Part shown: one piece after another, positions 1 through 64,000 of the stretch
Position numbering within the stretch: the stretch's first letter is position 1
How the letters are laid out: the number at the start of each line of letters is the position of its first letter
From: a bacterium
GTDB lineage: Bacteria; Patescibacteriota; Patescibacteriia; SG8-24
Length of the DNA stretch: 64,000 bases
Direction: 5' to 3'
Assembly (NCBI GenBank): GCA_023246195.1
Contig: JAHFIW010000002.1
Span: 4,259-68,258 of the forward strand
Made by a program: the position numbers and the translations under genes
Notes under the pieces: model-generated
Database searches by the model: none
The model's input: the letters and a program-made list of their open reading frames with translations, nothing else
What the model was told of the DNA's origin: nothing

Positions 1-1
1 T

Positions 2-96
2 TTATCCCCATGGGTACTGTAAGTTTTATCCCAGCTGCTCCCAATACACTTATGGTGCTGTGGATAAGCTAGGGGTAACTCGCGGACTTATCCTCG
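2..96. promoter_or_regulatory. Cluster of DnaA-box-like 9-mers: TTATCCCCA (2-10), TTATCCCAG (25-33), TGTGGATAA (59-67, perfect reverse box), TTATCCTCG (88-96). An AT-rich tract follows at 150-200. Possible oriC fragment or DnaA-regulated region.
   Basis: Read directly from the sequence. Consensus TTATCCACA. The window is truncated on the left. Confidence 0.3.
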
Positions 97-172
97 GTGC
101 CGGAAGAATCTTACGCTGTAATCCATGGAGCAAGGGTGGAAATGATCCGGTCCCAAACAAAAAATAATGGCT

Positions 173-397
173 TTATATAGCCATTATTTTAAATATTTTT
201 TTGGATGCCGTTCCTCCTCTAACCAGACTTATACACGATTTTGGGACATGGAGATGTTCTGACAACATGTCCACAATGTCCTTATTCGCCTTACCTTTTT
301 CTGGAGCCACGGTTGTCCAGATTTTGAGCGAACCGTCAGGCATTTCTTCCACGGCTCGCCTGCGGGCGCCTGCACGAACGGAGACGGTGAGGAACAT
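173..397 (-). CDS. DUF167/YggU-family small protein (UPF0235)
   Basis: 74 aa. Contains the motif ...DGSLKIWTTVAPEKGKANKDIVDMLSEHLHVPKSCISLVRGGTASKK.. typical of YggU proteins. Confidence 0.5.
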   Translation of the reverse strand: MFLTVSVRAGARRRAVEEMPDGSLKIWTTVAPEKGKANKDIVDMLSEHLHVPKSCISLVRGGTASKKIFKIMAI

Positions 398-403
398 AGG
401 GAT

Positions 404-1240
404 TTACTTGTTCTTGCCACGTAATTTTTTGAGGATCGCGAGGTCCTCGGCGACATGGTCTGGGGGCGTTTCCAAAATCAGGTTCACGTTGGAGAAGGCT
501 TTTGATGTCACGATCGCCTCGAACCCCTTTTTGCCGATAAAGCCCTTTCCGAGATGTTCATGGCGATCCTTGTGTTCGCCGATGTCCACTTTTGAGTCGT
601 TGCAGTGAGAGAGTTCCAGCTTCTTCAGGCCGATGGCCTTGTCGAAGGCCTTCATGGTCTTGGTGACGGCTTCGGTGTCGCGCAAGTCGTAGCCTGAGGC
701 AAAGGCGTGGGCGGTATCGAAGCACACCCCAAGCATTTCGTTATCGACGCCATCGAGCATGGCGCCGACTTCCTCGAAGGTATCGCCCATGACCATGCCG
801 GCACCAGCCGAAATCTCGATGAGAAGGCGGGCGGTGCCAGCGTATCCCTTGAGAATCTTCTTGATGCCGCCGATGACGAGCTTGACGCCGGCCTCTTCGC
901 CTACGCCCGAAGCGCTTCCCGGATGAAACATCATTGCCGTCACGCCAAGCAGCGTGCCGCGCTCAAGCTCGCCGCGGAGGATCTCTATCGATGACGCGCG
1001 GATGCGCTCCTCTTTGGAAGCCAGGTTGATGATGTAGGGCGCGTGAATGTAACACTTGTCGAAACCGCTCGTTTCACAGGCTTTGCGGAATTTTGCGATT
1101 TCATCCTTTGGGATTGGCCCTACGCGACTTCCCTGGGGCGGACGCGAAAAGAACTGGAAACATTCGAGGTCGAGAGCTGCCGCATTGAGCGGGGCATTGG
1201 ATACGCCGCCAGACGCGGAGACGTGCGCGCCGAATTTCAT
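404..1240 (-). CDS. nfo: Endonuclease IV (AP endonuclease, Nfo)
   Basis: Full-length similarity to Nfo TIM-barrel: HAPYIINLAS, metal-binding H/D/E pattern, GVCFDTAHAFASGYD, LHLNDSK-like HCNDSK. Confidence 0.85.
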   Translation of the reverse strand: MKFGAHVSASGGVSNAPLNAAALDLECFQFFSRPPQGSRVGPIPKDEIAKFRKACETSGFDKCYIHAPYIINLASKEERIRASSIEILRGELERGTLLGVTAMMFHPGSASGVGEEAGVKLVIGGIKKILKGYAGTARLLIEISAGAGMVMGDTFEEVGAMLDGVDNEMLGVCFDTAHAFASGYDLRDTEAVTKTMKAFDKAIGLKKLELSHCNDSKVDIGEHKDRHEHLGKGFIGKKGFEAIVTSKAFSNVNLILETPPDHVAEDLAILKKLRGKNK

Positions 1241-1306
1241 AAGGGAAAACAAAAAGTGGTGAACCTGTCGTCCACCACTTTACCACTTATCTTGCGGAAA
1301 CCTCCA

Positions 1307-2596
1307 TTATTTCTTTCCTGTCGCCTCGTCTCGGAGCATCGCCAGCACCTTGCGGTTACGCATGGAGGAGCGGACATAGTCCTGATATTCCTCCGTGCGA
1401 ATTTGCGTCTGCGCTTCGGCGTTGCCTGCGTAGTGGTTTATCAGGTTGCCGATTTCGCTGAGCAACTCGTCATCGGAAACCTCCACGCCCTCCTTTTCCC
1501 CGATTTCGCGGATGAGCACTGCGGTCTTTACGCGCTTCACGGCTTGCGGAACGAATTCCATCTTGAGTTCATCCTCGGTCTTCTTGATGTTGAGAAGATA
1601 GTCGGCCCAGGTGGCGCCCTGTTCGACGACACCTCGCTGAAGCTCTTCCATCATGCGCTTGACCTCATCATTGAGGATGACTTCCGGAACGTCGTCGAAG
1701 CGTCCTTTTTCGACGAGCTGATCGAGGATGGCGAGTTCGACACGCTGGCTTTCTTTCAGGGCGGCCTCATCAAACATGTTCTTCCTGACGAGCTCTCGCA
1801 GTTCGGCAACGCTGGCTTGTCCAACTTTCTTGGCGAGTTCGTCGTCGATGGGCGGGTGCTCGAGGTCGTAAACCTCCTTGAGGGTGACGGCGAAGTCGAC
1901 GTCCTTGCCCGCGAGGTTCTTTTGGAAATGCGTGTCGAGGAACTTCAGGGAGAATTCACGCTTCTCGCCTTCTTTCATGCCGAGCACTTTTTCCTTGAGT
2001 CCGGGAATGTAATATTCCTCATTCAGGAAGATGCCGTGGTTGCGCGCTTGGCCGCCTTCGAGAGGAACGCCGGCGATGGAAAGGTCCATGTCGACGACGA
2101 TCTTGTTCTTCTCTTGGGCCTCATGTTGCGCGCGGACTTCGGCGGTGTGCATGGACTGCAGCTCCTTGAGCGCCGCTTCGACTTGGCTGTCCTCTACCTT
2201 TGGCTCCTTCGTTTCCACCTTGATGGAGCGATAGTCGGGCATGCTGGTGATGTCCGGAACGGAAGCGCAGGTCGCCGTGAAGGAAATCGGGTTACCCGGA
2301 GCGAGTTTGGTGACTTCGATCTTCGGTTCGCCGTAGGTGTGCACGTGGTTCTCGGTCACGGCCTTCACGTAGTGCTTTCGGAAGATGGCAGGAAGAGCCG
2401 TCTCATAGATGGCCATCTCGCCATAGGCCTGCTTGACCATGTCGTAGGTGGCCTTGCCGGGACGGAAGCCCGGCATGGGCTTTTCCTCGGTGAGTTTGCG
2501 GGCGGCAGTCTCGAGCTCATTCTTGACCTCCTCGATGGAGACGTCGCAGGCAATCTCTACCATTCCGTTGGGGAGCTTTTTGATGGTGGCGGACAT
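1307..2596 (-). CDS. tig: Trigger factor (ribosome-associated chaperone / PPIase)
   Basis: 429 aa. N-terminal ribosome-binding region (GFRPGKAT), central FKBP-like region and C-terminal arm. Typical length. Confidence 0.9.
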   Translation of the reverse strand: MSATIKKLPNGMVEIACDVSIEEVKNELETAARKLTEEKPMPGFRPGKATYDMVKQAYGEMAIYETALPAIFRKHYVKAVTENHVHTYGEPKIEVTKLAPGNPISFTATCASVPDITSMPDYRSIKVETKEPKVEDSQVEAALKELQSMHTAEVRAQHEAQEKNKIVVDMDLSIAGVPLEGGQARNHGIFLNEEYYIPGLKEKVLGMKEGEKREFSLKFLDTHFQKNLAGKDVDFAVTLKEVYDLEHPPIDDELAKKVGQASVAELRELVRKNMFDEAALKESQRVELAILDQLVEKGRFDDVPEVILNDEVKRMMEELQRGVVEQGATWADYLLNIKKTEDELKMEFVPQAVKRVKTAVLIREIGEKEGVEVSDDELLSEIGNLINHYAGNAEAQTQIRTEEYQDYVRSSMRNRKVLAMLRDEATGKK

Positions 2597-2726
2597 AAAT
2601 GATGATGCAAAATAAGCCCTGATAAGTTCGGACTTTAGCGGAAAAACTTGGGGGTGTCAAACTGCGGAGAGGCGCAGTGCGAGGCGGCAGCATCTTGTGG
2701 TAAGTAAGTCGAAAACAAAAAACGGC

Positions 2727-2752
2727 CCGCGTGATGCGAGCCGTTTTCGTTT
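2727..2752 (-). terminator. Intrinsic terminator downstream of the pyrophosphatase gene
   Basis: Minus-strand hairpin ACGGCTCGC..GCGGGCCGT followed by a T-run. Confidence 0.4.
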
Positions 2753-2757
2753 CCTTC

Positions 2758-4803
2758 TTACAGTCCTGATGCAGTTTTGGCTGCGGCTGCCATCATGGCG
2801 ACGATGAGCAGGGCGGTGATGTTGAGGATCTTGATCATCGGGTTAATGGCGGGGCCGGCGGTGTCCTTGTAGGGGTCTCCGACGGTGTCGCCGGTGACGG
2901 CAGCCTGGTGGGCGAAGGACTTCTTGCCACCGTAGACGCCGGACTCGATGTACTTCTTGGCGTTGTCCCAAGCTGCGCCGCCAGTCGTCATGGAGACAGC
3001 GAGGAAGATGCCGGTGACGATGGCACCGACAAGCATGCCGCCGAGGGCTTCGATGCCGAGCTGTTGCTTGAAGAGGACGGCGACAATGATTGGAGCGCCG
3101 ATGGGGAGCAGCGCAGGGATGACCATTTCGCTGATGGCCGCCTTGGTCACGATATCCACGCATTTTGCGTATTCCGGTTTTGCCGTGCCTTCCATGATGC
3201 CGGGGATTTCACGGAATTGGCGACGGACTTCCTCTACCACGCCAGCTGCGGCGCGGCCGACGGCTTCCATCGCGATGGCGGCAAAGAGGTAGGTAACGAC
3301 GCCTCCGAGGAAAAGGCCGATGAGGACCCTTGGGTTGGACAGGTCGAAAATGGCCGGGTCGCCAAGCTTGAGCAACTCTTCCTTAAAGGAAGCGAAGAGC
3401 ACGATGGAAGCGAGGCCCGCTGAACCGATGGCGTAACCTTTGGTCACGGCCTTGGTGGTGTTGCCGACGGCGTCGAGGGGGTCGGTGATGTTGCGGACGG
3501 ATTCCGGGAGGCCAGCCATTTCGGCGATGCCGCCGGCGTTGTCGGTGATCGGGCCGTAGGCGTCGATGGCGACGATGATGCCGGTAAGCGACAGCATGGA
3601 CATCGAAGCGACGGCCACGCCGTAAATGTCAGCAAGGGAGTAGGCGCCGGCGATTGCTCCGCAGATGAGGAGCACCGGGAGCGCGGTGGAACGCATCGAG
3701 ACGGCAAGACCGGCGATAATGTTGGTGCCGTGACCGGACTGCGACGCGGCGGCGATGCGGCGAACGGGAGCGTACTCCGTCCCCGTGAAATATTCGGTGA
3801 TCACTACCAAGAGTCCAGTGACGGCCAGGCCGATGAGCGAAGCCAGATAGAGATGAAGAACCGAGTAGGAGCCGTTGTCAGCCATGAGCCACTTGGTCAC
3901 CGGCCAGAAAAGGACGGCCGAGACCAGCGAGGCGACGATGAGGCCCTTGTAGAGGGCGTTCATGATGTTCTTGGTGGCGCCGAGGCGAACAGCGAACGAA
4001 CCGGCGATGGAAGCGACGATGGAAACCGCGCCGAGCACCAGCGGATAGACGATGGCGTTCTGATTGCCCTCGAAGGTAAGCGAGCCGAGAAGCATCGCCG
4101 CGACCGCCGTGACCGCATAGGTCTCAAAGAGGTCGGCAGCCATGCCCGCGCAGTCACCGACGTTGTCACCGACGTTGTCGGCTATCACGGCCGGGTTGCG
4201 CGGGTCATCTTCCGGAATACCTGCTTCCACCTTGCCGACGAGGTCGGCACCGACGTCAGCGGCCTTGGTGAAAATGCCTCCGCCCAAGCGAGCGAATACC
4301 GAGATGAGCGATCCGCCGAAGCCAAGACCGACGAGCGCGTCGACGGCACCGGGGTTGCCCTTGGTGAGCGCGTAGAAACCGGAAACGCCAAGCAGTCCGA
4401 GGCCTACCACGAGCATGCCGGTGACCGAACCGCCGCGGAAGGCGACGTTGAGCGCATCAGCCATGCCGTTCTTGGCAGCTTCGGTCGTGCGGATGTTGGC
4501 GCGGACCGACACCTGCATGCCGATGTAGCCGGCAAGTGCGGAGAGCGAGGCTCCCACAAGAAAACCGGCAGCCGTTAAGAAGTTCAACTTCACCCAAAGG
4601 AGGACGAAGATGACGATGGCAACCATACCCGCAGACTTGTTCTGGCGGATGAGGTAAGCCGAAGCGCCTTCCTGAATGGCCTTAGCGATGGCCTTCATCT
4701 TATCGTCGCCTTCTGGTTTTGCCAGCACCCAGCGGATGAGGACTGCGCCGTAAGCGATGGCCGCCAATGCCGCAAGAATCGCGAGGAATAAAGGTGTACC
4801 CAT
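2758..4803 (-). CDS. hppA: Membrane-bound proton/sodium-translocating pyrophosphatase (V-type H+-PPase)
   Basis: ~680 aa polytopic. Hallmark motifs [19 protein letters not shown] and DNVGDNVGD. Start chosen at MGTPLF. Confidence 0.9.
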
Positions 4804-4899
4804 AGTCGAATGAGGTGGCAGCTTGCATGAGCTGCACTCAAGTTTAGTAAATAAAAAATAGCTTTTCAGCAACAATAATAGGAAATTGAGGCTTTTCTG

Positions 4900-4940
4900 T
4901 CAATAAAAAGACCCGACACTTGAAGTGTCGGGTCGACTTG
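4900..4940 (-). terminator. Intrinsic terminator after the HD-domain gene
   Basis: Minus-strand hairpin GACCCGACACTTCAAGTGTCGGGTC followed by TTTTTATT. Confidence 0.45.
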
Positions 4941-4973
4941 GGGAGATTCCCCGCAGCTTCATTCAGAAGAGGT

Positions 4974-5633
4974 TCAGTCGTCGTCTTTGTCGGACTCGGC
5001 TTTGGCCAGCTGCTCTTCGATGTGGATGACCATGTTCTTGCAAGACTCGCGCACCCTCTCCGCGCCTTTGCCGTAGCGCTTGGGAACTTTGGCGACCGTC
5101 AGGTCGAGGACCGCATAGTACTTGCTTACGGTCTCGATGACCTGTTTGCGCTGAAACTCCGGCGGGCTACTGGTCATGGAGCGGAGGTTGTCGAGACGGT
5201 CGCAGGACTTGAGCAGGAGCTCGCGCCAGCTTCCGAACCGCATCAGGTTCTTCACGTAATCCGGCTGGTAGCTACCCTGGCGCGGCGGCACCTTCGTGAC
5301 CATGTTGACGATGTTCGCCACCTTTTCGCCGAAGTAACACTGAATTCGTTCCTTGGTGAGGAATCGGGTGTCTTCCGTCCCGTCGTGCAGGAATGCCGAG
5401 ATGATCAGGTTGACATCGCGGCAGTGTACTTCGTCAAGCAGGATGAGGGCCACGCGACGCGGGTGTTCGAAATATCGCAATGGCTGGTTGGTATCAGGGT
5501 CTTTCTCGTCCTTGCGGGTTTGATGGCGGTGTGAATGTTTGGCCAGGACGTAAGCCAGGTCAATCATCGCCAGATCTTTCGGCGCAAACAGCGGCCTGAT
5601 TCGCTCGTAAAACGTTTCGTACGTTTCTTTCAA
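4974..5633 (-). CDS. Stand-alone HD-domain protein of the RelA/SpoT hydrolase type (putative (p)ppGpp pyrophosphohydrolase)
   Basis: H..H.GQ-like HSHRHQTRKDE, YFEHPRRVALIL and HDGTEDT motifs. No synthetase domain. Probable TTG start at 5633, preceded by AAGGAG. The longer ATG ORF begins at 5672. Confidence 0.65.
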   Translation of the reverse strand: MKETYETFYERIRPLFAPKDLAMIDLAYVLAKHSHRHQTRKDEKDPDTNQPLRYFEHPRRVALILLDEVHCRDVNLIISAFLHDGTEDTRFLTKERIQCYFGEKVANIVNMVTKVPPRQGSYQPDYVKNLMRFGSWRELLLKSCDRLDNLRSMTSSPPEFQRKQVIETVSKYYAVLDLTVAKVPKRYGKGAERVRESCKNMVIHIEEQLAKAESDKDDD

Positions 5634-5883
5634 AGGGCGTCTCCTTTTTATTCCGACAAAAAAACATAGCATAATTTTGCGCGCAAGTCAACGTGCTGAG
5701 GGGTGGCCTGTGCGAAAGATGGTTGACACTACGTGGCGGGGTTGTTACCATTTTTCAGTACATTGAGGGACGGAAGAGAGGTCAAATTTACGCTTAAACT
5801 AGCGTAGAAATAGCTGCTACCATAAGAAAAGTAAGCCTTTTCATATACCTCGAGCCGCCAAAAAAATCGGCATTAAGCTCCTC

Positions 5884-7263
5884 TTGGGAGTCTTCAAAGG
5901 GTTAATGGGCTTGAAAAAGGTCTTAACCCTTTTGCTTTTGATGGTGAAGCGGCCATTTTTTTGGCTTTGTAGAGCGATTTTATACCCTTTGGTGGGGTTT
6001 TTTTACCTGGTATATCGTGTCATTAAGAAGCTGGCCCTCCGCTTATCGGAGTACATGCGTGATCGGGCCATGGGTTTATTGGCTAACCGCTACGCAATTC
6101 ACGCCATTGTGATCGTCTTGGCTTTTGCCGTGACCACTACCAATTTGCACGCTCAGGGAACCGGCACTCAACCCGATGCCAATGCGCCACAAAGCATTCT
6201 GGGCACGCTCACCCAAAATGAGGCGGATGCCGTGGTCATCGAAGAAGCTGGCTCCCAAAATGTGAATTCTTCCGAAGGTGCTGCCTACTTGGGTAGCCAG
6301 GCATTGAGCTCGCACGATTCCGCAGCCCAAGCCGATCAAAATCAGATGGATCCGTCCGCCGTAGACGTAGAGGCTTACGTCGAAGATCCCAGCGAGCTTA
6401 CGCTTTTTTCTCCGACGGCAAATGCCGTTCGCGTGCAGCCCGAAGTCGATGGCGGCAACGCTCCGTCCACTCGCAGCAAGGTTGAATCCTATGTCATTGC
6501 CGACGGTGACTCCCTTGGTTCTATCGCTCGTAAGTTTGGTCTCCGCACAGAAACCCTTTTGGCATCAAACGGACTCACCGTGCGCAGCGTGATTCACCCC
6601 GGCGACACGCTTAAGATCATGCCTGTCGACGGTGTCATTTATAAGGTGAAGTCCGGCGACACTGTCAACCGTATCGCCAATGCCTTCGGTAGCGATCCTG
6701 ACAAGATTATCGAGATGAACGGCTTGGCATCCGGCGCGGGACTGGCTCTTGGTCAGGAGCTCATTCTTCCTGATGGAAAATTGCCCGCTCCGCCGCCGCC
6801 GAAGCGTCCGTCGCGCATCGCAACCAACATAAGGGAGATTTTCGTGACGCCTCCTCCGTCACCTGACCGCGAAGACAGTTCGGATAACATGATTTGGCCA
6901 ACGGCAGTCCGCCGTATTACGCAGTACTTCGGCCATTATCGCGGAGGGTCGCGGCACACCGGTGTCGACATCGCGGGTCCGCAAGGTACGCCGGTGTACG
7001 CTGCCGAGGATGGCGTAGTCGCGCTTGCCGGTTGGAATAACGGCGGTTACGGCAACATGGTTCTCATCAATCACGGCGGCGGCATCTTCACCCGCTACGG
7101 TCACGCGTCCAAGTTGATTGCCAAAGCCGGTGACACCGTCAAGAAAGGCGATGTCATCATGCTCATGGGCACCACGGGAAACTCGACCGGCCCTCACTTG
7201 CACTTCGAGGTCATGACCGGCACTCCGCAACATCGCGTGAACCCGCTTGATTACATCAGATAA
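5884..7263 (+). CDS. LysM-domain M23 family metallopeptidase (cell-wall hydrolase), N-terminal membrane anchor
   Basis: Two LysM-like segments (GDSLGSIARKFG, GDTVNRIANAFG). M23 catalytic motifs HTGVDIA...GYGNMVLINHGGGIFTRYGH...GNSTGPHLHFEV. Confidence 0.85.
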   Translation: MGVFKGLMGLKKVLTLLLLMVKRPFFWLCRAILYPLVGFFYLVYRVIKKLALRLSEYMRDRAMGLLANRYAIHAIVIVLAFAVTTTNLHAQGTGTQPDANAPQSILGTLTQNEADAVVIEEAGSQNVNSSEGAAYLGSQALSSHDSAAQADQNQMDPSAVDVEAYVEDPSELTLFSPTANAVRVQPEVDGGNAPSTRSKVESYVIADGDSLGSIARKFGLRTETLLASNGLTVRSVIHPGDTLKIMPVDGVIYKVKSGDTVNRIANAFGSDPDKIIEMNGLASGAGLALGQELILPDGKLPAPPPPKRPSRIATNIREIFVTPPPSPDREDSSDNMIWPTAVRRITQYFGHYRGGSRHTGVDIAGPQGTPVYAAEDGVVALAGWNNGGYGNMVLINHGGGIFTRYGHASKLIAKAGDTVKKGDVIMLMGTTGNSTGPHLHFEVMTGTPQHRVNPLDYIR

Positions 7264-7350
7264 GCGTTCCGCGTGACGTATGAAAAATGGGGCTTGCAGC
7301 CTCATTTTTCATACGCAAATTTTCTTGATGTCGCTTGCGTGAAAGTAGCG

Positions 7351-8868
7351 TCAATTTCCTCGGCGTTCGCGATAGTGAATCGCTTCGGCGACGTGTGTCG
7401 CAAGGATGCCGTCCTGTCCGTCGAGGTCGGCGATGGTTCGGGCAAGCTTGATGACGCGTACGGCCGCACGCGCGGAGAGCTTGAGCCTGTTGGCAGCGGC
7501 GACGAGAAGCGAATCTGCATCGGGCGGAAGCGGGCAGAGTTTTTTGAGCATGGCGTGACTCATTTCCGCGTTGGTGAAGATCCCGTGCTTTTTGAGGCGG
7601 GCGTATTGCCGGTCACGGGCAGACTGAACCCTTTGGCGGATTACCGCGCTCGACTCTTCCTCGGAGCCGGCGAGCAGGCGACCGACGTCGACCTTAGGAA
7701 CTTCGACGTGCAGGTCTATCCGATCCAGGAGCGGGCCGGAAATTTTGCGTCCATACTTGGCGACTTGCGCGGGGTTGCAGCTGCACAGCTGATCGGGGTC
7801 GGTGGCGAATCCGCAAGGGCAGGGATTTTGCGCTGCCACGAGCATGAATTTTGCCGGCAGCCGTACTGTGCCGCTGGCTCTCGAAATAGTCACGAAACCG
7901 TCTTCCAGCGGTTGGCGCAGGTTTTCCAGAGCCGAGCGCGGGAACTCCGGGAACTCATCCAGGAACAGCACTCCGCGATGCGCCAACGTGACTTCGCCGG
8001 GCTTGGGGAATGAGCCGCCGCCGATCAGCGCCACGCCCGATGCGGTGTGATGCGGAGACCGGAACGGGCGTTCGGTCATCACCGCGCCAGCCTTGATGAT
8101 TCCCGACGCGCTGGCGATCTTGGTGACTTCGAGCATTTCCTCCTTGGTCATCGCCGGCAAAATCGAAGGCAATGCGCGCGTGAGCACGGTCTTGCCTGAA
8201 CCGGGCGGTCCGGAGAGCAATACGTTGTGTCCGCCAGCCGCCGCGATCTCCAGCGCGCGCTTCGCTTGGTGCTGGCCCACTACCGACGCGAAGTCGGCCT
8301 CGGTGCGCGCCTGCAGCAACTCCGGCAGCGGTCGCGGTTCCGACTGTTGGATGATTTCCGCGCGCGTGAAGTGGGCGATCAGTTGCGACAGTGAGCTAAT
8401 CGCGAATACGCGAACGCCGGAGGCGAGAGTCGCTTCTCCGGCATTTTCTTTTGGCACGTACAGTTCGTCGATGCCGCGTTCCGAAGCCATCAGCGCGATC
8501 GACAGCACTCCAGCAACCGGCCGCACGCTGCCATCAAGCGCGAGTTCTCCGACGAACAGCCGATTCGGATTTTTGTGGCGCGGCACCGCCCCGCTCGCTT
8601 CGAGTATGGCCACCGCAATCGGCAGATCATACGACGGGCCTTCTTTTTTGATGTCGGCAGGAGCCAGGTTCACGGTGATGCGCGTGCGTGGAAAGGGGAG
8701 TCCTCCGTTCTTAAGCGCTGTCTTGATGCGCTCCTTCGATTCTTGCACTGAAGCGTCCGGGAGGCCGACAATGACGAAATTGGGCAAGCCCTGAGCGATG
8801 TCAGCTTCGACATCTACGGGAGAGGCATCGATGCCGACGAGGGCGGCGGATTGGATGGTTGCGGGCAT
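7351..8868 (-). CDS. comM: YifB/ComM family Mg-chelatase-like AAA+ ATPase
   Basis: N-terminal Lon-protease-like domain, Walker A GPPGSGKT and a C-terminal Mg-chelatase domain. Start chosen at MPATIQSAALVG. Confidence 0.85.
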   Translation of the reverse strand: MPATIQSAALVGIDASPVDVEADIAQGLPNFVIVGLPDASVQESKERIKTALKNGGLPFPRTRITVNLAPADIKKEGPSYDLPIAVAILEASGAVPRHKNPNRLFVGELALDGSVRPVAGVLSIALMASERGIDELYVPKENAGEATLASGVRVFAISSLSQLIAHFTRAEIIQQSEPRPLPELLQARTEADFASVVGQHQAKRALEIAAAGGHNVLLSGPPGSGKTVLTRALPSILPAMTKEEMLEVTKIASASGIIKAGAVMTERPFRSPHHTASGVALIGGGSFPKPGEVTLAHRGVLFLDEFPEFPRSALENLRQPLEDGFVTISRASGTVRLPAKFMLVAAQNPCPCGFATDPDQLCSCNPAQVAKYGRKISGPLLDRIDLHVEVPKVDVGRLLAGSEEESSAVIRQRVQSARDRQYARLKKHGIFTNAEMSHAMLKKLCPLPPDADSLLVAAANRLKLSARAAVRVIKLARTIADLDGQDGILATHVAEAIHYRERRGN

Positions 8869-9019
8869 GGCGTGCGCGGTTATACGCGCGCAGTTCTTAT
8901 CAGGCCGCTCAATATCTCGCAAGGTTTTATCGCTCAGTACCGGCCCGTCAGCGCGCAGGAGGAGATACGCGTCGCGCAGTCATTCCAAGCAGTAAAAAAC
9001 CGCCCAAGAAATTGGGCGG

Positions 9020-9358
9020 TCAGATTTCGATGACGGCAATGGTCGCGTCTGCCGGAGAGCGCTCTCGCAAGTACATCGCCAGCACGACATTCGAGGCAAA
9101 ATGCGACCGGTCGAAAACGAGCCAGAGATACTCGTCACTGCCGTCGTCGGCTTTGCGTATGCCAAGCGGCACCACGCCGGAATCACGAACCTCGCGGACG
9201 ATGGCAATCAGTCGGTCTCGTACTTTCGGCTTGGCTTTCTGCACCTGGTTGTACAGGCGCGTCACCAGCGTAATGAGCTTCACCATCGCTTGATCCTTTT
9301 CTTCGGTGCGAATTCCTATTCGCGTGCGCATCTCAACACGAATGGCCTTGCGCGTCAA
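9020..9358 (-). CDS. Hypothetical small protein
   Basis: 112 aa ORF co-directional with lspA and comM. No motif recognised. Confidence 0.35.
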   Translation of the reverse strand: MTRKAIRVEMRTRIGIRTEEKDQAMVKLITLVTRLYNQVQKAKPKVRDRLIAIVREVRDSGVVPLGIRKADDGSDEYLWLVFDRSHFASNVVLAMYLRERSPADATIAVIEI

Positions 9359-9422
9359 AGCCGCTCCGCTACGCCAAGCTACCCAAAAAAAGAGAAGCCG
9401 CGGCGTCTTACGATTCCGCTTC

Positions 9423-9887
9423 TTATGAATCTGCGGCGTTGACCTGACGCGACGGCTTGGCGAAGCACAACATGCACAGCGCCACGATGATCATGCCGTC
9501 GGCGACGTTGACGGCCGATCGGTTAAAGAAAATGAGGTAGTCCGAGGTGGCGCCGGTATACCAACGGTCCATCAAGTTGGAGTTTGCGCCGAGCAGCACC
9601 ATCCAGTACAAGCCCGCGCGCGTAAAGTCGCTGCGAAAGGCGCGTGCAAATAAAACCGCCAGTAGCACGAAGATGGTGATTGCTGCCGGCCAAAAAATCG
9701 CAGAAGCCAAGGGCAGACTGAACGCAATTCCCGTGTTTCGGAAGTACCAGAAGGCCACAGCCTCGCCGACGAAGTAGGAGTGGCCTCGCAACGACCAATA
9801 CTTGCAGAGGCGGTCGACGACAAAGAGGGCGGTGGCGGTGACGAACCACCCGTTATGAAGGATGGGAAATTTCTTGAGGAGAGTCAT
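9423..9887 (-). CDS. lspA: Lipoprotein signal peptidase (signal peptidase II)
   Basis: ~155 aa, four TM segments. Conserved FRNTGIAF and NVAD boxes of peptidase A8. Start at MTLLKK. Confidence 0.75.
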   Translation of the reverse strand: MTLLKKFPILHNGWFVTATALFVVDRLCKYWSLRGHSYFVGEAVAFWYFRNTGIAFSLPLASAIFWPAAITIFVLLAVLFARAFRSDFTRAGLYWMVLLGANSNLMDRWYTGATSDYLIFFNRSAVNVADGMIIVALCMLCFAKPSRQVNAADS

Positions 9888-9954
9888 TGGATTGTCTGCT
9901 ATCAAAATGCCGACCGTTTTTTCCGGTCGGCATTTCGGCCGGACTTTGGAGAGT

Positions 9955-10326
9955 TTAGAATTCCTGGGTAAAAGACTTCTTGCACTCAATGCAGGAGCTC
10001 GATGCGGGGCGGGCGCGCAGGCGTTTCTCGTCAATCTCCTTGTTGCAGTACTTGCAGATGCCGTAGGTGCCCTTCTTGATGCGCTCTATGGCCTTTTCTA
10101 CGTCGCGCAGCGAAGATTCGATGGTGCGCTCCAACGTGAGGTTCGTACTGAACATGTTCACTTCTTCGGCGTTTTCATCCTCCTTATCGCCCATGTTGGG
10201 AAACTCCACGCTGTAGCTTTCGTTGTTCTTTGGATTTTGCTTGGCAAATTCTGCCAGTTCGCCGCGAAGTTTGGCTTCTTCTTGGGTCAGCAGTCCTTCA
10301 ACCTCCTTGAGAAAATCTTTTTTCAT
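9955..10326 (-). CDS. DksA/TraR family C4-type zinc-finger protein
   Basis: Coiled-coil N-terminus and C-terminal CxxC-17-CxxC (CKYCNKEID...CIECK). Confidence 0.75.
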   Translation of the reverse strand: MKKDFLKEVEGLLTQEEAKLRGELAEFAKQNPKNNESYSVEFPNMGDKEDENAEEVNMFSTNLTLERTIESSLRDVEKAIERIKKGTYGICKYCNKEIDEKRLRARPASSSCIECKKSFTQEF

Positions 10327-10929
10327 AAAAATGTGACCTCGGTGGGTCATTGTTTATGGTCCATTGGAGCCATCCTCGATCAGACACAGGCGAATAATCA
10401 GCCCAAAGGAATGTGACAACAGTATACGACACCCGCCCAAAAAGGCAAATTGTAAGCAAAAAATGCTGAAAGACGGCAATTTTTGAGGAAAAAGAAAATC
10501 GGCACTAGAAGTTTTGGCCAATGAAAGAATTCATGCCTCACTAGTGCCGACAAAGGCCCCTGAGATGTACCCGTTAACGGGTGTAATACCGACATTCCTT
10601 AGGCAGAAATGACCGTAATACACCCGAACGTGTAAGCATGGACAGGGGAGAAAGAACAAAGCCTTCTCTACCATTCCCCGGTAGAGCCTCCTACCCCGAA
10701 GGGCAAAATGGAGGATACCGAATGCCTTTTTGAATTTTTGTTTTTGGTATTCAAGGGTGGCACAAGGATTAGTAAAGAAGAAGGAATCAATCCCGACGGG
10801 GGTTGCGTCAGAAGCAGTTCCTTTTCTGCTTGGTTGTCAAAGATCCTTACCCTCGATGAACTCAGTATACCAGTTTTATGTCCAAGGGTCAATCAGGACA
10901 AGTGCATAAAACACCGCTCAACAAAGCGG

Positions 10930-11020
10930 TGTTTTATAGCTGTGGATAGTCGTGAACATTCATTTTGTTCATTTAGCTACGCGTAAAACCACGCTTATCC
11001 ACAGGTTACTTTCTATATCC
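10930..11020. promoter_or_regulatory. Three DnaA-box-like motifs: TGTGGATAG (10931-10939), TTATCCACA (10996-11004, perfect), TATCCACAG (11013-11021). They overlap the stop and terminator of the 11006..12391 gene.
   Basis: Read directly. One box lies inside the coding 3' end (codons C-G-Y), so the cluster may be partly coincidental. Confidence 0.25.
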
Positions 11021-12391
11021 ACAGAAGAAAAGCTCGTTATCCTCAGTCATGTTGAAGGAAACGGCATTTATCCCGGTCTTATCAACAATGAAGCTAAATG
11101 CGGCGTTTTTCTCCTTAATGAGCGTCGTATCGTTGATGGTCAGCTTATTTGCGGAACGTCCGCAGGGGTCGTTGGTTTCCTGGTGGGTAAGTTTTGGGTG
11201 GCGATATTCATTGAACAGGCCAGAATCTGAGCTAATAAGGCTTCCGTTCTCATTGTCTGACCCCACCATGATTTTGCCGCCAGGACCACCGAGTATCAGG
11301 TCGCCCTTAAGGGCGCTGCTGTCGCTCAGAAGCTCGTCGATGCGTAACTCCGTGGCAGTAGAGCCGTCGGGAAGAGTCAGGTCTTGGGATGTGGGATTCC
11401 TGATGGCAAAAGTGCGCATGATGGCTGCTGCGGCAGCCTGCGGCGCGATGTGCGGAAAGTGTAAAAGGAAGGTCGGTGCCGGCTGTGCGGCGGTCGCCTC
11501 GCGCAGCCAGAGTGCAAAGGGCGAGCCGAGGGCTGCGCGGAGCGCGTCGTCGCTTTCGGCAAGCATGTCGTCCGTGACACCTCGCCTGTTCGCCGAGTCG
11601 AACGCGAAGAGTTTTGAAAAATTGAAGTCCGGTGAAATTTCGGTGATTACCGCGTCGGCATTGATGCGCGTCGGATCGAGTTCGGCCGCGACGGAATGAT
11701 CGATGCTGCGTGACATCGGCACCGACAACGGGGTAACGCGGGCAATGAACGAACGGTCGCGCAGCGCGACTCCCACGACTGCCGATTCCGGTGAGATGTC
11801 CGCAAGCAGATCGTCGACAAGAGGTGAACCCGCATCGTGGACGGCTTGTCGCGGATTCGCAAGGATCTGCACGCTGAACAGCTCGCGCATCGCGTTCAGC
11901 GCGGCGTGTCGCTGCCCGTCATCGGCGAGTGAGGCGTGTGCGGCCGCGGCGACTTTCGCGGCGGTGGCAAGTGAAGCGTCGCCAAAAAAATAATGGCGGT
12001 CATCGATCTTCGTGGCTCCGCGCTCCTTGAGGATGCCCAGCTCCGTCGCGTTCGGCTTCTTCAGCGTGCCCCAGGCAAGAATGGTGCCGCGTTGAGGCAC
12101 GTCGTCTCCGGGCGCGATGAAGAGCGCGAACTCGTATGGGTGGATTCCCGAAGGCATTCCGCTGGATGAGGAGAGCAGCGCTTCCGTCGATGAGTAGCCG
12201 TTTGAGTGCACGTAAACGGTGGCGTTCATGGGAACGAAAGTCATGGTGGTATCCCTGCTTCCGAGAAACGCGTCAGTCAGCATGAGCGTCGTCGCCGTAA
12301 GGGCAATGGCGACTACGACGAAGAGGAGGGTGGCGAACGAGTCGCCAGCCCTCCTCCCGTTTCCTAGACGTCTTTTCGTGACGTAATCCAT
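11006..12391 (-). CDS. Hypothetical membrane-anchored (N-terminal TM) extracytoplasmic protein
   Basis: 461 aa with a single N-terminal TM helix ([19 protein letters not shown]). No recognised catalytic motif. Confidence 0.5.
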
Positions 12392-12420
12392 CGTAGTAGC
12401 ACCTCTTTAATCCCTTATTT

Positions 12421-14631
12421 CTACTGCTGTTCGGGGCGCGTGCTGCCGGTACCGCTTCCCGGGGTGGACTGTACCTGCGGCAATCCGAGCTCCTGCATGG
12501 CGCGCTTGTGCGAGAGGTTCACGCGGCCAAGTTCGTCAATCTCGATGACCTTCACCGGGATGACATCACCGATCTTGACGATGTCGGTCACCTTGGCGAC
12601 GCGCCACGGTGCCAGCTCCGAGATGTGCACCAGGCCGTCCTTGCCCGGCACGAGTTCCACGAAGGCTCCGAAATCCATGATGCGGACGACCTTGCCTTCC
12701 TTGAACAGTTCGCCTGCCGCGACTTCACGGGTGAGGTCCTTGACCCACTGCAGGGCGCGATCGAGGTTGGCCTTGTTGTTGGAGCAGATGGTGATGGTCC
12801 CGTCGTTCTCCACGTCCATCGACACGCCTGTCTCCTCGATGATCTGATTGATGATCTTGCCGCCAGGGCCGATGACGTTGCGGATGTTCTCGGGGTTGAT
12901 TTTGAGCGTCTCGATGCGCGGCGCGTACGGAGAGAGGTCGGGGCGCGGTGCCGCGATGCACTTTTCAATTACGTCGAGAATTTGCAGGCGTGCGGTGCGA
13001 GCCTGGTTAAGGGTCTCTTCGACGATCTTGGGCGTGAGGCCTTTGGTCTTGGTATCGAGCTGGATGGTGGTGATGCCCACGCGGGTACCTCCGACCTTGA
13101 AGTCCATGCCGCCGTCGCCGTCCTCGAGGTCCTGCAAGTCCGTGAGGATCTTGTAGGCGCCGGTGGACTCGTCGGAGGCAAGGCCCATGGCGAGACCGGC
13201 GACCGGGCGCTTGATGGGCACTCCCGCATCCATGAGCGCGAGCGTTGAGCCGCAGATGGCTCCCTGCGAGCTGGATCCGTTGGAGGACAGCACTTCGGAG
13301 ACCACGCGGATGGTGTAGGGGAACTCTTCCTTGCTGGGGAGCACCGGCATGAGCGCTCGCTCAGCCAAGCCGCCGTGACCGATTTCGCGGCGACCGGCGC
13401 CGCCGATGCGGCCGGTTTCGCCGACCGAGTACGGAGGGAAGTTGTAGTGATGCATGTAGCGCTTCTTGCCGACTTCTTCCATGCCGTCCAGGATCTGCGC
13501 ATCACCCGGGGAGCCGAGCGTGGCGATGGAAAGCACTTGCGTGTCACCGCGAGAGAACAGGCCCGTGCCGTGGACGCGAGGGAGAATGGCGACATCGGCA
13601 ACGAGCGTGCGGATCTCGGTCAACGACCGTCCGCCGACGCGCTCGCCGCGTTCCAGGATGGCGCGCGTGACCGCGGCCTCGACGATGTCATCGAATGAGT
13701 GCGAGGCGTGCTTGCGGAGGTCTTCGTCGACGCCGGCAGTTTCGAGATGCGCCTCGAGCTCGCGGCGCAGCGCGTTCAGCGAGTTGCGGCGCTCTGTCTT
13801 GTTGATGTTGGCACCGGCAAAAAGCACTTCGGGGAAGCGCGTGTGCAAGAAGGCCGTTGCCTTGGCGACGACTTCTTCCTTGGCTTCGAGAATGCTGACA
13901 TTGCCTTCGGCCTTAACCATCAGCTCGCGCGCCTCGATCTTCTTTCGACCGACGGACGCGACGGCCTGCTTGATGAGATCCGTGACCTCGCGGAGATGCT
14001 TCTGGCCGAACATGATGGCCTCGTACATGTCTTTCTCGGAGACTTCTTTGGAGTTGGCTTCGATCATGAGAGCCTTCTCCGTGGTGCCGGCGACGATCAC
14101 GTCGACGTCACTTTTTGCGCGCGCTTCGAACGTGGGGTTGATGACCCACTCGCCGGCAACGCGTCCGATGCGAATGCCTCCGATGGGACCTTCCCAGGGG
14201 ATGTCGCTCATCGCCAACGCGGCGGATGCGCCCACGAGCGCCGGAATGTCCGTGTCGTTTTCCAGATCCGCAGAAAGACACTCGATGACCACCTGCACGT
14301 CATGGCGCACGCCATACGGGAAGAGCGGACGAATGCTGCGGTCGATGATGCGACCGGTCATGACCGCTTCGTCGGTTGGGCGGCCTTCGCGCTTGATGAA
14401 GCGCGAGCTCTTGATCTTGCCTGCCGCGTAGAGTTTCTCTTCGTATTCCACGGAGAGCGGGAAGAAATCCACGTTCTCGCGCGCCTTGGAAGCGAGCGTC
14501 GCTGTCGCCAAAATCACGGTGTCGCCATAGCGGACCGTGCACGAGGCGTTGGCCTGAAGGGCCATGCGTCCCGTTTCGATGGTGAGGGTCTTGCCGCCCC
14601 ACTCGGCCTGGAAGCTTTTGACTTCCGTCAT
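12421..14631 (-). CDS. pnp: Polyribonucleotide nucleotidyltransferase (PNPase)
   Basis: Two RNase PH domains, KH and S1 domains at the C-terminus. Canonical rpsO-pnp neighbourhood. Confidence 0.95.
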
Positions 14632-14854
14632 ACGTTTTGCACCGACATCTCGCGTCATCCGAAAGCTTTAGACCATAGCAGGTCCGCTGCCGGTCTACGT
14701 GTCTTCGGGCGATGCTTCGCGTCGGCGCGGTTAAAGTACGTTTTCTCAAATCGCTTATCGGCATGTGGCCGAAAACCGCTTCGCAAGACGACGTCCGTCT
14801 TCCGTGGCGATTTCCGGCCGCGTGATCGGAAAGGCGCAATCGCGCCGAGAGAAT

Positions 14855-15580
14855 CTAGTCGAGCTTGAGGTCGTCGGCCGGCGGCGGGAGTTCGTTTGCT
14901 GCGGATGCCGGCGTTCGTCGCGGCGACTGCGAGTTCTTGCGCGGCGGACGCGGCGTCGAGGGACGCAGTGCCGATCGTGTCGTCGTCGGTCGCGGCGTCG
15001 TGGTCACCGTTCGTCCGCCAGTCGTGCGCGGCGCGGCGGACGGTCGATCTCCGCGGGCCGTGTTCTTTGAGGCGCCGTCCTGCGGAGGCCTGATCAGGTA
15101 TCGCTCCAAGTCTTTGGAAAGGTCGGTGAAGTCGTCCACGGCATCCTTGAGCTTGGAGGAGGTGGTGTTGCCGAAGGCGATGACTTCCACCTGGCGTCCA
15201 TGGTGCTTAAGGTACTCTACCAGCTCCACGAAGTCCCCGTCGCCGGTGACCAGGATGACCACGTCGAGAATTTCACCGATGCGGATGGCATCAACGGCAA
15301 TGCCTACGTCCCAGTCCGCCTTCTTGGCGCCGGAGTCGAAGATCTGTAACGGGCGCTTTTTTGTTTCAAGTCCGCGCTGAAACAGCGCATCGAAGAAAGG
15401 CGTTTCTTCGCCCGTCGCCTCTACGACGTAGGCGATGGCGCGGATGAGCTGGCGTCCGGCGACCGCCGTTTCCAAAATGGCACCAAAGTCGACTTTCGAG
15501 TTGAAAAGGTTCTTTGCCGAGTAATACATGTTCTGCACGTCGATAAAAACGCCGACACGCTGCGCCTTGTGTTTGATCAT
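14855..15580 (-). CDS. NYN-domain (LabA/DUF88-like) putative RNase with Pro/Thr/Arg-rich disordered tail
   Basis: The N-terminal ~150 aa match the NYN/PIN-like fold (VFIDVQN, ILVTGDGDF). The C-terminus is low-complexity. Inserted between rpsO and pnp. Confidence 0.7.
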   Translation of the reverse strand: MIKHKAQRVGVFIDVQNMYYSAKNLFNSKVDFGAILETAVAGRQLIRAIAYVVEATGEETPFFDALFQRGLETKKRPLQIFDSGAKKADWDVGIAVDAIRIGEILDVVILVTGDGDFVELVEYLKHHGRQVEVIAFGNTTSSKLKDAVDDFTDLSKDLERYLIRPPQDGASKNTARGDRPSAAPRTTGGRTVTTTPRPTTTRSALRPSTPRPPRKNSQSPRRTPASAANELPPPADDLKLD

Positions 15581-15658
15581 AAAATGGCCGATTTATGGGT
15601 CTGATGACCCGGTGAAACGTGAGAACGCCGGCACGAGGCCGGCGTTCATCGGATATCG

Positions 15659-15925
15659 TTATGCGGAAATTTTGAGAGCCTCCGACAATTCGACGTATCC
15701 CTTGGCGTCTTCGCGCTTCAGGTACTTGAGAAGACGGCGGCGCTCGCTGACCTTGCGCATAAGGCCCTTCCTGGAGGAAAAGTCCTTCTTGTGCGCGAGG
15801 AGGTGGCCGGTAAGATCCTTGATCTCAGCCGTAAGGATGGCGATTTGAACCTGAGGGGAGCCAGTGTCCTTGTCGTGAGTCTTGAATTTCTCAATGATCT
15901 TCTCTTTTTGGCGCTTGTCCAACAT
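15659..15925 (-). CDS. rpsO: 30S ribosomal protein S15
   Basis: 88 aa. Motifs GSPQVQIAILTAEIKDLTGHL..HKKDFSSRKGLMRKVSERRRLLKYL are canonical for S15. Confidence 0.95.
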   Translation of the reverse strand: MLDKRQKEKIIEKFKTHDKDTGSPQVQIAILTAEIKDLTGHLLAHKKDFSSRKGLMRKVSERRRLLKYLKREDAKGYVELSEALKISA

Positions 15926-16221
15926 ATTATGTGGTGCCTCCGGCAGCAGCCGTGGCTATTCGCGAACGACCCAGGATTAACCAAGTCGTCGTATGAGTTA
16001 CCTGCCGATGGTAACAGCATACTTAGGCTTTGTAAAGGGGTGTTTTGAGGGTAAAGAAGCGAACGTCAGCATTGACAATTTGCTCAAATGTGCCATATTG
16101 AGCCCGTTCTTCATTATGAAGACGAACGTGCAAGGCGTAATCCTTGTCCTTTCTACTCGGGAAACTCAAGCGCTGGCTATAAGGCTGTCACGTGAGCATA
16201 TCGAGGAATGAAGGCTTCATC

Positions 16222-16740
16222 ATGTCGCACCTTACTTCCGATCAGATTGCAGAGCTCATTGCCATCGACAACCGATGTCCCGGTATCCGCAAGGAAGTCC
16301 AGGAGCTGATTTGTCAGCTGACCTCTGGCAGCAAGGTCAAGAATCTTGCGCAGATGGTTGCCCTCGGCAATTACGACTACGTCAACGAGGACATCGTCGA
16401 GAGGAACTTCCCGACGGACCCCGTTCGCTTTACGACAGGGGGGACGAAGGTCTTTCTCCTCAGCCACGAGATGACCACGGCGCGACTCAAAGAGACGATG
16501 GTCGGAAACGGCTGCGAGCCCGGCTTGATCGAGAGTCTCCTCGCCTATGGTGCGGAACATCCTGAGGAGCAGAGGGATCACCCCATCGTCGCACTGGGTT
16601 CCTCCTGGGTGAGCTCCAACGGCCATCGCTACGTCCCGTACTTGTACGGAGGCCGCAGTCAGCGCGGACTGCACCTAGACCGTGGCGGCTCAGAGCGCCG
16701 TTGGGGTACGGATTGCCGGTTCCTCGCCCGTTGCAAGTAA
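16222..16740 (+). CDS. Uncharacterised conserved protein, paralog 1 of a two-member family in this window
   Basis: 172 aa, ATG at 16222 preceded by GAGGAATGAAGG. ~50% identical over the C-terminal ~130 aa to the 51952..52524 product: LAQMVA.G.YD..N.DI.E.NF ... MTTA ... ELLAYGAE.PEEQR..PIVALGSSWV ... RFLAR.K. Gly/Arg-rich tail. Confidence 0.6.
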   Translation: MSHLTSDQIAELIAIDNRCPGIRKEVQELICQLTSGSKVKNLAQMVALGNYDYVNEDIVERNFPTDPVRFTTGGTKVFLLSHEMTTARLKETMVGNGCEPGLIESLLAYGAEHPEEQRDHPIVALGSSWVSSNGHRYVPYLYGGRSQRGLHLDRGGSERRWGTDCRFLARCK

Positions 16741-16784
16741 CCCTCGGACGTTTGGGTTCTTAGTTCTGGCCCTCGGCCCCGTTT

Positions 16785-16820
16785 CCGTCCGCTACTTTGG
16801 TAGTGGACGGAATTTTTTAT
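16785..16820 (+). terminator. Intrinsic terminator of paralog 1
   Basis: Hairpin CCGTCCGCTAC-TTTG-GTAGTGGACGG followed by AATTTTTTAT. Confidence 0.6.
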
Positions 16821-16890
16821 TTGAGACGAAACAGCTTGTGGCTACGGTTGCAGGCGGTCAAAGCTGGGTTCAAACGATTTCCTGAATGAC
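16821..16890 (+). other. Conserved non-coding element, copy 1, immediately 3' of the terminator
   Basis: ~85% identical to 52621..52693: TTGAGACGAAACAGCTTGTGGCTACGGTTGCAGGCGGTCAAAGCTGGGTT...GAATGACG. A 1-nt indel relative to copy 2 argues against coding. Confidence 0.45.
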
Positions 16891-16949
16891 GTACGATGCC
16901 TCGCGTTCCGCTTCCGCAGGTGCGTCGCATAACGTATACTACTAACCGT

Positions 16950-17897
16950 ATGGCCAAATCATCCGAGCTCATCACCGATTATCTCAGTTATCTCGAGGTC
17001 GAGCGCAACCGTTCCGAACGGACGGTCAAGAATTATGATTTTTATCTGCGCCGCTTCTTTGCCTGGGCCAAAGACGCCCAACCTGAAGCAATCACCCTCG
17101 ACATGGTCCGTGCCTATCGCATCTGGCTCAACCGCTACAAGAATGATCAGGGCCAAGGAATGAAGAAGAATACCCAAAATTATCACCTCATCGCCCTTCG
17201 TTCTTTTCTCAAGTACCTGGCAAAACGCGACATTAAGACGCTGGCTCCCGAAAAAATCGAGTTGGCACGCATGCCCGAGCGCTCCGTGGAGTTTTTGGAC
17301 GCTCCGGAGCTGGAACGCTTGCTGGCGGCACCTCTTGATGGGGCAAAGGCGGTCGACAATAACGTCTCCATTTTGCAGCTTCGCGACAAGGCCATCCTCG
17401 AGATGCTCTTTTCAACCGGTTTGCGCGTGTCGGAATTGGCCGGCCTCAACCGAAAAATCATCAATTTGCAGCGCGAGGAGTTCACCGTTCGCGGAAAAGG
17501 GGACAAGCCGCGCGTGGTGTTCATGTCTCAGCAGGCCAGATATTGGCTTAAGCAGTACCTTGACCGCAGACGAGACGTGGAACCGGCGATCTTCGTCAGC
17601 CACGACCGAGCGGCTAACGGACGCGACACTGTCGGCGGGCTCACCCCGCGCAGCATTCAGCGCACGGTCGAGCACTATGCTACGGCCGCTGGCATCACCA
17701 AACGCATCACTCCCCACACTGTCCGCCATACCTTCGCTACCGATTTATTGCGCAATGGAGCCGATATTCGCAGCGTTCAGACTCTTTTGGGGCACGCCTC
17801 CATCACTACCACCCAAATCTACACGCATATCACTGACGAACGTTTGAGGGAGGTATATAACAGCTTCCATGGCAAGCGGCGGAAAAAAGACGGATAG
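16950..17897 (+). CDS. xerC: Tyrosine recombinase, XerC/XerD family
   Basis: N-terminal SAM-like core-binding domain (ITDYLSYLEVERNRSERTVKNY). C-terminal catalytic R..H.R..Y (RHTFATDLL...LGHASITTTQIYTHI). An alternative upstream start lies at 16896. Confidence 0.85.
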   Translation: MAKSSELITDYLSYLEVERNRSERTVKNYDFYLRRFFAWAKDAQPEAITLDMVRAYRIWLNRYKNDQGQGMKKNTQNYHLIALRSFLKYLAKRDIKTLAPEKIELARMPERSVEFLDAPELERLLAAPLDGAKAVDNNVSILQLRDKAILEMLFSTGLRVSELAGLNRKIINLQREEFTVRGKGDKPRVVFMSQQARYWLKQYLDRRRDVEPAIFVSHDRAANGRDTVGGLTPRSIQRTVEHYATAAGITKRITPHTVRHTFATDLLRNGADIRSVQTLLGHASITTTQIYTHITDERLREVYNSFHGKRRKKDG

Positions 17898-17981
17898 GAC
17901 CCTTCAGCGTTGACGGCGGCGCAAAGTACTGATACCTTGCGCTGGTGTAGTGTCACTGACGGGATGGCCGGGAACGATCAT

Positions 17982-18056
17982 GTCCCCGTAGCTCAACGGA
18001 TAGAGCGCGCGGTTTCTACCCGCACGATGTTGGTTCGATTCCAGCCGGGGACACCA
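17982..18056 (+). tRNA. tRNA-Arg (anticodon TCT), CCA encoded
   Basis: Hand-folded cloverleaf: acceptor GTCCCCG/CGGGGAC, D-arm GCTC..GAGC, anticodon loop TTTCTAC, T-loop TTCGATT. Confidence 0.8.
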
Positions 18057-18069
18057 CAAAATACGACAT

Positions 18070-18145
18070 GGTGGCTATGGTGCAATGGTTAGCACAGAGG
18101 GTTGTGGTCCCTCTGATGAGAGTTCGATCCTCTCTAGCCACCCCA
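18070..18145 (+). tRNA. tRNA-His (anticodon GTG) with encoded G-1 and CCA
   Basis: Acceptor GTGGCTA/TAGCCAC with extra 5' G pairing discriminator C. Anticodon loop TTGTGGT. T-arm GAGAG-TTCGATC-CTCTC. Confidence 0.85.
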
Positions 18146-18367
18146 CAAAAATGCGACCCCAAAAGAGTCGCGTTTTTGTTTGTCGATTTCCGGCTTAATG
18201 GCATTCTTCACGTGGCGGACGCCGATTGCTCGTTCAAGCTTGTTCCGAGAGGCATCGAGGTTACAGCGTCAGAAGGGGAGACCATTCTCGTGCCTGGACA
18301 TAGAACTATGAAAGTCTAACGTTTGTCTAAGGCCCCATCGCTTTCAGCTCGGTACCGTCTTGGTCGT

Positions 18368-18400
18368 CGCATAAAAAAAGAAAGACCGCTGGTAACAACC
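18368..18400 (-). terminator. Intrinsic terminator downstream of the secreted HEXXH protein gene
   Basis: Minus-strand hairpin AAAGACCGCTGGTTGTTACCAGCGGTCTTT + TCTTTTTTTAT. Confidence 0.5.
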
Positions 18401-18427
18401 AGCGGTCTTTGTAAGCCGTCCGTATGT

Positions 18428-19246
18428 TCAGGGAATGAGCGCTGCCCGGCGGAAAGCCGGGGTTGCGTCCTGTCCGAGTACGGACGTGACCAGTCCGGCG
18501 AATTCGGATGAGGTCAGGGGTCGGCCGGCCGAATCGGCAGCAGCCGCGGTCTGCTTCAGGGTCAGGGACACTTTTTCGGTGTCCATGCCCAGCTTGCAGA
18601 GATCGTACATCAGCCGGTCGGGACCGGGAGAGTCGTGGAAGAAACCGCAGGTCTCATTCTTCACGATGCCAGACGTTCCGGCAATGATGAAGGACGTGAT
18701 CTTGCAAAACGGCTCTTGGATGTTGTAGTCCGAGATACGGCCGTGGAACCAGACATGCAGCGCCTCGTGCGCGGGCAGGAGCTGATCGGCCGGCAGGACT
18801 GCGTTTTCCGGCGTGAAGGCCAGCGCCCGGTTCTTCTTCTCGGCATCGAAGAGGCAAATCTGCGGCTGGTTGCCGTTGTCGGTGTAGTCGCCGGTCAGGC
18901 CCTGAGCATATGAGCCGCAGACCTGATCGCCCGAAAGGTGGAACGTCACCGGCTTCGGAGACAGCTGCATGTCGGTGCCGGTGAATGCCTTGAGCGCATC
19001 CATGGCGTTGAGGATGCCGGTGGTCTTTGCCGTCAGAAGTTCATTGGAACATCCGGAGCAGGCCACCAGGCTGTCTTGCAGGCCGTAGATCGCCGGAGGA
19101 GGCTTGCCGGCATCGGGAGAGGTGTTGCCGGTGGCCTTCGCGGGGCCACTCGTCGTCGATTCGGTAGAGCTCACCGGAACGAAGCAGTTGGTGAGCATCA
19201 GGCTCACCGCGATCAGGACGGTCATCATCAGGCTTCGGCTGTTCAT
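18428..19246 (-). CDS. Secreted hypothetical protein with HEXXH zinc-metallopeptidase-like motif
   Basis: N-terminal signal peptide (MMTVLIAVSLMLTNC). HEALH at ~aa 150, several Cys. No further family assignment possible. Confidence 0.45.
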   Translation of the reverse strand: MNSRSLMMTVLIAVSLMLTNCFVPVSSTESTTSGPAKATGNTSPDAGKPPPAIYGLQDSLVACSGCSNELLTAKTTGILNAMDALKAFTGTDMQLSPKPVTFHLSGDQVCGSYAQGLTGDYTDNGNQPQICLFDAEKKNRALAFTPENAVLPADQLLPAHEALHVWFHGRISDYNIQEPFCKITSFIIAGTSGIVKNETCGFFHDSPGPDRLMYDLCKLGMDTEKVSLTLKQTAAAADSAGRPLTSSEFAGLVTSVLGQDATPAFRRAALIP

Positions 19247-19396
19247 TGGTATATTCCTTGGTTTGAAAGAGCGTTTTTTGGCTTATTGCCGGTGTCTAGA
19301 AGCGAGGATTACTCACCTCAATGACAAGTAAATCTAGCATAAAAACCCCTTTTTGTCAATGGTGGCGGGTTAACGGCTAGCCGGGGCAAGAAACTA

Positions 19397-19428
19397 AAAA
19401 TCCCCGCGCCGATGCGGGGATTTTATCT
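19397..19428 (-). terminator. Intrinsic terminator after the lipoprotein gene
   Basis: AAAAATCCCCGCGCCGATGCGGGGATTTTAT palindrome with flanking T-runs. Confidence 0.5.
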
Positions 19429-19439
19429 GTGCAAGGTGC

Positions 19440-19988
19440 TTATTTAGTGATCGCGTACGTCGAGACAATTTGCGCGAGTGTCGCCCGGTAGTCATTCCAT
19501 GAGAAATTCTTAGCCGCATCTTTGTTCTTGGTGAAGGTCAGCACGACGTACTGGCCGCCCTTCTTGGTGACATAATAATCGGTAGCGGAGGAGTCGTCTT
19601 TGGCGGTATCAGAGGTATGGCAGAATGAGGAACCTTCAACTGAAATGGTTTCTGACTTTCCGTCAGCCGTGACGTAACAGCCGTCCTTGATGCTTGAGTT
19701 GCCGTCCTTGGCGAACGAGGCGCTCCACATGGGCGCATATCGGCCTGTCGTGGGCCACTTGAAGCCGTATCCGAGCGAGGCATTCGTGTAGGTCTTCCAC
19801 GTACCGTCAATTTTGGCAGTTGCCGGCGTCGATGCGTCTGCCGAGGAATTGACGTTTGCGGCAGACGAATCGCCGGGAAGTGCGATAGCTCCGGTATTCG
19901 TGCTGGTATCGGCCGGAACGTTGTTGCATCCGGCTCCGACGATGAGCAGGGCGGCAGTGAGTGAGAGCAGTATGTTGGTGGCGCGCAT
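19440..19988 (-). CDS. Hypothetical lipoprotein
   Basis: Start at MRATNILLSLTAALLIVGAGC (lipobox). Ser/Thr/Ala-rich linker then a globular domain. Confidence 0.5.
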   Translation of the reverse strand: MRATNILLSLTAALLIVGAGCNNVPADTSTNTGAIALPGDSSAANVNSSADASTPATAKIDGTWKTYTNASLGYGFKWPTTGRYAPMWSASFAKDGNSSIKDGCYVTADGKSETISVEGSSFCHTSDTAKDDSSATDYYVTKKGGQYVVLTFTKNKDAAKNFSWNDYRATLAQIVSTYAITK

Positions 19989-20105
19989 GGCGGTAGCCGG
20001 CGAATGTGAATAAGGGCGCGAGTGGTCGCATGGCGATAGTATAAAGAGCAGTGCGCCTTTCGACAATGCGGATTAAAAAAGAGACGCGATGCGTCTCCGT
20101 GCCGG

Positions 20106-20381
20106 TCATTTGTACGATATGACGCGGAAGTGATGTCGCGACCCATGATGCCTGATGAGCAGGCCGATGTAATCGTATTCGGAAACCACCCAGACTTCTC
20201 CGATGTCGGCTGCCCTGAGAAGCGCAACGGCCTCCCTGAGCGGCATCGTCTCGCCATCCAGGCCGAGGGCGATTTTCCGAATGACTTCCGGCATCCGCAC
20301 GACGGCTCCAGATGAGCCGTCGCTCGGGCTGTTGAACGTTCGCGGCGTGTCCATGTCGACATATTTCTTGTCGCTCATCTG
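20106..20381 (-). CDS. Hypothetical small protein
   Basis: 91 aa, ATG preceded by GGAG at -8. No family recognised. Confidence 0.3.
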   Translation of the reverse strand, partial: QMSDKKYVDMDTPRTFNSPSDGSSGAVVRMPEVIRKIALGLDGETMPLREAVALLRAADIGEVWVVSEYDYIGLLIRHHGSRHHFRVISYK

Positions 20382-20498
20382 TACTCCGTTCGTCGGGCAT
20401 GCTTTTTTTGCCTCAACGCATTGACAGCATGCCACTTGTATGGTGACAATTCAATGTCGCGGCAATTGCGACGAGGACGTTCATTGAAAGGTGCAGTC

Positions 20499-21041
20499 AT
20501 GGCCATTACGTTCAGCCTCGGTTCGGCAAGCAGAATCAAATCGGGTGCGTTGGTAAAGGCCGTGGAGCTCGTCGGTATGTCTGCCAATACCGTGGGTTTT
20601 CTCGCCCTCGCCTCCGGCGTCAACGCGCAGCCGTTCGGCCACGAAGAAATCGCCCGCGGTGCCCATAATCGCGCCCTCGGAGCACGGGACGCGTTTCCCG
20701 GCAGCTGCGGCGTCGGTATCGAGAGCGGCGTCGTGCGCGGTACCAACGACATCATCAATGACATCGACAGCTGGTTCGACGTCGCGATGGTGGTTGTCGT
20801 GCTTCCTGACGGGCGCGAGTTCATGCGCTGGTCGAAGTTCACCGAAGTGCCCGAGGACATCTTCCTCGAGGCACGATCACGGGGCTTCGAAAAAAATACC
20901 GTCGGCGAAGTCGTTGCGGAAAAGCTCGGCGGCAGCGCATTCGATCCGCATTCCACGCTGACCCGCGGTCGAATCTCGCGCGAGAAGCTCCTCGTGGACG
21001 CGATCGCCGCCGCATTGGCGGAGGCGCGGCCGTTCATATAG
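20499..21041 (+). CDS. yjjX: Inosine/xanthosine triphosphatase (YjjX/DUF84 family non-canonical NTP phosphatase)
   Basis: QPFGHEEIARGAHNRAL, GIESGVV and a C-terminal LTRGRISREKLLVDAIAAAL pattern match the YjjX family. Confidence 0.65.
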   Translation: MAITFSLGSASRIKSGALVKAVELVGMSANTVGFLALASGVNAQPFGHEEIARGAHNRALGARDAFPGSCGVGIESGVVRGTNDIINDIDSWFDVAMVVVVLPDGREFMRWSKFTEVPEDIFLEARSRGFEKNTVGEVVAEKLGGSAFDPHSTLTRGRISREKLLVDAIAAALAEARPFI

Positions 21042-21184
21042 TCCGAATCAGAACCTCTTCATTCACTGGAGAGGTTTTTCTAATAAAAATAGCCTTTTTG
21101 AGAGGCGTTGGCGGGAAAATGGCCTATTTTTTATGTGTGCGATACGACTTGGAAGACTGGTATGTGTAGCATGTTTTTCCAAAC

Positions 21185-22015
21185 ATGTCAATCGTCAGGG
21201 GCGGGGTCTTGATTATTTTACGAGTATGTGCAATTATTTTCGGGCTGTTCCCAACAGGAGGGGCAAAAATGAGCATTCAGAGGAGCGTTAGCGCAGTAAG
21301 GACAAGTCAAGAGTTGCTGAAGATGGGCCTGCCGGCATCGCGCGATGCGGTGGCACATCTGGTATTGAACAATCCGCTTGATGACCCGTATAACAGGGTC
21401 GCCAAAAGGATCTTCGATATCGTCGTTTCGATGATGTTGATCGCGCTTACGGCACCAATCATGGCGGTTGCCTGGCTGTGCATCAAGTTCGAATCTCGCG
21501 GTCCGGCGCTGTTCTCGAGACTGGATGACGGCAGTCCGGTTCAGCGCATCGGGCGCGACGGCATGCCGTTTCCTTACGCGAAGTTCCGTTCCATGCATCC
21601 GGGAACGCATAGTCTCCGGTACACGGCCCTGGCCGAACGCAACACGCGTTCAGGACCGCTCGTGAAAATCGACAATGACCCGCGGGTCACGCTCGTGGGG
21701 CAGTTCATTCGAAAGTGGCACGTGGACGAACTTCCTGAGTTTTTCCTCGTGCTGCGCGGTGACATGAGCATCGTCGGGCCGCGGCCGCATTTGCCGGAAG
21801 AAGTCGAAAAGTACTCTCACCATCACCGGCAAGTGCTCTGCGTGAAGCCGGGTATCACCGGCTTGTCGCAGGTCATGGGCGGTTCGAGGCTCGGCTTCAA
21901 CAGGGAAGTCGCCTACGATTGCAAGTACATTAAGGGTTGGTCCCTTTGGGGCGACCTCGTCATCGTCATTCGCACGCCGTTCGCCATCCTGGCGCGTCGC
22001 GGCGACTGCGGATGA
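21185..22015 (+). CDS. Polyprenyl-phosphate sugar-1-phosphate transferase (bacterial sugar transferase, WbaP/ExoY-like)
   Basis: KRIFDIVVS...FRSM...DELPEFFLVLRGDMSIVGPRP conserved C-terminal catalytic domain. The start could be 21269. Confidence 0.85.
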   Translation: MSIVRGGVLIILRVCAIIFGLFPTGGAKMSIQRSVSAVRTSQELLKMGLPASRDAVAHLVLNNPLDDPYNRVAKRIFDIVVSMMLIALTAPIMAVAWLCIKFESRGPALFSRLDDGSPVQRIGRDGMPFPYAKFRSMHPGTHSLRYTALAERNTRSGPLVKIDNDPRVTLVGQFIRKWHVDELPEFFLVLRGDMSIVGPRPHLPEEVEKYSHHHRQVLCVKPGITGLSQVMGGSRLGFNREVAYDCKYIKGWSLWGDLVIVIRTPFAILARRGDCG

Positions 22016-22137
22016 GACATGCGCCGGCATATTGCCGGCGCTTTTTTTCAAATCAGAATCCGAATAAGAAAAAGAAAAGCCCTCGAAACGCATCGAGGGC
22101 AAGCCGTTCAGGTATCTTCTGGTTCTTCTTTTTTTGG

Positions 22138-22914
22138 CTACTTCGCGCTGAGCACGTAATGAACGGCTTCAAGCACGTCCGACGGCACCGACGACTTGAA
22201 CCGCCGTACGTCATGCTCCATGAGCACGTAGATGCCGTCTTTGCGTTCGATGACCACGGGCCAGCCGCGCTTCTGCGCCTCGTCGTGGAGCACTCCGTTC
22301 GGGTTAAAGGCGATGGCAATCTCGACTTCAGCCAACATCGAAATGTCCGAACCCGTGTCGCCGATGGCCACCGATCCCTTGAGCGATGACTTGAACTTCG
22401 CGACATGCTCACGCAGCGCCCTGCCCTTGTCGAATACGGGAAGGGACTTATGGATGCCGGTATAGCGACCGTCTTCGTTGACTTCCAGTTCCGTGGCGTA
22501 GAAGTGCTCAAAGCCCCAATACGGAGCCATGTGCTCAACGACTTCTCTCATGGCACCGGTAATGGTGATCATTTCGTGCGTCTTGCGAAGTTCCGCCAGG
22601 AGGGCATTGGTGAAGACATAGAGCCAGTCGCGGTGCTTTTCGTACACTTGCTCTGCCGCCACGACGACGTCTTCCTGCATCTTGCCCTTGATGCGCTTGG
22701 TGAAGAGCTTGATGATTTCGTGATCGTACTCCTCGAAAGTGATCTTTCGATCGCGGTGCTTGAGGCGCACCCTCCTGAACATCAGGTCGAAGATCGGCCT
22801 GAAGATCCCCTGCTCGAGGCACTGTTTGCTGAGCAGCACGAGCTGCTGCTCGCGCACGAGCGTGCCGTCCAGATCGAAGGCCGCAAGCGGTCTGGCTATC
22901 TTATTTGTCGTCAT
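22138..22914 (-). CDS. HAD-superfamily hydrolase (HAD-IB, phosphoserine-phosphatase-like)
   Basis: DLDGTL motif I, S/T motif II, K and GDxxxD (IGDTGSDISM) motifs. Confidence 0.75.
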   Translation of the reverse strand: MTTNKIARPLAAFDLDGTLVREQQLVLLSKQCLEQGIFRPIFDLMFRRVRLKHRDRKITFEEYDHEIIKLFTKRIKGKMQEDVVVAAEQVYEKHRDWLYVFTNALLAELRKTHEMITITGAMREVVEHMAPYWGFEHFYATELEVNEDGRYTGIHKSLPVFDKGRALREHVAKFKSSLKGSVAIGDTGSDISMLAEVEIAIAFNPNGVLHDEAQKRGWPVVIERKDGIYVLMEHDVRRFKSSVPSDVLEAVHYVLSAK

Positions 22915-23060
22915 TTGCGTCTCTGCTTTCTAAAGAACATGAGCATCTATGAGATGCCCCACTTCTTCCTCGTATCAAAAAATGGCGTATACGTCAACGC
23001 TCATGCGGTATCTGCGGTGGAATAAATGAAAGCCCGGCTCCGTTTAGGGCCGGGCGTTTT

Positions 23061-23660
23061 TTATTGCTGGACGGGCTTGGTCGGTGCCGTGGATGCCGTG
23101 TTTGCGGCATAGGCGCAGAGCGGGAGCGCTGGCGTCACGGAGGCTGCATTGCGGGCGCAGGGCGGAGTCCAGACGCCGTTCTTTGCGTGCGTGTTCGGCC
23201 ACAGGTATGACGTTTCGGTTCCGTCCGCGAAGAACAGCCTGACGTTGACGTCCTTCGATGACGCGACCTTGCGCTCGATGAGCGTTGCCGTAAGCGCATG
23301 CGCTGCCGGTTCGTCGGCGTAGAAGGTTGTCAGCGGGTTTACGAGGTTCAGCTGCATCATCTCAAGTTCGCCTGTGCGGAACTTCACCACGGAGGTGAGC
23401 ACCGGGGGCATCACCTTGAGCGCCGGCTTGGGAGCTGTCGCGACGGTCAGCTGCTCGCGGGCATGAGCGCGTTCAATTTGCAGGTTATGTATGGTGATGG
23501 CCATGTCGGACATCGTTCCCCGCATGCTTTTGAAGGTGGCAATGCTCAAGCAGGCGAGCGCCAGACACAGAAACAATATCAGCCAGGTGATCGCCGGAGG
23601 CACGTTCCAGCATGAGGCTGCTGATTTTTTTGCGGCGGCAGAGGTGCGCTTCCTGGGCAT
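23061..23660 (-). CDS. Hypothetical membrane-anchored protein
   Basis: 199 aa. N-terminal TM (WLILFLCLALACLSIA). No motif recognised. Confidence 0.4.
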   Translation of the reverse strand: MPRKRTSAAAKKSAASCWNVPPAITWLILFLCLALACLSIATFKSMRGTMSDMAITIHNLQIERAHAREQLTVATAPKPALKVMPPVLTSVVKFRTGELEMMQLNLVNPLTTFYADEPAAHALTATLIERKVASSKDVNVRLFFADGTETSYLWPNTHAKNGVWTPPCARNAASVTPALPLCAYAANTASTAPTKPVQQ

Positions 23661-23761
23661 ACGATGCGTGTATAGGTAAGTACGTGTGCACTATAGCAAA
23701 TGAAAGGCGTGGTTGTGGAGAGCTCCAATAAAAAATCCGCACGTGCGTGCGGATGTCGCCC

Positions 23762-24532
23762 TCAGGGGCGGTAACCGAGAGCGTCCAGTGCGGCACCTAC
23801 CGGCATGTAGTAAGTGTGACCGCGTCCTTCCGCCAGACTGTCCATCCTCAGCAGTACGCCGACCAGCCGGCCCTGCATGTCGACGAACGGGCCGCCGGAG
23901 TCGCCGTGCCGGCAGGGAAAGCGGACCTTGGTGAGTCCGTGCAGTCCTCCGTAGTCGACGTCGGCCTGCATCACCTTGCCGTGCACCCAGAACGACACGT
24001 TGCCGAAATGCCACAGTTCTTCGCCTACAGCGGGCGCGTTGCGCCGCACCACGAATGGCGTGGGAAGTTTTTCTTCTGGAACTGCGGGGCGCAGCAGCGC
24101 GATGTCGAGCTCGGGGTTCGAGGCGACGATCGCCATGGGGATGTCGCGGACGTTGGACACGTTATTGGCATCGTCGTTGAGCTTGCGCACGCTGACAACC
24201 ACTTGTCGCGCATCTACCACCACGTGGTAGGCCGTCAGTACGGTGCCGCGGTCATCGATGACTTCGCCGGTGCCCATGGAGTACTCCATGCCGTCCTTCG
24301 CGGTGTACTTGCTGGAATGAATGCGCACGGTCGAATCGAAGGCCTTGCGCACGAATGCCAGTCGGGCGAGGCATTGCGCATCCTCGACGTCGGCACACGG
24401 ATCGACCGGCATGATCCTCGGCGGACCGGCGGCACAGGTATGCGATACCGCTTGGCAGCCTGCAGGAGCGAGAATCAGCAACGCCAACATGGCGTGCATG
24501 AAGTAGCGTCGTAGCGAGATAATGAGCGACAT
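23762..24532 (-). CDS. Trypsin-like serine protease (S1 family) lipoprotein
   Basis: Lipoprotein signal LAPAGC. Catalytic triad context TAYHVV.., D, GDSGGPFVD. Confidence 0.7.
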   Translation of the reverse strand: MSLIISLRRYFMHAMLALLILAPAGCQAVSHTCAAGPPRIMPVDPCADVEDAQCLARLAFVRKAFDSTVRIHSSKYTAKDGMEYSMGTGEVIDDRGTVLTAYHVVVDARQVVVSVRKLNDDANNVSNVRDIPMAIVASNPELDIALLRPAVPEEKLPTPFVVRRNAPAVGEELWHFGNVSFWVHGKVMQADVDYGGLHGLTKVRFPCRHGDSGGPFVDMQGRLVGVLLRMDSLAEGRGHTYYMPVGAALDALGYRP

Positions 24533-24614
24533 GAGACTCTTCCTTTCGGTGAAGGAGCTTCTCTTTCCATACCACGGGCGGGCTTCGAGGTCAATTTTGG
24601 CATGGTATACTTGT

Positions 24615-25721
24615 CCCATGAAGATATCCTCCGTAAAAATACCACCACAGGAGGTTCCGGATAAAGTCGGTACTGAAAAGGTCCGCATTCTCAGATCCGA
24701 AGGTGCCGCCGTCGGCGCGGTGGCCTTGATATTCGTGGCTTTGGTGGTGGGCCTGTTTTTCATCGAGGTGGTCAAGCAGAACCTCGGTCTCGGAGAACTG
24801 CCGGTGACCTTGGGCGTGACCTTTTCCAAGCCCTATGCCGAAAGCCTCGGTTTGGATTGGAAGCAAGCCTATACCGCCACTCTCGACGACCTCGGCGTGC
24901 GCTACTATCGCATTCCCGCATATTGGGACGACATTGAGCCTCAGCAGGACCAGTGGAATTTCGCCAACATCGACTGGCAGATTGCCGAGGCGTCTAAGCG
25001 TCACGCCAAGATTATTTTGGCCGTGGGCCGCAAGCTGCCGCGCTGGCCGGAGTGCCATGCGCCGTCATGGACCGCCGGCATGAAAGAAAGCCTGGTGCAG
25101 GCGCGCATCATGACCATGGTGCAGAAGGTCGTTCGCCGCTATTCCACGAATCCGACTATCGTCATGTGGCAGGTGGAGAACGAACCGTTTTTCCAATTTG
25201 GAAACTGCCCTCCGCCGGACAGGGAGTTCCTTAAGCGCGAGGTGGCGATGGTGCGTTCCCTCGACTCACGTCAGATCATGATAACGGAGAGCGGCGAACT
25301 GTCGTCGTGGCTGGACGTGGTAGGGATTGCCGACGTGTTGGGAATCAGCACTTACCGCACGGTCTGGGATAAGTACATCGGTTACTTTTATTGGCCGATT
25401 ACGCCGCGGTATTATGCCGAGAAGTTTCAGGTCATCTCGTCATTGGTGGAACGCGCCATCATCAGCGAAATGCAGGCTGAGCCGTGGCTTCCCAACGGGG
25501 TCGCAGGACTGTCAGTAGACGAGCAGCTGCGTCTCATGGATCCGACTAAGCTGGCAGAAAATATCAGTTTTGCGCGCAAGACTGGTTTCCGCGAGGCCTA
25601 TTTGTGGGGAGTGGAATGGTGGTACTGGCTCAAGGTGACTAAGGGGCATCCCGAAATGTGGGATGAAGGGAAGCGCCAATTTAAAGAGAATGCCTCCGTC
25701 CCGCCTCCGCCGGCGAACTGA
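24615..25721 (+). CDS. Membrane-anchored glycoside hydrolase-like TIM-barrel protein (GH5/GH42-like, catalytic NEP)
   Basis: N-terminal TM. WQVENEPF acid/base motif and a later nucleophile-like ITESGE. Confidence 0.5.
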   Translation, partial: PMKISSVKIPPQEVPDKVGTEKVRILRSEGAAVGAVALIFVALVVGLFFIEVVKQNLGLGELPVTLGVTFSKPYAESLGLDWKQAYTATLDDLGVRYYRIPAYWDDIEPQQDQWNFANIDWQIAEASKRHAKIILAVGRKLPRWPECHAPSWTAGMKESLVQARIMTMVQKVVRRYSTNPTIVMWQVENEPFFQFGNCPPPDREFLKREVAMVRSLDSRQIMITESGELSSWLDVVGIADVLGISTYRTVWDKYIGYFYWPITPRYYAEKFQVISSLVERAIISEMQAEPWLPNGVAGLSVDEQLRLMDPTKLAENISFARKTGFREAYLWGVEWWYWLKVTKGHPEMWDEGKRQFKENASVPPPPAN

Positions 25722-25797
25722 AGGCCAACCATTGACCTGAACCGCTGATTTTGCTAGGATTTTTTTACGTTCTTTTGCCTCGAAAGGAAGAAGAAGA

Positions 25798-26364
25798 ATG
25801 ACACCTGAAGAATGCGCAAGGTCCGCCGCTAACCACCTGTTGACCAAGGGCGCCGTCCGCGTCGCCGTGCAGAAGGTGCGTGGCAGGGTCGGTTCGCGGC
25901 CTCTGGGATACGATTCGCGATTCACGCGGCTCTTTCTCGCTTTTGCCGAGAAAATCAGCGTCATCTCGCTTGCGCCCACGTATGACGACGTGAGCTACGT
26001 CGGCACGCGGGAGAATTGGCGTCAGCTTTTCGCCGATGACGCCGCTCGGCGGTTGAGGGAAAATTTTTCCCATGCATACGCGAGGTGCTTTCCGGACATC
26101 GGTGTGCAATATCCGAATCTCGAACTGAATGACTTCGTGCATCTTTCCGCGCGGTTCATCTGCGAGGACGTCTTCGATGCGACGCCTTCCGTCGGCATCA
26201 TGTGCGGCGCCCTGTGGGGCATCGCCAACGTGTCCATCCAGGTGGCGCGTTGCCTGTCCGCGGACCTCGACCCCATGATCCTGCCTCATTCGTCAGGTTG
26301 CGAGCCGGTTTTGCCGGCATTGGTTCCGCTGATCACGTTCCCGCAGCCGCAAGACTGCAACTGA
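25798..26364 (+). CDS. Hypothetical protein
   Basis: 188 aa with RBS GGAAGAAGAAGA upstream. No family recognised. Confidence 0.4.
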   Translation: MTPEECARSAANHLLTKGAVRVAVQKVRGRVGSRPLGYDSRFTRLFLAFAEKISVISLAPTYDDVSYVGTRENWRQLFADDAARRLRENFSHAYARCFPDIGVQYPNLELNDFVHLSARFICEDVFDATPSVGIMCGALWGIANVSIQVARCLSADLDPMILPHSSGCEPVLPALVPLITFPQPQDCN

Positions 26365-26453
26365 ACGGCCAACGTTCCGCCATGCGATTACGCATGGCGA
26401 TTTTTAATTGCAAAAACGAGCGCCTGTCGCGGTCGTCGCGTCGCACTGACCGC

Positions 26454-27467
26454 CTATCCAAAAGTGAATGCGTAGCACTTGACGCCAGGGTCAAGAAAAT
26501 CCAACCGCAGCAGGTGAGTTCCCGTCGAGCCGTGCAAGTCGAAGAGGTCGTACAGTCTGCCGTCACGTACTTCGATTTGCGATGCGCTGGCGCTCACCAC
26601 GACATCGTTGCCGCGATTCGCTGCGGTGAGCGGCTTGCCATCGAGCGTGATCAAGACTCTCGCCGCATTTTTTGCGGGACCCTCCATCACCAAGTGAGCC
26701 GTCGAGGAGGTCACCTTGTAGATGATTGACGCGTCGGCTTCGGCTGACGTCGCATAGCCGTCATGAATGCTCCAGAGCCCGTTTAGGTAGTAAATACGCG
26801 ATGACGGTTCGCGGGCGGCACTGTAGCGTCTCGGCTCGTCCTTGCGCACGGATTCGGGAGAGCCGAGATACTCCGAGCGTTCGAATCCAAGATACGTTTC
26901 TGGCGTGCCGATGTGCAGGAGCTCTGCGGGTGCGGCGACGCCGCGGCTTGCGGCGGGAGCGTAGCCTGCTTCTGCAAGCAACGCGCGGAGTACCGCTTCG
27001 GCGTCTTCGTATCCTCCCTCGCCAAAATGGTGGTAGCGGACATTGCCGTTCGCGTCGATGAAGTAGTCTGCAGGCCAGTATCGGTTCTTGTAGGCGTTCC
27101 AGGTCGCGTAGCCGTTGTCGAGCGCCACGGGAAAGTTGATGCCGAAGCGCTTGATTGCGGACTGGACATTGGCAGTGTCTTTTTCAAAATCAAATTCGGG
27201 AGTATGCACGCCAATAATGGTCAGTCCGGAAGCGGCATAGTGGTCATGCCACCTCGTCATGGCCGGCAGCGTACGCACGCAGTTCACGCACGAATAGGTC
27301 CAAAAATGCACCAGCACGACGCGCCCGCGCAATGATGACAGCGTAAGCGGGTCGGTATTGAGCCAGCCCGTGATGCCGTGCAGTTCCGGCGCGACACCTT
27401 CGTTTGCCAGGCTTTGCGGATCGACCGCTGTCGGCTTACGACTGAAAAAACGGTCGAAGATGGACAT
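26454..27467 (-). CDS. Thioredoxin-fold (redoxin/TlpA-like) thiol-disulfide oxidoreductase with extra C-terminal domain
   Basis: VVLVHFWTYSCVNCVRTLP CxxC active site in a thioredoxin-like context. ~150 aa C-terminal domain unassigned. Confidence 0.65.
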   Translation of the reverse strand: MSIFDRFFSRKPTAVDPQSLANEGVAPELHGITGWLNTDPLTLSSLRGRVVLVHFWTYSCVNCVRTLPAMTRWHDHYAASGLTIIGVHTPEFDFEKDTANVQSAIKRFGINFPVALDNGYATWNAYKNRYWPADYFIDANGNVRYHHFGEGGYEDAEAVLRALLAEAGYAPAASRGVAAPAELLHIGTPETYLGFERSEYLGSPESVRKDEPRRYSAAREPSSRIYYLNGLWSIHDGYATSAEADASIIYKVTSSTAHLVMEGPAKNAARVLITLDGKPLTAANRGNDVVVSASASQIEVRDGRLYDLFDLHGSTGTHLLRLDFLDPGVKCYAFTFG

Positions 27468-27495
27468 GGAAATTTTCGGTAAGCTCCGGGCGACT

Positions 27496-28749
27496 CTAGG
27501 CGGACATGGAGCCGTTGATGCTCTTGATGAGCCTCACTTTGAGGATTCGGTCGTGACTGACTTGCTCTACCACGGCCATAAGACCGTCGCCGATAGTGAC
27601 TGGCTGGCCCTGTTTGGGCACCCTGTTGGCCTTGGCTCGGATCAGACGCCCGATGGTGCGGTAGTCTCCGGCTTCGATACGTACGTTGAAAAAGCGGTTG
27701 ATGTCGGGGATGTCGGTGTCTCCGTGAACCAGCACGGTGTGCTTATCGACGCGCTTGATGACGTATTCGTCGACGTCGGATTCATCGCTGATCTCGCCAA
27801 CGAGTTCTTCAAGCAAGTCCTCGAGCGTCACGAGCCCCACGACGGACTTGTCATCGTTGGCCACGATTGCCATGTGCACGCGCTGACGCTTGAACTCGCG
27901 GAAGAGGTCGTCAATCAGCGAGGTTTCGGGGACGAACACCGGTTCCGACATGAAATCTCGCACCTTGAGATGCTCGAGCGCGCCCGCTTCTGACACGCGC
28001 GAGAGCAGGTCTTTGATGTGGACGACGCCGACGATGGTGTTTCGGGAGCCTTCATATACCGGGTAGCGCGAGAACTTTTGGCTGTTGATGGCGGCAAGCG
28101 CGTCAATCAGCTTCTTGTCGGCATCGAGCGTTACCATGATTTCCTTTGGCGTGAGCACGTCGCCTGCGGTGATGTCGTTAAACAGGAACACTCGTTCGAT
28201 GAGCTCCTTCTCGCCGCTTTCCACGGCGCCGGTGGAGACGCCCATGCGCGTCATGGTGCGGATCTCTTCTTCGGTGACCAGCGTGCCGCCCGCACCCGCA
28301 GGCGTGAAAAACGAGGCAAGCTTGTCGAGCCCGCTCACCAGCGGACCGAGTATGACGGTGAGGACGTACGCCGGACGCGCGAAAAAAAGCGCCCATTTTT
28401 CCGCCGAGTGGATTGCGTGCGACTTGGGAATGAGGTTCACGAAAATCAGCACGATGATGGTCATGATGCCCGTTTCGATTGCCACCGCGTAGTTACCGGA
28501 GATGGAGTGCGCGATGAGCGTTGCCAGCGATGCCGCGGCGACGTCACAGACCGTTTGGCCGAGCAGTAACGTGCCGAGGAGCCTGCGCGGGTTGCTTTTG
28601 AGCTTTCCGACGATAATCGCCGCATGATTGTCCTTTTTGGCGAGCGTCTGGATGCGGACGTCGCTCACCGCAAAAAGCGCGGTTTCGGAACCTTCGAAAC
28701 CGGCAGAGGCGAAGAGCAGGATGGCGATGGCGATGAGTGACCAAATCAT
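27496..28749 (-). CDS. CNNM/CorC-HlyC family transporter-associated protein (DUF21 + CBS pair + CorC_HlyC)
   Basis: N-terminal four TM helices, two CBS domains, C-terminal transporter-associated domain. Confidence 0.85.
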   Translation of the reverse strand: MIWSLIAIAILLFASAGFEGSETALFAVSDVRIQTLAKKDNHAAIIVGKLKSNPRRLLGTLLLGQTVCDVAAASLATLIAHSISGNYAVAIETGIMTIIVLIFVNLIPKSHAIHSAEKWALFFARPAYVLTVILGPLVSGLDKLASFFTPAGAGGTLVTEEEIRTMTRMGVSTGAVESGEKELIERVFLFNDITAGDVLTPKEIMVTLDADKKLIDALAAINSQKFSRYPVYEGSRNTIVGVVHIKDLLSRVSEAGALEHLKVRDFMSEPVFVPETSLIDDLFREFKRQRVHMAIVANDDKSVVGLVTLEDLLEELVGEISDESDVDEYVIKRVDKHTVLVHGDTDIPDINRFFNVRIEAGDYRTIGRLIRAKANRVPKQGQPVTIGDGLMAVVEQVSHDRILKVRLIKSINGSMSA

Positions 28750-28756
28750 AGTGAAT

Positions 28757-30199
28757 TCAGCCTTTTTCGGTGAACGATGACACAACTGCTGTAGCACGGC
28801 CGTCGGCGGCAGGGAAGAGCACGCTCATTTGCGTGCCTACGCGCTCGATGGAATCGCAGAAGATCTTCCCTCTCATCAGCTCCACGATCTGCCTTGTTAT
28901 CCAGAGTCCGAGTCCCGTGCCGGGAATCAGGGCAGTATCAGCCGTTCGGACGCGATAGAACTTTTGAAACAGCTTTTCACGCGCTTCCGATGACATGCCG
29001 AGACCCGTATCCATCACGCGGATTTCGACCGCACTGCCGTCCTTGAGCTCTGCGGTGACCGTGACGCTGCCGGACGGCGTATACTTGATGGCGTTAGAGC
29101 AGAGATTGATCAGCACCTGCCTGAGTCGTGAGCGGTCGCCGGAGATCAGGGGGAGCGCAATATCCGGCCTGCGAAACTCGAATATGAGATTTTTCTTTTG
29201 TGCCTCGATCCGCAACTGCTCCATGACTTCCTCGACGATCGGTTCGATGGAGAGCAGCTCCAAGTCCAGCTTCATGCGACCCTGTTCGAGTCGTGAAACT
29301 TCCAGCAGGTCTTCTACGAGCACTCCAAGGTGCGAGGCGATGGCCATGGTGGTGCGCATCACCTGTCTCGGTTTTTCGTCGAGCTTGCCGAAAGCATCGT
29401 CGAGGAAAAGCGAAAGATAGCCGCGTATCGCCGTGATGGGCGCGCGGAGTTCATGCGAGGCCATCGCGATGAAATCGTCCTTCATCTGATCCACTTCCTG
29501 CAGGCGGCGATAGAGCGATGCGTATCGGAATAGTTTCGTATTGGTTGCCAGCACAAGCATCACTATCAGGATGGTGACGAGCAGCCAGAAATACGACCAA
29601 AATAAATTGCTGCGCACCAGGTCGTCCATCTGCGCAAGCGAAATTTTCATGGAGAGCAGGAGGGCCGTGTTGCCCTTGGCATCCTTGAGAGGCATCACAA
29701 CGCCCCAAAAACGCTCATTGCCGCGGGCTTCCTCCGGCGTGAGTTGTTGGTCAACGGCTGCCGAGCGGGAGGACTTAGTCAGGAATGCGATTGCCTGGCC
29801 GTTATATGAAGCCAGCATGTTTTGCGTGCCGTGCGCCGTTTGGCCAATGCCGTCCCTGTAGAGACTGGCGATCACCGTGAAGTCCTTGCCGTCGTACTTG
29901 AGCAGGTCCACGCTGCGGACTTCTGGCAATACGGCAGCGATGTCGTCGACACGTTGCTGCAGCTTGGCCGCATCATCGAGGCTGTCCATGCTGGTGACGT
30001 TGAACATTTTGCCGATAATCAGCGACGTGTGCTGCAATTCGGTGTCCATCGTCGCCCTGAAGCGATTCACTACGAAAAGCGTGTTAAGAACGATGGCAAT
30101 CGGCACGAGCACGATGAGCGATATCGCATAGAAGATTTGCCAGTTCTTCCTGAGGAACATCGAGCTGACGCCGGTTTTATCGGGTGCTGCCAAAGACAT
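28757..30199 (-). CDS. Sensor histidine kinase (HisKA + HATPase_c), membrane-bound
   Basis: H-box HELRAPITAIRGY. N, G1 (DTGLGM) and G2 (GTGLGL) boxes. No adjacent response regulator. Confidence 0.85.
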   Translation of the reverse strand: MSLAAPDKTGVSSMFLRKNWQIFYAISLIVLVPIAIVLNTLFVVNRFRATMDTELQHTSLIIGKMFNVTSMDSLDDAAKLQQRVDDIAAVLPEVRSVDLLKYDGKDFTVIASLYRDGIGQTAHGTQNMLASYNGQAIAFLTKSSRSAAVDQQLTPEEARGNERFWGVVMPLKDAKGNTALLLSMKISLAQMDDLVRSNLFWSYFWLLVTILIVMLVLATNTKLFRYASLYRRLQEVDQMKDDFIAMASHELRAPITAIRGYLSLFLDDAFGKLDEKPRQVMRTTMAIASHLGVLVEDLLEVSRLEQGRMKLDLELLSIEPIVEEVMEQLRIEAQKKNLIFEFRRPDIALPLISGDRSRLRQVLINLCSNAIKYTPSGSVTVTAELKDGSAVEIRVMDTGLGMSSEAREKLFQKFYRVRTADTALIPGTGLGLWITRQIVELMRGKIFCDSIERVGTQMSVLFPAADGRATAVVSSFTEKG

Positions 30200-30330
30200 A
30201 TCGATACGAAGTATAGCATTTTTTTCGGTCAAAAACAAGCGACAGAAGTGGTGAAAGAATGGCATTTTTTAGCTTTGTTTAGCCATTTTTCAATACAAAA
30301 GCCCCGGAACTCAATCCGGGGCTTTGTCCG

Positions 30331-31257
30331 CTATTCCGCGATAATCATCACTTTCGCTCCTTCGAGCGTATTTCCGCCATTCCAGTCATGAATCGCGTTC
30401 CACAGGACGGCGTTCTTATAGACATAATCCGCACCGAGGCGCGTACCGGGATCGTTGGTGATGATGGTCGTTGCCGTGTAGCCCTTGGCTACCAGCATGT
30501 GGTAGGGAGGTCCGCCATTCTTGAAGTTCGGATTATACAGCAGCTTGCCCGAGGTAGGGAGCATCACCGGGAATCCTTTGGCAATTTCGCGCCTTACGTC
30601 ATCGAGGGAGGTGATGGACACCACCTTCACGTTCTTGAACTTGAGGAAGTCACGCATGACGGCGGCGGTGCGCTCGGCATCGGTGCTCTGCCAGCCGTTC
30701 GGTCCAAAGGAGACCTTTTCGTACGCGACGATGTCGGTGAGGCCTTTCTCCATGTCATCCAGGGAAAGCCTGGCCGTATCGCTGAGGTACGCCTGCAGCA
30801 TCAGCATCGCGGCCTCCTCGCAGGTGTCTTCGTGCATGGTATCCCAAACCTGTTTGGGAGCCTGTGGCACGAACAGTACGGAGAGGTTGAGGGCGGGAGG
30901 AAGCGGGGACTGGTCTTGCCCGTTCCCCGAAGCCGCGGCGAAGGGGGAGGGCGTCAGATTTTCCGGTTTGACGGGTGGCGTGTGCGTATTCGTGTCGGAG
31001 CTGCCGGCAGCCTTCGGCGGCACCTCGCTGGTCGCGGTGGTCACGACAGGAACATTGCCTTGCTGAGCCTGTTGCCGTGAAATAGGCGGCGGAATCGGGC
31101 CGCGCTCCCATCGGCCATAGGCATCGCGGATTTCTCCGCGAAACTGAAAGAGCGCGGTCAAAAAGACGATGATGGCGATGACGAGCAATGAAACGGTTTT
31201 TTTCATGGTTTTGCGGATCAGTGAATCCATACTACCTTGACTGTCGGACTTTTTCAA
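30331..31257 (-). CDS. Membrane-anchored protein with C-terminal peptidase-C39-like domain
   Basis: TM anchor, Pro-rich linker. C-terminal ~180 aa resembles C39_2/YvpB-like cysteine peptidase folds (CEEAAMLM ... HMLVAKGY). Tentative. Confidence 0.4.
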   Translation of the reverse strand: MKKSDSQGSMDSLIRKTMKKTVSLLVIAIIVFLTALFQFRGEIRDAYGRWERGPIPPPISRQQAQQGNVPVVTTATSEVPPKAAGSSDTNTHTPPVKPENLTPSPFAAASGNGQDQSPLPPALNLSVLFVPQAPKQVWDTMHEDTCEEAAMLMLQAYLSDTARLSLDDMEKGLTDIVAYEKVSFGPNGWQSTDAERTAAVMRDFLKFKNVKVVSITSLDDVRREIAKGFPVMLPTSGKLLYNPNFKNGGPPYHMLVAKGYTATTIITNDPGTRLGADYVYKNAVLWNAIHDWNGGNTLEGAKVMIIAE

Positions 31258-31321
31258 CGCACACTGACTTCACTCTAAGGAGTCGGCGCCTGTCACGACT
31301 GCAATCAACTCACTGCAAATT

Positions 31322-31564
31322 ATGGCTGAAAAAAAACCACTTAAGATTTCCAAGATAGTCATCGACCGCGATCTTTGCATCGGCGCCGCCACTTGCGTGA
31401 CCATTGCTCCGGACACTTTTCAGATGGATGACGAGAACAAGGCCATTTTGGTGAACCTCAGCGGCAATGATGCCGAGACCATCCTGATGGGAGCGGAGTC
31501 CTGTCCCACCAAGGCCATTTTTCTTTATGATGAGAACGGCGAGCAAGTCTATCCTTACGTGTAA
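31322..31564 (+). CDS. Ferredoxin (single-cluster [3Fe/4Fe-4S] type)
   Basis: 80 aa. CIGAATC...ESCP cysteine pattern. Confidence 0.7.
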   Translation: MAEKKPLKISKIVIDRDLCIGAATCVTIAPDTFQMDDENKAILVNLSGNDAETILMGAESCPTKAIFLYDENGEQVYPYV

Positions 31565-31585
31565 ATCACGGGCCTGGTCACGCTG

Positions 31586-32812
31586 ATGTCTGATCGAATC
31601 GACTGCATAATCATCGGCGGAGGCATTGCGGGAGTCACTGCGGCGGAGAACATCCGTCAGCGCGACCCGAACGGTACCATCCGCATCCTCGGCAAGGAAA
31701 AGCATGCGCTTTACTCGCGCGTGCTTTTGCCTCATGTCGTTCGGGGCCAAGTGCCGGAAGAAAAGGCGTATCTCAAGACGCCGACGGCCCTGACCGACAA
31801 GAACATCGAATATGTCACTGGCGTTCGGGTCGCGAGCGTTGATGCGGGCCGTCATGTCGTGCGTCTCGCTGACGGTTCGGAGTTGTCGTACGGCAAGCTG
31901 CTCGTGGCTACCGGCGGGTCTTCGCGCGTGCTGGATTGTCCCGGCGCAAAGGAGGCGGGCTGCATTTTTCTTCAGACCATGGATGATGCCAGGGATCTGA
32001 TGGCCGCAAAGGGCACCGCGAAAGCGTTGGTATACGGTGGTGGTTTCAGCAGTCTTGAACTGCTGATGTGCTTCGCGCACCATGGCGCGCCGGTGACCGC
32101 GGTCCTGCGAGGCGACGGATTTTTTTCGCGAGTGCTCGACCCTCGTTCCAAGGCCATGATCCTTTCAGTGCTTAGGGCCAGGGGAATCGAAGTGCTTTTG
32201 CACTCCGAGATACGCGGCATCGAGATACGTGGCGGCCTCAAGGCCGTGCACCTTTCTGACGGTAGCGTGAAAAATTGCACTGCGCTCGGCGTGGGCATCG
32301 GCATCGTTCCCAACATCGCCTTTTTGGCAGGCAGCGGCATCGAGACCAACGCCGGCATCGTCGCTGACGACCGTCTTCGCGCGACCGCGCCGGACGTCTT
32401 TGCTGCCGGTGACGTTGCCGAGTTCGACGATCGCGCGCTCGGCATGCGTCACGTCGTCGGTAACTGGCAGAACGCCATGTTCCAGGGAAAGACCGCCGGG
32501 GCCAACATGGCCGGTGACGATGCGGCCTATGACGCCGTTACTTCCTACAGCATCTCCATCTTTGACTTGCCCGCGGCCTTCGCCGGCGCCACCGATGTTT
32601 CCGTGGACGAACGTATCGTCCGCCAGACGGACAAGGGCGCTTCACTGCAGCTGCTGGTCAAAAATGGCAGGGTGGTCGGCGCCACCTGCATCGGGCCATA
32701 TTCCGACCGTCTGGCTGTCAACGCCCTCTTGGCTTCGAAAACCCCGCTTTCATCAGGCGCTTTGGCTGCCCTGCGCGACGGAAAGACGTCGCTTGCATCC
32801 GTCATTGCTTAG
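31586..32812 (+). CDS. FAD-dependent pyridine nucleotide-disulfide oxidoreductase (ferredoxin/rubredoxin--NAD+ reductase-like)
   Basis: GGGIAG FAD motif, second Rossmann VYGGGFSSLE, TAPDVFAAGD. Directly downstream of the ferredoxin gene. Confidence 0.85.
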   Translation: MSDRIDCIIIGGGIAGVTAAENIRQRDPNGTIRILGKEKHALYSRVLLPHVVRGQVPEEKAYLKTPTALTDKNIEYVTGVRVASVDAGRHVVRLADGSELSYGKLLVATGGSSRVLDCPGAKEAGCIFLQTMDDARDLMAAKGTAKALVYGGGFSSLELLMCFAHHGAPVTAVLRGDGFFSRVLDPRSKAMILSVLRARGIEVLLHSEIRGIEIRGGLKAVHLSDGSVKNCTALGVGIGIVPNIAFLAGSGIETNAGIVADDRLRATAPDVFAAGDVAEFDDRALGMRHVVGNWQNAMFQGKTAGANMAGDDAAYDAVTSYSISIFDLPAAFAGATDVSVDERIVRQTDKGASLQLLVKNGRVVGATCIGPYSDRLAVNALLASKTPLSSGALAALRDGKTSLASVIA

Positions 32813-32858
32813 GGCGGTACCGGTTTCGAGTTTCTGGCGGCAAAGGTATACTGTCGCA

Positions 32859-34532
32859 ATGAAGTGGTTTGCAAAAAAAAATGCACCCTGGAGATTCCCA
32901 GGCGCTGACTATCTCGGCGTCTTTTTGCTGGTTTCCGCCATCTACGGATTCGTCAACGCCTCGTCAAGTTTCCTCGATCCTGACTCGTTTTATCACGTGA
33001 AGATGGCGGAGTTGCTCATGCAGCGCGGAATCGTTCGCAACTTCACCTGGCTTCCCTTCACCACGCTGGCGCACGCCTTCGCCGACCATCATTTTTTGTA
33101 TCACGTGATACTCGTTCCGTTCATTGCTTTTTACGGTGCGTTCGTCGGCGCGAAGATAGCGACTGTCGTTTTGGCGGCGGCGGCGCTTACGGCTTTTTAC
33201 GGCGCATTGAAGGCTTACGGAAGCAAGTTGCCGTTCGCCTTTGCCATGATGCTGGCGACGTCATCGGCATTCATGTTTCGCATGAACCTCACTAAGACTT
33301 CCGCGGTGTCGGTGACGGTGCTGATGCTTGCGCTCATTGCCATCCGGCGTGACAGTTGGCGCAGCCTGTTCTTTCTTTCTTGGGTTTACGTGTTGATGTA
33401 CGGCGGCTGGCCGCTTATGGGCGTGCTCATCGGAGCATTTTTCGTCACCCGGGCCGTTGTCGATCGCCTCGTCGACAGGCACCCGCTGCATTCCTGGGGT
33501 AATGCCTGGTTTTGGCGCAGGCTGTTCGCATTGCGGCAAAATGCGCTGGCGGATTTTATCGCCGCCTCGGAGGTGCGACAGGCGACAGCGGTCATGGCCG
33601 GACTTGCCTGCGGCGTAGTCATTAATCCGTACTTTCCTGCCAATCTCCGTTTTTATTGGGAGCAGATTTGGCAGATCGCGGTGCTCAATTATCGCGATAA
33701 GATCGGTGTCGGGGCAGAGTGGTATCCATACCCGTTTCCGGCGTTTTACTCCGAAAACAGCGTCATATTTCTTTGCATCGCCATCTGCATAGTGTTGTTG
33801 CTGACGATGATCTTTTGGGATGATGTCGTAAAAAAGCACGTGCCGAAGGGGGATCGAAGTTCGCTTTCTTCCCGCGTGGCGCTTACCATGTTGGCGGTAT
33901 TTTTTCTGGTGATGACCATGCGCAGCCGCCGGCACGTGGAGTACTTCGCGCCGTTCGCGATGTTTGCCACGGCCCTGTTCTACACATCGATAGACTCGCA
34001 CATGGATTGGGCGGCACTTGGACGCAAGTTGCGCACGCTGCTCCCCGTTGCCGTGCGAGCGAAGATATCTTTTGCCAAATTGGCCGGCGTGTACGTTGTC
34101 GTGATGCTCACCTTCTTGTGCGCGCGCAACGTCGTGGGGACGCGCGACACTTTCAGCGGAGGCATTCCGTGGACGCGCTATGCCAAGGCGGCCGCGTGGA
34201 CGCGCGCGAACGTTCCCGCCAACGCCATTATCGTGCATAGCGACTGGGACGAGTTTCCGCCGTTATTTTATTACGATGACACTCATCGGTATATCTGCGG
34301 TCTCGACCCCACCTTCCTCTATCGGCAGGATCCCACGCGCTATTGGCTGTGGGTGAACGTCACCACCGGCAAGGTCGGAAACGACGTTGGCGAAAAGGTC
34401 CGCGACGGGCTTGGTTCTCGGTATCTCCTGGTCGACAGCCGTTACGACGAGTTTCGCAAGGAATTGGAACGCGACCCGTCTATTGAGCGCGTCTATCACG
34501 ATGACGACGCCTCGGTGTATGTCGTACGCTGA
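32859..34532 (+). CDS. Large polytopic membrane protein (putative GT-C-type glycosyltransferase / oligosaccharyl-transferase-like)
   Basis: ~557 aa, >10 predicted TM segments plus a C-terminal soluble domain. Sits in the glycosylation neighbourhood. Family assignment is inferred. Confidence 0.45.
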   Translation: MKWFAKKNAPWRFPGADYLGVFLLVSAIYGFVNASSSFLDPDSFYHVKMAELLMQRGIVRNFTWLPFTTLAHAFADHHFLYHVILVPFIAFYGAFVGAKIATVVLAAAALTAFYGALKAYGSKLPFAFAMMLATSSAFMFRMNLTKTSAVSVTVLMLALIAIRRDSWRSLFFLSWVYVLMYGGWPLMGVLIGAFFVTRAVVDRLVDRHPLHSWGNAWFWRRLFALRQNALADFIAASEVRQATAVMAGLACGVVINPYFPANLRFYWEQIWQIAVLNYRDKIGVGAEWYPYPFPAFYSENSVIFLCIAICIVLLLTMIFWDDVVKKHVPKGDRSSLSSRVALTMLAVFFLVMTMRSRRHVEYFAPFAMFATALFYTSIDSHMDWAALGRKLRTLLPVAVRAKISFAKLAGVYVVVMLTFLCARNVVGTRDTFSGGIPWTRYAKAAAWTRANVPANAIIVHSDWDEFPPLFYYDDTHRYICGLDPTFLYRQDPTRYWLWVNVTTGKVGNDVGEKVRDGLGSRYLLVDSRYDEFRKELERDPSIERVYHDDDASVYVVR

Positions 34533-34607
34533 GGTTTCCTCCTTCAAGGGTTGCCCGACGGGCTGAAACAGTGGAAAATGACCGGGTAATGCCTAAGCTC
34601 AGTCGCA

Positions 34608-36977
34608 ATGCGCATCGTCATAGCGCTTCCCGTACTGAATGAAGAGAAGGTTCTCGATTCGTCCGTGCGGGCGGTGCGGCGTTTTGCCGACTCCGAGCTT
34701 GCGGGCCATTCGGTGACCGTGGTGATTTCCGACAACGGTTCAACCGATGCCACCGAGTCCATCGGCAGGGCACTCGTTTCTGAATTATCCGGCGTCCGCT
34801 ATCTCCGGCTTTCCGTGCACGGAAAAGGGTTGGCAATTCGCGAGGCATGGGCCTCCGTGGAAGCCGACGCCTACGTGTTCATGGACGTCGACCTCGCGGT
34901 CGACTTGGCCGCATTGCCGGAATTAGTCAGGCGAATTGAGGGCGGTGCCGGGCTTGTCGTCGGTTCCCGCTACCTTCCAAAGTCGGTGGTGCGCCGGACG
35001 CTGTTTCGTAAGGTGCTTTCGCGCGGATATCGCGCCATCGTCGGTGCCATTCTGGAAACGCGTGTCTCCGACATCCCCTGCGGTTTCAAGGCCGCCAATG
35101 CTGCCATTGCGACCGAGGTCGTTCCGCTCATCAGGGACCTTCGTTGGTTCTTCGATACTGAGCTGGTCATTCGTGCCGAGCGTGCGGGTTATCGCATCGA
35201 GGAAGTTCCAGTAACCTGGCGCGAGCTGAAGCCTGCGGGCCGCAAGTCGAGGGTGCGGATCATTCCGCTCATCCGCGAGTATTTTTCCCGCGTGGTGTCG
35301 CTGCGTCGTGAACTGGGACCAAGAAAGGTGATGGCGAACAGGCCGACGATTTCCGGCATCGTTGCCTCAGTCTCGCCGGCGGAACGGGCGGTCGTGGTCG
35401 GTGCGGCGCTGGTCGTGGCGAGTATCGGGCTCATTCCGCCATTGGTCGCGATGTGGTCGGCGAAGCAGCAGGGGCTGCAGTGGACCGGCAGGCAATATCT
35501 TTCTCCGGGGGACTTCACGGTGTATCTTTCCTACATCTCGCAGGCAAAAAACGGTCACTTGTTTTTTGAAAACTGGGCGAGCTCCGAGCAGCTTACGCCC
35601 GTCTTCAACATTCTTTGGTTGAAGGTCGGATGGCTGGCTTGGTTTCTGCGTCTCTCGCCCTTGGCTGCCTATCACGTGGCGCGAACGCTGCTTATCTTTC
35701 CTCTTGCGGCAGTGGCATATTGCGCATTGGCTTACGTGTTTCGCCGCTCCCACGAGCGCGTCATTGGGTTCCTGGCGTTCATGTTTGCCTCGGGCGTCGG
35801 CCTTTATGCGGCGCCTTTTCTGCAAATCATGCGTCCGTCTGCCGCCGCGTACCAATGGCCGATCGATTTTTGGGTAGCGGAGTCGAACGCGTTCATGACA
35901 ATGCTCTACAGCCCGCACTTCGTGGCGTCGCTCATGCTCATTATCGCCGTGGCCCTGCTGCTTCTCCTCGCGCTCGATGCCGAAAGCCCCGAATACGGCG
36001 CATGGGCGGGCATTGTCGCGCTGGTGCTGTTTCAGTTTCACCCTTTTCATGCGCCAACGCTCTACGTGATCGCCTTTCTTTCCCTGCTGTTACGTACGCG
36101 ACTGAACGGCATCCGCATCGGCCAGTGGATCGCCGTGGCCCTGTTCTATGCATTTTCCGCGCCCTCAGTTGCCTACTATTATTGGCTGACACACTGGTCG
36201 CCGAACGCGGCCTTCATGCTGCAAAATAACGTCACGACGACGCCGAACTTGCTGCATGTGGTTCTCGGTCTCGGCATCGTCGTTCCTCTTGCCGCATTCG
36301 GTTGGTTCAAGTCAAGAGATGAAAAGTCTCTTTCGCTCGAGCATCGGCAGTTCTTTGCCGCATGGACGATCGCGCAGTTTGCCATGATTTATTCGCCGTT
36401 GGTGTTTCAGCGCAGGTTGATCGAGGGTCTGCAATTTCCGTTGACGGTCTTGGCAGTGCCGGCAGTGTTGGCATTTGTAAACGCTCCGGTTATTCGAAAG
36501 CGATTGAACGCGTTAAGTGTCGGATTCTTGGCGATAGCCCTCTTTCTTCCGTCGACATTTTCTACGGTCGTACGAAGCGTCGCCGCCTCCAGTCCCGCCA
36601 ACGACAATGACGCCATATTTTTCCTCAGCCACGATGAATCCTCCGTGCTTGCTTGGGTCCGCAACGAGTCACCGTCCGATACCGTCGTCCTTTGCACCCT
36701 CGGCACCGGGAATGACGTCATGGGCTCGGGCGAAAGGCGGGTCTACGTCGGTCATTGGGCAAACACCGTCAATCTCCCGGCGAAGCTCGACGAGGTCACC
36801 GACTTCTTCGCGCGCATGAGCGACGATGAGCGCCGCGCCTTTGCAAAGGCTCACGGCATCACGGAGGTCATCGTGGGGCCACGCGAGCGCGCGCTCGGCG
36901 GAGCATCGTTGCGTGAGCCGGGCTTTACCCGACAGTTCGTCTCCGGCGAGTATTCCGTATATTCCCTGAATGACTGA
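34608..36977 (+). CDS. GT2 family glycosyltransferase (DPM1-like) fused to a large polytopic membrane domain
   Basis: N-terminal GT-A domain (VVISDNGSTDAT ... MDVDLAVDL, DxD-like). Followed by ~550 aa with many TM helices. Confidence 0.7.
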   Translation: MRIVIALPVLNEEKVLDSSVRAVRRFADSELAGHSVTVVISDNGSTDATESIGRALVSELSGVRYLRLSVHGKGLAIREAWASVEADAYVFMDVDLAVDLAALPELVRRIEGGAGLVVGSRYLPKSVVRRTLFRKVLSRGYRAIVGAILETRVSDIPCGFKAANAAIATEVVPLIRDLRWFFDTELVIRAERAGYRIEEVPVTWRELKPAGRKSRVRIIPLIREYFSRVVSLRRELGPRKVMANRPTISGIVASVSPAERAVVVGAALVVASIGLIPPLVAMWSAKQQGLQWTGRQYLSPGDFTVYLSYISQAKNGHLFFENWASSEQLTPVFNILWLKVGWLAWFLRLSPLAAYHVARTLLIFPLAAVAYCALAYVFRRSHERVIGFLAFMFASGVGLYAAPFLQIMRPSAAAYQWPIDFWVAESNAFMTMLYSPHFVASLMLIIAVALLLLLALDAESPEYGAWAGIVALVLFQFHPFHAPTLYVIAFLSLLLRTRLNGIRIGQWIAVALFYAFSAPSVAYYYWLTHWSPNAAFMLQNNVTTTPNLLHVVLGLGIVVPLAAFGWFKSRDEKSLSLEHRQFFAAWTIAQFAMIYSPLVFQRRLIEGLQFPLTVLAVPAVLAFVNAPVIRKRLNALSVGFLAIALFLPSTFSTVVRSVAASSPANDNDAIFFLSHDESSVLAWVRNESPSDTVVLCTLGTGNDVMGSGERRVYVGHWANTVNLPAKLDEVTDFFARMSDDERRAFAKAHGITEVIVGPRERALGGASLREPGFTRQFVSGEYSVYSLND

Positions 36978-37021
36978 TGTCTTCCGTTGCACCTCCTTTG
37001 CGACGGGCATACGATGTCCTT

Positions 37022-37759
37022 ATGAAAACACTGGTCGTCATTCCCACCTACAACGAGCGCGAAAACGTCGAGTCTGTCGTCGCTTCGATTTTGGCCGCCA
37101 CGCCTTCAGGCGTCGCGCTGCTCATAGTCGATGACGGGTCGCCCGACGGTACCGGCGAGCTTGCTGACGTGCTGAACGTGCAGTATCCCGATCGCGTGTT
37201 CGTGCTGCATCGCAAGGGCAAACTCGGTCTCGGTAGCGCGTATTTGGCGGGTTTTCGCTACGGCCTCGAGCGCGGCTTTGAGGCGGTTTGCGAGATGGAT
37301 GCCGATGGCTCGCATGACCCTTCGGCGTTGCCGAGACTGATCGCGTTGGTGGAACAAGGTGCGGATTTGGCCATCGGTTCGCGTCGCGTTCCTGGCGGCA
37401 ACGTGGTCGGATGGGGTCCGCATAGGCACTTCATGAGCGGAGGAGCCATGACCGTGGCACGACTGGCGCTCGGCCTCAAGACCCGTGACGTCACCTCTGG
37501 CTTCCGCTGCTACCGCGCGGATCTTGCCGCTGAGCTCCTGGCGCAGCCGATTGCCAGCAACGGTTACGCCTTCCAAGAAGAGACCGTCTTCTATGCCGAG
37601 CGTCTCGGCTTCAAGGTCGTGGAGACGCCGATTACTTTTCGAGATCGAATGCACGGAAAGTCCAAGCTGACGTGGCGAGAAGTCATGCAGTTTTTCTCGA
37701 TTATCGGTTCACTTCGCGCAAGACAGGTGAAACGAAAAACGCCGCCGTTTCGGGCATGA
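37022..37759 (+). CDS. Polyprenol-phosphate mannosyl/glucosyl-transferase (dolichol-phosphate mannose synthase-like GT2)
   Basis: VVIPTYNEREN...DDGSPDGT...MDADGSHDP classic DPM1 motifs. Confidence 0.85.
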   Translation: MKTLVVIPTYNERENVESVVASILAATPSGVALLIVDDGSPDGTGELADVLNVQYPDRVFVLHRKGKLGLGSAYLAGFRYGLERGFEAVCEMDADGSHDPSALPRLIALVEQGADLAIGSRRVPGGNVVGWGPHRHFMSGGAMTVARLALGLKTRDVTSGFRCYRADLAAELLAQPIASNGYAFQEETVFYAERLGFKVVETPITFRDRMHGKSKLTWREVMQFFSIIGSLRARQVKRKTPPFRA

Positions 37760-37839
37760 TCCTCCCGGAACCGTCCCGCGGGAAGCCGAGGCGGCATTTC
37801 AGAAATAAAAAACGGCACGGCTACTGTTCCCGGCCGTTT

Positions 37840-39828
37840 TTATTTTTGCTGATCCACCGTCGGGAAGTCGAATGTCCTTACGGACTTCGCGGGTTGTCCG
37901 TTCCGTACGGCTGTCCGTACGCCGTTGAGCATTAGGGTGGAGTCGGACGTTGTTATCGTCGCTTCCGGCCGTAGCGGCCATATGGCCCATGCGGGAATAG
38001 TGGCAGAAAATTGCAGTGCCGTGCCGCCGTTGCGCGAAGTCCAGGGCATCGGCGAATCCACGGGCAGCGCATCGTCGATGACTTCTCGTCCGCGTGCGTC
38101 CAGTGCGCGGTAGCGTATTGCGCTGCCGTCGGGTAAGGCGTCCGTGCCGAGGTCGATGGAGAATCTGACTTTGGTGCCGTGCGCATCCGTTACGGCATCA
38201 GCGAACGGAGAAGCCTTCTTTCCCGCAATGCGAATCAGGGCCGGTGCCAACATGACGGGCGGAGCTGCCGAAGACCGGTCGTAAAGCATCACCGTACCGT
38301 CGGAAAAAATCGGCGTGCCCATGACGGACTCAAGACGTCGCCGCCATCCGGCGTAGTGCGGTGCGGCCCATGCGGTCTTCAGGAACTGCGTGCGGTAGGT
38401 GAGCAGGTCGTCGGCATCGAGCGCGACCATTCGCAGGTCCTCTGGCGGCACGTAGGGCTTTTCGGCGAACTGCGTCACTCCCAAGGCCACATAATGCAGC
38501 GACGTGAGGTGCTGCCGAGATGAAAGCGCGGGGAGGAGCGCGTAGCTTGCGGCGATGCTTGCGTCGGCGGGCACTCGGCTAAGCAACGACCAGTCGCGCT
38601 GCGCTCGTACGTAGGCAAGACGGTCGGTCAGCGCCTGGTGGACGGCTGCGGGGAGCGGCCCCAGCGTCGCTGCGCCATAAGCAGCGCACAAGAGCAGCAA
38701 TCCGAACGACGCTTTTTCCGCACTAATCTGCGACAGCAGACGGACCCGTTTTCGGAAGACATCGGGAGCGACAGCGGCTCCGTCAATTGCCGTAAGCGCC
38801 AAAGCCGGAATGAAAAGCGTGGCGTAGTGCGTCTCGAGTATGAGCTCTCCGCCGCCAGGCGCGCCAAGGATGATCTGCAGCAACGGACCGACGGCCAGTA
38901 GTAACCGGCGCGGCTTGAAGATCGGAAACAGGGCGAACGGGAACAAGAATCCGAGCAGCATCTCAAAGTTCGCAAAGCTCACGATGTGCCCGATGACAAG
39001 CAGGGGATGCAGGAAAAGAGTTTTTAGCATCTCCGTCGGATTGGAACCGAGCCATTCGTAATAGATACGATACTTGTATGCGCCATCTGGAGAAAAAAAA
39101 GCAATCAAGCGCATGGCGGCAAGAAACCACGCCGTGCCGAGCAAGAACGGAGTGAGCCGCCACCATTTTGATTTTCCCTCCAGCCATGCCAGCAATCCCA
39201 TCATAACCACTACCAAGGCAACGTCCTCGCGCACCAGTAACGCCATCACGCACCAGGCCACGAACCATTTTTTATCACCCGTCTCATATGCCAACATTGC
39301 CATCAGCAGCGGGAAGATCGCGAAGGCCAAGACGTGAAACTCGAACAGGCCGATGTTTTGCAGTGACGGGTTCAGCAAAAATGCGGCGGCCATCATCAGG
39401 CCCGCAAGGGGAATGGTCGCCGCAATGCGTTCGGAGAAGCGGAATCTGGCGATGCGCCACACCGGCCAGGCGCATGCGGCAAGCGCGAATGCCTGCATTA
39501 CCAACAGGGTACGCGGGCCGGGTACGAACGCATAAAGCAACGACAACGGCAGGATGGCGAACTCGGCATGATCGCCCAAAGACAGATGCGGATGGATGCT
39601 CTGTACAAAGAAGCGGCCATGAACCGTATTCCAAAAAACCTGGCTAAAATAAGCCAAATCGATGCCGTTATAGCCGAAAATGGCGTATTTCCAAAGGCAG
39701 GCTGCAGAAAGTGTAATAAAAAGAAGAAAAATCGCGCTCAACAGAGCCGTTTTTTCATTTTTTTTGAGCCAGGTTGAGAGAGATTTGAACCAAATATCCA
39801 TAGGCTCAATATAGCGATTTTTTAGCAT
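37840..39828 (-). CDS. DUF2079-like large polytopic membrane protein (putative glycosyltransferase)
   Basis: 662 aa. N-terminal region matches DUF2079-type architecture (multi-TM + periplasmic C-terminal domain). Confidence 0.5.
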   Translation of the reverse strand: MLKNRYIEPMDIWFKSLSTWLKKNEKTALLSAIFLLFITLSAACLWKYAIFGYNGIDLAYFSQVFWNTVHGRFFVQSIHPHLSLGDHAEFAILPLSLLYAFVPGPRTLLVMQAFALAACAWPVWRIARFRFSERIAATIPLAGLMMAAAFLLNPSLQNIGLFEFHVLAFAIFPLLMAMLAYETGDKKWFVAWCVMALLVREDVALVVVMMGLLAWLEGKSKWWRLTPFLLGTAWFLAAMRLIAFFSPDGAYKYRIYYEWLGSNPTEMLKTLFLHPLLVIGHIVSFANFEMLLGFLFPFALFPIFKPRRLLLAVGPLLQIILGAPGGGELILETHYATLFIPALALTAIDGAAVAPDVFRKRVRLLSQISAEKASFGLLLLCAAYGAATLGPLPAAVHQALTDRLAYVRAQRDWSLLSRVPADASIAASYALLPALSSRQHLTSLHYVALGVTQFAEKPYVPPEDLRMVALDADDLLTYRTQFLKTAWAAPHYAGWRRRLESVMGTPIFSDGTVMLYDRSSAAPPVMLAPALIRIAGKKASPFADAVTDAHGTKVRFSIDLGTDALPDGSAIRYRALDARGREVIDDALPVDSPMPWTSRNGGTALQFSATIPAWAIWPLRPEATITTSDSTLMLNGVRTAVRNGQPAKSVRTFDFPTVDQQK

Positions 39829-40043
39829 ATTGGCGAGGCATTTTTACGGCTTTGTTAAGCATAAAAAATCATCGCCAAATATGGCTGACCTTAGCCAAGA
39901 ATGACCTCCAAACATCCTTGACAAAATCGTCATTTTCTGCTAGGGTGATTCGTTACGATGTCATGGTGACAATCGTGGCAACGTAACCGGTAATCCAATG
40001 CCGAGCGTTCCCTGACAATTTCAACGAATACAGGAGACTCAAA

Positions 40044-41147
40044 ATGAGTGAAGAAGAGAAGGATACTGACAGCAAGATGGCTGACGCCGAGGAAGATTTG
40101 GCTGCGGCCGTTCTGCCGATACTGCAGAGTATCGTGGGATGGTCCGTAGACAAGTTTGCGGACATCAGGGCTGTCGACATCGCCCTCAGGGCGCTCTCGC
40201 CTGGCGTCATCCTGGCAAGCAACGGCCTGCCCAACTTCGTCGGCCTCATATCCTCGAAGCTTGGGCGCAAGCTGTTCACGTCGGACGTCGCGCGAGACCT
40301 GTTCAAGGACTCGCTTCTCGAGGCGGCACGCCACGTGACCGCCAAGGTGCAGGAGAAGGGCGGGATGAAGAACATCACCCCGCAGGAGTACGGCGACGCC
40401 GTCAAGGACGGCTTCAGGGCGGCGATGGAGAAGAAGTACGTCATCATCGACAGGCTTCTCCACTCTCCGAGCTGCGCGGGAATTCAGAGCCGACTCGCGA
40501 AGCCTCCGGCCGTCAACGTGGAGATCACTCTCCTCGAGGCCGAACAGCAGCACTTCATGCGCGCACCCTGCTGCTTCGACGGCGTGCAGGCGGACATCAA
40601 AGCTCAGGCCGCGGCACCCGCCAAGGCCGAAGCCTCGAGACTCCCGCCGCGCTCGCCGATGGAAGTCATCAACCGGGCAAAGCCCAAGGATCGCGTCGTG
40701 TTCTTCACGTGGCTCAAAGGCCTTCCGGCCGACGAACGCGTGAGGGTCGATGCATTTCTCAAACATCTTGATTCGGAGGAGGAGCTTCACGCGCTGCTCC
40801 ACGTGATCAAGGATGCGCCGGATCTCGTCTACGAGCTGCTGACGCTGCTCGAAAACAGCAACGGCTCGCATCGGACGGCACAGTATCTTCTGCTCTTCGG
40901 TCAGGCGATCGAGCGGCATTCGATGCAGGCACTCACGGTCTTGAAGGTCGGTCTCAAGGAGGCCGTCAACACGGGTCGTGCCTTCGACGCGAGCTTCGCT
41001 CCCGTCGCCAAGCGGCTTCGGGACAACGACGCCGGTGAAAATCCGCGCATCACCGTCGCGGTGCTGTGTAGCAGCAGAGCGCCGGAAAAAGAGGGCGTTC
41101 TCAAGGCGACTGCCCGCTTCGTGAAGTCCCTTTTCCTCATCTTCTAG
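40044..41147 (+). CDS. Hypothetical protein (ORFan, GC-rich block)
   Basis: 367 aa, ATG preceded by AGGAG. GC-rich third positions. The antisense 434-aa ORF (39930..41234) is judged spurious. Confidence 0.5.
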   Translation: MSEEEKDTDSKMADAEEDLAAAVLPILQSIVGWSVDKFADIRAVDIALRALSPGVILASNGLPNFVGLISSKLGRKLFTSDVARDLFKDSLLEAARHVTAKVQEKGGMKNITPQEYGDAVKDGFRAAMEKKYVIIDRLLHSPSCAGIQSRLAKPPAVNVEITLLEAEQQHFMRAPCCFDGVQADIKAQAAAPAKAEASRLPPRSPMEVINRAKPKDRVVFFTWLKGLPADERVRVDAFLKHLDSEEELHALLHVIKDAPDLVYELLTLLENSNGSHRTAQYLLLFGQAIERHSMQALTVLKVGLKEAVNTGRAFDASFAPVAKRLRDNDAGENPRITVAVLCSSRAPEKEGVLKATARFVKSLFLIF

Positions 41148-41234
41148 GTGGGGAATGGGCAGGAGACGGAGAGAATACGCTCTCCGTCTCCGAATGGATT
41201 TGCCAACGCTTACGACGAATACGGAGATTGACAA

Positions 41235-42326
41235 ATGGAAAATACGGAAGACAAGAAGACTGAAATCAAGTCTGAGACTCAGGCAGAGCCGGAGTCCGGC
41301 TCACACATCCTCAGCGTCATCGGTCTGCTCATCAAGGGTACGACTCGTGACATCGTCAACGCGTCCGAGAAGCGCCTCGAGTCCATGAAGAACCTCATCA
41401 TCGTCACCTTCGTCGCGCCCGTCGCGGCGTTGGTGACCGGCGTCATCATCGCCGCGAACTCCGACACCGTCGCCGGGGTCAACGCGGGCCGGTGGTTCAT
41501 CATGGTGGCGGGATTCCTCGCAACGCTGTTGTGCGGAGTCGTCCTCGTCCGTGCAAAGGCGTATGCCTACGTCGTCATCGGGTGCAGCAAGGCCGCCAAG
41601 GTCGCCCTGAACTTCATGCCGACGCTCGAGACCGAAGAAGTGAACAAGTACATGGTGTACTTCTACGGTATCATGGCGTGGATTGCGGGCGTCTGCATCT
41701 ACGCGCAGATCATTCCGGTCTGGCGTTCGGTCGGCACGGCGCTTGTCGTCGCTACGGCGCTGCTCGGTCTCGCCGCCGTCATGGCCGCACGTTGGTACGG
41801 CGGCAAATTCGCGAAGGGGACGCTACTCGTGCTCATGGTGGGCACGCTCGCCGTCTCGACGGTTCGTCTGGTGAGTCCGCGCCTTCTCAGCGCAATGGAC
41901 AACGCGAGCGATTACGCTTTGGGTACCGACGGCCGTACCGATGCCGAGAAGACGCTGCTCAAGAAGTACAACGAGGAGCTCGTCGGCATTCGCGCCCGCG
42001 CCGCCAATGAGTGCAACGGCAAGTACTGCAATGAAGGCGATGTCTCGCGGGTGAAGGAGTTGGAGAAGAACATCCATCTTCTCGAGACCGGTCAATACTG
42101 GAGCACGGAGGCGACTGTCGCCCCCGCACCCGCTGCGGTCAAAAACGGAGCCTCGACCGTGAAAACGGAAGCGGCGCCGGCCAAGGCCGAAACGACCTCG
42201 TCATCTCAGGCAGAAAAGAAGCCCCCGACGCGTTCGGTGTCGAAGGGCGCAGGAACCAACTTGTCCAAGGCCGGCGATCCGTTCGTCGCTTTGGACCAGT
42301 TCCCGGACATCAAGCCGGCCAAGTAA
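41235..42326 (+). CDS. Hypothetical polytopic membrane protein with Ala/Thr/Lys-rich C-terminal tail
   Basis: ~6 TM segments then a coiled/low-complexity tail. Co-directional with, and immediately after, 40044..41147. Confidence 0.5.
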   Translation: MENTEDKKTEIKSETQAEPESGSHILSVIGLLIKGTTRDIVNASEKRLESMKNLIIVTFVAPVAALVTGVIIAANSDTVAGVNAGRWFIMVAGFLATLLCGVVLVRAKAYAYVVIGCSKAAKVALNFMPTLETEEVNKYMVYFYGIMAWIAGVCIYAQIIPVWRSVGTALVVATALLGLAAVMAARWYGGKFAKGTLLVLMVGTLAVSTVRLVSPRLLSAMDNASDYALGTDGRTDAEKTLLKKYNEELVGIRARAANECNGKYCNEGDVSRVKELEKNIHLLETGQYWSTEATVAPAPAAVKNGASTVKTEAAPAKAETTSSSQAEKKPPTRSVSKGAGTNLSKAGDPFVALDQFPDIKPAK

Positions 42327-42558
42327 CGGCCGGTCACGCCACAACGAGGCTTCTCGTGTGTGGAACCCCGGTAGCATCTGCTATCGGGGTTTTTTTTGGC
42401 TTATTTTAGCTTAATTATATTGGCTTATTACAGCAAAAATATCGACCTGCCAGTCTTGACAAAATGGTCAAAAAATGCTAGAGTACTATGTTCAGCAAAA
42501 TAGTCATGCGGGATCAAACGCTGAACACTGGTTCCCTGACAACCCGAAGGAGTTCTCA

Positions 42559-43068
42559 ATGAAAATGTCATTCTCGATTGCGGCGCTCATCCTCGGCGGC
42601 CTTCTCAGTATGGGCTGCATGAATACGGCGTCCTTCAGCGCGAAGGATGGCGGCTACCAGGTCGCCGGGCGCTCAACCACCCCGGAGTACATGGCAGCCA
42701 CGCTCTCGATGAACCGAGCGCGTGAGATCAACGCCGAGACCTACCGCTCGGCGGTCGGCAGCGGCATGATGTACCCGTACGGCATGGTCGGACCGGTGGG
42801 CGACTACCGCTTCAACTACTGCCCGAACGGCATCTGCATGGCCCCGATCGCGCTCCCCGTCACGCCGGTGCCGACCATGTCCGCACCGTCGACCGTCCCG
42901 CCTCCCGACGCGACCCCGGCCCAAAAGCCGGTCTCGCGACAGGAGCTCGACGAAACCCAGAAGCGAGCAGACGAAGCTCGCGTTCGCGCCGACGCGGCGC
43001 TCAGCGTTCTGGCGGCGCTTCGTGCCAACAAGGGCGAAGCTGCCGATCCGAGCGCCAAGCAGCCCTAA
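42559..43068 (+). CDS. Hypothetical lipoprotein
   Basis: MKMSFSIAALILGGLLSMGC lipobox. RBS AAGGAG upstream. Confidence 0.5.
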   Translation: MKMSFSIAALILGGLLSMGCMNTASFSAKDGGYQVAGRSTTPEYMAATLSMNRAREINAETYRSAVGSGMMYPYGMVGPVGDYRFNYCPNGICMAPIALPVTPVPTMSAPSTVPPPDATPAQKPVSRQELDETQKRADEARVRADAALSVLAALRANKGEAADPSAKQP

Positions 43069-43128
43069 AAAGCTGCGACGTCACGTCAGACACGAAACCA
43101 TCCAACGAATAGAAGAAGAGGTCACTCA

Positions 43129-43644
43129 ATGAATAGCAAGCTCATTACGCTCGTCGCGATCCTCGTCACGTTCATCGTCACTGGCTGCGGCTCGTCGTTC
43201 CAGCAGATGCCGATGCAGGCAGCTGGCGACTACCAGATGGGCGCCTACGGCGTCGGCCCTCAGCAGATGATGGTCGGTCCGGTGGCCGTTCCTCCGAAGA
43301 ACGTCGGCTTTCTGAACGTCCCCGCACGGACCTGCCGCAGCGGACCGCTCGCGATCGAGTTCGTCAACGAAAGCGACAACTTCGTCGCCCTTCAGTTCGA
43401 CGGGCTCGACGTCGCGGTCGTCGGCGCACAAGGCCAACTGCCTTCGTTCGTCCCGCCGCACGCGTCGGTCTACACCTGCATGGACGAGCCTGGCCCGCAC
43501 TCCATCACCGGTGCCGAGTACACTCTCAGCGGAAGCCGAATGGTCCGACTGTTCGATCTTCGCTGGAACGGCATGATCGGCGCGCACGTCAACGGCTACG
43601 GGCATCACCTGGTGCGGCTCACCGGTTCCGGCGTCGAGATCTGA
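43129..43644 (+). CDS. Hypothetical lipoprotein
   Basis: MNSKLITLVAILVTFIVTGC lipobox. RBS GAAGAAGAGG. Confidence 0.55.
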   Translation: MNSKLITLVAILVTFIVTGCGSSFQQMPMQAAGDYQMGAYGVGPQQMMVGPVAVPPKNVGFLNVPARTCRSGPLAIEFVNESDNFVALQFDGLDVAVVGAQGQLPSFVPPHASVYTCMDEPGPHSITGAEYTLSGSRMVRLFDLRWNGMIGAHVNGYGHHLVRLTGSGVEI

Positions 43645-43654
43645 AGTACGGCAC

Positions 43655-43700
43655 GCGCATCCGGTTCTCGGATGCAAAAAGGGGTCCAGCGCTTGCTGAG
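43655..43700. terminator. Bidirectional intrinsic terminator between convergent lipoprotein and pilin genes
   Basis: AAAAAGGGGTC...GACCCCTTTTCTTTTTTCTC palindrome with T-runs on both strands. Confidence 0.5.
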
Positions 43701-43727
43701 ACCCCTTTTCTTTTTTCTCGGACTTTA

Positions 43728-44132
43728 TTATGTCGTCGTGAGAGAGTTGGAGAGCGCGGTGATGACGAAGTTGGTGATGGCGTAAGCGGCAAAGATGAGG
43801 ACCATGCCGATGACCGCATTGGAAATCATCTTCTTGGCCTGCTTCACCTTCTCGTCGTTGCCTTGGGCGGTCATCCAGAGGAATCCGGCATAGATGATGA
43901 TGCAAACGAGGATAACACCGAGCAGTCCGAGAGCGGCACCGATGAGGTTGCCGATGAGCTTAGAGATATCATTCGTGCCGCCTGCATTGACGCCCGCCGA
44001 TGTGGCAGTAATGCCCGCGCTGGCCTTCATGTTATCAAGGCTGGTGGTCGCAAGGACGGCGAGAGGGGCGGAGATGCTGCCGATTGCGGCGAGCGATCCG
44101 GCGACGATGCTCTTTAAGGAAATCTTCTTCAT
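43728..44132 (-). CDS. TrbC/VirB2-like type IV secretion pilin family protein (CPR 'T4SS_pilin' type), paralog 1
   Basis: Signal peptide, then two TM helices flanking the conserved loop IYAGFLWMTAQGNDEKVKQAKK. Confidence 0.6.
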   Translation of the reverse strand: MKKISLKSIVAGSLAAIGSISAPLAVLATTSLDNMKASAGITATSAGVNAGGTNDISKLIGNLIGAALGLLGVILVCIIIYAGFLWMTAQGNDEKVKQAKKMISNAVIGMVLIFAAYAITNFVITALSNSLTTT

Positions 44133-44213
44133 AGATGAACTGGCTTAGTGACCAGATTGTGATTAATTAACGATTGATTCTCAGCAGTCCAGGTCATTGT
44201 GGTCGACCAGGTC

Positions 44214-44618
44214 TTACTTCGAAAGCGCTGTGCTTAGGGAACTAATAACGACATTCGTGATAGCGTATGAAGCAAATATTAGCACAAGTCCAACAACTGC
44301 GCCAGAGAGGAGCTTCTTGGCCTGCTTCACCTTCTCGTCGTTGCCTTGGGCGGTCATCCAGAGGAATCCGGCATAGATGACGAGGGCCACGAAGACCACG
44401 CCGAGCAGGCTGAGTGCGGCACCGATGAGGCTGCCGACAATCGTGGGGAGATCGGTTGCCGTTCCCCCGACGCCCGCGGCTCCCGCCGTCGCAGAGAGTC
44501 CGGAAATATCGCTTAAATTGGCTGATGGCGCGGCTAAAGCTTTGGCCGCAAAGAGCATTGAGGCGACGATTGTCCCAGATGTCGCGGCACCTTTAGTTGT
44601 CGTGCTTGAGATGCGCAT
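44214..44618 (-). CDS. TrbC/VirB2-like pilin family protein, paralog 2
   Basis: Same architecture. Shares a 68-bp perfectly identical stretch with paralog 1. Confidence 0.6.
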   Translation of the reverse strand: MRISSTTTKGAATSGTIVASMLFAAKALAAPSANLSDISGLSATAGAAGVGGTATDLPTIVGSLIGAALSLLGVVFVALVIYAGFLWMTAQGNDEKVKQAKKLLSGAVVGLVLIFASYAITNVVISSLSTALSK

Positions 44619-44730
44619 AGAATCTGCAGATATCCACACAGGTTACTTCAGACTTAATCCTACCTTTTTTTAGGGATTTTTACGACAAAAAATCCCCGCC
44701 CTCGGTTGAGGGCGGGGATCGTTTTTGGAA

Positions 44731-45102
44731 CTAGCTTGTTCCGTTGATGACGGAGCCAACCACGAACTGCGCGATGGCATAAGCCGACATGATGATGACG
44801 AGACCGATGATACCCGAAATGATGAGTTTCTTGGCCTCTCCGACCTTCTCTTCTGATCCACCGGCAGTCATCCACTTGAAGCCTCCGAGGAGGATGATGA
44901 CGACGGCGACGATGCCGAGCAAGCCCATAAACGCCTTGATGACGCTCGAGACCGTGCTGCGGACGTCTTGCGTGCCGAGACCGATGGCCGTGGCGTAGTT
45001 GAGGCCGAGGTCAACGCCCGCTGCGGAGGCGATGGCCGGGGCTGCAAATGCAGCGACGGTCAGTGCACCGGCTGCGATTTTCGTAATGGTTGCTTTGCGC
45101 AT
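44731..45102 (-). CDS. TrbC/VirB2-like pilin family protein, paralog 3
   Basis: LLGGFKWMTAGGSEEKVGEAKK variant of the loop motif. Signal peptide. Confidence 0.55.
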   Translation of the reverse strand: MRKATITKIAAGALTVAAFAAPAIASAAGVDLGLNYATAIGLGTQDVRSTVSSVIKAFMGLLGIVAVVIILLGGFKWMTAGGSEEKVGEAKKLIISGIIGLVIIMSAYAIAQFVVGSVINGTS

Positions 45103-45250
45103 AGCGCTAGTACTGGGTTTAAGCCACGTTTCGCGCCAGATTGGCGGCGTAGCAGGCCATGGGCGAAGGTTATCCCCATGTCCAATAAAAGACATCCATG
45201 TGGATGGATGTCTTTAGTATATCAGAGTTTTGCCTTATTGAGAACAGGCC

Positions 45251-45610
45251 TTATTTGCTTGCGGCGCCGAAGATGGCCACGTTGAGGACGAACTTCAGGA
45301 TCGCATACGAGCTGAAGCAGACGATGAGTCCGGTGACCGCATAGACCATGTTTTTCTTTGCGACCTTGATCTTATCTGCACTGCCGGCGGAAATCATCCA
45401 GGAGAATCCGCTCCAGATGAAGACCACTAATGCCAAGACGCCGAGAAGAGAAATGACGGCCCCGATGAGCCTGCCGATGACGGTCTCGATGGTCGTTGAG
45501 CCGAGCGGGTGAAGCGGGTCGACGGCAAGTGCCACGAACGGAACGGCGAGGATCGCGGTCGAGGAGATGACGGTATAAAGCGATGATCGGCGAATCGTGC
45601 TGTTTCGCAT
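45251..45610 (-). CDS. TrbC/VirB2-like pilin family protein, paralog 4
   Basis: VFIWSGFSWMISAGSADKIKVAKK variant motif. Signal peptide. Confidence 0.55.
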   Translation of the reverse strand: MRNSTIRRSSLYTVISSTAILAVPFVALAVDPLHPLGSTTIETVIGRLIGAVISLLGVLALVVFIWSGFSWMISAGSADKIKVAKKNMVYAVTGLIVCFSSYAILKFVLNVAIFGAASK

Positions 45611-45620
45611 AAGTGCTTGG

Positions 45621-46169
45621 TTAAGAAGATGCGGTTCCGAGAGCGGCGAACAGCGCGTTCAGGAGAATGAAGGAGCCGAAGATGACAAGGAGGCCGATGA
45701 CCGCCCACTTGAGGCTGTTGAGTCCCTCGGCGTACTTTTTTTCGTTGCCGCCTGCGGTGATCATCTTGAATCCGCCATAGACGAAGGCAAGGAGGGCGAA
45801 GCTGCCGGAGAGTCCCATCAAGAGATTGGTGGCGCGACCGACAAGTTGGCGGATGGTGATGTTGCCGAGCGGGTCAACGAGCATGGTCTTTGCGGGAGGC
45901 TTGGTTGCCGCCGCGGCGGCAGCGGCGGCGCTTGTGCACGATGCGTCTGGTTGGCAGAAGCATTGCTTGCCGCCGCAGGCGGAAGAGGTACAGTTCAATT
46001 TTGCCTCGCAATCAGCCTGGTCAGCGAAGCAGCCAGTGGCCGGCGCTTTCGGGTCACCAAAGTTGCATTTTACGGCAGCTAGGACAACCGCCGGCGCGAG
46101 GAACCAAACAATCGCGGTAATCGCGGCAACTTTACGGACGGTCACGGAAAACGGGCGGTTCGACGTCAT
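45621..46169 (-). CDS. TrbC/VirB2-like pilin family protein with N-terminal Cys-rich extracellular extension, paralog 5
   Basis: Cys-rich segment (CNFGDP..CFADQADCEAKLNCTSSACGGKQCFC) then FVYGGFKMITAGGNEKKYAEG pilin core. Confidence 0.5.
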   Translation of the reverse strand: MTSNRPFSVTVRKVAAITAIVWFLAPAVVLAAVKCNFGDPKAPATGCFADQADCEAKLNCTSSACGGKQCFCQPDASCTSAAAAAAAATKPPAKTMLVDPLGNITIRQLVGRATNLLMGLSGSFALLAFVYGGFKMITAGGNEKKYAEGLNSLKWAVIGLLVIFGSFILLNALFAALGTASS

Positions 46170-46180
46170 AGTGTTCGCGA

Positions 46181-46744
46181 TTATGGGGTGGGAGCAACGG
46201 GAACGGCTTCCTGTGCGGCGGCCTTGAGCTCGTCCGGCGTCAGCGGGATGCAGCATTGGCCGGCAGATCCACAGCCGCTGTAGACCGTGCTGCAGTCGCG
46301 CCCTTGAGTGGGGTCACTCATGCACTGATATCCAGACGGCGCCATATCGGTACAGGAAGTCGCTTTCACCTGCCCCTTGGTGAGCCGCAACTTGATGTAA
46401 TCGATGATGTATCCCGCGAGGAAGATGAGGATGATGCCGATGACCGCGTTAGTGAGAATGGTCTTGCCCTCCGAGACCTTTTTTTCTGCGCCGTTCGAGG
46501 TGATCATGGTGAAGCCTCCATAGACGAACATCAGCAGGGCGAAGCTACCAGTGACCGCGATGATGAGCGAGGCGACGTTGAGAAAGGTCTCTTCGATGCA
46601 GCCGAGACCCGGCGCGTTAACGCCCTGATTGGTGGCGCAGGGCGGGACGATGGTCGTGGCCAGTGCCGGCATGGCGGCGAAGGCGAAACTCGCGATCATC
46701 GCAACAGTGGCAATTATGGCGTAGGGTCGGTGGCTGTTGCGCAT
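46181..46744 (-). CDS. TrbC/VirB2-like pilin family protein with C-terminal Cys-rich extension, paralog 6
   Basis: MFVYGGFTMITSNGAEKKVSEGK pilin core, followed by a Cys-rich tail (CTDMAPSGYQCMSD..CSTVYSGCGSAGQCC). Confidence 0.5.
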   Translation of the reverse strand: MRNSHRPYAIIATVAMIASFAFAAMPALATTIVPPCATNQGVNAPGLGCIEETFLNVASLIIAVTGSFALLMFVYGGFTMITSNGAEKKVSEGKTILTNAVIGIILIFLAGYIIDYIKLRLTKGQVKATSCTDMAPSGYQCMSDPTQGRDCSTVYSGCGSAGQCCIPLTPDELKAAAQEAVPVAPTP

Positions 46745-46769
46745 ATCAGTATGGTCACGAATCTTGTTT

Positions 46770-48200
46770 TCACTTAATCGTTTGATTGACCTTAGAGGCG
46801 CCGAGCTCGAGGATCTTGGTGGGATCGGCATTGCCGGCGAGCATCTGACGAATCATGTCTTGGAACGCCTGCTCGGTAGCTACCGCGTCCGTTCCATGAT
46901 ACCAGCTTTTGGCTGCCGATTCTTGAGAGGCAAACACGTTCAGGTCAAGGTCTTGCAGTTGGTCGTTGACCAGGCTGCGCAGGGCAGCCGGCTGGTGCGT
47001 CTTTGCCAGGTAAGACTTCACGTTTTCCGGTTTTGCCATGAATTCCACGAAGTCCCAGGCCTCGTTTGGATTTTGTGTCTTGGAAGTGACCGCGTTTATC
47101 CAGTAGTTGGGATAGTAGATGGGCTTGTTGCCTTCGATCTGCGGGAAGGACGAGACGCCGAAGTTCAGCTTGGGGTTGGCGAGACGTATCTGCGCCATGT
47201 GGTAGGAATAGCCGAAGAAAAATGCGGTTTGGCCGTTCTCAAAGGCCTGCAATGAGTTCGGCATCTTATCGTTCCAGGTGTAGACCTCCTTCACCGGGTT
47301 GGCGAAGTCGGTGTAGAAAATGAGCGCTTCTGCTCCTGGAGGAAAGGGACGTCCCGCGAGCTCTGGCGGGTACCGGTCAAAGGTCACGGTTCCGGAGTCG
47401 TCGGTCATGTTCGCGCCGTTTTGCATCATGAGCAGGCTCAGCACGTCCGTACCGCGCTCCACGTTGTCGGCGGTACCCAGTGCCACGCCGGACTGGATGA
47501 TGGTGCCTGTCTGGTCCAGCTTGGTGATTTTTTTGACTTGGTCCTGAAAGGTTTTCCAGTCGCCTGCGGGTTGCGCGATGCCTGCGCGGTTGAGGAGGTC
47601 TTTGTTGTAGTAAAGTGCCATCGTGTCTACAGAGAGCGGCAGTCCGTAGATTTTCGGTATCAGCGGCATCTTGGGATCGGCTTGCGCGGTGAGCATCACG
47701 GCATCCTGCGAGACCACGTCAACGTAATCGTTGGCCAGCTGCTTGAGGGTGATGCCCGGATTGCTGTGGATCACCGTCACTGCCTGCTTTTGGATGGTGC
47801 CTTGGATTTCGCGGTAGGCCAGGGTCAGCGTCTGCGGTACCGGCATCAGCTCCGGCTGGAAACGATGCATCCATGTTGCCGGCAGGCTGACGATGTCCGG
47901 CCCCTGGTCTTCAGCGAGCGCGTTGAGGATCTGCTTTTCGTACTCGTCATAGGTCAGGCGCTTGAAGTCGAAGCTGACATTGTGGTGAATCGCCTGGTAA
48001 GCGGTGAACGCGTCACCGAACGAATCCGCATCGTCATAGACGCTCCAGAACTTGAGGGTGATGGGCTTGGTCTTTTGCGCCACCTGCGCATTAGGGAAAA
48101 GCGTGCAGCCGAATCCGCCAAGAACCAGCAGCGTAGCGAGACCTGCGAGCAAGGTGAGTGCGGAGAACCGCCGTGAGGAGTTGCGTAGCATATTGGTCAA
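46770..48200 (-). CDS. Extracellular solute-binding protein (SBP family 1, sugar-type) lipoprotein
   Basis: Lipobox LGGFGC. MalE-like two-lobe SBP length and motifs. No permease or ATPase adjacent. Confidence 0.8.
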   Translation of the reverse strand: MTNMLRNSSRRFSALTLLAGLATLLVLGGFGCTLFPNAQVAQKTKPITLKFWSVYDDADSFGDAFTAYQAIHHNVSFDFKRLTYDEYEKQILNALAEDQGPDIVSLPATWMHRFQPELMPVPQTLTLAYREIQGTIQKQAVTVIHSNPGITLKQLANDYVDVVSQDAVMLTAQADPKMPLIPKIYGLPLSVDTMALYYNKDLLNRAGIAQPAGDWKTFQDQVKKITKLDQTGTIIQSGVALGTADNVERGTDVLSLLMMQNGANMTDDSGTVTFDRYPPELAGRPFPPGAEALIFYTDFANPVKEVYTWNDKMPNSLQAFENGQTAFFFGYSYHMAQIRLANPKLNFGVSSFPQIEGNKPIYYPNYWINAVTSKTQNPNEAWDFVEFMAKPENVKSYLAKTHQPAALRSLVNDQLQDLDLNVFASQESAAKSWYHGTDAVATEQAFQDMIRQMLAGNADPTKILELGASKVNQTIK

Positions 48201-49093
48201 CGTTTTTTGCTCAATTTTCCCGCAGATACGGACTTGAGATAGCGAGTGAAGGCCCCGTCGGCGTTGGCTTCGGGATGACGCTGGGCGAAATGGACGGCGG
48301 CAATCATGAATTCCAGTTTGCTGCCGCAGTCAAAACGGATGCCTTCCACCACCTTGCCGTAGATGGGCTTGTTGTTGCTCAGGTGGGTGATGAAGGCGTC
48401 CGCCAGGCGAATCTCGCCGTCTTTGCCGGGTTTTTGGGTCTTAAGGAGATGCAGGATTTCCGGAGTGACCACGTAGCGGCCGACGGCAGCAAAGGTGGAC
48501 GGTGCCTTGTCGGCAGCGGGCTTCTCGATGAATCCGTTCAGCTCCATCACGTACTTGGAAATCTTCTTGCCGCCGGCGATGCCGTATTTGGAGACGTTCT
48601 TCTTGCCTACGTCGTACAGCGCGATGACCGGATCATGATAACGCTCGTAGGCGGCAATCAGCTGCGAGGTCACCGATACTTCAGCATCGAAGATGTCGTC
48701 TCCGAACATCACTACTACCGGCTCATCCGCGCCGATGAACGGCAGCGCGGAGAGAATGGCATGTCCGTCTCCGAGCGGCGCCTGCTGCCGGACGAAGGCG
48801 AACTTTGCCAGGTTGGAAATCTTCATCAGATTTGCGAGCTCCTTGGTCCTGCCCTTCGACGCCAGTCGCGATTCCAGTTCGGCGTTGCGATCAAAGTGGT
48901 CCTCGATGGCTCGCTTTTGCTGGCTTGTGACGAAAATGATCTCTTCGATGCCTGCGGCCACGGCTTCTTCGACCACGTATTGAATGGCAGGCTTGTCGAC
49001 GATGGTCAGCATTTCCTTTGGCTGTGCCTTCGTTGCGGGCAGGAAACGCGTTCCAAGGCCGGCGACGGGGATGATAGCTTTGCGGATGTTCAT
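48197..49093 (-). CDS. galU: UTP--glucose-1-phosphate uridylyltransferase
   Basis: AIIPVAGLGTRFLPATKAQPKEMLTIVDKPAIQYVVEEA canonical GalU N-terminus. Confidence 0.9.
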   Translation of the reverse strand: MNIRKAIIPVAGLGTRFLPATKAQPKEMLTIVDKPAIQYVVEEAVAAGIEEIIFVTSQQKRAIEDHFDRNAELESRLASKGRTKELANLMKISNLAKFAFVRQQAPLGDGHAILSALPFIGADEPVVVMFGDDIFDAEVSVTSQLIAAYERYHDPVIALYDVGKKNVSKYGIAGGKKISKYVMELNGFIEKPAADKAPSTFAAVGRYVVTPEILHLLKTQKPGKDGEIRLADAFITHLSNNKPIYGKVVEGIRFDCGSKLEFMIAAVHFAQRHPEANADGAFTRYLKSVSAGKLSKKR

Positions 49094-49195
49094 AGCCTCA
49101 CAAGTATACGGAAAACGGAGCATTCCGAAAAGGCCGCGTAAGTACAAAAAAGCGGCAGCCATCGGCCGCCGCCCGTTCACTGATGTTCGTCAATT

Positions 49196-50674
49196 TTAGC
49201 GGAACAGTACGGTTTCGTTTACCGAGCTTACGGCCTGAGCCACGATTGGCTGGTATTCCGGCGCTAAGAAGGTGGGATACGTCTCAATCATCAGGTTGAA
49301 GGCGGCTTCCACCTTGCCGTAGTCGGTGCCCTTGTACCAGCTTTTTGCGGTGAGCACTTGTCCTGCGAAGGGGGCAATGTCGGGATCGGTAAGCTGCGAT
49401 CCGATGAGCCCGCGCAATGCCGTGGGGCGCTTCGTTGCCGTGAGGAACGTCCCCACCTGATCGGGGCCGGTGATGAACTGAAGGAAGTCCCAGGCTTCGT
49501 CGGGGGCAAGGGTCTTCTTGGAGACCACCTCGACCGGATAGTGCAGCACGTTCACGGGGTTGCTGGTATCGACTTGCGGCAGCGGCGCGACTCCGAAGTC
49601 GATCTTTGCGCTGCGGTCGCGGATCTTGGCCGCGTCTGAGGGGTAGCCGAAGTAGAAAGCGGTCTTGCCGGCGATGAAGGCGTCGAGCGATTGCGGCATT
49701 TGGGCGTTCCAGGAGTAGTTGCTGGAAGTGGGGATGGCAAAGCTCTGATAGAAGATCAGCGCTTCTATGCCGGGCGGAAACTGCTTGCCTTGGGTCGCAG
49801 GCGTGAAATTGGCAAAATTCGCGTAGCCGCTGTCGTCGGCCATCATCGCGCCGTTCTGCCACATGATGGCCGACAAGATGTCGACGTTGTTCATCACGTT
49901 CTTGCCGAGGCCGAGGGCTGCGCCTGACTGCTTGATGACCTTGGGTGCGTCTGGTGCGGGGACGTTCGCGGGGGCGGCGTTGACGTTGGCCGCATTCACG
50001 TTTGCGGCGGCGGGGGCCGGCGTGGTGTCGAAGATGGTCAGTTTGGCGGCATCAGCCTGCACGTCTTGCCAGGTTACCGGCGGTTTATCGATGCTGCCGC
50101 GTTTGAGGATGTCGCGATTGTAAAAAAGTGCCAGCGTGTCGGCGGAGAGCGGCAGCCCCAGAATGTGACTGGTGGGCGCGGTTCCCGGCTTGTCTGTGAC
50201 GGAGATGATGAGGTCTTTGGTGATGCCTTCCACGTAGCGGTTGGTGAAGTCCAGGATGCTCATGGTCGGCTGCTTCTGCTTGACCGTGACGATCTGCTTT
50301 TGCGCGTTGACCTGCTGTGTGGCCACAGTCGTCTCCTTGGGCATCGGCAGGAGTTTCGGCGTCCACTCGCCCAGCCAGGTGTTGGGGACACTGAAGATGT
50401 CCGGTCCCTTGTTCAGCGCGAAAGCTTCGAGCAAGGTGCGGTCGTAGTCTTCCTCTCGTTGCGTGGTCACGATGACATTCACGTTGGGGTGCAGCTTTTC
50501 GTACGCGGCTATCGGCGCGTCGAGCGCGGACGGGTCATCCTGAATGCGCCAGTATTGAAGGGTGACGGGCTTGAGCTGCACGGATGAGTTGCCTCCCAAC
50601 AGGGGGCAGCCCGCACCGACGAGCAACAATGATGAGACAAAGGCGGCAAGAGGGAGGAATTTCCGCATATTCAT
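49196..50674 (-). CDS. Extracellular solute-binding protein (SBP family 1) lipoprotein, paralog of 46770..48200
   Basis: Lipobox LLVGAGC. Shares motifs with the neighbouring SBP (ALIFY..FA, AFYFGY). Confidence 0.8.
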   Translation of the reverse strand: MNMRKFLPLAAFVSSLLLVGAGCPLLGGNSSVQLKPVTLQYWRIQDDPSALDAPIAAYEKLHPNVNVIVTTQREEDYDRTLLEAFALNKGPDIFSVPNTWLGEWTPKLLPMPKETTVATQQVNAQKQIVTVKQKQPTMSILDFTNRYVEGITKDLIISVTDKPGTAPTSHILGLPLSADTLALFYNRDILKRGSIDKPPVTWQDVQADAAKLTIFDTTPAPAAANVNAANVNAAPANVPAPDAPKVIKQSGAALGLGKNVMNNVDILSAIMWQNGAMMADDSGYANFANFTPATQGKQFPPGIEALIFYQSFAIPTSSNYSWNAQMPQSLDAFIAGKTAFYFGYPSDAAKIRDRSAKIDFGVAPLPQVDTSNPVNVLHYPVEVVSKKTLAPDEAWDFLQFITGPDQVGTFLTATKRPTALRGLIGSQLTDPDIAPFAGQVLTAKSWYKGTDYGKVEAAFNLMIETYPTFLAPEYQPIVAQAVSSVNETVLFR

Positions 50675-50775
50675 GGAGTAAATGTGAGGAAAGTATAGCA
50701 CACATGGTTAAAGGGGTCTTTTCGGAACTGCGGGCGAGTGGTATCGTCGGTGTTATGTGCTATTGAAATGGAACC

Positions 50776-51456
50776 ATGATGACTTTACGAATTGCCCACA
50801 GAGGAGCGCCGTACTTTGCACCCGAGAACTCTCTCCAGGGCTTTGAGAAGGCCCTCTCGTTTTCGCCGGACATGGTCGAAATGGATCTGCGGTCATGCCG
50901 CGGCGGCCATGCCGTGGTCATTCACGACAAGACCATTAATCGTGTCACCAACGGCAAGGGAAAGGTGTCCAAGCTGACATTGGAAAAATTGCGCACGTTC
51001 AGGCTGGCTAACGGTGAGCCGATTCCCACGTTTGCCGAGGCGCTGGAGGTGCTGCGCGGGCGTGCTGATATCAAGATCGACGTGAAGTCTCGCGGAATGG
51101 AAGGCGTAGTGGTGCGTGCGCTTCGCCGCATGGGCATCCTGCGTCAGACTATTGTCATCGCCTATGGCCGCAAGTCGCTGCTTGCTTTCAGAAATGAGGG
51201 AGGGGCGTCATTGCGCACGGAGTTGGGTGGCGTATACGCCCCGCACCGACGTCTTCGGGCCGTTTCCTCGGCGTTGAAATCCGGAGCGACCATCATCTCG
51301 GCGAATCACACCTTGGTGAACGCCAAGTTCGTGGAAAAGTGCCGCAGCAGAGGCTTGGACATTCATGCCTGGACCGTCAACACCAAGCAGGAAGCCGATC
51401 GGCTGCGAGAACTTGGCGTGGCCGCGATTGCGACGGACCGGTTGGACATCATCTAG
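50776..51456 (+). CDS. Glycerophosphodiester phosphodiesterase family protein
   Basis: HRGAPYFAPENSLQGF ... EMDLR ... VIHD GDPD catalytic motifs. Confidence 0.85.
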   Translation: MMTLRIAHRGAPYFAPENSLQGFEKALSFSPDMVEMDLRSCRGGHAVVIHDKTINRVTNGKGKVSKLTLEKLRTFRLANGEPIPTFAEALEVLRGRADIKIDVKSRGMEGVVVRALRRMGILRQTIVIAYGRKSLLAFRNEGGASLRTELGGVYAPHRRLRAVSSALKSGATIISANHTLVNAKFVEKCRSRGLDIHAWTVNTKQEADRLRELGVAAIATDRLDII

Positions 51457-51461
51457 CATGG

Positions 51462-51491
51462 CAGGCGGCCCCTTCGGCAGGGGTCGTTTTT
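51462..51491 (+). terminator. Intrinsic terminator after GDPD gene
   Basis: GGCGGCCCCTTCGGCAGGGGTCG + TTTTTTT. Confidence 0.6.
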
Positions 51492-51837
51492 TTAAATGGG
51501 CCAACGTAAAAACGCCAGACATGCTGGCGTTTTAACGATGGCGGTGGAGTCCTATGGCTTGTAGGCTTCAAAAGCGCGTCAATTTTCTCAATGTAAGCCG
51601 GTTTCGTCATAGGTCTGACTAGGTTCAATTGATAGCTATTTTACCCTGAACCACTCGTTTACGCGAACAAGTTATCCCTGTCAAAAAGAGGCCCGAGGGT
51701 AGCCCTAGCCTTCTTAAGGCCGAAAATCCGGCCAGTGTCCCATGTCGCAGTTTTTTGCGCCCCGCTCAGCAAAACGGCACATTTACGCCCACCCCTCGGA
51801 ACTGTCTCATTTTGCTTTTCACCCTCTGTCGTTCATC

Positions 51838-51885
51838 GTTGAAAAAAACGCCAAAATATGGTAATCTAGGCTCACGTAAGTTCGT
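51838..51885 (+). promoter_or_regulatory. Putative promoter of paralog 2 (-35 TTGAAA, -10 TAATCT) with conserved TSS motif AGGCTCACGTAAG shared with paralog 1 (TATAAGGCTGTCACGTGAG at ~16160-16180)
   Basis: Read directly. Motif conservation between the two module copies. Confidence 0.4.
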
Positions 51886-51951
51886 CAGATGGCAAGTCCC
51901 GTGTCCCGCCATGGTGGCGGGAAAATGGAATGGCCGAGACAGGAGAGAGTC

Positions 51952-52524
51952 ATGGGAAAGAATCGTGAGTTCGTCAGCGCATCCGGCACGGCATACGACG
52001 TCGTGCAGAAGCTCGCCCAGGCCGTCTACGCCCGGGGCGGGGACGACGACAGCATCCGCCGGGTCATCTCCGACGAGGCGCTCCGAGGCAAGCTGGCCGA
52101 CCTCATCGTCGGCACTGCGGCCAGGACCCTCGCCCAGATGGTCGCCGCCGGCCGCTACGACTGGGCCAACTCGGACATCAACGAGAAGAACTTCAAAGTC
52201 AGCGCCGAGCGGTTCACCGCCGACGGCCTCGAGGCCATCCATTTCGGCAAGGTGATGACCACCGCACAGGTCGAGATCAATCTCGACCGTCGCGGCCTGC
52301 GTTCGGCCTGGATCGAGGAACTCCTCGCCTACGGCGCGGAGAACCCCGAGGAACAGCGCAAGTTCCCGATCGTCGCCCTCGGTTCCTCATGGGTGAATCC
52401 CGGTGGCGGCCGCGGCGTCCTGGACCTGTGCGGGGGCGGCGGTCGGCGCGGGCTGAGCCTGCGCTGGGGCGGCCCCGGGTGCCGCTGGGACGCGGACTAC
52501 CGCTTCCTCGCCCGTCGCAAGTAG
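51952..52524 (+). CDS. Uncharacterised conserved protein, paralog 2 (very GC-rich copy)
   Basis: 190 aa, ATG at 51952 preceded by AGGAGAGAG. ~50% identical to the 16222..16740 product. ~70-75% GC versus ~57% for the window. Confidence 0.6.
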   Translation: MGKNREFVSASGTAYDVVQKLAQAVYARGGDDDSIRRVISDEALRGKLADLIVGTAARTLAQMVAAGRYDWANSDINEKNFKVSAERFTADGLEAIHFGKVMTTAQVEINLDRRGLRSAWIEELLAYGAENPEEQRKFPIVALGSSWVNPGGGRGVLDLCGGGGRRGLSLRWGGPGCRWDADYRFLARRK

Positions 52525-52568
52525 CCCTGGGGCGCTTGGGCGCTTAGTCCTGGCCCTTTGGCCCTTAT

Positions 52569-52604
52569 CTGGCCGCGAACTCAGTTCGCGGCCAGACTTT
52601 TTTA
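52569..52604 (+). terminator. Intrinsic terminator of paralog 2
   Basis: CTGGCCGCGAAC-TCAG-TTCGCGGCCAG + ACTTTTTTTAT. Same position as copy 1's hairpin but a different sequence (compensatory). Confidence 0.6.
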
Positions 52605-52620
52605 TGCTAAAATCGAAACG

Positions 52621-52693
52621 GATGAGACGAAACAGCCTGCGGCCACGGTTTCAGGCGGTCAAATCTGGGCCCGGGCGATCTTCCGGAATGACG
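52621..52693 (+). other. Conserved non-coding element, copy 2
   Basis: GATGAGACGAAACAGCCTGCGGCCACGGTTTCAGGCGGTCAAATCTGGGCC...GGAATGACG, homologous to 16821..16890. Preceded by a partial internal duplication AATCGAAACG. Confidence 0.45.
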
Positions 52694-52752
52694 CGCGACA
52701 CGTCGCGTGCCAGCGCGAATTCGTCGGAGGCGGCAGGTTCTGGAAGGCGATG

Positions 52753-52950
52753 GGCGGCGACGCGGATCATGCTGGCCCCACGACGACTTCCTCCGACACC
52801 CGCGCCTACGTGAAGTACCTTCTGCGGGAGGGGAGCGCCACCGAGAAGCGGGAACTGCTCGCCAACCTGAAGAGCAGGCTGACGTACAAGGACAAGACGG
52901 TGACGCTGCTGGATGCCAGCCCCGTCGCGATCATCTCGGCCTCTTCGTAG
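52753..52950 (+). CDS. Possible small GC-rich ORF (66 aa) downstream of the conserved element
   Basis: GGAAGG-N5-ATG. GC3-rich codons. Ends 15 nt before a strong terminator. The longer 52558 ORF overlaps the non-coding element and is rejected. Confidence 0.3.
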   Translation, partial: GGDADHAGPTTTSSDTRAYVKYLLREGSATEKRELLANLKSRLTYKDKTVTLLDASPVAIISASS

Positions 52951-52965
52951 AGCACCGCAGGAACA

Positions 52966-52995
52966 ACAAAACGCCCCGCGCAGGGGCGTTTTGTT
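52966..52995 (+). terminator. Intrinsic terminator
   Basis: AAAACGCCCCGCGCAGGGGCGTTTTGTTTT. Confidence 0.5.
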
Positions 52996-53065
52996 TTGGC
53001 GACACGTTCCTATCTGCTTGCTCGCGCGCCCAAAGGGTACGCGGGTTGCCGATAAGAAATTGTCG

Positions 53066-53155
53066 TGGCGGAGAGGGTGGGAGTCGAACCCACGTTACCC
53101 TTGCGGGTAAATCAGATTTCGAGTCTGACGCGTTCGACCACTCTGCCACCTCTCC
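53066..53155 (-). tRNA. tRNA-Ser (anticodon CGA), long variable arm, CCA encoded
   Basis: Reverse complement GGAGAGGTGGCAGAGTGGTCGAACGCGTCAGACTCGAAATCTGA...GGGTTCGACTCCCACCCTCTCCGCCA folds as a class II tRNA. Confidence 0.9.
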
Positions 53156-53235
53156 AGGTGATCCTATCCCGTGGTCTAGGATTACAGTAGGAAATTATCA
53201 TGCCTTTCTCTTTGCGTAAAGACCCCCGCCCCCTG

Positions 53236-54570
53236 CTACGTCACCCACGGTGATATCGGCTCGCCTGTCACGACCGCCTTGGCCTTATCAAGCAGCGATG
53301 CTCGCGATGCGGCTTGGACGCTCTCGGTGATGCCGACGATAATCCAAAAGAGGAAAGCCAGGTCGTTTTTGAAGTAGGGGACGTCGACTAGGCCGTGTAT
53401 CAAGAGGGTGATCATCACGGCGGCGTTGGTGGCGACTATCCAACCGTTCTTATGCAGTTTCCACGATTTTCGGAAGAAGCGGACGATGATCCAGATGAAC
53501 GCTCCGAGTCCGAGCATGCCGGTCTCGCTCCAGAAGTTTACGAGGATGTCGTGCGGGTATTGGAAAATTTCGATCCAGTAGTGCGTGTGATACGGCGCGA
53601 TGCGCGTGGGGTAGCCGGAAAGTCCGGCGCCGAAGACGGGATTGTCCTTGAACATGTTGGCCGTCTCGCTCCAGATGATGCCGCGCACGGAAGACGAGTC
53701 TTCGCGGAAGCCGACGATTCGCGCAAAGAAGTTGGTGGCCGGAAGGTAGAGCATCACCACCATGCAGGCGGCAATGATGGCGCCGAGCGTCCATGCGCGC
53801 AGCTTTTTGTCGAACAGGCCGAGTGCGGTGATACCGACGGCGATGCCGATCATGCCGCCCTTGGAAACCGCGAAGACAACGCCGCAGGTGCCAAGCAACG
53901 CAGCTGCCGCCGGAAGGATCGCCAGCAACCGGCGCGTTGAGCGCTTTGCGCGGAGCAACGCTAACGACCAGCCGGCCATTAGCGTCACGACGGGAGCGGA
54001 CAGCAGCGCGATGGCGTTGGGGAAGCCGAAGAAGCTCGTGGCTCGCCGAGTGGCGGCAGCGGCCCATGCGGGATTGGGGATGCCGAAGCCCGTGATTTTT
54101 TGATAGATGGCCGTGACGCCGATGACCGATATGCAGGTTCCGAGCGTTGCGATCATCCAGATACCGTGTTTTTCGCGCTTCACCGTGTGCACGAACATCG
54201 GGAAGAACAGGATCGGTTCAAGTATGTACGCGCGCCACAGGCCGAGCGCAGCGCGAAGATCGGATGATACAAACACGCTGATAGTGGCGGCCGTGACGAA
54301 GATCGTCAGCGGCACTGCCCACTCCTCCAGCGCATCCCACGCGCCGGGCTTCTTTGCGTCCGGGGCATCCATGAAATACCACGCGACGAACAGTTCCCAA
54401 AAAAATACTTCGAGCAGCGTGGAAGGAAGCGTGCCGATGCCGAGCGGCAGCGAAAGCCGTACGAGGTATACGGGAAGCAGTCCGCAGAACGCGGCGAGCG
54501 CCGCTTCGCGCCGCCAGATGGCGAGCGCGAGGAACAGCATGGCGAGAATGGCGGCGGGTACGAGAGGCAT
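53236..54570 (-). CDS. O-antigen ligase/polymerase-like (Wzy_C / WaaL family) polytopic membrane protein
   Basis: ~12 TM segments with a periplasmic loop carrying the RxxxW.E..H-type motif region. Confidence 0.65.
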   Translation of the reverse strand: MPLVPAAILAMLFLALAIWRREAALAAFCGLLPVYLVRLSLPLGIGTLPSTLLEVFFWELFVAWYFMDAPDAKKPGAWDALEEWAVPLTIFVTAATISVFVSSDLRAALGLWRAYILEPILFFPMFVHTVKREKHGIWMIATLGTCISVIGVTAIYQKITGFGIPNPAWAAAATRRATSFFGFPNAIALLSAPVVTLMAGWSLALLRAKRSTRRLLAILPAAAALLGTCGVVFAVSKGGMIGIAVGITALGLFDKKLRAWTLGAIIAACMVVMLYLPATNFFARIVGFREDSSSVRGIIWSETANMFKDNPVFGAGLSGYPTRIAPYHTHYWIEIFQYPHDILVNFWSETGMLGLGAFIWIIVRFFRKSWKLHKNGWIVATNAAVMITLLIHGLVDVPYFKNDLAFLFWIIVGITESVQAASRASLLDKAKAVVTGEPISPWVT

Positions 54571-54583
54571 AGGTGCAGACGCG

Positions 54584-56008
54584 TTACTGTACGGCAGTTT
54601 TTTTGAACGAAGCCAACGTTTCTTTGGTAACCGCCCCGAACGCGATCACCAGCGCCACGTAAACGCCTCCGCCGATGGCCACGCGTACCAGCACGTTGAG
54701 CGGCGCTGCCAGCCATACCGAGACGGCCATGAGCGCGCTTGCCGCCGCGGCTTTCATGAACACGCCAAGCTTCGGCATGTGGCGCAACGTCGAAAGCACT
54801 GCCGCCGCCGTGATGAGCGCGATGAAACATTCGGAGAACACCGTCACCCAGGCCGCGCCGGTCGCGCCGTAGCGGGGGATGGCGTAGGCGTAGAGTGCCA
54901 GGGACAGCGCGGCGTCGACGGCATAGGCCCCGATCATCTTCTTCTGCATGCCCATGGCAACCACGGAGTAGCCGAACAGCGCGCTCCAGAACACTGCGGC
55001 GCCGGCAATCATCAGGATGCCGAGGTAGAGTCCGGAATTCGCGAACCTGCCGCCTCCGACGAAGCTCATCAGGTCGCGCGCCACCACGAAGGTGCCGAAT
55101 GCAAGTGGAAGCGCTATCAGCGAAAGCGCGTCGAATGCCTTGCTGAGCTTGCGTCTGAACTCTTCATGATTGCCTGCCGCCCAGGCGCGAGCCAAGATCG
55201 GCAGCATCAGCCCCATGAAGATCGTCGGTATGACGGTGATGACGTCGAGCACCTTGTAGGCCGCGCCATAGAGGCCGACTTCGGCTTGCGGGCGCAACAG
55301 CGAGAGGATGACCACGTCGCCCTTGAGATAGACGAGATTAAAGGCGATGGATAAGCCGATGGGCCACGACTCCTTGATGATGGTGCGCCACATCGCCATG
55401 TCGAAGGCGAGTTCCAACTTGGTCAGTTTGCGCGCGTAGTAAAATGAAATGCCGAATTGCACCGCATTACCGGCAACGAGCGAAGCGATGACCGGTAAAA
55501 GCCCCGCGCCCGTCACGGAGGCGAAGACGACTCCCGCGAGCAGGGTCACTCGTCCACAGGTGTCGGCAAGGGCTGAACGGCTCGTGGCAAGATGTTTTTG
55601 AAAGATGCCGGTGAGCACTTGCGACACCGTCATGGTGAAGAATGACAGCGCCCCGACGGCAATGGCCGTCTTCACCAGTGGCGGATACGGAAAAAGCAGC
55701 CCGACGATAGGTGCCAGACCGAAGAACACCATGGCTGAGAACAGGCGCAGGGTGAGCACGTTCGATGCCACGCGGCCTTCGTTATGACTGTCGTCGGAAA
55801 TCATCCGGGCCATGGTAAGCGTGAGCCCGAAGTCCACCAAGATGCCGAAAAACTGCAAAAAAGAAACGGTCGTCGTATAGGCGCCGAAGCCGTCGGTCCC
55901 GAGGCTGCGCATCATCACCGCAATGGTCACGACGCCAAGAAGATTGCCGGCAAATCTGCCCGCAATCTGGACGATGGTGTTGCTTGCGACTGCCCGTGCC
56001 TGCGACAT
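54584..56008 (-). CDS. wzx: Oligosaccharide flippase (Wzx / MOP superfamily polysaccharide biosynthesis protein)
   Basis: 474 aa, 12-14 TM. N-terminal VQIAGRF..LGVVTIAVMMRSLG typical of PST family. Confidence 0.8.
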   Translation of the reverse strand: MSQARAVASNTIVQIAGRFAGNLLGVVTIAVMMRSLGTDGFGAYTTTVSFLQFFGILVDFGLTLTMARMISDDSHNEGRVASNVLTLRLFSAMVFFGLAPIVGLLFPYPPLVKTAIAVGALSFFTMTVSQVLTGIFQKHLATSRSALADTCGRVTLLAGVVFASVTGAGLLPVIASLVAGNAVQFGISFYYARKLTKLELAFDMAMWRTIIKESWPIGLSIAFNLVYLKGDVVILSLLRPQAEVGLYGAAYKVLDVITVIPTIFMGLMLPILARAWAAGNHEEFRRKLSKAFDALSLIALPLAFGTFVVARDLMSFVGGGRFANSGLYLGILMIAGAAVFWSALFGYSVVAMGMQKKMIGAYAVDAALSLALYAYAIPRYGATGAAWVTVFSECFIALITAAAVLSTLRHMPKLGVFMKAAAASALMAVSVWLAAPLNVLVRVAIGGGVYVALVIAFGAVTKETLASFKKTAVQ

Positions 56009-56174
56009 GCGTTGCGGAGTAAGAATCGGTTCAGTTTCGCGTCATGTTATCAACAGTATAGCACGTTACTCCGCCTTAACGCCGATTGACAATGGTGCAT
56101 TTTTGTTCTAAAATACGCTAAGAATATGCATGCATCTCGAGCCGTTTTCAGAGAATGGTCTTACTTCACAAGCC

Positions 56175-57323
56175 ATGCGCTTCATCTGTCAAAAATATCT
56201 GGTAAGAGGGGCCGCGTTTGCCATGATCGCGGCCCTTTCGACTTTCTCCGGGCCTGTCATCGCCGCGGAAAATCTGGCAGACGCCGTCGCCAAGGCGAAT
56301 CTGCAGTCGGTGTACGCATCGCGCACCGACTTGCAGCGGTTTTTTGACGAGAACGGCGTCGCCACCGTTGCGATGAAGCAGAAGGGGTTGGCTTCATTGG
56401 AAGAGTGGGCGCGCAAGTACGGCAGTCAGGAATATCCGGACGCTCTCGGGGCATATGCCACGGCGCCGATGGCGATTGCGACGACCGCTCCCCGTGCGCT
56501 CAAGGAAAGGTCTGCGGCGCTGATGCCCGCGAGGTCAACCGGTGCCGCGTTTAACTTTTCGAAACTCACGGCGAAGGAGGTCATCGTGGTGGATGACGGC
56601 AGCCGCAAGATACTGCTTTCAAAAAATGCGCAGGTGCCGCGCTCCCTCGCCTCCATTTCAAAATTGATGACGGCGCTCGTCTCGACGGACCGCGGTTTGT
56701 CCATGAACTCGACCGGCACCATCGTCAGCGAAGACGAGGTCGGCGGCGCGCGTCTGCGTGTGACTTCGGGGACGCCGCTGACCATTCGCGAGATTTTCGA
56801 TTCGATGCTCATCGGCTCGGCCAACAACGCTGCAAATGCCGTGGCGCGATCCACGGGGTTGGCAAAGTCGGACTTCGTAGCTGCAATGAACGACAGGGCT
56901 CGTGCGATGGGTCTCACGTCGACGACCTTCGTCGACCCTTCGGGCATCGAGGTCGAGAATATTTCCACTGCCACGGACGTGGCAGCACTTGCTTTCGAGG
57001 CCTTCGACAATCCGCAGGTGAGGCGTGCCACGACCACATCCTCGTTCACGCTGGTTGCCGCCAGCCAAACGCACACGGTGAAGAACACCGACTGGCTGCT
57101 CACTGACGCCAAGAACGGCCTGTATGTCATGGGCGGAAAGACCGGCTATCTGAACGAATCCGGCTGGAATTTCGCGGTAAGGATAAAAGACGCCCGTCAG
57201 CATCCGCTGCTCATTGTCGTCATGGGCGCAAGCGACCAGCGGGAGTCGTTCAATGAAGCCTCTGCGCTGGCCAAATGGACTTGGTCCAACTACAAGTGGA
57301 CGGCGTCGAAGTCAAAAAAATAG
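56175..57323 (+). CDS. dacA: D-alanyl-D-alanine carboxypeptidase (peptidase S11, PBP5/6-like)
   Basis: Signal peptide. SISKLMTA (SxxK), SAN/SGN and KTG (GGKTGY) motifs. Confidence 0.8.
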   Translation: MRFICQKYLVRGAAFAMIAALSTFSGPVIAAENLADAVAKANLQSVYASRTDLQRFFDENGVATVAMKQKGLASLEEWARKYGSQEYPDALGAYATAPMAIATTAPRALKERSAALMPARSTGAAFNFSKLTAKEVIVVDDGSRKILLSKNAQVPRSLASISKLMTALVSTDRGLSMNSTGTIVSEDEVGGARLRVTSGTPLTIREIFDSMLIGSANNAANAVARSTGLAKSDFVAAMNDRARAMGLTSTTFVDPSGIEVENISTATDVAALAFEAFDNPQVRRATTTSSFTLVAASQTHTVKNTDWLLTDAKNGLYVMGGKTGYLNESGWNFAVRIKDARQHPLLIVVMGASDQRESFNEASALAKWTWSNYKWTASKSKK

Positions 57324-57429
57324 TCATTTTTAGCAAAATAAGGCGCATTTCCATGCGTCTTTTTTGTCCCCTTCACGTCGGCGTAATCGCTGCTATACTC
57401 CGTCGGGCAGTTCTTTCATAGGAGGTACC

Positions 57430-58002
57430 ATGTCTGCTGTTCGTAAGAAGGGCACCATCGAAGTCATCGTCGGCTGCATGTCGTCGGGCAAGAGCGAGGA
57501 GCTGATTCGGCGCATGCGTCGCGCCTCCATCGCCAAACTCGGCACCATCGTGTTCAAACCGGCACACGACATCCGCACCGACGCGCTCACCATCGCCTCG
57601 CGCGACGGTGCCACGCATCACGCGGTATCGGTTGAGCGCAGTGCCGACATCCTGGAATGCGTGCGCGATGAGCACCGCGTGGTCGGCATCGACGAGGCCC
57701 AGTTTTTCGACGAGGGCATCGTGCGGGTCGCCGCCGCGCTGGTCGATCGCGGCACCCGCGTCATCATCGTGGGTCTCGACACTGACTACCGCGGCGAGCC
57801 GTTCGGCGCGTTGCCGCAGTTGATGGCCGTCGCCGATTCCGTCACCAAACTGCAGGCGGTCTGCATGTGCTGCGGCGCTCCGGCAAACCGTACGCAGATC
57901 ACGGTTACTCCGCCCTCTCAGGATCTCGGTTCGTCCGAGTTCGTGGGCGGCGACGAAAAATACGAGGCGCGCTGTCGTGACTGCCACGACGTGCCGCGCT
58001 GA
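57430..58002 (+). CDS. tdk: Thymidine kinase
   Basis: GCMSSGKSEELIRR P-loop, DEAQFF, C-terminal zinc-binding CMCCGAP...CRDCH. Confidence 0.9.
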   Translation: MSAVRKKGTIEVIVGCMSSGKSEELIRRMRRASIAKLGTIVFKPAHDIRTDALTIASRDGATHHAVSVERSADILECVRDEHRVVGIDEAQFFDEGIVRVAAALVDRGTRVIIVGLDTDYRGEPFGALPQLMAVADSVTKLQAVCMCCGAPANRTQITVTPPSQDLGSSEFVGGDEKYEARCRDCHDVPR

Positions 58003-58038
58003 ATCAAAAACCCTCCGAGGTCATCGGAGGGTTTTTTC

Positions 58039-58599
58039 TTAATGGGTCAGCCCCATGATTTCCTGGCTCTGGTGCTTGCGGTCATTCTCGACCAGCTCCA
58101 GCAGCTGTTTGCGGACCCTGTCTGGATGCGGGACATCGATAAACTCGAACCGTTCACGTTCTCCGGCCGTCTGGATGTAGACGTTGCCGAAGTCCATCAG
58201 CGAATGCAGGACGCCTTTGATTTCGGAAGTCACGTCCTGCACGCGGGCCAGGTCGAGTTCTGCCACCGTGCGCGAGAACATGCCCTGTTGCGAGACGTCG
58301 AGGACGCGGACGGTGGTCACCAGATAGACGTCGAGGAAATAGTCGATGGCTTTGGTGATGAAGAACAGCCAGAGCATCAGGTAGAAGGCGCTGGCGAAGA
58401 GCACCATGATCGGTTTGGAAACGGAGCCGGTAAGCAATGTGGGCCAAACGTCCTTGAACATGACGTACAGGCCGATCGGCAATGCCGTGAGCACAAGCAG
58501 CATCGCGATTTCTCCGAGGAAGGTAATCCAATGGCTGCGCATCTGAAAGATGATGCTCTCGTCGGGATCCTTCTTGATAAGTATGTCTAGGTCCATCAT
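58039..58599 (-). CDS. Membrane-flanked bacterial PH-like (bPH_2/YdbT-like) domain protein
   Basis: Two TM helices followed by a bPH_2-like segment (VYLVTTVRVLDV...NVYIQTAGE). Confidence 0.5.
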   Translation of the reverse strand: MMDLDILIKKDPDESIIFQMRSHWITFLGEIAMLLVLTALPIGLYVMFKDVWPTLLTGSVSKPIMVLFASAFYLMLWLFFITKAIDYFLDVYLVTTVRVLDVSQQGMFSRTVAELDLARVQDVTSEIKGVLHSLMDFGNVYIQTAGERERFEFIDVPHPDRVRKQLLELVENDRKHQSQEIMGLTH

Positions 58600-58853
58600 A
58601 ACGAGGGTTGGATTGAGGAAAACGGTATGGCGATGTTGATTTGCTGGCTCCAATCCGTACCAATGAGCGCCTGCCAGGTGAAGAAGAAAACGAACACCGC
58701 GCCGGCCAGGAAAGCGAAGGTTGCCAAGAAGCTGCCGTGCGAGGTTGCGCCGTAGCGCACCAGATTATGGATGCTGTAGAGGGACATGAACAGGAACAGC
58801 GCCACGATGACGCCGTACGGGATGAGGATGAGAGTGATGGGGAAGCTGAACAT
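58596..58853 (-). CDS. Hypothetical small membrane protein
   Basis: ~85 aa, two TM helices. 4-nt overlap with downstream gene. Confidence 0.35.
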   Translation of the reverse strand: MFSFPITLILIPYGVIVALFLFMSLYSIHNLVRYGATSHGSFLATFAFLAGAVFVFFFTWQALIGTDWSQQINIAIPFSSIQPSL

Positions 58854-58857
58854 AGTT

Positions 58858-59904
58858 CTAGTCGATGAGATGCTCTTGCCCTTGGTAGGGAATGCCCAAA
58901 TGGGCATAGGCGTGTGGAGTGGCTACTCGTCCGCGCGGCGTGCGGTTGAGGAAGCCCAGCTGCAGCAGGAACGGCTCATGTACCAGTTCCAGCGTGTCGA
59001 TTTCTTCCGACGTAGCGGCGGCCAGCGTCTGCAGGCCGACCGGCCCTCCGCCGAACTTGACGATGATGGTGTGCAGGATGCGCCTGTCGGTAGGATCGAG
59101 ACCGTGACCGTCGATTTCCAGCATGGTCAGCGCGGCTTCGGTAACCTCGGCATCGATGCGTCCTCCGGCCTTCACGTCGGCGAAGTCGCGGACGCGTTTC
59201 AGAAGACGGTTGGCGATGCGCGGCGTTCCCCGCGAGCGCGAGGCAATGAGCGTGGCGGCTTCCATCGGCAGCTCCGTGCCCAAGATGCCGGCGCTGCGGA
59301 CGACGATCGTTGCCAGTTCGTCGACGGTGTAGAACTCGAGGTGATAGGTGGAACCGAAGCGGTCGCGCAGCGGAGAGGAGAGCAGGGACAATCGCGTGGT
59401 GGCGCCAATGAGCGTGAAGCGCGGGATGTCGAGCCGGACCGTGCGCGCCGACGGCCCCTTGCCGATGACGATGTCCAGCGCGAACTCCTCCATGGCAGGA
59501 TACAGCACTTCTTCGATGACGCGGTTCATGCGGTGAATCTCGTCGATGAACAGGATGTCGCCCTTCTCCAAGTTGGTGAGAATCGCGGCGATGTCACCGA
59601 CGCGTTCCAGTGCCGGACCGGAAGTGGTGCGTACGCGCACGCCGAGTTCTTCGCCCATGATGTGCGCCAGCGTGGTCTTGCCGAGACCGGGGGAGCCGTA
59701 AAAGAGCACATGCTCCAACGGTTCGTTGCGCATCTTTGCGGCATCGATAAAAATCCCGAGGTTCTCGCGCATTTTGGCCTGCCCGACGAACTCCGAAAGA
59801 CGACGCGGTCGCAAAGTCAGGTCGAAGGCCTGTTCGCCGTTTTCGACCTGCGGTTCGAGCAGAGTCTCCGCCATCGGTTCTGCGATTTCTGTATGGATGT
59901 CCAT
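58858..59904 (-). CDS. ruvB: Holliday junction branch-migration ATPase RuvB
   Basis: [11 protein letters not shown] Walker A, DEIHR Walker B, RuvB C-terminal winged helix. Confidence 0.95.
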
Positions 59905-60363
59905 GTTTAGGCGATACACGCGGTCATTTTCGACCATTTTGATGGGTTTATTGTATAGGAATGCGTGTGAATTGCACAGGTGAACGGAAAGTGAGTTAAA
60001 ATTTGTCGACAGACAATCCCCACCCACGGTATTCCCGTGCGGGAGTGAGTTGTGCGGATCGCCGCCGTGCAATGGGTACGAACAAGGTTCATCGATGCTG
60101 GCGTTGGGCGCGGTGATGCTGTTCTTCATGGCACTGCTGAATTGGTATGCGGCAGCGCGGAAAGAAATACTTCCGCGACTCTACGCCCTCGCGTATGCCG
60201 CCGTAGTAATAGCCTGCACAGTCGCGCTTCAGTCGGCATTTCGTTAGGGTCTGCTGCATTCACCCAATAAACGGGTGGATTTTTTACGGCTCTTCCCCAG
60301 GTCGTTCATTTTGATCGAGCCGTCGTAACGCAAAAGCCGCAGAAAAATCTGCGGCTTTTGCGT

Positions 60364-60448
60364 GGTGCCCGGGGCCGGACTCGAACCGGCATGTCCTTTC
60401 GGACGGGAGATTTTAAGTCTCCAGTGTATACCATTTCACCACCCGGGC
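60364..60448 (-). tRNA. tRNA-Leu (anticodon TAA), long variable arm, CCA encoded
   Basis: Reverse complement GCCCGGGTGGTGAAATGGTATACACTGGAGACTTAAAATCTCC...GGTTCGAGTCCGGCCCCGGGCACCA. Confidence 0.85.
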
Positions 60449-60488
60449 GCGCGAAAAACATACGGCATTTCTGCGCACCTGTCCATTG

Positions 60489-61490
60489 TTAGCGCTTCGA
60501 TTTTTTATTGAACGCCGCAACTGCTTCATCAATTTCACCCGTGTCAAACCGGATCGTCGGCGGCGGGGTCGTCATGCCGAGTACTTTGTAGACGTCATCT
60601 TCCGTCCGCGATGCCAACCGTTTCTTCCCGCGCCAAATCCCGTACTCGTTCAGCTTCAGGCCTTTCGCGATAGCCATCTTGCGGACGGTGACATTGTGAT
60701 TCTTGTCGCCGGTGAAGTATTGCAGCGCGGCACCGAAGCTCTCGTCGGGGATGACGCGGACGTCGGCGTGCATGCCATTGGTAAGGCGCACCGTCGTTTT
60801 GGTGGGGCCGTGCTCCAGCACTTCGGACACGTCGCGGAAGCCGGTGAACACTGCCATGACTTTCTCGGGGCGCGAAGTCGTCACCAGGATGTCGATGTCG
60901 CCTATGGTCGCTTGGCGTCGTCGGATTGAGCCGGCGACTTCGGCCTGCTTCACTCCGCGAATGGTCCGCAGTTCCGCGACCATGCGCTCGGCAATTGGCA
61001 GCACCTCGCCAAGCAGGTGCCGTCCCGTGACGGTTTTCATTCGCGCAAGGCTCTGGCGGATTTTTTCTTCCGTCTTGGCGCCGAGCCCCGGAAGTTTTGA
61101 CAGCATTTCGCTGTTCGTCGCGCGCTCAAGGTCGGCAAGCGTTTTTACTTTGAGTTTCTGGTAGAGAAGCTTGGCCCGCTTGGCGCCGATCTCATCGACG
61201 GAAGTAAGCAGCAGCAAATCCATCGGATAGCGCTTTTTGCACGCGCGATACTCCGCGAACGTTCCCGTCTTGAGCAGCTTCTCGACATGAAGGCTGATGG
61301 CGTCGCCGACGCCTTCAATCTTTCGGAGCGCCTTGCGCCCGCCTGCCTCATACAGCGCGTCGGCTTGTTCGTGCGCGCCAGAAAGCGCGTCCGCCGCGCG
61401 TTCGTAGGCGGCCGGCTTGAACGCGATGTCATCCATTTCGTAGCAGAGAGACATCTCCCGGAGGACGTTGGCGATTTCCTGGTTCGTCAT
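60489..61490 (-). CDS. DNA polymerase X family protein (Pol beta-like nucleotidyltransferase with HhH motifs, no PHP domain)
   Basis: N-terminal HhH repeats (IEGVGDAI, LPGLGAKT). Catalytic GSIRRRQATIGDIDILV Pol-beta palm aspartates. Confidence 0.75.
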   Translation of the reverse strand: MTNQEIANVLREMSLCYEMDDIAFKPAAYERAADALSGAHEQADALYEAGGRKALRKIEGVGDAISLHVEKLLKTGTFAEYRACKKRYPMDLLLLTSVDEIGAKRAKLLYQKLKVKTLADLERATNSEMLSKLPGLGAKTEEKIRQSLARMKTVTGRHLLGEVLPIAERMVAELRTIRGVKQAEVAGSIRRRQATIGDIDILVTTSRPEKVMAVFTGFRDVSEVLEHGPTKTTVRLTNGMHADVRVIPDESFGAALQYFTGDKNHNVTVRKMAIAKGLKLNEYGIWRGKKRLASRTEDDVYKVLGMTTPPPTIRFDTGEIDEAVAAFNKKSKR

Positions 61491-61589
61491 ATGCGGAAGT
61501 GTAGCAAAAGAGGCGATTTTGCGCAGCGTTGTCGTCGCTGCAATTAAAAACGCGCGCCAGCAGAAGCTGGCGCGCGTAGCTCGTTCCTC

Positions 61590-62123
61590 TCACTCTTCGC
61601 AGCAGGAGCCTGCGTAGTCGCCGTGCACGAGGACGGCGGGGCTGTCCACGCAGATGGTCTGCGCACTGCCGACGGTGCCCGGCGGGACGCTACCCACCGG
61701 CGGGAAGTGGCAGATCAGCGTCTTCATCGGCGGGCATTCGCGCGGCTCGCCCGGTTTGCCCGGATGGTCATGTCCGACGCAGTGCAACACGCACTTGCCG
61801 TCGCTGCAGATTTGGCCACCGAGGCACTCTGCATCCGCTTGGCATGCGGACCCGCTGTCGGAGTTTCCTCCGGCATCTTCCGCGGCTCCGCCGTCGGAGG
61901 AAGCGTCACCGGCGGTGACACCGGCATCGTTGCCGGCGTCGTCACTGGTTGCGGTTCCGCCGTCGGTCGAATCGTTGCTCCGGAAGGTGATTCCGGAGTC
62001 ATCGTCTGATGCCGCTCCGGCGCTGATGCCGTTGCCGGCGCCGTTGGCTACTCCCACGGCACAGCCAGTGGCCGCCGCGCAGATGAACATCAGCGAAAGT
62101 GCCGCAAAAAGTACCTTTTTCAT
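61590..62123 (-). CDS. Secreted Gly/Asp/Ser-rich, Cys-rich lipoprotein
   Basis: Lipobox AAATGC. Low-complexity acidic linker. C-terminal Cys-rich module (CQADAECLGGQICSDGKC ... CCEE). Confidence 0.45.
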   Translation of the reverse strand: MKKVLFAALSLMFICAAATGCAVGVANGAGNGISAGAASDDDSGITFRSNDSTDGGTATSDDAGNDAGVTAGDASSDGGAAEDAGGNSDSGSACQADAECLGGQICSDGKCVLHCVGHDHPGKPGEPRECPPMKTLICHFPPVGSVPPGTVGSAQTICVDSPAVLVHGDYAGSCCEE

Positions 62124-62268
62124 TGATTTACCTCGGTTGTAAGGACCCTGTGTAGTCATTAGTAAAGCATAAAATCGCCTGATTGTCAAGATTGCCACGG
62201 CCTTGTCCGGTAGTCTAAATGTATCCAAAATGCTAAGCTCGTTTCGTCATTATCTCATCAAGGTTGCT

Positions 62269-62448
62269 ATGCCAAAGGTGTGCACAGAATGCGGATTTGC
62301 CGGACCGACGCCCGAACCGCCACTTCCGCCGAAGGGTGCCGGAACGGTTTCTCCCGTAGAGGAACCCAGCAAATGCCTGAACTGCGGCAAGGAACGTACG
62401 ATGGAAGAAGTTGCAGACTTGCCGAGCGGCGAGGAAGAACAGGAGTAG
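62269..62448 (+). CDS. Small zinc-ribbon protein
   Basis: 59 aa with CTEC-...-CLNC spacing and an acidic tail. Confidence 0.35.
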   Translation: MPKVCTECGFAGPTPEPPLPPKGAGTVSPVEEPSKCLNCGKERTMEEVADLPSGEEEQE

Positions 62449-62574
62449 AAGCAAAAACCGCGGTTGCCCCGCGGTTTTTGCTTGTCTTGACGTGGGCTCG
62501 ATTCTGCGATATTTTAACGCGTCCCCAAGCCAAGTGGCGACGGGATGACACGACGTCTGCAAAAGGAGCATAGG

Positions 62575-63780
62575 ATGGAAGTTTCAACTAGTTGGATGAT
62601 CGACGGCGAGGTCATCACCCATCGCGTGAGTGCGATCATCGCGTCCGGCGCGAAGATCGTCGTATCGGCTACCGGCGCGGGACTTGGACTTCAGGGATTG
62701 ATCGGCGCCGCCAGCGGTGCGTCGAAGGTGCTGCTCGAGGCAATCACTCCGTATGCGCATCTGGCGCTCTGTGATTTCATCGGACGCATGCCCGACAGGT
62801 TCAGTTCGGACGACGTCGCTTTGTGGATGGCTTCGGCCTCGCATAGGCGAGCGCAGGAGTTGGCCATGCGTGAGGGCCGTTTGCGTGACAATTGCATCGG
62901 TGTGGGCATCAGCGGCAGCATCCGCACGTTGCAGCCCAAGAAGGGTCCGCACGTGGTGCACATCGCCACGCGAAGCAACGACGGCTTTGCGGTCATGACG
63001 GTCAACTTCGAAAAGGAGCTACTCTCACGTGAGCAGGAAGCGGACCTGTGCGACACGCTGGGTCTCGAGGCGCTCTTTTGCGCGGTAGCGGGCAGCACAG
63101 GCGTATCCAGAACGCCCTTCGTGCACGCCTCCGGCATGACCTCCGACCAGCTTGTCGGTCGGCCGACGGGTCCGGTGACGATCGTGCCGAAAAAGGTGCC
63201 GCCGCTTTCGTTGGGAGACGAGGAGGTCTTCGGCAAGCCGGTATTCTTGTCCGACGGCTCGCGAACTCGTCTCGCCAATCTCGACAAGGACCTCCATATC
63301 CTGTTTCCGGGCTCCTTCAACCCGTTGCAGTACGGTCATGAGCGAATGGCGCTGCTGGCCGAGCAGATGACGGAAAAGAAGGTGGTGTTCTGCATCACCA
63401 ACAAGCATCCCGATAAGGGAGAGCTGGCCGAAGCGGATCTCGTTTCGCGCGCGGAGCAGTTTCGCTGGCGTTGGCCAGTGGCCTTCACTCGCGGCGATGC
63501 GCTCTACATCGACAAGGCCAGGCAGTTTTCCGGATTCGGGTTCCTGATCGGTGCCGATGCCGCGCTCGGCATCCTCGATCCCAAGTACTACGGCGGCGTC
63601 ATCGGACGCGACGCGGTGCTCCGGGAATTTCGCTGCCTCCGTACCAAGTTCCACGTCGTCGGTCGGGTGGTCAACGGAGAGTTCATCTCTCCCGAAAATC
63701 TCCCCGTCCCTCCGGAATTCGAAAAGCTGTTCAGGCCGGTCACCGGCCGCTGGGACATCCGTTCTAGCGACTTGCGTTGA
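62575..63780 (+). CDS. Two-domain protein: CinA-C/PncC-like N-terminal domain fused to a nucleotidyltransferase (NadD/NMNAT-like, HxGH) domain
   Basis: C-terminal FPGSFNPLQYGHERM = (T/H)xGH motif of cytidylyl/adenylyl-transferases. The N-terminal domain assignment is tentative. Confidence 0.45.
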   Translation: MEVSTSWMIDGEVITHRVSAIIASGAKIVVSATGAGLGLQGLIGAASGASKVLLEAITPYAHLALCDFIGRMPDRFSSDDVALWMASASHRRAQELAMREGRLRDNCIGVGISGSIRTLQPKKGPHVVHIATRSNDGFAVMTVNFEKELLSREQEADLCDTLGLEALFCAVAGSTGVSRTPFVHASGMTSDQLVGRPTGPVTIVPKKVPPLSLGDEEVFGKPVFLSDGSRTRLANLDKDLHILFPGSFNPLQYGHERMALLAEQMTEKKVVFCITNKHPDKGELAEADLVSRAEQFRWRWPVAFTRGDALYIDKARQFSGFGFLIGADAALGILDPKYYGGVIGRDAVLREFRCLRTKFHVVGRVVNGEFISPENLPVPPEFEKLFRPVTGRWDIRSSDLR

Positions 63781-63907
63781 AACCGGTTACGCCGCGCTCT
63801 CTGAGCGCGGTCTTTTTATTTGGCGGCGAGGCGTGTCACGCCCCGGCGATTCGTTTCACGGACAGCATAAACAAAAAGGCCCACCACCGGAGTGGTCGGC
63901 CGTTTTG

Positions 63908-63982
63908 TGGAGCGGGTAGGGGGAGTCGAACCCCCATCTTCACCATGGCAAGGTGACATAATAGCCGCTATACGATACCCGC
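63908..63982 (-). tRNA. tRNA-Gly (anticodon GCC), CCA encoded
   Basis: Reverse complement GCGGGTATCGTATAGCGGCTATTATGTCACCTTGCCATGGTGAAGATGGGGGTTCGACTCCCCCTACCCGCTCCA. Confidence 0.85.
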
Positions 63983-64000
63983 ATTTGCCATTGGTGAAAC

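Follow-up and report, generated by a model that had tools for sequence, protein, structure and literature searches.

Two loci in the window, the 64,000-nucleotide stretch of bacterial DNA analyzed here, are very probably paralogous targets of a diversity-generating retroelement (DGR) of the Patescibacteria type, a system in which a reverse transcriptase (RT) rewrites the tip of a binding protein. Most likely they are orphaned, with variable regions (VRs) that underwent diversification earlier and have since been frozen. The system would be of a known kind, present here in decayed, incomplete and probably inactive form. A preliminary description of the window had singled them out as its best candidate for an undescribed selfish, defense or regulatory system. 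Its anatomy of the loci largely holds, its interpretation does not. The pairs of VR and template repeat (TR) carried by relatives of these genes contradict that proposal, which removes a false lead: the apparent best candidate for an unknown system belongs to a family of DGR targets.

The first locus (copy 1; 16222..16740, + strand) is a DGR variable-protein (target) gene of 172 aa with a C-terminal domain predicted to adopt the C-type lectin fold, and the second (copy 2; 51952..52524, + strand) is an ORF for a target protein of 190 aa, identical to P0005. The two proteins share 50% identity across 143 aa (E 1e-39), in line with the first description. DNA alignment and self-BLAST of the window show that the similarity runs on 3′ of both stop codons, through a hairpin and a non-coding element of ~100 nt, in agreement with the earlier statement that the homology reaches beyond the ORFs. 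Identity between the copies is very uneven. It is 39% in the N-terminal coding part (equivalent to no similarity), 62% in the coding core, 72% in the last 47 codons and 75% in the 44 nt after the stop; the hairpin is 60% identical with its structure kept, the 53-nt core of the non-coding element reaches 85%, the following ~55 nt fall to 69%, and past 16925 only the 37% of unrelated sequence remains. A 16-nt indel lies between the hairpin and the non-coding element. The preliminary description gave this element ~70 nt and ~85% identity; the identity is right for the 53-nt core, but the conserved segment is about 105-120 nt long. The −10/TSS motif that both genes were said to have in common does not survive examination. 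When the two upstream regions are aligned locally, the top score is 14 and shuffled sequences average 15.9, so the likeness is at chance level, and the motif was not found upstream of 89 other genes of the family.

The difficulty of placing the protein in any family, noted at the outset, is genuine: the two window proteins and the ORF after copy 2 have no significant match in Pfam, PHROGs, NCBIfam or PADLOC. A word-indexed search with the window proteins recovers only 11 relatives. The profile built from these 11, in turn, recovers 6859 cluster representatives, 1142 of them at E ≤ 1e-30; most are proteins of 180-210 aa. The family is therefore large but unannotated, with no Pfam model. A scan of GTDB genomes gives 97 family loci, the majority in genomes labelled Patescibacteria. 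A phage origin of the family was considered and rejected, as IMG/VR yields only three family matches in 2.9 million viral contigs. The AlphaFold model shows a C-type lectin fold, on which the VR would be carried, and this predicted fold can now be assigned to a very large Patescibacteria family. A profile search of PDB sequences with the family finds no similar chain. The family thus differs at the sequence level from solved C-type-lectin DGR proteins such as Treponema TvpA (2y3c), and its domain, at about 130 aa, is much smaller than theirs and has an N-terminus that is short and helical.

What identifies the family is the company its members keep. Pfam recognizes bAvd and RVT_1 genes on the contigs of two relatives, P0007 and P0009. 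By tblastn, 27 of 88 family loci have an RT match, and in about 25 of those 27 an avd gene (− strand) and the RT gene (+ strand) lie ~500 nt 3′ of the family gene; avd was found in 27 of the 88 loci, including L002 and L003. At 24 GTDB/JGI loci the family gene ends in ~130 nt that are repeated 330-390 nt downstream, and the mismatches between the gene (VR) and this repeat (TR) fall almost exclusively at TR adenines (for example 19/19, 21/21, 23/23 and 24/24). Such adenine-restricted mismatch between VR and TR is the defining signature of DGRs, and the TRs beside the homologues carry it. L089 (protein P0004), from the clade closest to the window genes, retains an intact pair in which VR and TR differ at 15 of 34 TR adenines vs 1 of 107 other sites. 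The TR consensus reads GSVW.N.NGNRNVPYLN.ND..KRNLNLNW.DNDWN.NYRFLAVR, and its Asn codons coincide with the variable columns of the family alignment. Homology ties the window genes to proteins with a demonstrated C-terminal VR, since both P0007, which matches copy 1 at E 1e-17, and P0004 (E 6e-31) possess cognate TRs. By this relationship the protein is assigned to the DGR variable (target) proteins, its C-terminus corresponding to the VR of 25 relatives; the activity of DGRs in this family is read from their sequence signature.

The closest described systems are the DGRs of Patescibacteria (CPR), known as the “B3 architecture” of Wu et al. (2018, PMC5758913) and “clade 2” of Roux et al. (2021, PMC8144416). 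The homologues come from Patescibacteria genomes and are ordered target - TR - avd (opposite strand) - RT, a layout that we read as B3. In these two surveys, CPR DGR targets are small proteins without recognizable domains or transmembrane segments, like the window family, and their fold is left open there, whereas a C-type lectin fold is predicted here. The window family could not be mapped to any of the VR classes (UVR1-6) of Wu et al. The window itself differs from these systems in having targets and leader stubs only, without TR, avd or RT.

The C-termini of the window proteins carry traces of the same process. VR1, the last 47 codons of copy 1 (GSSWV...RFLARCK; 16597..16737, + strand), aligns without gaps to the VR/TR pairs of the 24 loci and of L089, and VR2 (52381..52521, + strand) aligns codon for codon, again without gaps, with the VRs of relatives. 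The C-terminal core once described as near-invariant is indeed well conserved between the copies, at the 72% given above, but it consists of DGR scaffold and VR. Both VRs are poor in adenine: VR1 has 14% A vs 23% elsewhere in copy 1, and VR2 has 7% vs 20% elsewhere in copy 2, where the median across the family is 11% in VRs and 26% in TRs. The “mixed GC” that had been taken as the sign of a mobile module reflects this depletion. Compared with the TR of L089, VR1 mismatches at 62% of TR adenines vs 30% of other sites (p 0.001) and VR2 at 76% vs 22% (p 2e-8), L089 being a proxy of ~45% identity at the protein level whose adenine positions may differ from those of the lost TRs. Mismatches between VR1 and VR2 are spread over the three codon positions (15/12/13) with no third-position excess, vs 29/27/41 in the coding core. 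Adenine depletion, mismatch at adenine sites and the lack of a third-position excess together argue for the footprint of past adenine mutagenesis superimposed on ordinary divergence, and we infer that both window copies were diversified in the past. VR1 and VR2 are not themselves a TR/VR pair, as adenine in one or the other copy is involved in only 18 and 5 of their 45 mismatches.

The region 3′ of the VR also resembles that of a DGR target. Throughout the family the stop codon is followed by 40-60 nt of CTTGG-like repeats, a GC-rich hairpin with a T-run and an AT-rich stretch, after which, where a TR follows, a conserved element starting GGATAGTA is found. In the window, CTTGG-like repeats with a period of 8 nt occupy the post-stop spacer of copy 1 (16741..16782, + strand) and the equivalent segment of copy 2 (52525..52567, + strand), at the position where an IMH would be expected. 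Family-wide these repeats reach 0.40 motifs per 8 nt (shuffles give 0.09), most often spaced by 8. CTTGG-like 8-mers lie 3′ of the VR, and the TR flank reads AACTCTCTT in L002, L003 and L089; in the window, which has no cognate TR, the repeats are a candidate IMH. Beyond the repeats, 42 nt past the stop in copy 1 and 43 nt in copy 2, each gene has a 13-bp hairpin followed by a T-run, with a 4-nt loop (TTTG) in copy 1 (16783..16818 with the T-run, hairpin 16783-16812, + strand) and a 3-nt loop (TCA) in copy 2 (52568..52604, hairpin 52568-52596, + strand). A terminator at the same offset in both copies, with compensatory changes in the stem, had been described. Offset and compensation hold, the stems differing in sequence, but the structure is best seen as the equivalent of the DGR target hairpin. 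Strict criteria detect a GC-rich hairpin with a T-run in 51 of the 86 distinct downstream regions that the family offers; the median stem has 12 bp.

The comparison rests on Bordetella phage BPP-1, where retrohoming is efficient only with an inverted repeat immediately 3′ of the VR, its structure mattering and its sequence not, and inverted repeats nearly always follow VRs (Guo et al., 2011, PMC3240598). As in the window family, the BPP-1 VR forms the 3′ end of a gene for a C-type-lectin-fold protein (mtd), a GC-rich inverted repeat with conserved structure rather than sequence lies shortly downstream, and VR and TR differ specifically at adenines, as seen here in the relatives. There are also differences. 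Stems in phage DGRs have 7-10 bp, loops of the type GRNA and a distance of 4-34 bp from the VR end (PMC3240598), whereas the window stems have 13 bp and the loops TTTG and TCA, and they lie 42-43 nt past the stop with a T-run after them. The IMH position holds the 8-nt periodic repeats instead, and avd in the family follows the TR, encoded on the opposite strand. By analogy, the window hairpins would be the equivalents of the DGR target hairpin or cruciform and may have served in homing; because the T-run follows directly, they probably also act as intrinsic terminators.

The non-coding element after the hairpin proves to be the start of the leader of the TR-RNA. A covariance model (R1) was built from a seed alignment of 17 instances. 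Two helices, P1 (3 bp) and P2 (5 bp), are supported over 8 base pairs: 90.8% of the cells are paired, vs 25-52% with the partner slid, there are 38 double-sided changes, and none of 500 shuffles is as good. In an alignment of 29 sequences fitted to R1, 98% of the cells are paired with 74 double-sided changes. The P2 loop is conserved (YGGYYAMGGYU), and G·U pairs are confined to the + strand. R1 finds 29 sites in 850 kb, including sequences outside the seed, all of them on the + strand and ~20-320 nt (mostly 90-180 nt) 3′ of a family gene; L089 is an independent match. In the window R1 matches twice only, at domain 1 of the copy 1 leader (16819..16871, + strand, loop GGCTACGGTT; 38.7 bits, E 2e-6) and at domain 1 of the copy 2 leader (52620..52672, + strand, loop GGCCACGGTT; 51.4 bits, E 1e-9). 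Minimum free energy folds of the single window stubs are no better than those of shuffles (z +1.1 and +0.2), so the case for structure rests on covariation across genomes and not on energy. A consistent long-range pairing partner for the leader loop was not found.

An extended −10 box (TGnTAnnnT) lies 15-16 nt upstream of the element in 18 of 25 leader sites, and this fixed distance suggests that the element is the 5′ end of a separate transcript running into the TR. In intact leaders domain 1 lies roughly 185-245 nt 5′ of the TR; beyond it, the leaders of relatives have a second hairpin, whose loop repeats GGNTACGNYU, and then the GATACTTGG box. Does the element belong with the protein or with the retroelement? 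The element does occur beside homologues in other genomes with a covariation-supported structure, but in the 68 family genes for which the downstream sequence extends 1.5 kb or more its presence follows TR and RT (23 of 27 genes with TR/RT downstream vs 4 of 41 without, p 2.7e-10). The element thus does not track the protein, and the distribution indicates that the leader is part of the template RNA of the retroelement and not of the target gene.

The window element has no Rfam match, even at E 10. At the gathering score, Rfam finds only tRNAs in the window and 13 loci, and at an E-value threshold nothing relevant in nine loci. RT-associated Rfam motifs (RT-10, RT-16) have been proposed as parts of DGRs, some of them as suspected parts (Weinberg et al., 2017, PMC5737381), and RT-16 (RF03019) scores 39.5 bits in L036, below its cut-off of 50, towards the end of the leader, immediately 5′ of the TR. 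The window element lies upstream of this weak match, being the outermost 5′ domain of the leader. In BPP-1, cDNA synthesis depends on structured RNA on the flanks of the TR (Handa et al., 2018, PMC6182149; Handa et al., 2024, bioRxiv 10.1101/2023.10.23.563531). The 2024 study analyzed only the 40 nt upstream of TRs, and the window element is outside that region. We did not find the domain 1 motif in Rfam or in the published accounts of DGR RNAs compared here. The present work thereby adds an RNA motif, supported by covariation, with which the template RNA of Patescibacteria DGRs begins, in a part of the molecule not covered by the structural work on DGR RNAs.

The established mechanism of DGRs, applied to this family, would connect these parts as follows. 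The cassette of intact relatives is ordered target - TR - avd (opposite strand) - RT. A promoter just past the terminator of the target would drive a transcript that begins with a leader of ~230-290 nt and runs into the TR. RT and Avd would copy the TR into cDNA with errors at adenines, and this cDNA would overwrite the VR, which makes up the final ~47 codons of the target, on its C-type-lectin-fold scaffold. Sequence and hairpin immediately 3′ of the VR would guide homing. The parts first noticed in the window would then be the cis elements of such a cassette: scaffold and VR, hairpin, and domain 1 with part of domain 2 of the leader. The roles given here to the hairpin, the CTTGG-like repeats and the leader are putative.

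In the window the remainder of the cassette is missing. Self-BLAST finds no TR-like third copy, and tblastn finds neither avd nor, with a family-linked RT as query, an RT (best E 2.5); no TR, RT or avd is present in the 5.4 kb of flanking sequence provided by the ENA contigs (4838 nt right, 570 nt left). An RT at the locus, an adenine-biased TR/VR pair and avd, the features of a complete DGR, are thus all absent from the window. Because TR, avd and RT are all lacking, the window genes are most likely orphaned targets, and they are presumably inactive at present. What remains in each copy is domain 1, the GAATGA linker and a second hairpin, and homology to intact leaders ends at ~16925 and ~52740, about 105-120 nt into the leader and before the GATACTTGG box. 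In copy 1, linker and second-hairpin remnant (16872..16925, + strand) are defined by alignment with copy 2, L089 and L002; in copy 2, linker and second hairpin (CGCGAC/GTCGCG; 52673..52740, + strand) stop short of the GATACTTGG box and a TR. Copy 2 retains the leader promoter, an extended −10 box TGCTAAAAT (52605..52613, + strand) 15 nt ahead of the leader start. Copy 1 lost it in the 16-nt deletion and has no −10 box upstream. Target and leader without the machinery are also found at L009, L012, L023, L059 and the first target of L003, cut at different depths, and L009 keeps a drifting TR in which 17 of 30 mismatches are at A. With their differing depths and the decaying TR of L009, these remnants resemble stages of decay. 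Decayed cassettes, or the duplication of an already truncated unit, are the simplest reading of the window loci. Cassettes at different stages of decay, in the window and at these five loci, could help to date when DGRs were lost and when variable proteins of reduced genomes underwent “freezing”.

Could the window genes still be diversified from a distance? A DGR elsewhere in the genome might act in trans on one or both of them through the VR 3′ end, the repeats and the hairpin. Neither ORF is interrupted, no residue invariant in the family has been lost, the VR 3′ end and post-stop segment are 72-75% identical, and the hairpin has been maintained by compensatory change. Elsewhere, 37 of 41 RT-less family genes have no leader, which makes remote or stand-alone targets common in this family. 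The genome was surveyed for TR, avd and RT over 69.4 kb only, so a DGR outside this stretch could still act. Against this, the TR is in cis, 330-390 nt downstream, in every intact example of the family seen here, and an identical P0001 sequence is present in three assemblies (NCBI, ENA and Logan), which may come from one common sample. Furthermore, VR1 and VR2 differ at 25 of the 107 positions that are not adenine in the nearest intact TR, that of L089, which speaks against a TR common to both copies: no single TR homogenizes them. We therefore regard continuing diversification of these genes as unlikely, and prefer to see them as orphaned targets.

It is quite improbable that the leader stub, once the TR was gone, survived because it serves a separate purpose, as a small RNA from the copy 2 promoter or as a 3′ or intergenic element acting on the neighboring genes. 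Domain 1 is more alike between the copies than any coding segment, the extended −10 box of copy 2 is at the canonical distance, and stubs without TR and RT recur at the five loci named above. Nevertheless, copy 1 has lost its promoter, and the other stubs are cut at different depths, which, with the decaying TR of L009, looks like stages of decay. The same facts permit another, rather doubtful proposal, that domain 1 is an undescribed functional RNA module of Patescibacteria DGRs whose retention at TR-less loci may mean that it can act independently. If this were true, domain 1 as a small RNA could recruit or titrate a trans-acting RT-Avd at the adjacent target or, alternatively, regulate the target.

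Some observations on the stubs go beyond what simple neutral decay predicts. Leader domain 1 (85%) is the best-conserved segment between the copies, above the coding core (62%), both stubs end at a similar depth, and the copy 2 promoter has been kept. A long period as intact cassettes with recent losses could account for this pattern, as could gene conversion or, with low probability, a residual function of the stub.

An undescribed selfish, defense or regulatory module, made of a protein of unknown family and a dedicated structured RNA, duplicated and linked to tRNA and recombinase genes, is hardly credible: the lack of database matches, the structured and conserved RNA, and the recombinase and tRNAs adjoining copy 1 would fit it, but the C-terminus is a demonstrable VR in the relatives, the RNA accompanies TR and RT rather than the protein, the family is nearly absent from viral contigs, a close recombinase homologue occurs at 1 of 80 other loci and tRNA-Ser has no att-like repeat. 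For DGR targets orphaned in this way, with no RT nearby, the two loci offer a recipe for recognition: a C-terminal GSxW...RFLAxRK, an adenine-poor VR, CTTGG 8-mers, a hairpin and a leader.

Copy 2 was said to abut the 3′ end of tRNA-Ser; its homology ends at ~52740 and the tRNA 3′ end is at 53066, ~330 nt away. With no tRNA-Ser repeat longer than 13 nt in the window, an element integrated at this tRNA was rejected. Adjacency to tRNA or integrase genes is not a feature of the family. Copy 1 is followed, as described, by a tyrosine recombinase gene (Pfam Phage_integrase, likely start 16950) and then by tRNA-Arg and tRNA-His. The recombinase was dropped as a part of the unit, since only L009 has it in common with the window; there, a 62% identical recombinase gene lies directly after the decaying TR.

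In the two window target genes, the interval between the stop codon and the downstream hairpin (16741-16782 after copy 1, 52525-52567 after copy 2) is filled with tandem repeats of 8-nt periodicity, 'nnCTTGGn', which occupy the position expected for the DGR homing sequence (IMH). The equivalent position is occupied in most of the homologue loci L009-L088; across the family genes the repeat density is 0.40 per 8 nt, compared with 0.09 for shuffled sequence, and their spacing has a mode of 8, followed by 16. The 3' flank of the TR copies carries AACTCTCTT in their place. The repeats may constitute the target-specific recognition sequence.

Upstream of copy 1, the sole consensus-like promoter (TTGACA-16-CATATT with TG, 16072-16099) lies about 125 nt ahead of the start codon, away from the -10/TSS motif that the preliminary description had proposed as common to both copies. 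Locus L003 carries two distinct DGR target genes whose upstream regions (1-197 and 1413-1609) are 83% identical, the similarity taking in both a hairpin and a stretch resembling a promoter. A 62-aa ORF, encoded on the other strand, breaks up the cassette of the first of these targets; its product is a putative DNA-binding protein.

Leaders of a second type, with the pattern GACAAAT...[stem, loop GGTYACGGCTT]...ATTTGTCCGCAAC, are found about 100-200 nt past the target stop in L003 (~810-1000), L015, L029, L033, L034, L041, L045 and L048, and are captured only weakly by R1, the covariance model of leader domain 1. Their outer helix covaries, as judged by eye (GACAGAT/ATCTGTC, GACAAAC/GTTTGTC). 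Just 5' of the TR in L036, positions 6755-6840 match the Rfam family RT-16 (RF03019) with 39.5 bits, below the cut-off of 50 (E 7e-5, computed on a short region). RT-16 may thus represent, in related elements, the portion of a DGR leader nearest the TR.

A small ORF (52750-52950, + strand; …RAYVKYLLREGSATEKRELLANLKSRLTYKDKTVTLL…) separates the leader stub of copy 2 from tRNA-Ser. Pfam, PHROGs, NCBIfam and PADLOC gave no match to it, none of the fetched loci has a relative, and it could be expressed from the retained copy 2 leader promoter.

The recombinase gene after copy 1 (16950-17897) has its counterpart in another Patescibacteria genome, at L009, where a recombinase 62% identical to it (6986-7918, - strand) directly follows a decaying TR (6729-6875) in which 17 of 30 mismatches fall at A; neither avd nor RT is present at this decaying-TR locus. 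Copy 1 and L009 share a neighbourhood but differ in their stage of decay, and the recombinase is inverted. No further locus shares this recombinase.

In some proteins of 300-570 aa (P0012-P0035) the family domain is repeated in tandem, two or three times over, so that the small C-lectin module serves in multi-domain arrays as well.

Follow-up and report, generated by a model that had tools for sequence, protein, structure and literature searches.

The ~70-nt non-coding element that occurs twice in the 64-kb stretch of DNA analysed here (the window) matches part of a structured leader RNA, namely of its 5′ domain; in related loci this leader stands immediately upstream of the template repeat (TR) of a diversity-generating retroelement (DGR). 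The two window copies are probably the remnants of decayed DGR cassettes, in which a truncated 5′ domain of the leader has outlasted the TR, the accessory variability determinant (Avd) and the reverse transcriptase (RT). The leader itself constitutes an RNA family that matches no Rfam family and is new relative to the literature searched. A sequence-only reading of the same DNA had described a selected, structured, non-coding element with a connection to the protein encoded upstream, all of which agrees with the present results, whereas its suggestions as to the nature of the element, a ribozyme-like core or a common regulatory leader of the downstream genes, do not.

Within the window, the element is found at 16815-16909 and 52605-52722, and these are the sole matches. 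When the window is compared with itself by BLAST, 16524-16909 pairs with 52308-52711 (70.5% identity over 404 nt) and no second comparable repeat pair is seen, so that the two copies recognized by the sequence-only reading are indeed present and are the only such pair. The other direct repeats returned by the same search, namely 43762-43954 / 44245-44437, 45678-45806 / 46421-46549, 47576-47645 / 50089-50158 and 47121-47431 / 49556-49866, are 65-80% identical over 70-315 nt and unrelated to the element. The duplicated unit comprises the 3′ two-thirds of a protein-coding gene and ~170 nt of the adjoining 3′ flank, in which a post-stop tract, a hairpin with a T-run, the ~70-nt element and a less conserved tail follow each other in this order.

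The identity of the upstream genes provides the first clue to the origin of the element. Their products of 172 and 190 aa belong to no Pfam, NCBIfam or PHROG family, and a word-indexed search of 5.8 billion proteins yielded only 11 relatives of the upstream protein, two of which are encoded on contigs that also carry bAvd and RVT_1 genes. Another 160 loci came from pattern-based scans, and nearly all of these are in metagenome-assembled genomes of Patescibacteria (CPR). In one of the loci, L002, the C-terminal 135 nt of the gene recur ~370 nt downstream, and all of the differences (19/19) fall on adenines of the second copy; in related loci there are 14-25 such mismatches, again almost all at TR adenines (25/25, 24/24 and 21/21 in individual cases). 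An adenine-specific pair consisting of a variable repeat (VR) within a gene and a TR alongside it is the hallmark of a DGR. The AF2 model of the window target protein (pLDDT 87.6) points in the same direction, with all of its top 50 PDB matches being C-type lectin-like domains, the usual fold of DGR targets, although the matches are weak (E 2.5e-3 to 4e-2, TM 0.3-0.5). As judged by sequence homology, the window genes are homologues of DGR targets with proven VR/TR pairs; they have the same 3′ end as these targets (…RFLARxK, CGCAAGTAG) and the same downstream tract. The connection between the RNA and the upstream protein that had been proposed from the sequence is thereby given a concrete form, as the protein family consists of the targets that are diversified by the retroelement of the RNA.

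Unlike the related loci, which among them have every component of a canonical DGR cassette, the window lacks TR, Avd and RT throughout its 64 kb. A tblastn search with the family RT gives nothing below E=2.5 in the window, tblastn likewise finds no Avd, and a BLAST search with the VR-like regions of the two genes (VR1 and VR2) for a TR returns in each case only the other VR. The mismatches between VR1 and VR2 involve all four bases, and the two are therefore not current products of one TR. When the window VRs are compared with the TRs of other loci, the mismatch rate in the longer alignments is highest at TR adenines, 0.5-0.67 as against 0.15-0.37, which is only a hint given that the alignments are short and the TRs non-cognate.

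The tract that follows the stop codon is a feature of most of the loci (L002-L167) and consists of four to seven tandem 8-9-nt units of the form nnCTTGGn, with CTCGG, CTTTG, CTTAG and CCTGG as variants. It is situated in the first ~60 nt after the target stop, before the terminator hairpin, and since it is present with or without a leader or TR, it is to be counted with the target gene, as part of its 3′ end. A retrohoming recognition element or a protein-binding array are possible roles; we know of no description of such a tract. The two window copies of the tract are ~80% identical.

In intact loci, the components follow the same order: target gene, terminator, extended -10 promoter, a ~230-nt leader, TR, a second terminator, avd on the minus strand and RT. 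This order holds in all 45 of the related loci that have a TR. A profile of the leader, spanning everything from the terminator to the TR, gives 79 matches, every one of them on the target-gene strand and just downstream of a target gene. Among the non-redundant loci with enough flanking DNA, the leader is present in 45 of the 45 with an adenine-specific TR, 44 of which also have Avd or RT, and no locus has a TR without the leader. A further 47 homologous target genes have neither leader nor TR, and the leader is thus not generally required beside a target. The distance from the end of the element to the TR is nearly constant (~150-165 nt; ~226-258 nt in most loci when measured from the start of the element), whereas that from the stop codon to the element varies from ~90 to 307 nt, which indicates that the element belongs to the transcription unit of the TR and not to the upstream gene. 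The family consensus has an extended -10 sequence, TGnTAnAAT, ~6 nt before GGAUAGUAGAC, followed by ~230 conserved nt leading into the TR, and as the differences from the TR fall on the adenines of the leader strand, the RNA is transcribed in that direction.

The leader of intact loci such as L109 and L035 has two covariation-supported domains, 5′ and 3′, and a AAAAAUGAAG segment. Intact leaders with their TR are found for example at L109 1339-1760 and L035 6620-7030 and in ~40 other loci, and none is found in the window. A second subtype of the leader 5′ end, with GACAAATGAAAAATC..GGTYACGGCT in place of GGATAGTAGAC..., occurs in L014, L028, L032, L043, L044, L047, L090, L092 and L151, and it is still detected by a covariance model built from the first subtype. 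In 621 kb of sequence from loci outside its seed, the covariance model of the 5′ domain detects another 17 copies, and it gives not a single match in the 47 loci without a leader.

The evidence that the 5′ domain is a folded RNA comes from comparison of homologues. Folded on its own, the window element is no more stable than its shuffles on either strand (z = +0.3 to +1.1), and the structure is consequently supported by homologous sequences only. In an RNAalifold analysis of 35 aligned sequences including both window copies, the 5′ domain forms four helices: P1 (GGA/UCU) and P2 (GAC/GUC), the P3 hairpin, in which ~9 bp are capped by a YAMG loop, and the long P4 hairpin. Compensatory changes are found in 22 of the 27 pairs. 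Base pairing is retained in 94.5% of the alignment cells, compared to 72% upon column shuffling and at most 54% after displacement of the pairing partners by one to three columns; covariation is scored at 0.756 as opposed to 0.30 and 0.25, respectively, and none of 500 shuffles reaches any of the observed measures. Selection on structure, which had been proposed together with a check of covariation among homologues, thus finds strong support in that very comparison. The 3′ domain is built as a 12-bp long-range helix around two hairpins, with 20 of 24 pairs showing compensatory changes.

Between the two domains lies an A-rich segment, AAAAAUGAAGAUACUU, which is complementary to the 10-15 nt directly after the TR. 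The pairing covaries from locus to locus, as in UGAAGC/GCUUCA, UAAAGA/UCUUUA, UAACA/UGUUA and CUAGAAGA/UCUUCUAG, and the mean duplex energy within a locus is -9.24 kcal/mol, compared to -6.04+-0.43 for permuted partners, with the observed value reached in none of 20000 permutations. The resulting helix between AAAAAUGAAGAUACUU and the post-TR bases closes a single loop that contains both the 3′ domain and the TR. A hairpin with a U-run comes within ~15 nt of the TR, and next to it avd ends, being encoded on the opposite strand, which leaves no room for a downstream spacer of ~140 nt. The RNA of an intact locus accordingly runs from the leader through the TR into a short terminator hairpin.

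The leader can be compared with the spacer RNA of the phage BPP-1 DGR. Both are structured non-coding RNAs contiguous with the TR, in the presence of Avd and RT, and in both a duplex is formed across the TR, here between the middle segment of the leader and the post-TR bases and in BPP-1 as the 'cPRT Stop' pairing of upstream and downstream sequences. Their presumed role is also the same, namely the organisation of the RT-Avd-RNA particle and of the cDNA start. The position, however, is reversed, as the BPP-1 spacer consists of ~140 nt 3′ of the TR, whereas here ~230 nt are located 5′ of it and only a short terminator hairpin 3′, and the window copies have no TR at all. Nor is there any match in sequence or structure in either direction. 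The Rfam model RF03022 (Phage_DGR), which as a positive control recovers the BPP-1 spacer with 104.7 bits (gathering threshold 50 bits) at 2750-2882, adjoining the TR at 2887-3020 and lying between TR and brt, has no match on the window, on either copy (E<=10), on an intact leader with its TR (E<=1) or on 10 intact loci, and the leader covariance model in turn has no match in BPP-1. The retron msr-msd is likewise a structured RNA encoded beside a reverse transcriptase. Retron RNAs combine template and primer in one molecule, are bounded by inverted repeats and prime from a branching G; neither the inverted-repeat bounds nor branching-G priming is seen here, no retron family of Rfam gives a match, and the retron lacks both Avd and the VR/TR logic.

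The RNA of BPP-1 is known to require segments on both sides of the TR, and the search for similar elements in other DGRs by the same authors was confined to the 40 nt before and the 100 nt after each TR (Handa et al.; PMC6182149; bioRxiv 10.1101/2023.10.23.563531). The RT-10 motif represents the BPP-1-type spacer, RF03022 (Weinberg et al. 2017, PMC5737381), and a Patescibacteria-restricted 'DGR clade 2' has been delineated (Roux et al. 2021, PMC8144416). In the literature searched, no description of a ~230-nt upstream leader in Patescibacteria DGRs was found, although it may have been described earlier.

Taken together, these features suggest how the leader could work in an active cassette. 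It would be transcribed from its own extended -10 promoter, directly 3′ of the terminator of the target gene, with transcription continuing into the TR. Its middle segment pairs just 3′ of the TR, which places the leader by the required cDNA start site, and the leader could there take over the job performed by the downstream spacer in BPP-1, that is, holding the RT-Avd complex and positioning template and primer. It is from this proximity to the cDNA start site, and by analogy with BPP-1, that we infer a permuted arrangement, in which what the spacer does in the phage falls to the leader.

The window copies contain only the first portion of such a leader. A profile HMM built from 30 loci, with the window sequences excluded, matches the window at 52598-52722 (E=1.8e-11, HMM positions 15-139 of 274) and at 16824-16889 (E=1.1e-4, HMM positions 44-108 of 274) for a searched space of ~1.3 Mb. 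The covariance model, run with filters off, detects these two sites alone in the 64 kb, copy 2 with 68 and copy 1 with 44 bits, the seed alignment of the model having contained both copies. Both are located on the target-gene strand, directly 3′ of the terminator of the target gene. The ~70-nt element corresponds to helices P2-P3, together with P4, of the leader 5′ domain. Copy 2 has the promoter sequence, which a deletion has removed from copy 1, and neither copy contains a TR, a 3′ domain or the TR-pairing segment.

Copy 2 is the more complete of the two. Its target gene (51952..52524, plus strand, as are all features of both copies; 190 aa, P0005) ends in a VR-like region at ~52382-52524 and is followed by the CTTGG-type repeat tract at 52525..52567 and a terminator-like hairpin of 13 bp with a T-run at 52568..52603. 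At 52605..52613, TGCTAAAAT aligns to the family TGnTAnAAT and is the predicted leader promoter, ~6 nt 5′ of the leader start. A -35/-10 scanner gives no promoter at either copy, and the assignment is therefore based on the alignment to the family extended -10 consensus. The leader relic, at 52620..52722, retains the complete 5′ domain, with the homology ending at ~52722. P1 (GGA 52620-52622, UCU 52664-52666) forms only with a shortened internal loop, P2 (GAC 52626-52628, GUC 52658-52660) has 3/3 pairs, P3 (52635-52656) 9/9 and P4 (52681-52719) 11/12. A 66-aa ORF at 52750-52950 on the same strand begins ~28 nt 3′ of the relic and is followed by a terminator-like hairpin at ~52962-52995. It has no family in Pfam, NCBIfam or PHROGs, and a 52%-identical stretch is found on the minus strand of L160 (676-789), immediately upstream of another target gene.

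In copy 1, the target gene (16222..16740; 172 aa, P0001), whose homologues carry VR/TR pairs, has its VR-like C-terminal region at ~16598-16740, ending in the conserved ...CGGTTCCTCGCCCGTTGCAAGTAA. The post-stop tract at 16741..16782 contains approximately five tandem 8-9-nt nnCTTGGn-type units (CTCGG, TTTGG, CTTAG, TCTGG and CTCGG), and the intrinsic-terminator-like hairpin at 16783..16822, with 13 bp, a T-run and a fold z-score of -3.7, ends the target gene. The leader relic at 16823..16909 is identified by the profile, the covariance model and the alignment alike. P2 (GAC 16825-16827, GUC 16857-16859) and the P3 hairpin with its UACG loop (16834-16855) are fully paired, with 3/3 and 9/9 pairs, respectively, whereas P4 is a remnant at ~16880-16909 with 7/12 pairs and P1 retains 1/3. 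Between 16820 and 16821, copy 1 lacks 16 nt that are present in copy 2, and with them it has lost its -10 box and start site as well as one strand of P1, the 5′ one.

The conservation between the two copies is unevenly distributed. The element core is 89% identical (41/46), compared to an amino acid identity of ~50% for the upstream proteins, 60% for the third codon positions of identical amino acids and 48-57% for four-fold sites; P4 is only ~60% identical, and the terminator stem sequences are entirely different, even though the hairpin itself is kept in both copies. The core is thus conserved above its surroundings, as the sequence-only reading had observed, together with the protein identity of ~50% and a drift of the terminators which now turns out to be a complete turnover of the stems. 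The element is evidently non-coding, also as had been supposed, as no ORF common to both copies is found in six-frame translation, a 1-nt indel between the copies breaks every frame and the changes in the best frame are mostly non-synonymous. The differences between CTTGTGGCT and CCTGCGGCC, which had been thought to fit paired positions, do so: they are mostly U/C changes opposite a G in helix P3 and thus leave the structure undisturbed. All five differences in the core are compatible with the structure, although a sample of five is not statistically informative.

A recent gene conversion between the paralogous loci, or mere chance, might in principle account for such likeness with no selection on the element. 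Both loci belong to the same genome, and they resemble each other only over the 3′ portion of the gene and its flank, as would be expected for conversion, but the patchiness of the conservation, with unrelated terminator stems and a strongly diverged P4 next to a nearly identical core, is not, and no continuous high-identity tract is present between the copies. Moreover, the conserved blocks in the window coincide with those conserved throughout the family, and chance is excluded by the profile E-values. We regard this explanation as highly improbable. If the window copies are relics, their likeness would instead go back to the time of active cassettes, when strong selection acted on the leader from which they descend.

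The genes downstream of the element do not appear to be its clients. The element had been read as a common leader or riboregulator of xerC and of the small ORF, and more generally it could be a cis-regulatory leader, a promoter region or a dif-like recombination site for these genes. This is suggested by position only, as copy 1 ends 40-60 nt before the xerC start (at 16950, or at 16896 as called) and copy 2 ends ~28 nt before the 66-aa ORF. In ~60 other loci, however, the element follows target genes, whatever the next gene is, and is itself followed by the TR, not by xerC or the 66-aa ORF, and in the syntenic locus L008 xerC is found on the opposite strand, past the TR. In addition, a -10-like TATACT at 16935-16940 is located between the relic and the xerC ATG, and the xerC mRNA thus need not include the relic. 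A role for the element in the expression or recombination of the downstream genes is accordingly considered very unlikely. The TATACT is positioned 9 nt upstream of the likely xerC ATG at 16950, a start supported by alignment to the L008 XerC; the recorded gene call has its start at 16896 instead, within the decayed P4 of the copy 1 relic.

A small self-cleaving ribozyme, with GAGACGAAAC ... CUGAAUGA as a hammerhead-like core, had also been suggested, together with an Rfam run on both copies. At the gathering threshold, Rfam finds only five tRNAs in the whole window, and at E<=10 the two copies give nothing but noise, with no Phage_DGR, retron or ribozyme family, hammerheads included. The likeness is a superficial one between two short strings, both of which lie in joining regions and vary across the 35 homologues, the site of GAGACGAAAC reading GAAUC, GAUUU, UAAUA and others, and the covariation-supported P1-P4 fold has the architecture of neither a hammerhead nor a twister or a pistol. 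A ribozyme is therefore practically out of the question. Both candidates were rejected, the ribozyme for the missing Rfam match and the variable core strings and the xerC leader for the genomic context in ~60 loci.

The interpretation of the window copies as remnants of decayed cassettes is in line with the degradation seen in related genomes. With neither avd nor RT nor TR, and devoid of the 3′ domain and the TR-pairing segment, the copies are unable to support retrohoming themselves, and we infer that they have no present function. Different stages of decay are represented elsewhere: L008 has a leader with a decayed TR and no Avd or RT, while L022 has a full leader only. The break points of partial leaders also differ, with that of L058 stopping at HMM position 180 and that of L139 at 93, and the first target of L003 being followed by a fragment that covers positions 55-237. 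The latter has no TR next to it, and the VR of this target is not matched to the resident TR. In L003 (256-1171), an orphan target with a leader relic is thus seen beside an active-looking, intact DGR with a second target, leader, TR, Avd and RT. In L074 and L075, TGATATACT fits the extended -10 box ~90-110 nt after the stop, 3′ of the terminator, with no leader next to it, and these may be relics in which the promoter alone has survived.

A possible decay route is suggested by L008 (Patescibacteria bacterium STA_35), of which 5764-7918 is syntenic with 12500-17900 of the window. The 745-aa gene, NYN, S15 and xerC are 52-78% identical between the two by tblastx, the leader of L008 is full-length and its decayed TR has 17/30 mismatches at A. 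In L008, xerC has the reverse orientation compared with the window, and the target module flanks it on the opposite side. The lineage of the window may have lost its TR through a rearrangement at this site.

Certain observations do not sit easily with functionless relics and would rather suggest that the truncated 5′ domain still functions without a TR of its own. The identity of the core exceeds not only that of the synonymous sites but also that of all 240 comparable pairs of family loci with proteins 45-55% identical (mean 0.61, maximum 0.87), and thus of any comparable pair of functional leaders, and its few differences are structure-compatible. Both copies also lose homology at about the same point, on the 3′ side of P4, for which truncation before duplication is the simpler explanation. 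More extensive decay would then be expected of a functionless relic, and the long retention of the fragment without a TR would imply a function of its own, the truncated form itself having been duplicated and then kept. If each copy instead lost its cassette recently and independently, the common end point is a coincidence. Furthermore, copy 2 has an apparently intact promoter, TGCTAAAAT, and all four helices, and the inferred start at 52620 and the terminator-like hairpin beyond the 66-aa ORF would delimit a ~370-nt unit that includes this ORF. Finally, the window covers 64 kb of a 74.8-kb contig, with ~570 nt of an rnpA region recovered beyond one end, and an RT-Avd-TR cassette may be present in another part of the genome. 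The retained function could take the form of a stand-alone small RNA or a 5′ UTR expressed from the promoter of copy 2, of a site at which an RT-Avd complex from another locus of the genome docks or is decoyed, or of a cis element letting a distant DGR act on both window genes.

On the other hand, copy 1 is devoid of the -10 box, start site and P1, with P4 reduced to 7/12 pairs; the relics in other genomes break at differing positions; 47 target genes do without any leader; both copies are without the segment whose pairing partner adjoins the TR; and five differences are too few for structural neutrality to be informative. A retained, TR-independent function is thus unlikely, albeit worth serious consideration. 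Somewhat more doubtful again is the composite model in which the leader is an RNA family with permuted spacer function and its 5′ domain has in addition been selected at both window loci for a template-independent role, which would be that of a docking or decoy RNA for RT-Avd or of a cis mark for a distant retroelement. The decay of two cassettes remains the reading that we favour.

No natural system diversifies proteins to a greater extreme than DGRs, which are common in Patescibacteria. To our knowledge, the sole mechanistic model of their action derives from one phage, in which a downstream spacer organises the RT-Avd particle and primes cDNA synthesis. In the loci described here, a leader helix clamps the 3′ end of the template and a downstream spacer has no place; if the leader replaces the spacer, the RNA architecture of the DGR would be permuted in a whole clade, and the leader would, if this is true, give concrete constructs for reconstitution. 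The leader is also a sensitive marker for DGR cassettes, including decayed ones beside 'orphan' variable-protein genes, which helps to separate active hypervariable from fossil loci in metagenome-assembled genomes. The instance in the window, itself most likely a fossil, is therefore valuable as a pointer to a covariation-supported leader RNA of Patescibacteria DGRs.

Follow-up and report, generated by a model that had tools for sequence, protein, structure and literature searches.

Six tandem VirB2-like pilin genes behind a sugar-type solute-binding lipoprotein gene in a Patescibacteria genome

Results

Six contiguous genes (43728-46744) on the minus strand of the window, the whole 64-kb stretch of DNA analyzed here, most probably constitute a Patescibacteria (CPR) pilin array of the VirB2/TrbC superfamily (PF18895) that is assembled by a T4SS encoded elsewhere; we put the probability of this reading at about 65%. 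As judged from sequence, its members are old and differentiated paralogues in a fixed order and more than the product of a recent amplification; among 80 related loci, about 50 have the array behind a conserved, co-oriented cassette. Tandem VirB2-like arrays in Patescibacteria have already been published, and the array here adds an example from another lineage. We did not find described the arrangement seen here, in which the array belongs to a conserved operon, follows the gene for a solute-binding protein (SBP) lipoprotein, and has no secretion motor gene near it.

Six minus-strand genes share a pilin architecture

The six ORFs are separated by gaps of 10–172 nt. Gene starts are those of the gene calls on the identical ENA contig, except for p2, whose publicly called start (114 aa) cuts off part of the signal peptide; we revised its start to MRISS... 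because the other five paralogues likewise begin with MK/MR. Heading the array is p6 (46181-46744, minus; 187 aa), which comprises a signal peptide, two cysteines, a hairpin, and a six-cysteine C-terminal domain. It is followed by p5 (45621-46169, minus; 182 aa), in which the signal peptide is separated from the hairpin by an eight-cysteine insert and a poly-Ala/Pro linker, and by the plain pilin p4 (45251-45610, minus; 119 aa), the coordinates of these three genes leaving only 10–11 nt between neighbors. Next come p3 (44731-45102, minus; 123 aa), the conserved "core" pilin, and the plain pilins p2 (44214-44618, minus; 134 aa with the revised start) and p1 (43728-44132, minus; 134 aa), the last in the array. 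Pairwise identity of the paralogues to p1 is 27–59%, with p1 and p2 at 57–59%.

By hydropathy, each protein has a basic N-terminus and a hydrophobic, signal-peptide-like segment with an AxA-like site at its end, after which two strongly hydrophobic segments are joined by a short K-rich loop. AF2 models show a single long helical hairpin (H47-82/H87-124 in p6, H44-78/H84-122 in p3). The pLDDT exceeds 90 for the p3 hairpin and is 80 for p6, whose model has residues 131-179 folded into a small C-terminal alpha/beta domain. The original prediction of six consecutive minus-strand genes of common architecture is borne out by the ORFs, the hydropathy, and these models.

The gathering cut-off of PF18895 (T4SS_pilin; 26.6 bits) is exceeded by all six proteins, which score 50.2 (p3, the best), 47.4 (p5), 45.8 (p1), 42.5 (p4), 37.2 (p2), and 35.0 bits (p6). 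In a profile search with PF04956 (TrbC/VirB2), none reached the cut-off of 27.9 bits: p4 (26.1 bits, the best) and p3 (24.2 bits) fell just under it, p6 scored 12 bits, and p1, p2, and p5 had no match. Of the two families that had been proposed, the array therefore passes PF18895 and stays below threshold for PF04956; since p3 homologues often carry a precomputed PF04956 match, we place the relationship to the latter at the superfamily level. The profile NF045849 (Mbov_0395 pilin-like conjugal transfer protein; cut-off 40 bits) was passed by p1 (50.8 bits) and p2 (40.6 bits), with p3 (39.6 bits), p4 (36.0 bits), and p5 (30.7 bits) below it and p6 unmatched. A sequence-profile search with the array family matched no solved structure. 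Every homologue is from a Patescibacteria MAG and is named "pilin" by NCBI, which agrees with the view that the family is typical of CPR bacteria, and the predicted VirB2/TrbC-like T4SS pilin identity is supported by PF18895 together with the near-threshold PF04956 scores of p3 and p4.

A holin identity, which was to count against the prediction, found no support: PHROGs gave no holin match for any of the six (five were unmatched and p5 had one match of unknown function, E 0.0065), signal peptides are present, and the window has no lysis or phage context.

A conserved core pilin is followed by a stem-loop

The homologues of p3 fall into more than 100 clusters at 62–94% identity, and strong p3 orthologues occur in 60 of the 80 related loci. 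It is 90% identical to the orthologue in a syntenic relative; the other five pilins are 53–78% identical to theirs. Directly 3' of p3 lies a strong terminator-like stem-loop (44691..44720, minus) with a 13-bp stem, nine GC pairs, and a following T-run. Such stem-loops are conserved behind core-type pilins across loci, where their median MFE is -17.4 kcal/mol, compared with -6.3 kcal/mol behind the remaining pilins (Mann-Whitney p = 5e-14). Upstream of p3 is a sigma-70-like promoter match (45216..45244, minus; TTCTCA-17-TATACT with an extended TG), which is a match to the consensus only, and the region as a whole showed no promoter enrichment over shuffles. We regard p3 as a candidate major subunit.

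Cysteine-rich pilins occupy the start of the array

Cysteine-rich extensions had been predicted for p5 and p6, and both proteins indeed carry eight cysteines. Those of p5 lie within the insert between signal peptide and helix 1, and those of p6 are divided between the region ahead of helix 1 (two) and the C-terminal tail (six); both Cys-bearing parts are predicted to face outward. All eight cysteines of p6 are conserved or nearly so across 19 homologues. In the closest relative, the p5 orthologue has a Pro/Ala-rich linker without cysteine in place of the Cys insert. Cysteine-rich members hold position 1-2 in 40 of 42 arrays; p6-type orthologues are at position 1 in all 11 strongly assigned loci, and p5-type orthologues are at position 2 in 4/4 loci.

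The array belongs to a conserved cassette

The comparison set consisted of 80 related GTDB loci, all from Patescibacteria MAGs or MAGs with placeholder titles. Homologues and syntenic loci come from Uhrbacteria, Magasanikbacteria, Falkowbacteria, Parcubacteria, and "Patescibacteria group" MAGs, and the host of the array is probably related to Uhrbacteria. Five to 12 tandem pilins were present in 61 of the 80 loci. The cassette runs from a GalU-like nucleotidyltransferase through a sugar-type SBP lipoprotein, Cys-rich long pilins, and the core pilin with its stem-loop to fast-evolving plain pilins.

In the window, the lipoprotein-like SBP_bac_1 gene (46770..48191, minus; 473 aa, PF01547 and PF13416) lies 25 nt upstream of p6, and the PDB entries closest to its product in sequence are SBPs for sugars and oligosaccharides. 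The GalU-like NTP_transferase gene (48197..49093, minus; PF00483) precedes it; the start of this gene is uncertain, with the ORF extending to 49180, and its product is 91% identical to the orthologue of the syntenic relative. Farther upstream is a second SBP_bac_1 paralogue (49196..50701, minus; PF01547), and between it and the GalU-like gene a terminator-like hairpin (49150..49174, minus; 11-bp stem, eight GC pairs, T-run) is the likely 5' boundary of a GalU-SBP-pilin transcription unit. The second SBP is present only in the cassettes of the closest relatives, in the order SBP-NTP-SBP-pilin (L004, L007, L013, L015, L085, and L087). Across the related loci, a same-strand pilin immediately follows the SBP in 51, with a median gap of ≤9 nt, and the order NTP, SBP, pilin is seen in 37; in a reciprocal check, three of three distant SBP homologues were followed by pilin arrays. 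The SBP lipoproteins had been taken as lone flanking genes, a view that does not hold for the one that is conserved directly upstream of such arrays. The other flanking block, described as GC-rich and lipoprotein-containing, is only marginally GC-richer (0.60-0.61 vs about 0.58) and does include two ORFs with lipobox-like N-termini.

In some relatives the PF18895 hairpin forms the N-terminus of >3,000-aa proteins with TIG, Big_5, and LVIVD adhesin-type domains. Subunits this large cannot be the repeat of a helical filament, which means that the hairpin is also able to serve as a membrane anchor.

The paralogues are old, and gene conversion links two of them

Relative to the syntenic relative, dN is 0.06 for p3, 0.15 for the SBP, and 0.30–0.47 for p2, p4, p5, and p6, four genes that change 2–3 times faster than their neighbors; among the plain pilins p4, p2, and p1, the fast-evolving ones are p4 and p2. 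Because all six pilins have positional orthologues in this relative, at a dS of about 0.6–2.1 across the compared genes, the paralogues are old, and their evolution implies that the six would have different roles. Gene-wide dN/dS is 0.1–0.32, a rough range given a dS near saturation, with no gene-wide signal of positive selection.

The original prediction also noted a 68-nt perfect repeat and ascribed it to recent duplication or gene conversion. The repeat exists, with one copy in p1 (43830..43897, minus) and the other, offset by 483, in p2 at 44313..44380 (minus), not at 44303-44370 as first given; its translation, IIYAGFLWMTAQGNDEKVKQAKK, covers the last part of helix 1 together with the loop. 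Within the tract there are no synonymous differences at 22 same-residue codons, and outside it there are synonymous differences at 20 of 31. An identical run of 68 was reached in none of 100,000 codon shuffles, placing it far beyond chance. The window p1 is 78% identical to p1 of the syntenic relative and 57% identical to the window p2, and comparison with that relative confines the long identical tract to the window lineage. With p1 and p2 each having a positional orthologue in the relative, the comparison shows gene conversion that partly homogenized the two genes over the loop, and not recent duplication.

Transfer machinery is absent from the neighborhood

Pfam scans of about 55 ORFs of the window detected no VirB4, VirB6, VirD4, relaxase, ABC permease, or ABC ATPase, confirming the earlier statement that VirB4, VirB6, and VirD4 genes are missing there. 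None of the 80 related loci has virB4 within 10 kb, other T4SS machinery genes are likewise absent from that distance, and no ABC permease or ATPase is among the recurrent neighbors. A role of the SBP in an ABC importer found no support, with BPD_transp_1 permease and ATPase genes absent from the window and from the recurrent neighbors. Because machinery genes are missing from the window and these neighborhoods, we base the link to a T4SS on the homology of the family and on published genome surveys. We know of no pilus seen in the clade of this array.

Discussion

VirB2-like arrays of 2-11 genes have been reported in 383 Patescibacteria assemblies (Quinonero-Coronel et al. 2025, PMC12102498), an array being defined there as 2-11 PF18895/PF04956 genes in tandem or one gene apart. 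The same survey found VirB4 in 2,417 of 3,035 Patescibacteria assemblies (80%), in a clade nested in the MPF-FATA class; its neighborhoods were limited to 20 CDS around virB4, and arrays were most abundant in Microgenomatia and Saccharimonadia (PMC12102498). The six contiguous genes described here, in a host assigned to Patescibacteria by its homologues and syntenic loci, fall within that definition and resemble the published arrays in family (PF18895), in tandem same-strand arrangement, in number, in the divergence of the paralogues, and in their monoderm CPR host. They differ in following GalU-like and SBP lipoprotein genes and in a fixed order of Cys-rich pilins first, then the core pilin, then plain pilins. 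In Ca. Southlakia epibionticum, a six-pilin array lies inside the T4SS cluster and is essential (Wang et al. 2023, PMC10633639; PMC12857230), whereas the array here and those of its 80 relatives are unlinked to virB4. The p1-p2 identity of 57–59% is slightly above the published maximum of 54% because of the conversion tract.

In F- and T-pili, both termini of the pilin are outside and the loop points toward the cytoplasm or the pilus lumen. The proteins of the array share with Gram-negative TrbC/VirB2 pilins (T-pilin, F-pilin TraA) a long signal peptide, a hydrophobic helical hairpin, and a short basic loop, but their PF04956 scores are below the cut-off, virB3/virB4 and a relaxase gene are not adjacent, the host has no outer membrane, and there are Cys-rich ectodomains and, in some relatives, giant extensions. 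The Mbov_0395-family protein of Mycoplasma ICEs (NF045849) is likewise a small hairpin protein of a wall-less or monoderm host with an MPF-FATA-class T4SS; its gene is present singly within the transfer cluster of an ICE, whereas the six paralogues here are chromosomal and lack neighboring transfer genes. As cited in PMC12102498, the VirB2 amplifications of Bartonella and Anaplasma also combine tandem pilin paralogues with gene conversion between copies and are read as antigenic-variation sets in animal pathogens. The paralogues here, unlike those, are ancient and ordered, with one under strong purifying selection.

In the model we favor, Sec export and signal-peptidase cleavage would leave the hairpins in the membrane with the basic loop cytoplasmic and both termini outside, and a monoderm-type T4SS powered by VirB4, with its genes at another place in the genome, would extract and polymerize them. 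The major subunit would be p3; the Cys-rich modules of p5 and p6, presumably disulfide-bonded, would be displayed to the exterior and act as adhesive subunits, minor or at the tip, in contacts with host cells, and the SBP lipoprotein may act as an accessory that recognizes glycans. A bolder reading, which we consider less likely than not, is that the cassette, which in the sampled Uhrbacteria/Magasanikbacteria/Falkowbacteria-type lineages is always away from virB4, is a distinct, undescribed surface-filament or adhesion module. It would have recruited the SBP-fold lipoprotein as a glycan-recognizing pilin partner (tip adhesin, host-sugar sensor, or pilin chaperone) and would use the hairpin as a general mount for disulfide-rich or giant adhesin domains, possibly assembled without a canonical T4SS.

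The hairpin might instead be mainly a non-polymerizing membrane-anchor or display module, the six proteins remaining in the cytoplasmic membrane with short variable or Cys-rich ectodomains exposed and forming, with the SBP lipoprotein, a T4SS-independent surface recognition layer. That no array in the clade adjoins virB4, that the hairpin heads >3,000-aa proteins with TIG, Big_5, and LVIVD domains, that extensions occur at either terminus (both predicted to face outward), and that array and lipoprotein gene are tightly coupled all speak for this; we nevertheless consider it rather unlikely, given that the family is homologous to conjugative pilins, that the undecorated, strongly conserved 123-aa p3 with its terminator-like hairpin resembles a bulk structural subunit more than an anchor that carries nothing, and that the related array of Saccharibacteria sits inside an essential T4SS cluster (PMC10633639).

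More improbable still is an array that serves chiefly antigenic or host-range variation, consisting of recently amplified, interchangeable major pilins that are diversified and shuffled by gene conversion, like the VirB2 paralogues of Bartonella or Anaplasma, and used one or a few at a time, an idea put forward in PMC12102498. The 68-nt tract joining p1 and p2, the 2–3 times faster evolution of p2, p4, p5, and p6 compared with their neighbors, and the swap of the p5 ectodomain between close relatives would fit, but the positional orthologues of all six at a dS of about 0.6–2.1 make the paralogues old, the p6-, p5-, and p3-types hold fixed positions across many genomes, conversion homogenizes the conserved loop and not the exposed variable parts, and the rough, near-saturation dN/dS values carry no gene-wide sign of positive selection. 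Least probable, and already disfavored, are unrelated two-TM proteins that resemble pilins only in hydrophobicity, such as holin-like proteins or small transporter subunits working with the SBP. The adjoining SBP gene, weak sub-threshold Pfam matches to transporter families, and the words "permease small subunit" in a few JGI homologue names point that way; against them stand the six PF18895 scores above cut-off, with every transporter match far under its own, the absence of a PHROGs holin match and of ABC permease and ATPase genes from the window and recurrent neighbors, and the cleavable-type signal peptides, a feature absent from holins and permease subunits.

Patescibacteria, to which much of the uncultured diversity of bacteria belongs, appear to live in attachment to host cells, and the one member amenable to genetics cannot sustain this lifestyle without its VirB2-like pilin array. 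The array and the 80 related loci point to the p3-type paralogue as the probable major subunit and to the Cys-rich genes at the 5' end as coding for probable minor subunits with an adhesive role, and they reveal constant operon partners, a sugar-binding lipoprotein and a UDP-sugar enzyme, as well as a pilin module able to bear giant adhesin domains. If the link to the SBP is functional, it would hint at how these cells recognize host surfaces.

A tandem array of six T4SS pilin-family genes

Six minus-strand ORFs follow one another at 43728-46744, confirming the array described in the original prediction: p1 (43728-44132), p2 (44214-44618), p3 (44731-45102), p4 (45251-45610), p5 (45621-46169) and p6 (46181-46744), with p6 at array position 1. 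An ENA metagenome contig matching the window at 99.98% identity has these genes too, called there as proteins of 187, 182, 119, 123, 114 and 134 aa. The ENA starts were kept for five genes, and that of p2 was revised to the in-frame ATG at 44618 (MRISS..., 134 aa) because the 114-aa call is without a basic N-terminus and the longer form fits the MK/MR starts of its paralogues. No obvious Shine-Dalgarno motif was identified upstream of the pilin starts.

A common core is alignable in all six proteins, with invariant positions G, GF, G, K and G, and its layout by hydropathy consists of a signal-peptide-like segment with an AxA-like end, then a variable stretch and two hydrophobic helices, the first strongly so, joined by a short lysine-rich loop. 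The signal peptide and two-helix hairpin proposed for all six are thus recovered by alignment and hydropathy, and AF2 models of p6 (mean pLDDT 80) and p3 (hairpin pLDDT >90) each show one long helical hairpin. The Cys-rich extensions attributed to p5 and p6 are also present: p5 carries eight cysteines after its signal peptide and ahead of helix 1, in p6 two precede helix 1 and six are in a C-terminal tail, and the eight are invariant or nearly so among 19 homologues. The closest relative's positional orthologue of p5 (L085:12065-12556) lacks the eight-Cys insert and has a Pro/Ala-rich linker without Cys in its place, indicating an exchange of the ectodomain between close relatives.

When the proteins were searched against profile libraries, all six passed the gathering score of PF18895 (T4SS_pilin; 35.0-50.2 bits vs 26.6), p3 and p4 matched PF04956 (TrbC/VirB2) slightly below the family cut-off, and p1 and p2, with p3 nearly so, passed NF045849, the NCBIfam "Mbov_0395 family pilin-like conjugal transfer protein" of Mycoplasma ICEs. 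These HMM results support the proposed TrbC/VirB2-like identity; PF18895 membership is established for all six, and placement in the wider VirB2 superfamily has support from sequence profiles only. The alternative named at the outset, that these are holin-like proteins, was addressed by a PHROGs search, which returned no holin match, and a holin or phage origin is not supported; matches to transporter families each fell far short of their own Pfam threshold. A sequence search with the family profile found no solved structure, and fold searches were uninformative because hundreds of unrelated proteins resemble such a helical hairpin: the second-ranked Foldseek match was an archaeal conjugation pilus, but with an E-value of 2.3.

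Gene conversion between p1 and p2

The predicted 68-nt perfect repeat between p1 and p2 exists, although its second copy lies at 44313-44380 and not at 44303-44370; the repeat codes for the last part of helix 1 together with the loop (IIYAGFLWMTAQGNDEKVKQAKK). Synonymous differences affect 0 of 22 same-residue codons inside the tract vs 20 of 31 outside it. In a relative carrying orthologues of both genes, the longest identity shared by the two (R_p1 and R_p2) is at most 25 nt, and the window p1 is 78% identical to R_p1 vs 57% to the window p2. Because the relative has both orthologues, the window p1 is nearer to R_p1, and R_p1 and R_p2 share so little uninterrupted identity, these comparisons indicate that the duplication is older than the split from the relative and that the tract arose afterwards, by gene conversion in the window lineage. 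Of the two origins originally offered, gene conversion therefore stands (22/22 codons synonymously identical), and recent duplication does not.

The pilin array is part of a conserved GalU-SBP-pilin cassette

Scanning GTDB representative genomes with p1-p3 as query yielded 80 related loci (best identity 58%; L-numbers below), each with up to 10 kb of flank on either side. Five to twelve tandem same-strand pilin genes occur in 61 of the 80 (median 7); a PF01547 solute-binding protein (SBP) gene lies directly upstream on the same strand in 51 (median gap ≤9 nt), itself preceded by a GalU-like NTP_transferase gene in 37 of these 51, and outside this cassette the flanks vary by lineage. In the window, a terminator-like hairpin (49150-49174) precedes the GalU-like gene (48197-49093 with a tentative start, minus strand), which is followed by the SBP_bac_1 lipoprotein gene (46770-48191, minus strand), whose end is 25 nt from p6. 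In a reciprocal check, all three SBP homologues considered (49-52% identity), chosen solely because their contigs were long enough, had an NTP_transferase gene before and six to nine pilin genes after. Among solved structures, those nearest in sequence to the SBP are of sugar and oligosaccharide binding proteins.

Several observations suggest that the window itself belongs to Patescibacteria. Homologues of the pilins, and likewise those of the adjacent SBP, are confined to Patescibacteria MAGs (Uhrbacteria, Magasanikbacteria, Falkowbacteria, Veblenbacteria, Parcubacteria and "Patescibacteria group"). Typical Patescibacteria cassettes were also seen in many MAGs titled "uncultured Gammaproteobacteria bacterium" (binchicken, SRP co-assemblies; e.g. 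L002, L005, L007) and in some titled Binatia, Eisenbacteria or Kapaibacterium; such titles look like placeholders or mis-binning. One relative, GCA_964491475.1, is fully syntenic with the window locus, and ORFans that follow the array downstream also occur in Uhrbacteria MAGs. A complete 1.5-Mb JGI contig, Ga0611991_0019 (L087), has this cassette as well. Four plus-strand ORFs without family match (40044-43644) converge on the array, two of them (42475-43068 and 43129-43644) with lipobox-like N-termini and a third (41235-42326) polytopic; conservation of the four is limited to the nearest relatives (L004, L005, L007, L015, L017, L085, L087).

Wzy_C (O-antigen-ligase-like) and Polysacc_synt flippase genes lie at 53236-56008 (minus strand) in the window, and across the related loci Wzy_C adjoins the cassette in 18 and the flippase in 13. 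Wzy_C proteins of other bacteria include pilin O-glycosyltransferases, and by analogy glycosylation of the pilins is a possibility. A 710-aa ORF at 32400-34532 (plus strand), with no Pfam or NCBIfam match, has homologues in 12 related loci, always beside GT2 glycosyltransferase and DUF2079 genes and near pilin arrays, and is probably an uncharacterised envelope-glycan protein. In L085, an FtsX and ABC_tran (MacB/Lol-like) pair (L085:5514-7491) is divergent from the upstream SBP gene; the corresponding place in the window holds a GDPD gene only (50776-51456). Farther away, a tyrosine recombinase (Phage_integrase) gene at 16896-17897 (plus strand) adjoins tRNA-Arg and tRNA-His (17982-18145), beyond which the ORFs at 18428-20066 (minus strand) have no Pfam match; this region (16896-20066) may mark the border of an integrated element.

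Internal order and evolutionary rates of the pilin genes

Of the 42 arrays with any long pilins of at least six Cys, 40 have them at position 1 or 2, with p6-type orthologues at position 1 in 11/11 and p5-type at position 2 in 4/4. Strongly assigned p3 orthologues were found in 60 of the 80 loci, usually directly after the Cys-rich genes; p3 stands out for its conservation, at 62-94% identity to >100 database clusters, whereas the best non-self match of p6 is 59%. When the window genes were compared with those of the syntenic relative, p3 had an amino acid identity of 90% and a dN of 0.06, close to the GalU-like gene (91%, 0.05), followed by p1 (78%, 0.13) and the SBP gene (76%, 0.15), and then by p2, p4, p5 and p6 (53-62%, 0.30-0.47). 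With dS at 0.6-2.1, synonymous sites approach saturation, and for this reason the dN ranking alone, and not dN/dS, is reliable.

A promoter-like match lies ahead of p3 in the window, and behind the gene (44691-44720) comes a 13-bp GC-rich stem-loop with a T-run. Strong stem-loops recur behind core-type (p3-type) pilins of other loci, with a median MFE of -17.4 kcal/mol vs -6.3 after other pilins (p = 5e-14). Taken together, the conservation, low dN, promoter-like match, and recurrent stem-loop make p3 the likely abundant structural subunit, and the 5' Cys-rich genes look like specialised minor subunits. In a Parcubacteria array (L088), the precomputed Pfam annotation of the first pilin gene (L088:9473-10648) combines DUF559 with PF18895 and a GIY-YIG gene (L088:14685-14984) interrupts the array; both may be homing-endonuclease-type insertions inside pilin arrays.

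Absence of linked secretion machinery and possible roles of the hairpin

As originally noted for VirB4, VirB6 and VirD4, Pfam scans of ~55 window ORFs identified none of these, nor a relaxase, ABC permease or ABC ATPase; the Pfam content is of housekeeping and envelope genes, and a polytopic ORFan considered as a possible VirB6 (41235-42326) has no Pfam or NCBIfam match. For the 80 related loci, flank ORFs were clustered and representatives scanned, together with every ORF of at least 450 aa with a Walker A motif. VirB4 was not found in these flanks (≤10 kb each side), where the scans recovered only housekeeping genes (SMC, HisRS, LeuRS, IF-2, FtsH, PEP synthase, PBP1, YchF, signal peptidase I) and, in one of the 80, a PilB-type T2SSE ATPase. 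This lack of linked machinery is the main caveat to a T4SS-pilus model.

By analogy with VirB2/TraA pilins, and from the work on Patescibacteria T4SSs (PMC12102498, PMC10633639, PMC12857230), the pilins would be exported by Sec, cleaved by signal peptidase, and pooled in the membrane, the basic loop facing inward and the two termini outward, from which a VirB4-driven, monoderm-type T4SS encoded elsewhere would extract and polymerise them; the Cys-rich modules of p5 and p6 would point outward, and the SBP lipoprotein may serve as a glycan-recognising accessory. A serious rival is that the hairpin is a membrane anchor or display module, since adhesin-like proteins of >3,000 aa in relatives (TIG, Big_5 and LVIVD domains) are fused to the same hairpin and a protein of that size cannot be a repeating filament subunit. 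A second type of Patescibacteria locus (L009, L035, L046, L050, L055, L057, L069, L076, L077, L080; e.g. L035:6014-16423), usually with signal peptidase I and HisRS genes upstream, encodes two proteins that each have a PF18895 hairpin at the start, one of 600-820 aa and one giant (2,800 to >3,470 aa, 100-170 Cys); in the L035 giant, the hairpin (residues 65-128) comes ahead of TIG, Big_5 and LVIVD domains.

Relation to published pilin arrays

The window array is of an already known type, since tandem VirB2-like arrays of 2-11 genes have been reported in 383 Patescibacteria assemblies (PMC12102498), and a six-gene array within the T4SS cluster of Ca. Southlakia epibionticum is essential (PMC10633639, PMC12857230). 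The survey analyzed neighborhoods only within 20 CDS of virB4 and makes no mention of solute-binding proteins or cysteine-rich pilins (PMC12102498), and our literature search, of incomplete coverage, found no paper linking either with Patescibacteria pilin arrays; for these reasons a GalU-SBP-pilin cassette unlinked to virB4, and the order of genes within it, may not have been described before. The cassette and its gene order are regularities of context and not a new type of system, and the novelty is low for the array and modest for the cassette.

Follow-up and report, generated by a model that had tools for sequence, protein, structure and literature searches.

Results

A block at the 3' end of tRNA-Ser(CGA)

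The window (the whole 64-kb stretch of DNA that was analysed) carries two copies of a small gene module, the second of which lies in a block that ends at a tRNA-Ser(CGA) gene (Table 1). The layout described in the first-pass annotation was confirmed: an ORF (52524 being its last position and 51952 its first) is followed by a conserved non-coding stretch, a small ORF (52750-52950) and a terminator. The tRNA gene is on the opposite strand, its 3' end towards the block, and the terminator hairpin stops about 70 bp short of it, both as had been stated. A consensus scan found no sigma-70 promoter in the 5' region of the islet (51554-51951). Hairpins with the same A/GUGGU loop as the 5'-UTR hairpin, on other stem sequences, were seen by eye upstream of the homologous genes in two other loci (L003 and L002).

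Table 1. Features of the tRNA-Ser(CGA) block and of the copy 1 module, in window coordinates.
Feature	Position	Strand	Remarks
Left junction	51541-51553		TGGCGG at 51541-51546, an exact copy of the first 6 nt of the tRNA-Ser 3' end (+ strand)
Islet spacer and 5' region	51554-51951	+	~50% GC
5'-UTR hairpin	51904-51922	+	stem CCCGCC/GGCGGG, loop AUGGU; fold z = -2.3
DGR variable (target) protein gene, copy 2	51952-52524	+	190 aa; N-terminal helical part; C-terminal C-type-lectin-like domain ending RFLARRK
Variable region (VR) of copy 2	52385-52524	+	77% GC; many GGC glycine codons
~8-nt periodic NNNCTTGG-like repeats	52525-52567	+	directly after the stop codon
Post-VR hairpin and T tract	52568-52605	+	13 bp, GC-rich; z = -4.3; typical of DGR targets, predicted to double as an intrinsic terminator
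TATGCTAAAAT, predicted -10-like box of the DGR RNA promoter	52603-52613	+	aligns with the TATGCTATAAT-type boxes found ahead of the conserved RNA in loci with a TR
Truncated 5' domain of the DGR-associated structured RNA	52620-52723	+	hairpin 1, 52635-52656; hairpin 2, 52688-52712
Probable C-terminal remnant of a large serine recombinase gene	52732-52950	+	called ORF 52750-52950, 66 aa; GC3 0.89
Predicted bidirectional terminator	52965-52995		13-bp hairpin between an A run and a T run; z = -4.8; could serve the small ORF and tRNA-Ser
tRNA-Ser(CGA)	53066-53155	-	3' end faces the block; 53066-53071 (TGGCGG on the + strand) is the right junction
Copy 1 module	16222-16905	+	target gene 16222-16740 (172 aa, 59% GC), between rpsO and an XerC/D-type recombinase
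Copy 1 hairpin	16783-16812	+	same place as the copy 2 post-VR hairpin, different sequence
Copy 1 RNA remnant	16822-16905	+	more decayed; only hairpin 1 clear

The block is absent from related genomes

Three related contigs (L084, L085 and L086) lack 1,525 bp that the window has at tRNA-Ser(CGA) (51541-53065). In all three relatives the GDPD stop codon, the GDPD terminator and the 3' end of the tRNA are contiguous, the gap between the GDPD and Wzy genes is 232 nt as against 1,779 nt in the window, and the family gene is missing. Their Wzy proteins are 77-78% identical to that of the window. The synteny comparison thus bears out the earlier proposal of an insertion at the 3' side of the tRNA: there is a real insertion (or excision) polymorphism at this site, a presence/absence pattern among related genomes of the kind found with tRNA-associated elements. 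This comparison, rather than composition, is the best evidence for the islet. Deeper relatives (L087, L090 and L091) have rearranged synteny and gave no polarity for the event.

In the relatives, whose site is empty, the 3' end of the tRNA begins exactly at the position of the left junction, after the homologous GDPD terminator. In the window, the TGGCGG found there is followed by TGGAGTC, a gapped match to TGGGAGTC of tRNA-Ser. The degenerate repeat noticed in the first-pass annotation (TGGCGG..GGAGTC) therefore exists and marks the left junction exactly, but only its 6 nt of TGGCGG are an exact copy. The gapped alignment extends it to ~13-17 positions, a length without significance in a generic alignment test, as 17% of random windows scored equally well.

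The block carries a DGR target gene

In a diversity-generating retroelement (DGR), a reverse transcriptase (RT) that is error-prone at adenines copies the RNA of a template repeat (TR). The resulting cDNA is exchanged for the VR of a target gene, so that the encoded protein, which has a C-type-lectin fold, varies at its ligand-binding face. Characterized variable proteins with such folds include Mtd of a Bordetella phage, TvpA of Treponema and the archaeal AvpA. The gene in the block, previously described only as the second of two paralogs, is the variable protein gene of a Patescibacteria DGR. At least 20 homologous loci have a template repeat ~330 nt downstream of the target gene whose differences from the VR are nearly confined to adenines (21 of 21 mismatches fell on template adenines in L006, 23 of 23 in L045 and 21 of 22 in L027), followed by the reverse transcriptase. 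In one of the two locus sets, a ~330-aa ORF with a Y/F-x-DD motif was present after the repeat in all 13 loci with sequence extending past the TR. The intact cassette consists, in order, of the target gene with its 3' VR, octamer repeats, a GC-rich hairpin, a promoter and ~280-nt RNA running into the TR, sometimes an Avd-like gene on the opposite strand, and the RT.

The copy 2 protein and the targets of complete cassettes (L004, L006, L015, L016 and others) are of one family, and both window copies share with these a C-terminal VR in a C-type-lectin-like fold, a post-VR hairpin and the lack of a recognizable Pfam domain. The variable protein has a C-type-lectin/FGE-like fold, with the VR in its C-terminal part as expected of a DGR target. 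Searches of Pfam, PHROGs and NCBIfam gave no match to either paralog or to the small ORF, and a sequence-profile search of the PDB gave chance-level matches only. The VR has a GC-rich 3' end, IMH-like by sequence, and the 13-bp hairpin follows 43 nt past the stop codon. The last 21 nt of the copy 2 VR, CGCTTCCTCGCCCGTCGCAAG, are identical in the VR and TR of a complete DGR in a metagenome contig of 37% GC (L095).

At the 34 columns that have A in the template repeats of the family, the bases of copy 2 are 19 G, 9 A, 5 C and one T. Copies 1 and 2 differ at 16 of these 34 columns as compared with 22 of 97 non-A columns (Fisher p = 0.009); within the window, where no cognate TR was found, this signature is indirect VR evidence of DGR membership.

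Elements downstream of the target gene

The conserved element that follows the gene has three parts: the 8-nt repeats, the post-VR hairpin/terminator and the 5' ~100 nt of the pre-TR RNA. Repeats of 8 nt follow most genes of the family, with a lag-8 self-identity of 0.38 (0.25 in controls) and 3.8 TTGG-like 4-mers per 56 nt (1.15 in controls). In intact cassettes the RNA is ~280 nt long and runs into the template repeat, and copy 2 keeps its first ~100 nt. A covariance model trained on 14 TR-bearing loci alone, all from other genomes, matched 52620-52742 at 43.5 bits (E = 3.8e-07); model positions 1 to ~103 were matched and the rest were missing. Compensatory changes were found in 15 of the 18 predicted pairs. 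In copy 1 the -10-like box is deleted and the model scored only 13.8 bits (E = 0.63). Copy 1, copy 2 and L003 cease to resemble the DGR RNA at roughly one and the same point.

At gathering score, Rfam returned only tRNAs for the window and 20 loci, with no family matching the conserved RNA, and at E <= 1 nothing covered it in the three loci searched. By eye, none of the hammerhead and other ribozymes, riboswitches, tmRNA, RNase P, SRP RNA, 6S RNA and rRNA leaders fitted. A small ORF in the conserved stretch after the terminator was ruled out by a 1-nt indel and by non-periodic substitutions.

A probable recombinase remnant beside the tRNA

The small GC-rich ORF gave 113 matches at E <= 1e-3 (best 3e-10), all to a ~40-aa C-terminal motif. 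When 20 of these were scanned for domains (19 of at least 120 aa and one of 115 aa), Recombinase and/or Zn_ribbon_recom domains lay upstream of the motif in four. The matches are mostly short ORFs, none is a full-length recombinase, and every recombinase-bearing one is N-terminally truncated. A word-indexed protein search with the tail recovered, apart from the query, a single match. Pfam found nothing in the 66 aa, and there is no catalytic domain; the ORF has the C-terminal tail motif of a large serine recombinase but not its resolvase catalytic domain, Recombinase domain and zinc ribbon. From these similarities the ORF is probably an integrase remnant, a fragment rather than a functional member. 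The integrase gene near the att-like site would thus be represented by a C-terminal remnant of ~73 codons only, which resembles the tails of large serine recombinases and lies 115 nt from the right junction.

The cassette is truncated

No TR, RT, Avd or further copy of the family was detected in the 64-kb window, and the copy 2 cassette is therefore truncated. The flanking 4.8 kb on the right and ~0.57 kb on the left, taken from the assembly of the same sample (~69 kb in total), were also devoid of TR, RT, Avd and further family copies, and tblastn with eight family RTs and four Avd-like proteins found neither RT nor Avd in the window and its extensions. A search of JGI metagenomes for the strain's own TR or RT with the exact 21-mer recovered unrelated DGRs only. 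In two assemblies of the strain the VRs were identical; there were five mismatches in 7,292 nt, none of them in the copy 2 gene.

Composition of the islet

The block had been described as an islet of ~70% GC, with 60-nt windows at 70-75%, behind a spacer of ~40%. It is indeed GC-rich: 51952-52950 has 66.3% GC as compared with 57.8% for the window. The higher figures were overstated, as the mean over 60-nt windows is 66.8% (range 47-87%), with just 35% of the windows at 70% or more; the spacer (51540-51880) measured 48.7% (60-nt windows 37-62%). The target ORF has 68.6% GC, and no other stretch of 573 nt in the 64 kb is richer than the one starting at 51971 (70.0%, about +3 sd). The GC3 of this ORF (0.86-0.89) exceeds that of every other ORF (58 ORFs in total; mean 0.70, sd 0.08, second-highest 0.81). 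Its non-VR part is also GC-rich (65.8% GC, GC3 0.89), and both ORFs of the islet reach a GC3 of 0.89 against a host maximum of 0.81. The tetranucleotide signature is unremarkable: over the whole 1.5 kb it ranks 35 of 250 (z = 1.0), or 14 after normalization for GC (z = 1.75), and is no outlier within the window.

Much of this excess is not specific to the islet. In 78 loci the last 400 nt of the family genes exceed their own host locus by a mean of 12.4 GC points (sd 7.6), and copy 2, at +11.2, is typical. The peak of 77-83% GC is the VR itself. The GC excess is largely a family trait, extreme in the VR since template adenines mostly became G; a somewhat GC-richer donor is probably a second source. 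The high-GC donor proposed in the first-pass annotation is plausible, because GC3 is 0.89 in both islet ORFs, but unproven, the one independent indication of a GC-richer source being the GC3 of the unrelated recombinase remnant.

Relation to copy 1

Copy 1 has a host-like GC content, as had been noted (59.3%). The position next to rpsO also holds a family member in L003, and in L007 one lies near xerC and rpsO. The two copies share a 404-nt stretch of 70.5% DNA identity that continues through the non-coding part, while their N-terminal domains are unrelated. The non-variable domain of copy 2 is 71% identical to P0007, which comes from another organism, but its identity to copy 1 is no more than 52%. 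Copy 2 is thus not a recent duplicate of copy 1, and independent acquisition of the same kind of module, an earlier suggestion, is the better reading.

Discussion

We consider it fairly probable that an integrative element at the 3' end of tRNA-Ser(CGA), with a Patescibacteria-type DGR as its cargo, has decayed to what is now 51541-53065. The element with its DGR would have entered the chromosome at the tRNA 3' end, a serine recombinase being the candidate agent of integration. The RNA stub now abuts the last ~73 codons of the putative recombinase gene (at ~52723-52732), and the remainder of the RNA, together with the TR, Avd, RT and the bulk of the integrase, may have been lost in an internal deletion, perhaps a single one. 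What is left of the cassette is the variable-protein gene with its hairpin, the box of the RNA promoter and hairpins 1 and 2 of the RNA; the gene would now be a frozen orphan, possibly still expressed. Some observations sit uneasily with this reading. The att-like repeat is exact over 6 nt only, and the tetranucleotide signature of the islet is not exceptional. The 3' ends of tRNA genes are classic targets of tyrosine integrases, not of serine integrases, and serine recombinases need no long repeat; the recombinase assignment derives from a tail of ~40 aa. The end point of the RNA shared by copy 1, copy 2 and L003 also counts against a random deletion, which would not predict it.

The direction of the event is less certain than its site. 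Window, L084 and L086 are nearly equidistant (Wzy identity 77-80%), the L084-L086 pair being slightly the closest (80%, as compared with 77-78% to the window), and one excision in the common ancestor of the relatives is as parsimonious as one insertion. The block could then have been ancestral at tRNA-Ser and cleanly excised in the L084/L085 and L086 lineage rather than gained in that of the window, and the junction repeat would permit such a precise excision. We regard this as unlikely, given a GC3 in both islet ORFs above that of every host ORF, the nearest relative of the gene in another organism and the recombinase remnant at the junction. Moreover, an excision clean enough to restore the tRNA junction would in its turn imply a mobile element; the date of the event would change, but the block would still be of the same kind. 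Somewhat less likely still is illegitimate, microhomology-mediated recombination of a DNA fragment, with the adjacency to the tRNA coincidental and the recombinase tail unrelated debris. The exact repeat of only 6 nt, the non-significant longer match, the absence of an intact integrase and the N-terminal truncation of all recombinase-bearing tail matches fit such an event; a junction exactly at the encoded 3' end of an intact tRNA, usual for integrative elements and rare by chance, and a recombinase remnant only 115 nt away do not. An origin of copy 2 by duplication of copy 1 within the genome, its GC raised later by DGR adenine mutagenesis or biased repair and without horizontal transfer, is very improbable. 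The common module layout and the 404-nt stretch at 70.5% DNA identity would accord with it, and VR mutagenesis does raise GC, but the non-VR domain is 52% identical between the copies as against 71% to P0007, the non-VR part of the ORF is GC-rich too (65.8% GC, GC3 0.89), the N-terminal domains are unrelated, and the block contains a recombinase remnant and is missing from sister genomes.

There is also a limited chance that the islet gene is an active remote target, its VR rewritten by a TR and RT elsewhere in the genome, with the hairpin and RNA stub serving recognition. DGRs with remote targets have been described (PMC8144416). Here the ORF, the hairpin after the VR and the conserved VR 3' end are intact, the 21-mer is common to the VR and TR of the complete DGR of the 37% GC contig, and the VR shows the G-rich pattern of the family at template-adenine columns. 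This is opposed by the lack of a TR or RT in ~69 kb of contig, by the identical VRs of the two strain assemblies (5 mismatches/7,292 nt, none in the gene) and by the difference between copies 1 and 2 at 23% of non-adenine VR columns, as a result of which one TR cannot serve both. A more speculative idea, to which we give little weight, is that the two-hairpin RNA stub beside orphan targets is a functional unit, for example one for docking or recognition through which an RT-Avd complex encoded elsewhere could reach remote targets, or that its end is a recombinase attachment hot spot where the back-ends of DGRs (TR, Avd, RT) are exchanged or discarded as cassettes.

The preferred reading, a decayed integrative element, places the islet beside known systems. 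Like tRNA-associated genomic islands, it is inserted exactly at the 3' end of an intact tRNA with empty sites in relatives; a short tRNA-end repeat at the far junction, an atypical codon composition and a probable recombinase remnant by the junction may be further points in common. It differs in its size of only 1.5 kb, in a repeat that is exact over 6 nt and otherwise decayed, in the apparently serine-type rather than tyrosine-type remnant and in the absence of other mobility genes. A DGR clade restricted to Patescibacteria ('DGR clade 2'; Roux et al., 2021) has targets without recognizable domains (PMC8144416), and architecture B3 dominates the DGRs of the candidate phyla radiation (CPR, i.e. 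Patescibacteria; Wu et al., 2018, PMC5758913). In contrast to complete members of this group, the window copies lack TR, RT and Avd in ~69 kb and retain only ~100 nt of pre-TR RNA, and one of them sits in a tRNA-associated islet.

Remote or orphan target genes of DGRs are also on record, an example being the multiple targets reported for Legionella and Treponema genomes. Copy 2 resembles these in being a VR-bearing gene away from any RT. It differs in that no cognate TR was found in ~69 kb and in the stub of the cassette's own RNA beside it; the stub argues for truncation of a once-complete cassette rather than for a dispersed target.

Both DGRs of Patescibacteria and tRNA-associated integrative elements are already known, and the islet is a further case. 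GC alone is weak evidence of a foreign donor around these genes, because the biology of the family (loss of adenines in the VR, GC-rich cis elements) partly makes GC-rich 'islets'. For DGR specialists, the ~280-nt covarying pre-TR RNA, absent from Rfam, and the 8-nt periodic post-VR repeats may be of more interest than the islet itself. According to published surveys, almost nothing is known of DGR mobility in Patescibacteria (PMC5758913); the block would provide a junction-resolved case of a DGR target cassette on an integrative element in this group, and an example of how DGR cassettes may decay into orphan variable-protein genes.

A probable insertion at the 3′ side of tRNA-Ser(CGA)

The first-pass annotation had placed a GC-rich islet, carrying a second copy (copy 2) of a gene module, at the 3′ side of tRNA-Ser(CGA). 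Comparison with related genomes lacking the islet supported this location. In three such loci (L084, from GCA_964491475.1, L085 and L086) the Wzy gene, tRNA-Ser(CGA) and the GDPD gene are contiguous, and the Wzy protein is 77–78% identical to that of the window. Their GDPD–Wzy gap is 232 nt, as compared with 1779 nt in the window, and no gene of the copy 2 family lies in this interval in any of the three. The empty site reads, in window orientation, '...AAAAACGCCAGGCGGGCTGGCGTTCTTGCGA|TGGCGGAGAGGGTGGGAGTC...', while the window has '...AAAAACGCCAGACATGCTGGCGTTTTAACGA|TGGCGGTGGAGTCCTATGG...' at the left junction and '...AAATTGTCG|TGGCGGAGAGGGTGGGAGTC...' at the right, so that the extra DNA amounts to 1525 bp (51541–53065, equivalently 51547–53071). 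Six nucleotides of the encoded tRNA 3′ end are repeated directly at its two boundaries. This repeat, with its gapped continuation TGG-AGTC, places the degenerate attachment-like string of the first-pass annotation exactly at the left junction. In a generic test the longer att-like repeat falls short of significance, 17% of random windows scoring as well; its position is the exact junction set independently by the empty-site comparison.

L084 and L086, at 80% identity, are marginally closer to each other than to the window, and in deeper relatives synteny is rearranged. The block acts as a mobile unit whichever the polarity, gain or loss. The same strain's contig L001 differs from the window at only five positions, one of which (53097, A versus G) lies inside tRNA-Ser.

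Features of the islet and of related loci (window coordinates except L003, a related locus)
Feature	Copy 2 / islet	Copy 1	L003	Remarks
Variable-protein ORF	51952–52524	16222–16740		
NNNCTTGG-like units, 8-nt periodicity	52525–52567	16741–16782		between VR stop codon and hairpin
Conserved non-coding stretch				between variable-protein ORF and small ORF of the islet
DGR RNA, 5′ part	52620–52723	16822–16905		follows a TATGCTAAAAT box in copy 2
Loss of RNA similarity	52723–52732	16905–16950	~4915	
Small GC-rich ORF	52750–52950			
Terminator hairpin	52965–52995			
tRNA-Ser(CGA)	53066–53155			minus strand; 3′ end towards block

The variable-protein gene belongs to a diversity-generating retroelement family

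Retrieval of 80 homologous loci of the variable-protein gene showed that in more than 20 the final ∼140 nt of the gene are repeated ∼330 nt downstream, with mismatches almost confined to adenines of the downstream copy (21/21 in L006, 23/23 in L045 and 21/22 in L027). Such a pattern is the template repeat/variable region (TR/VR) signature of diversity-generating retroelements (DGRs). An ORF of ∼330 aa with a Y/F-x-DD motif lies 3′ of the repeat in all 13 inspected loci with sequence past the TR. Five of 14 inspected loci (L006, L021, L032, L035 and L070) have an opposite-strand ORF of 138–235 aa in or around the gap between the TR and the reverse transcriptase (RT) gene; four of these ORFs, as putative Avd-like proteins, served as queries for the accessory gene Avd. 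This layout has been published as typical of candidate-phyla-radiation (CPR) DGRs (PMC5758913; clade 2, PMC8144416).

Both window copies bear the signature indirectly: copy 2 has G in 19 of the 34 columns where family TRs carry A, and copies 1 and 2 differ in 16/34 template-A columns as compared with 22/97 others (P = 0.009).

The conserved element noted on first pass resolves into three parts: 8-nt repeats, a post-VR hairpin and the 5′ part of a DGR RNA. Runs of NNNCTTGG-like units occupy the first ∼56 nt past the stop codon in most of the homologous loci L002–L083 (self-identity 0.38 at lag 8 and 0.34 at lag 16; controls, 0.25). They are followed by a 13-bp GC hairpin with a T tract, the post-VR hairpin, which is also a terminator; its pairing is kept between copies 1 and 2, its sequence is not. 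Intact cassettes have a ∼280-nt conserved RNA running from the target gene's hairpin into the TR (L004–L070; e.g. L007 3700–3932 and L016 1340–1613), with its own TATGCTATAAT box, a AAAAAUGAAAAUACUUGGU motif and two covarying hairpins with CGGYYACGGCUU-type loops; RNAalifold predicted both hairpins, with compensatory changes in 15 of 18 pairs. Trained solely on 14 TR-bearing loci from other genomes, a covariance model matched 52620–52742 (43.5 bits, E = 3.8e-07), copy 2 aligning to model positions 1 to about 103 with the rest absent; copy 1 scored only 13.8 bits. No Rfam family covers this RNA. A further hairpin, with an A/GUGGU loop, lies in the 5′-UTR of variable-protein genes (window 51904–51922, L003 ∼3990–4010, L002 ∼2805–2822); its stems vary in sequence with pairing kept (CCCGCC/GGCGGG, UGCCC/GGGCA, UCCC/GGGA).

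Truncation of the cassette and a probable recombinase remnant

No RT, Avd, TR or third family copy was found in the 64-kb window, and no RT, Avd, TR or further copy in the 4.8 kb past its right end or the ∼0.57 kb past its left end. The islet DGR cassette is truncated. RNA homology stops at ∼52723 and similarity to a recombinase tail begins a few bases on, at ∼52732, which points to a deletion joint. In three orphan loci, RNA similarity is lost at about the same point, just past hairpin 2. Independent random deletions would not predict a common RNA end point in copy 1, copy 2 and L003.

The recombinase similarity comes from the small ORF. An exhaustive phmmer search gave 113 matches (best E = 3e-10), all to a ∼40-aa C-terminal motif, IRxYAKYLLKEGSxxEKRELLxNLKSRLxYKDKxxTL. 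Of 20 matches scanned with Pfam (19 of at least 120 aa and one of 115 aa), four carry Recombinase and/or Zn_ribbon_recom domains ahead of the motif, which identifies it as a large-serine-recombinase tail. In four further matches (P0241, P0259, P0263 and P0297) the tail is joined to the truncated remains of unrelated host domains (radical SAM, HMA, Ham1 and NUDIX), and the remainder are mostly short ORFs. Every recombinase-bearing match is truncated N-terminally; the recombinase gene may span its own attachment site, or deletions may be recurrent.

Another homologous locus, L007 (2929–6052), has target gene, RNA and TR without an adjacent RT; an XerC/D-like gene and rpsO lie next instead, and only 18 of 33 TR/VR mismatches are at adenines. 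This suggests a decaying cassette, in the same rpsO/xerC neighbourhood as copy 1.

Origin of copy 2 and base composition

Independent acquisition of copy 2, proposed on first pass, is supported: its non-VR domain shares 71% identity with P0007, a protein of another organism whose locus has 61% GC, and 52% with copy 1. The position of copy 1 is conserved, family members lying beside rpsO and xerC in L003 and L007 (L003 matches the window at 80% identity in rpsO and 72% in NYN).

A high-GC donor, also proposed on first pass, is plausible. The compositional anomaly of the copy 2 ORF is real: GC is 68.6% as compared with 57.8% for the whole window, the richest 573-nt stretch in the 64 kb starts at 51971 (70.0%, about +3 sd), and GC3 is 0.86–0.89 (mean of 58 ORFs 0.70, sd 0.08, next best 0.81). 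The composition is less extreme than first described, with 66.3% GC across 51952–52950 (60-nt windows: mean 66.8%, range 47–87%, at least 70% in 35%) and 48.7%, rather than ∼40%, in the upstream 51540–51880; copy 1 has 59.3%. The 1.5-kb block taken whole does not stand out in tetranucleotide deviation (z = 1.0; 1.75 once GC-normalized). Within the window, tetranucleotide composition and GC depart most strongly at 9500–11000 (46.9% GC at 10001–11000), a stretch containing ∼600 nt (10400–11005) without a long ORF or Rfam match, beside ORFs assigned by eye as signal-peptidase-II-like and DksA/TraR-like.

Moreover, GC excess is family-wide. Across 78 loci the GC excess over the host locus is 12.4 points (sd 7.6) for the gene's last 400 nt and 17 points for the VR; over the last 400 nt, copy 2 has an excess of 11.2 and copy 1 of 3.4. 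The 77–83% GC peak at 52385–52524 is the VR, and the VR-end 21-mer of copy 2 occurs even in a 37% GC organism. At template-A positions the base tally in the family's cognate VRs is A 310, G 265, T 112 and C 87, a changed template A mostly becoming G. GC is thus a poor witness for the donor, and independent support for a GC-richer one comes solely from a GC3 of 0.89, which the recombinase remnant (73 codons) shares with the ORF outside its VR.

We consider it fairly probable that the islet is what remains of an integrative element whose cargo was a Patescibacteria DGR, now reduced to an orphan variable-protein gene and a DGR RNA stub. Its value lies mainly in documenting how a CPR DGR moves and decays, and in RNA and repeat features of the clade that had not been catalogued.
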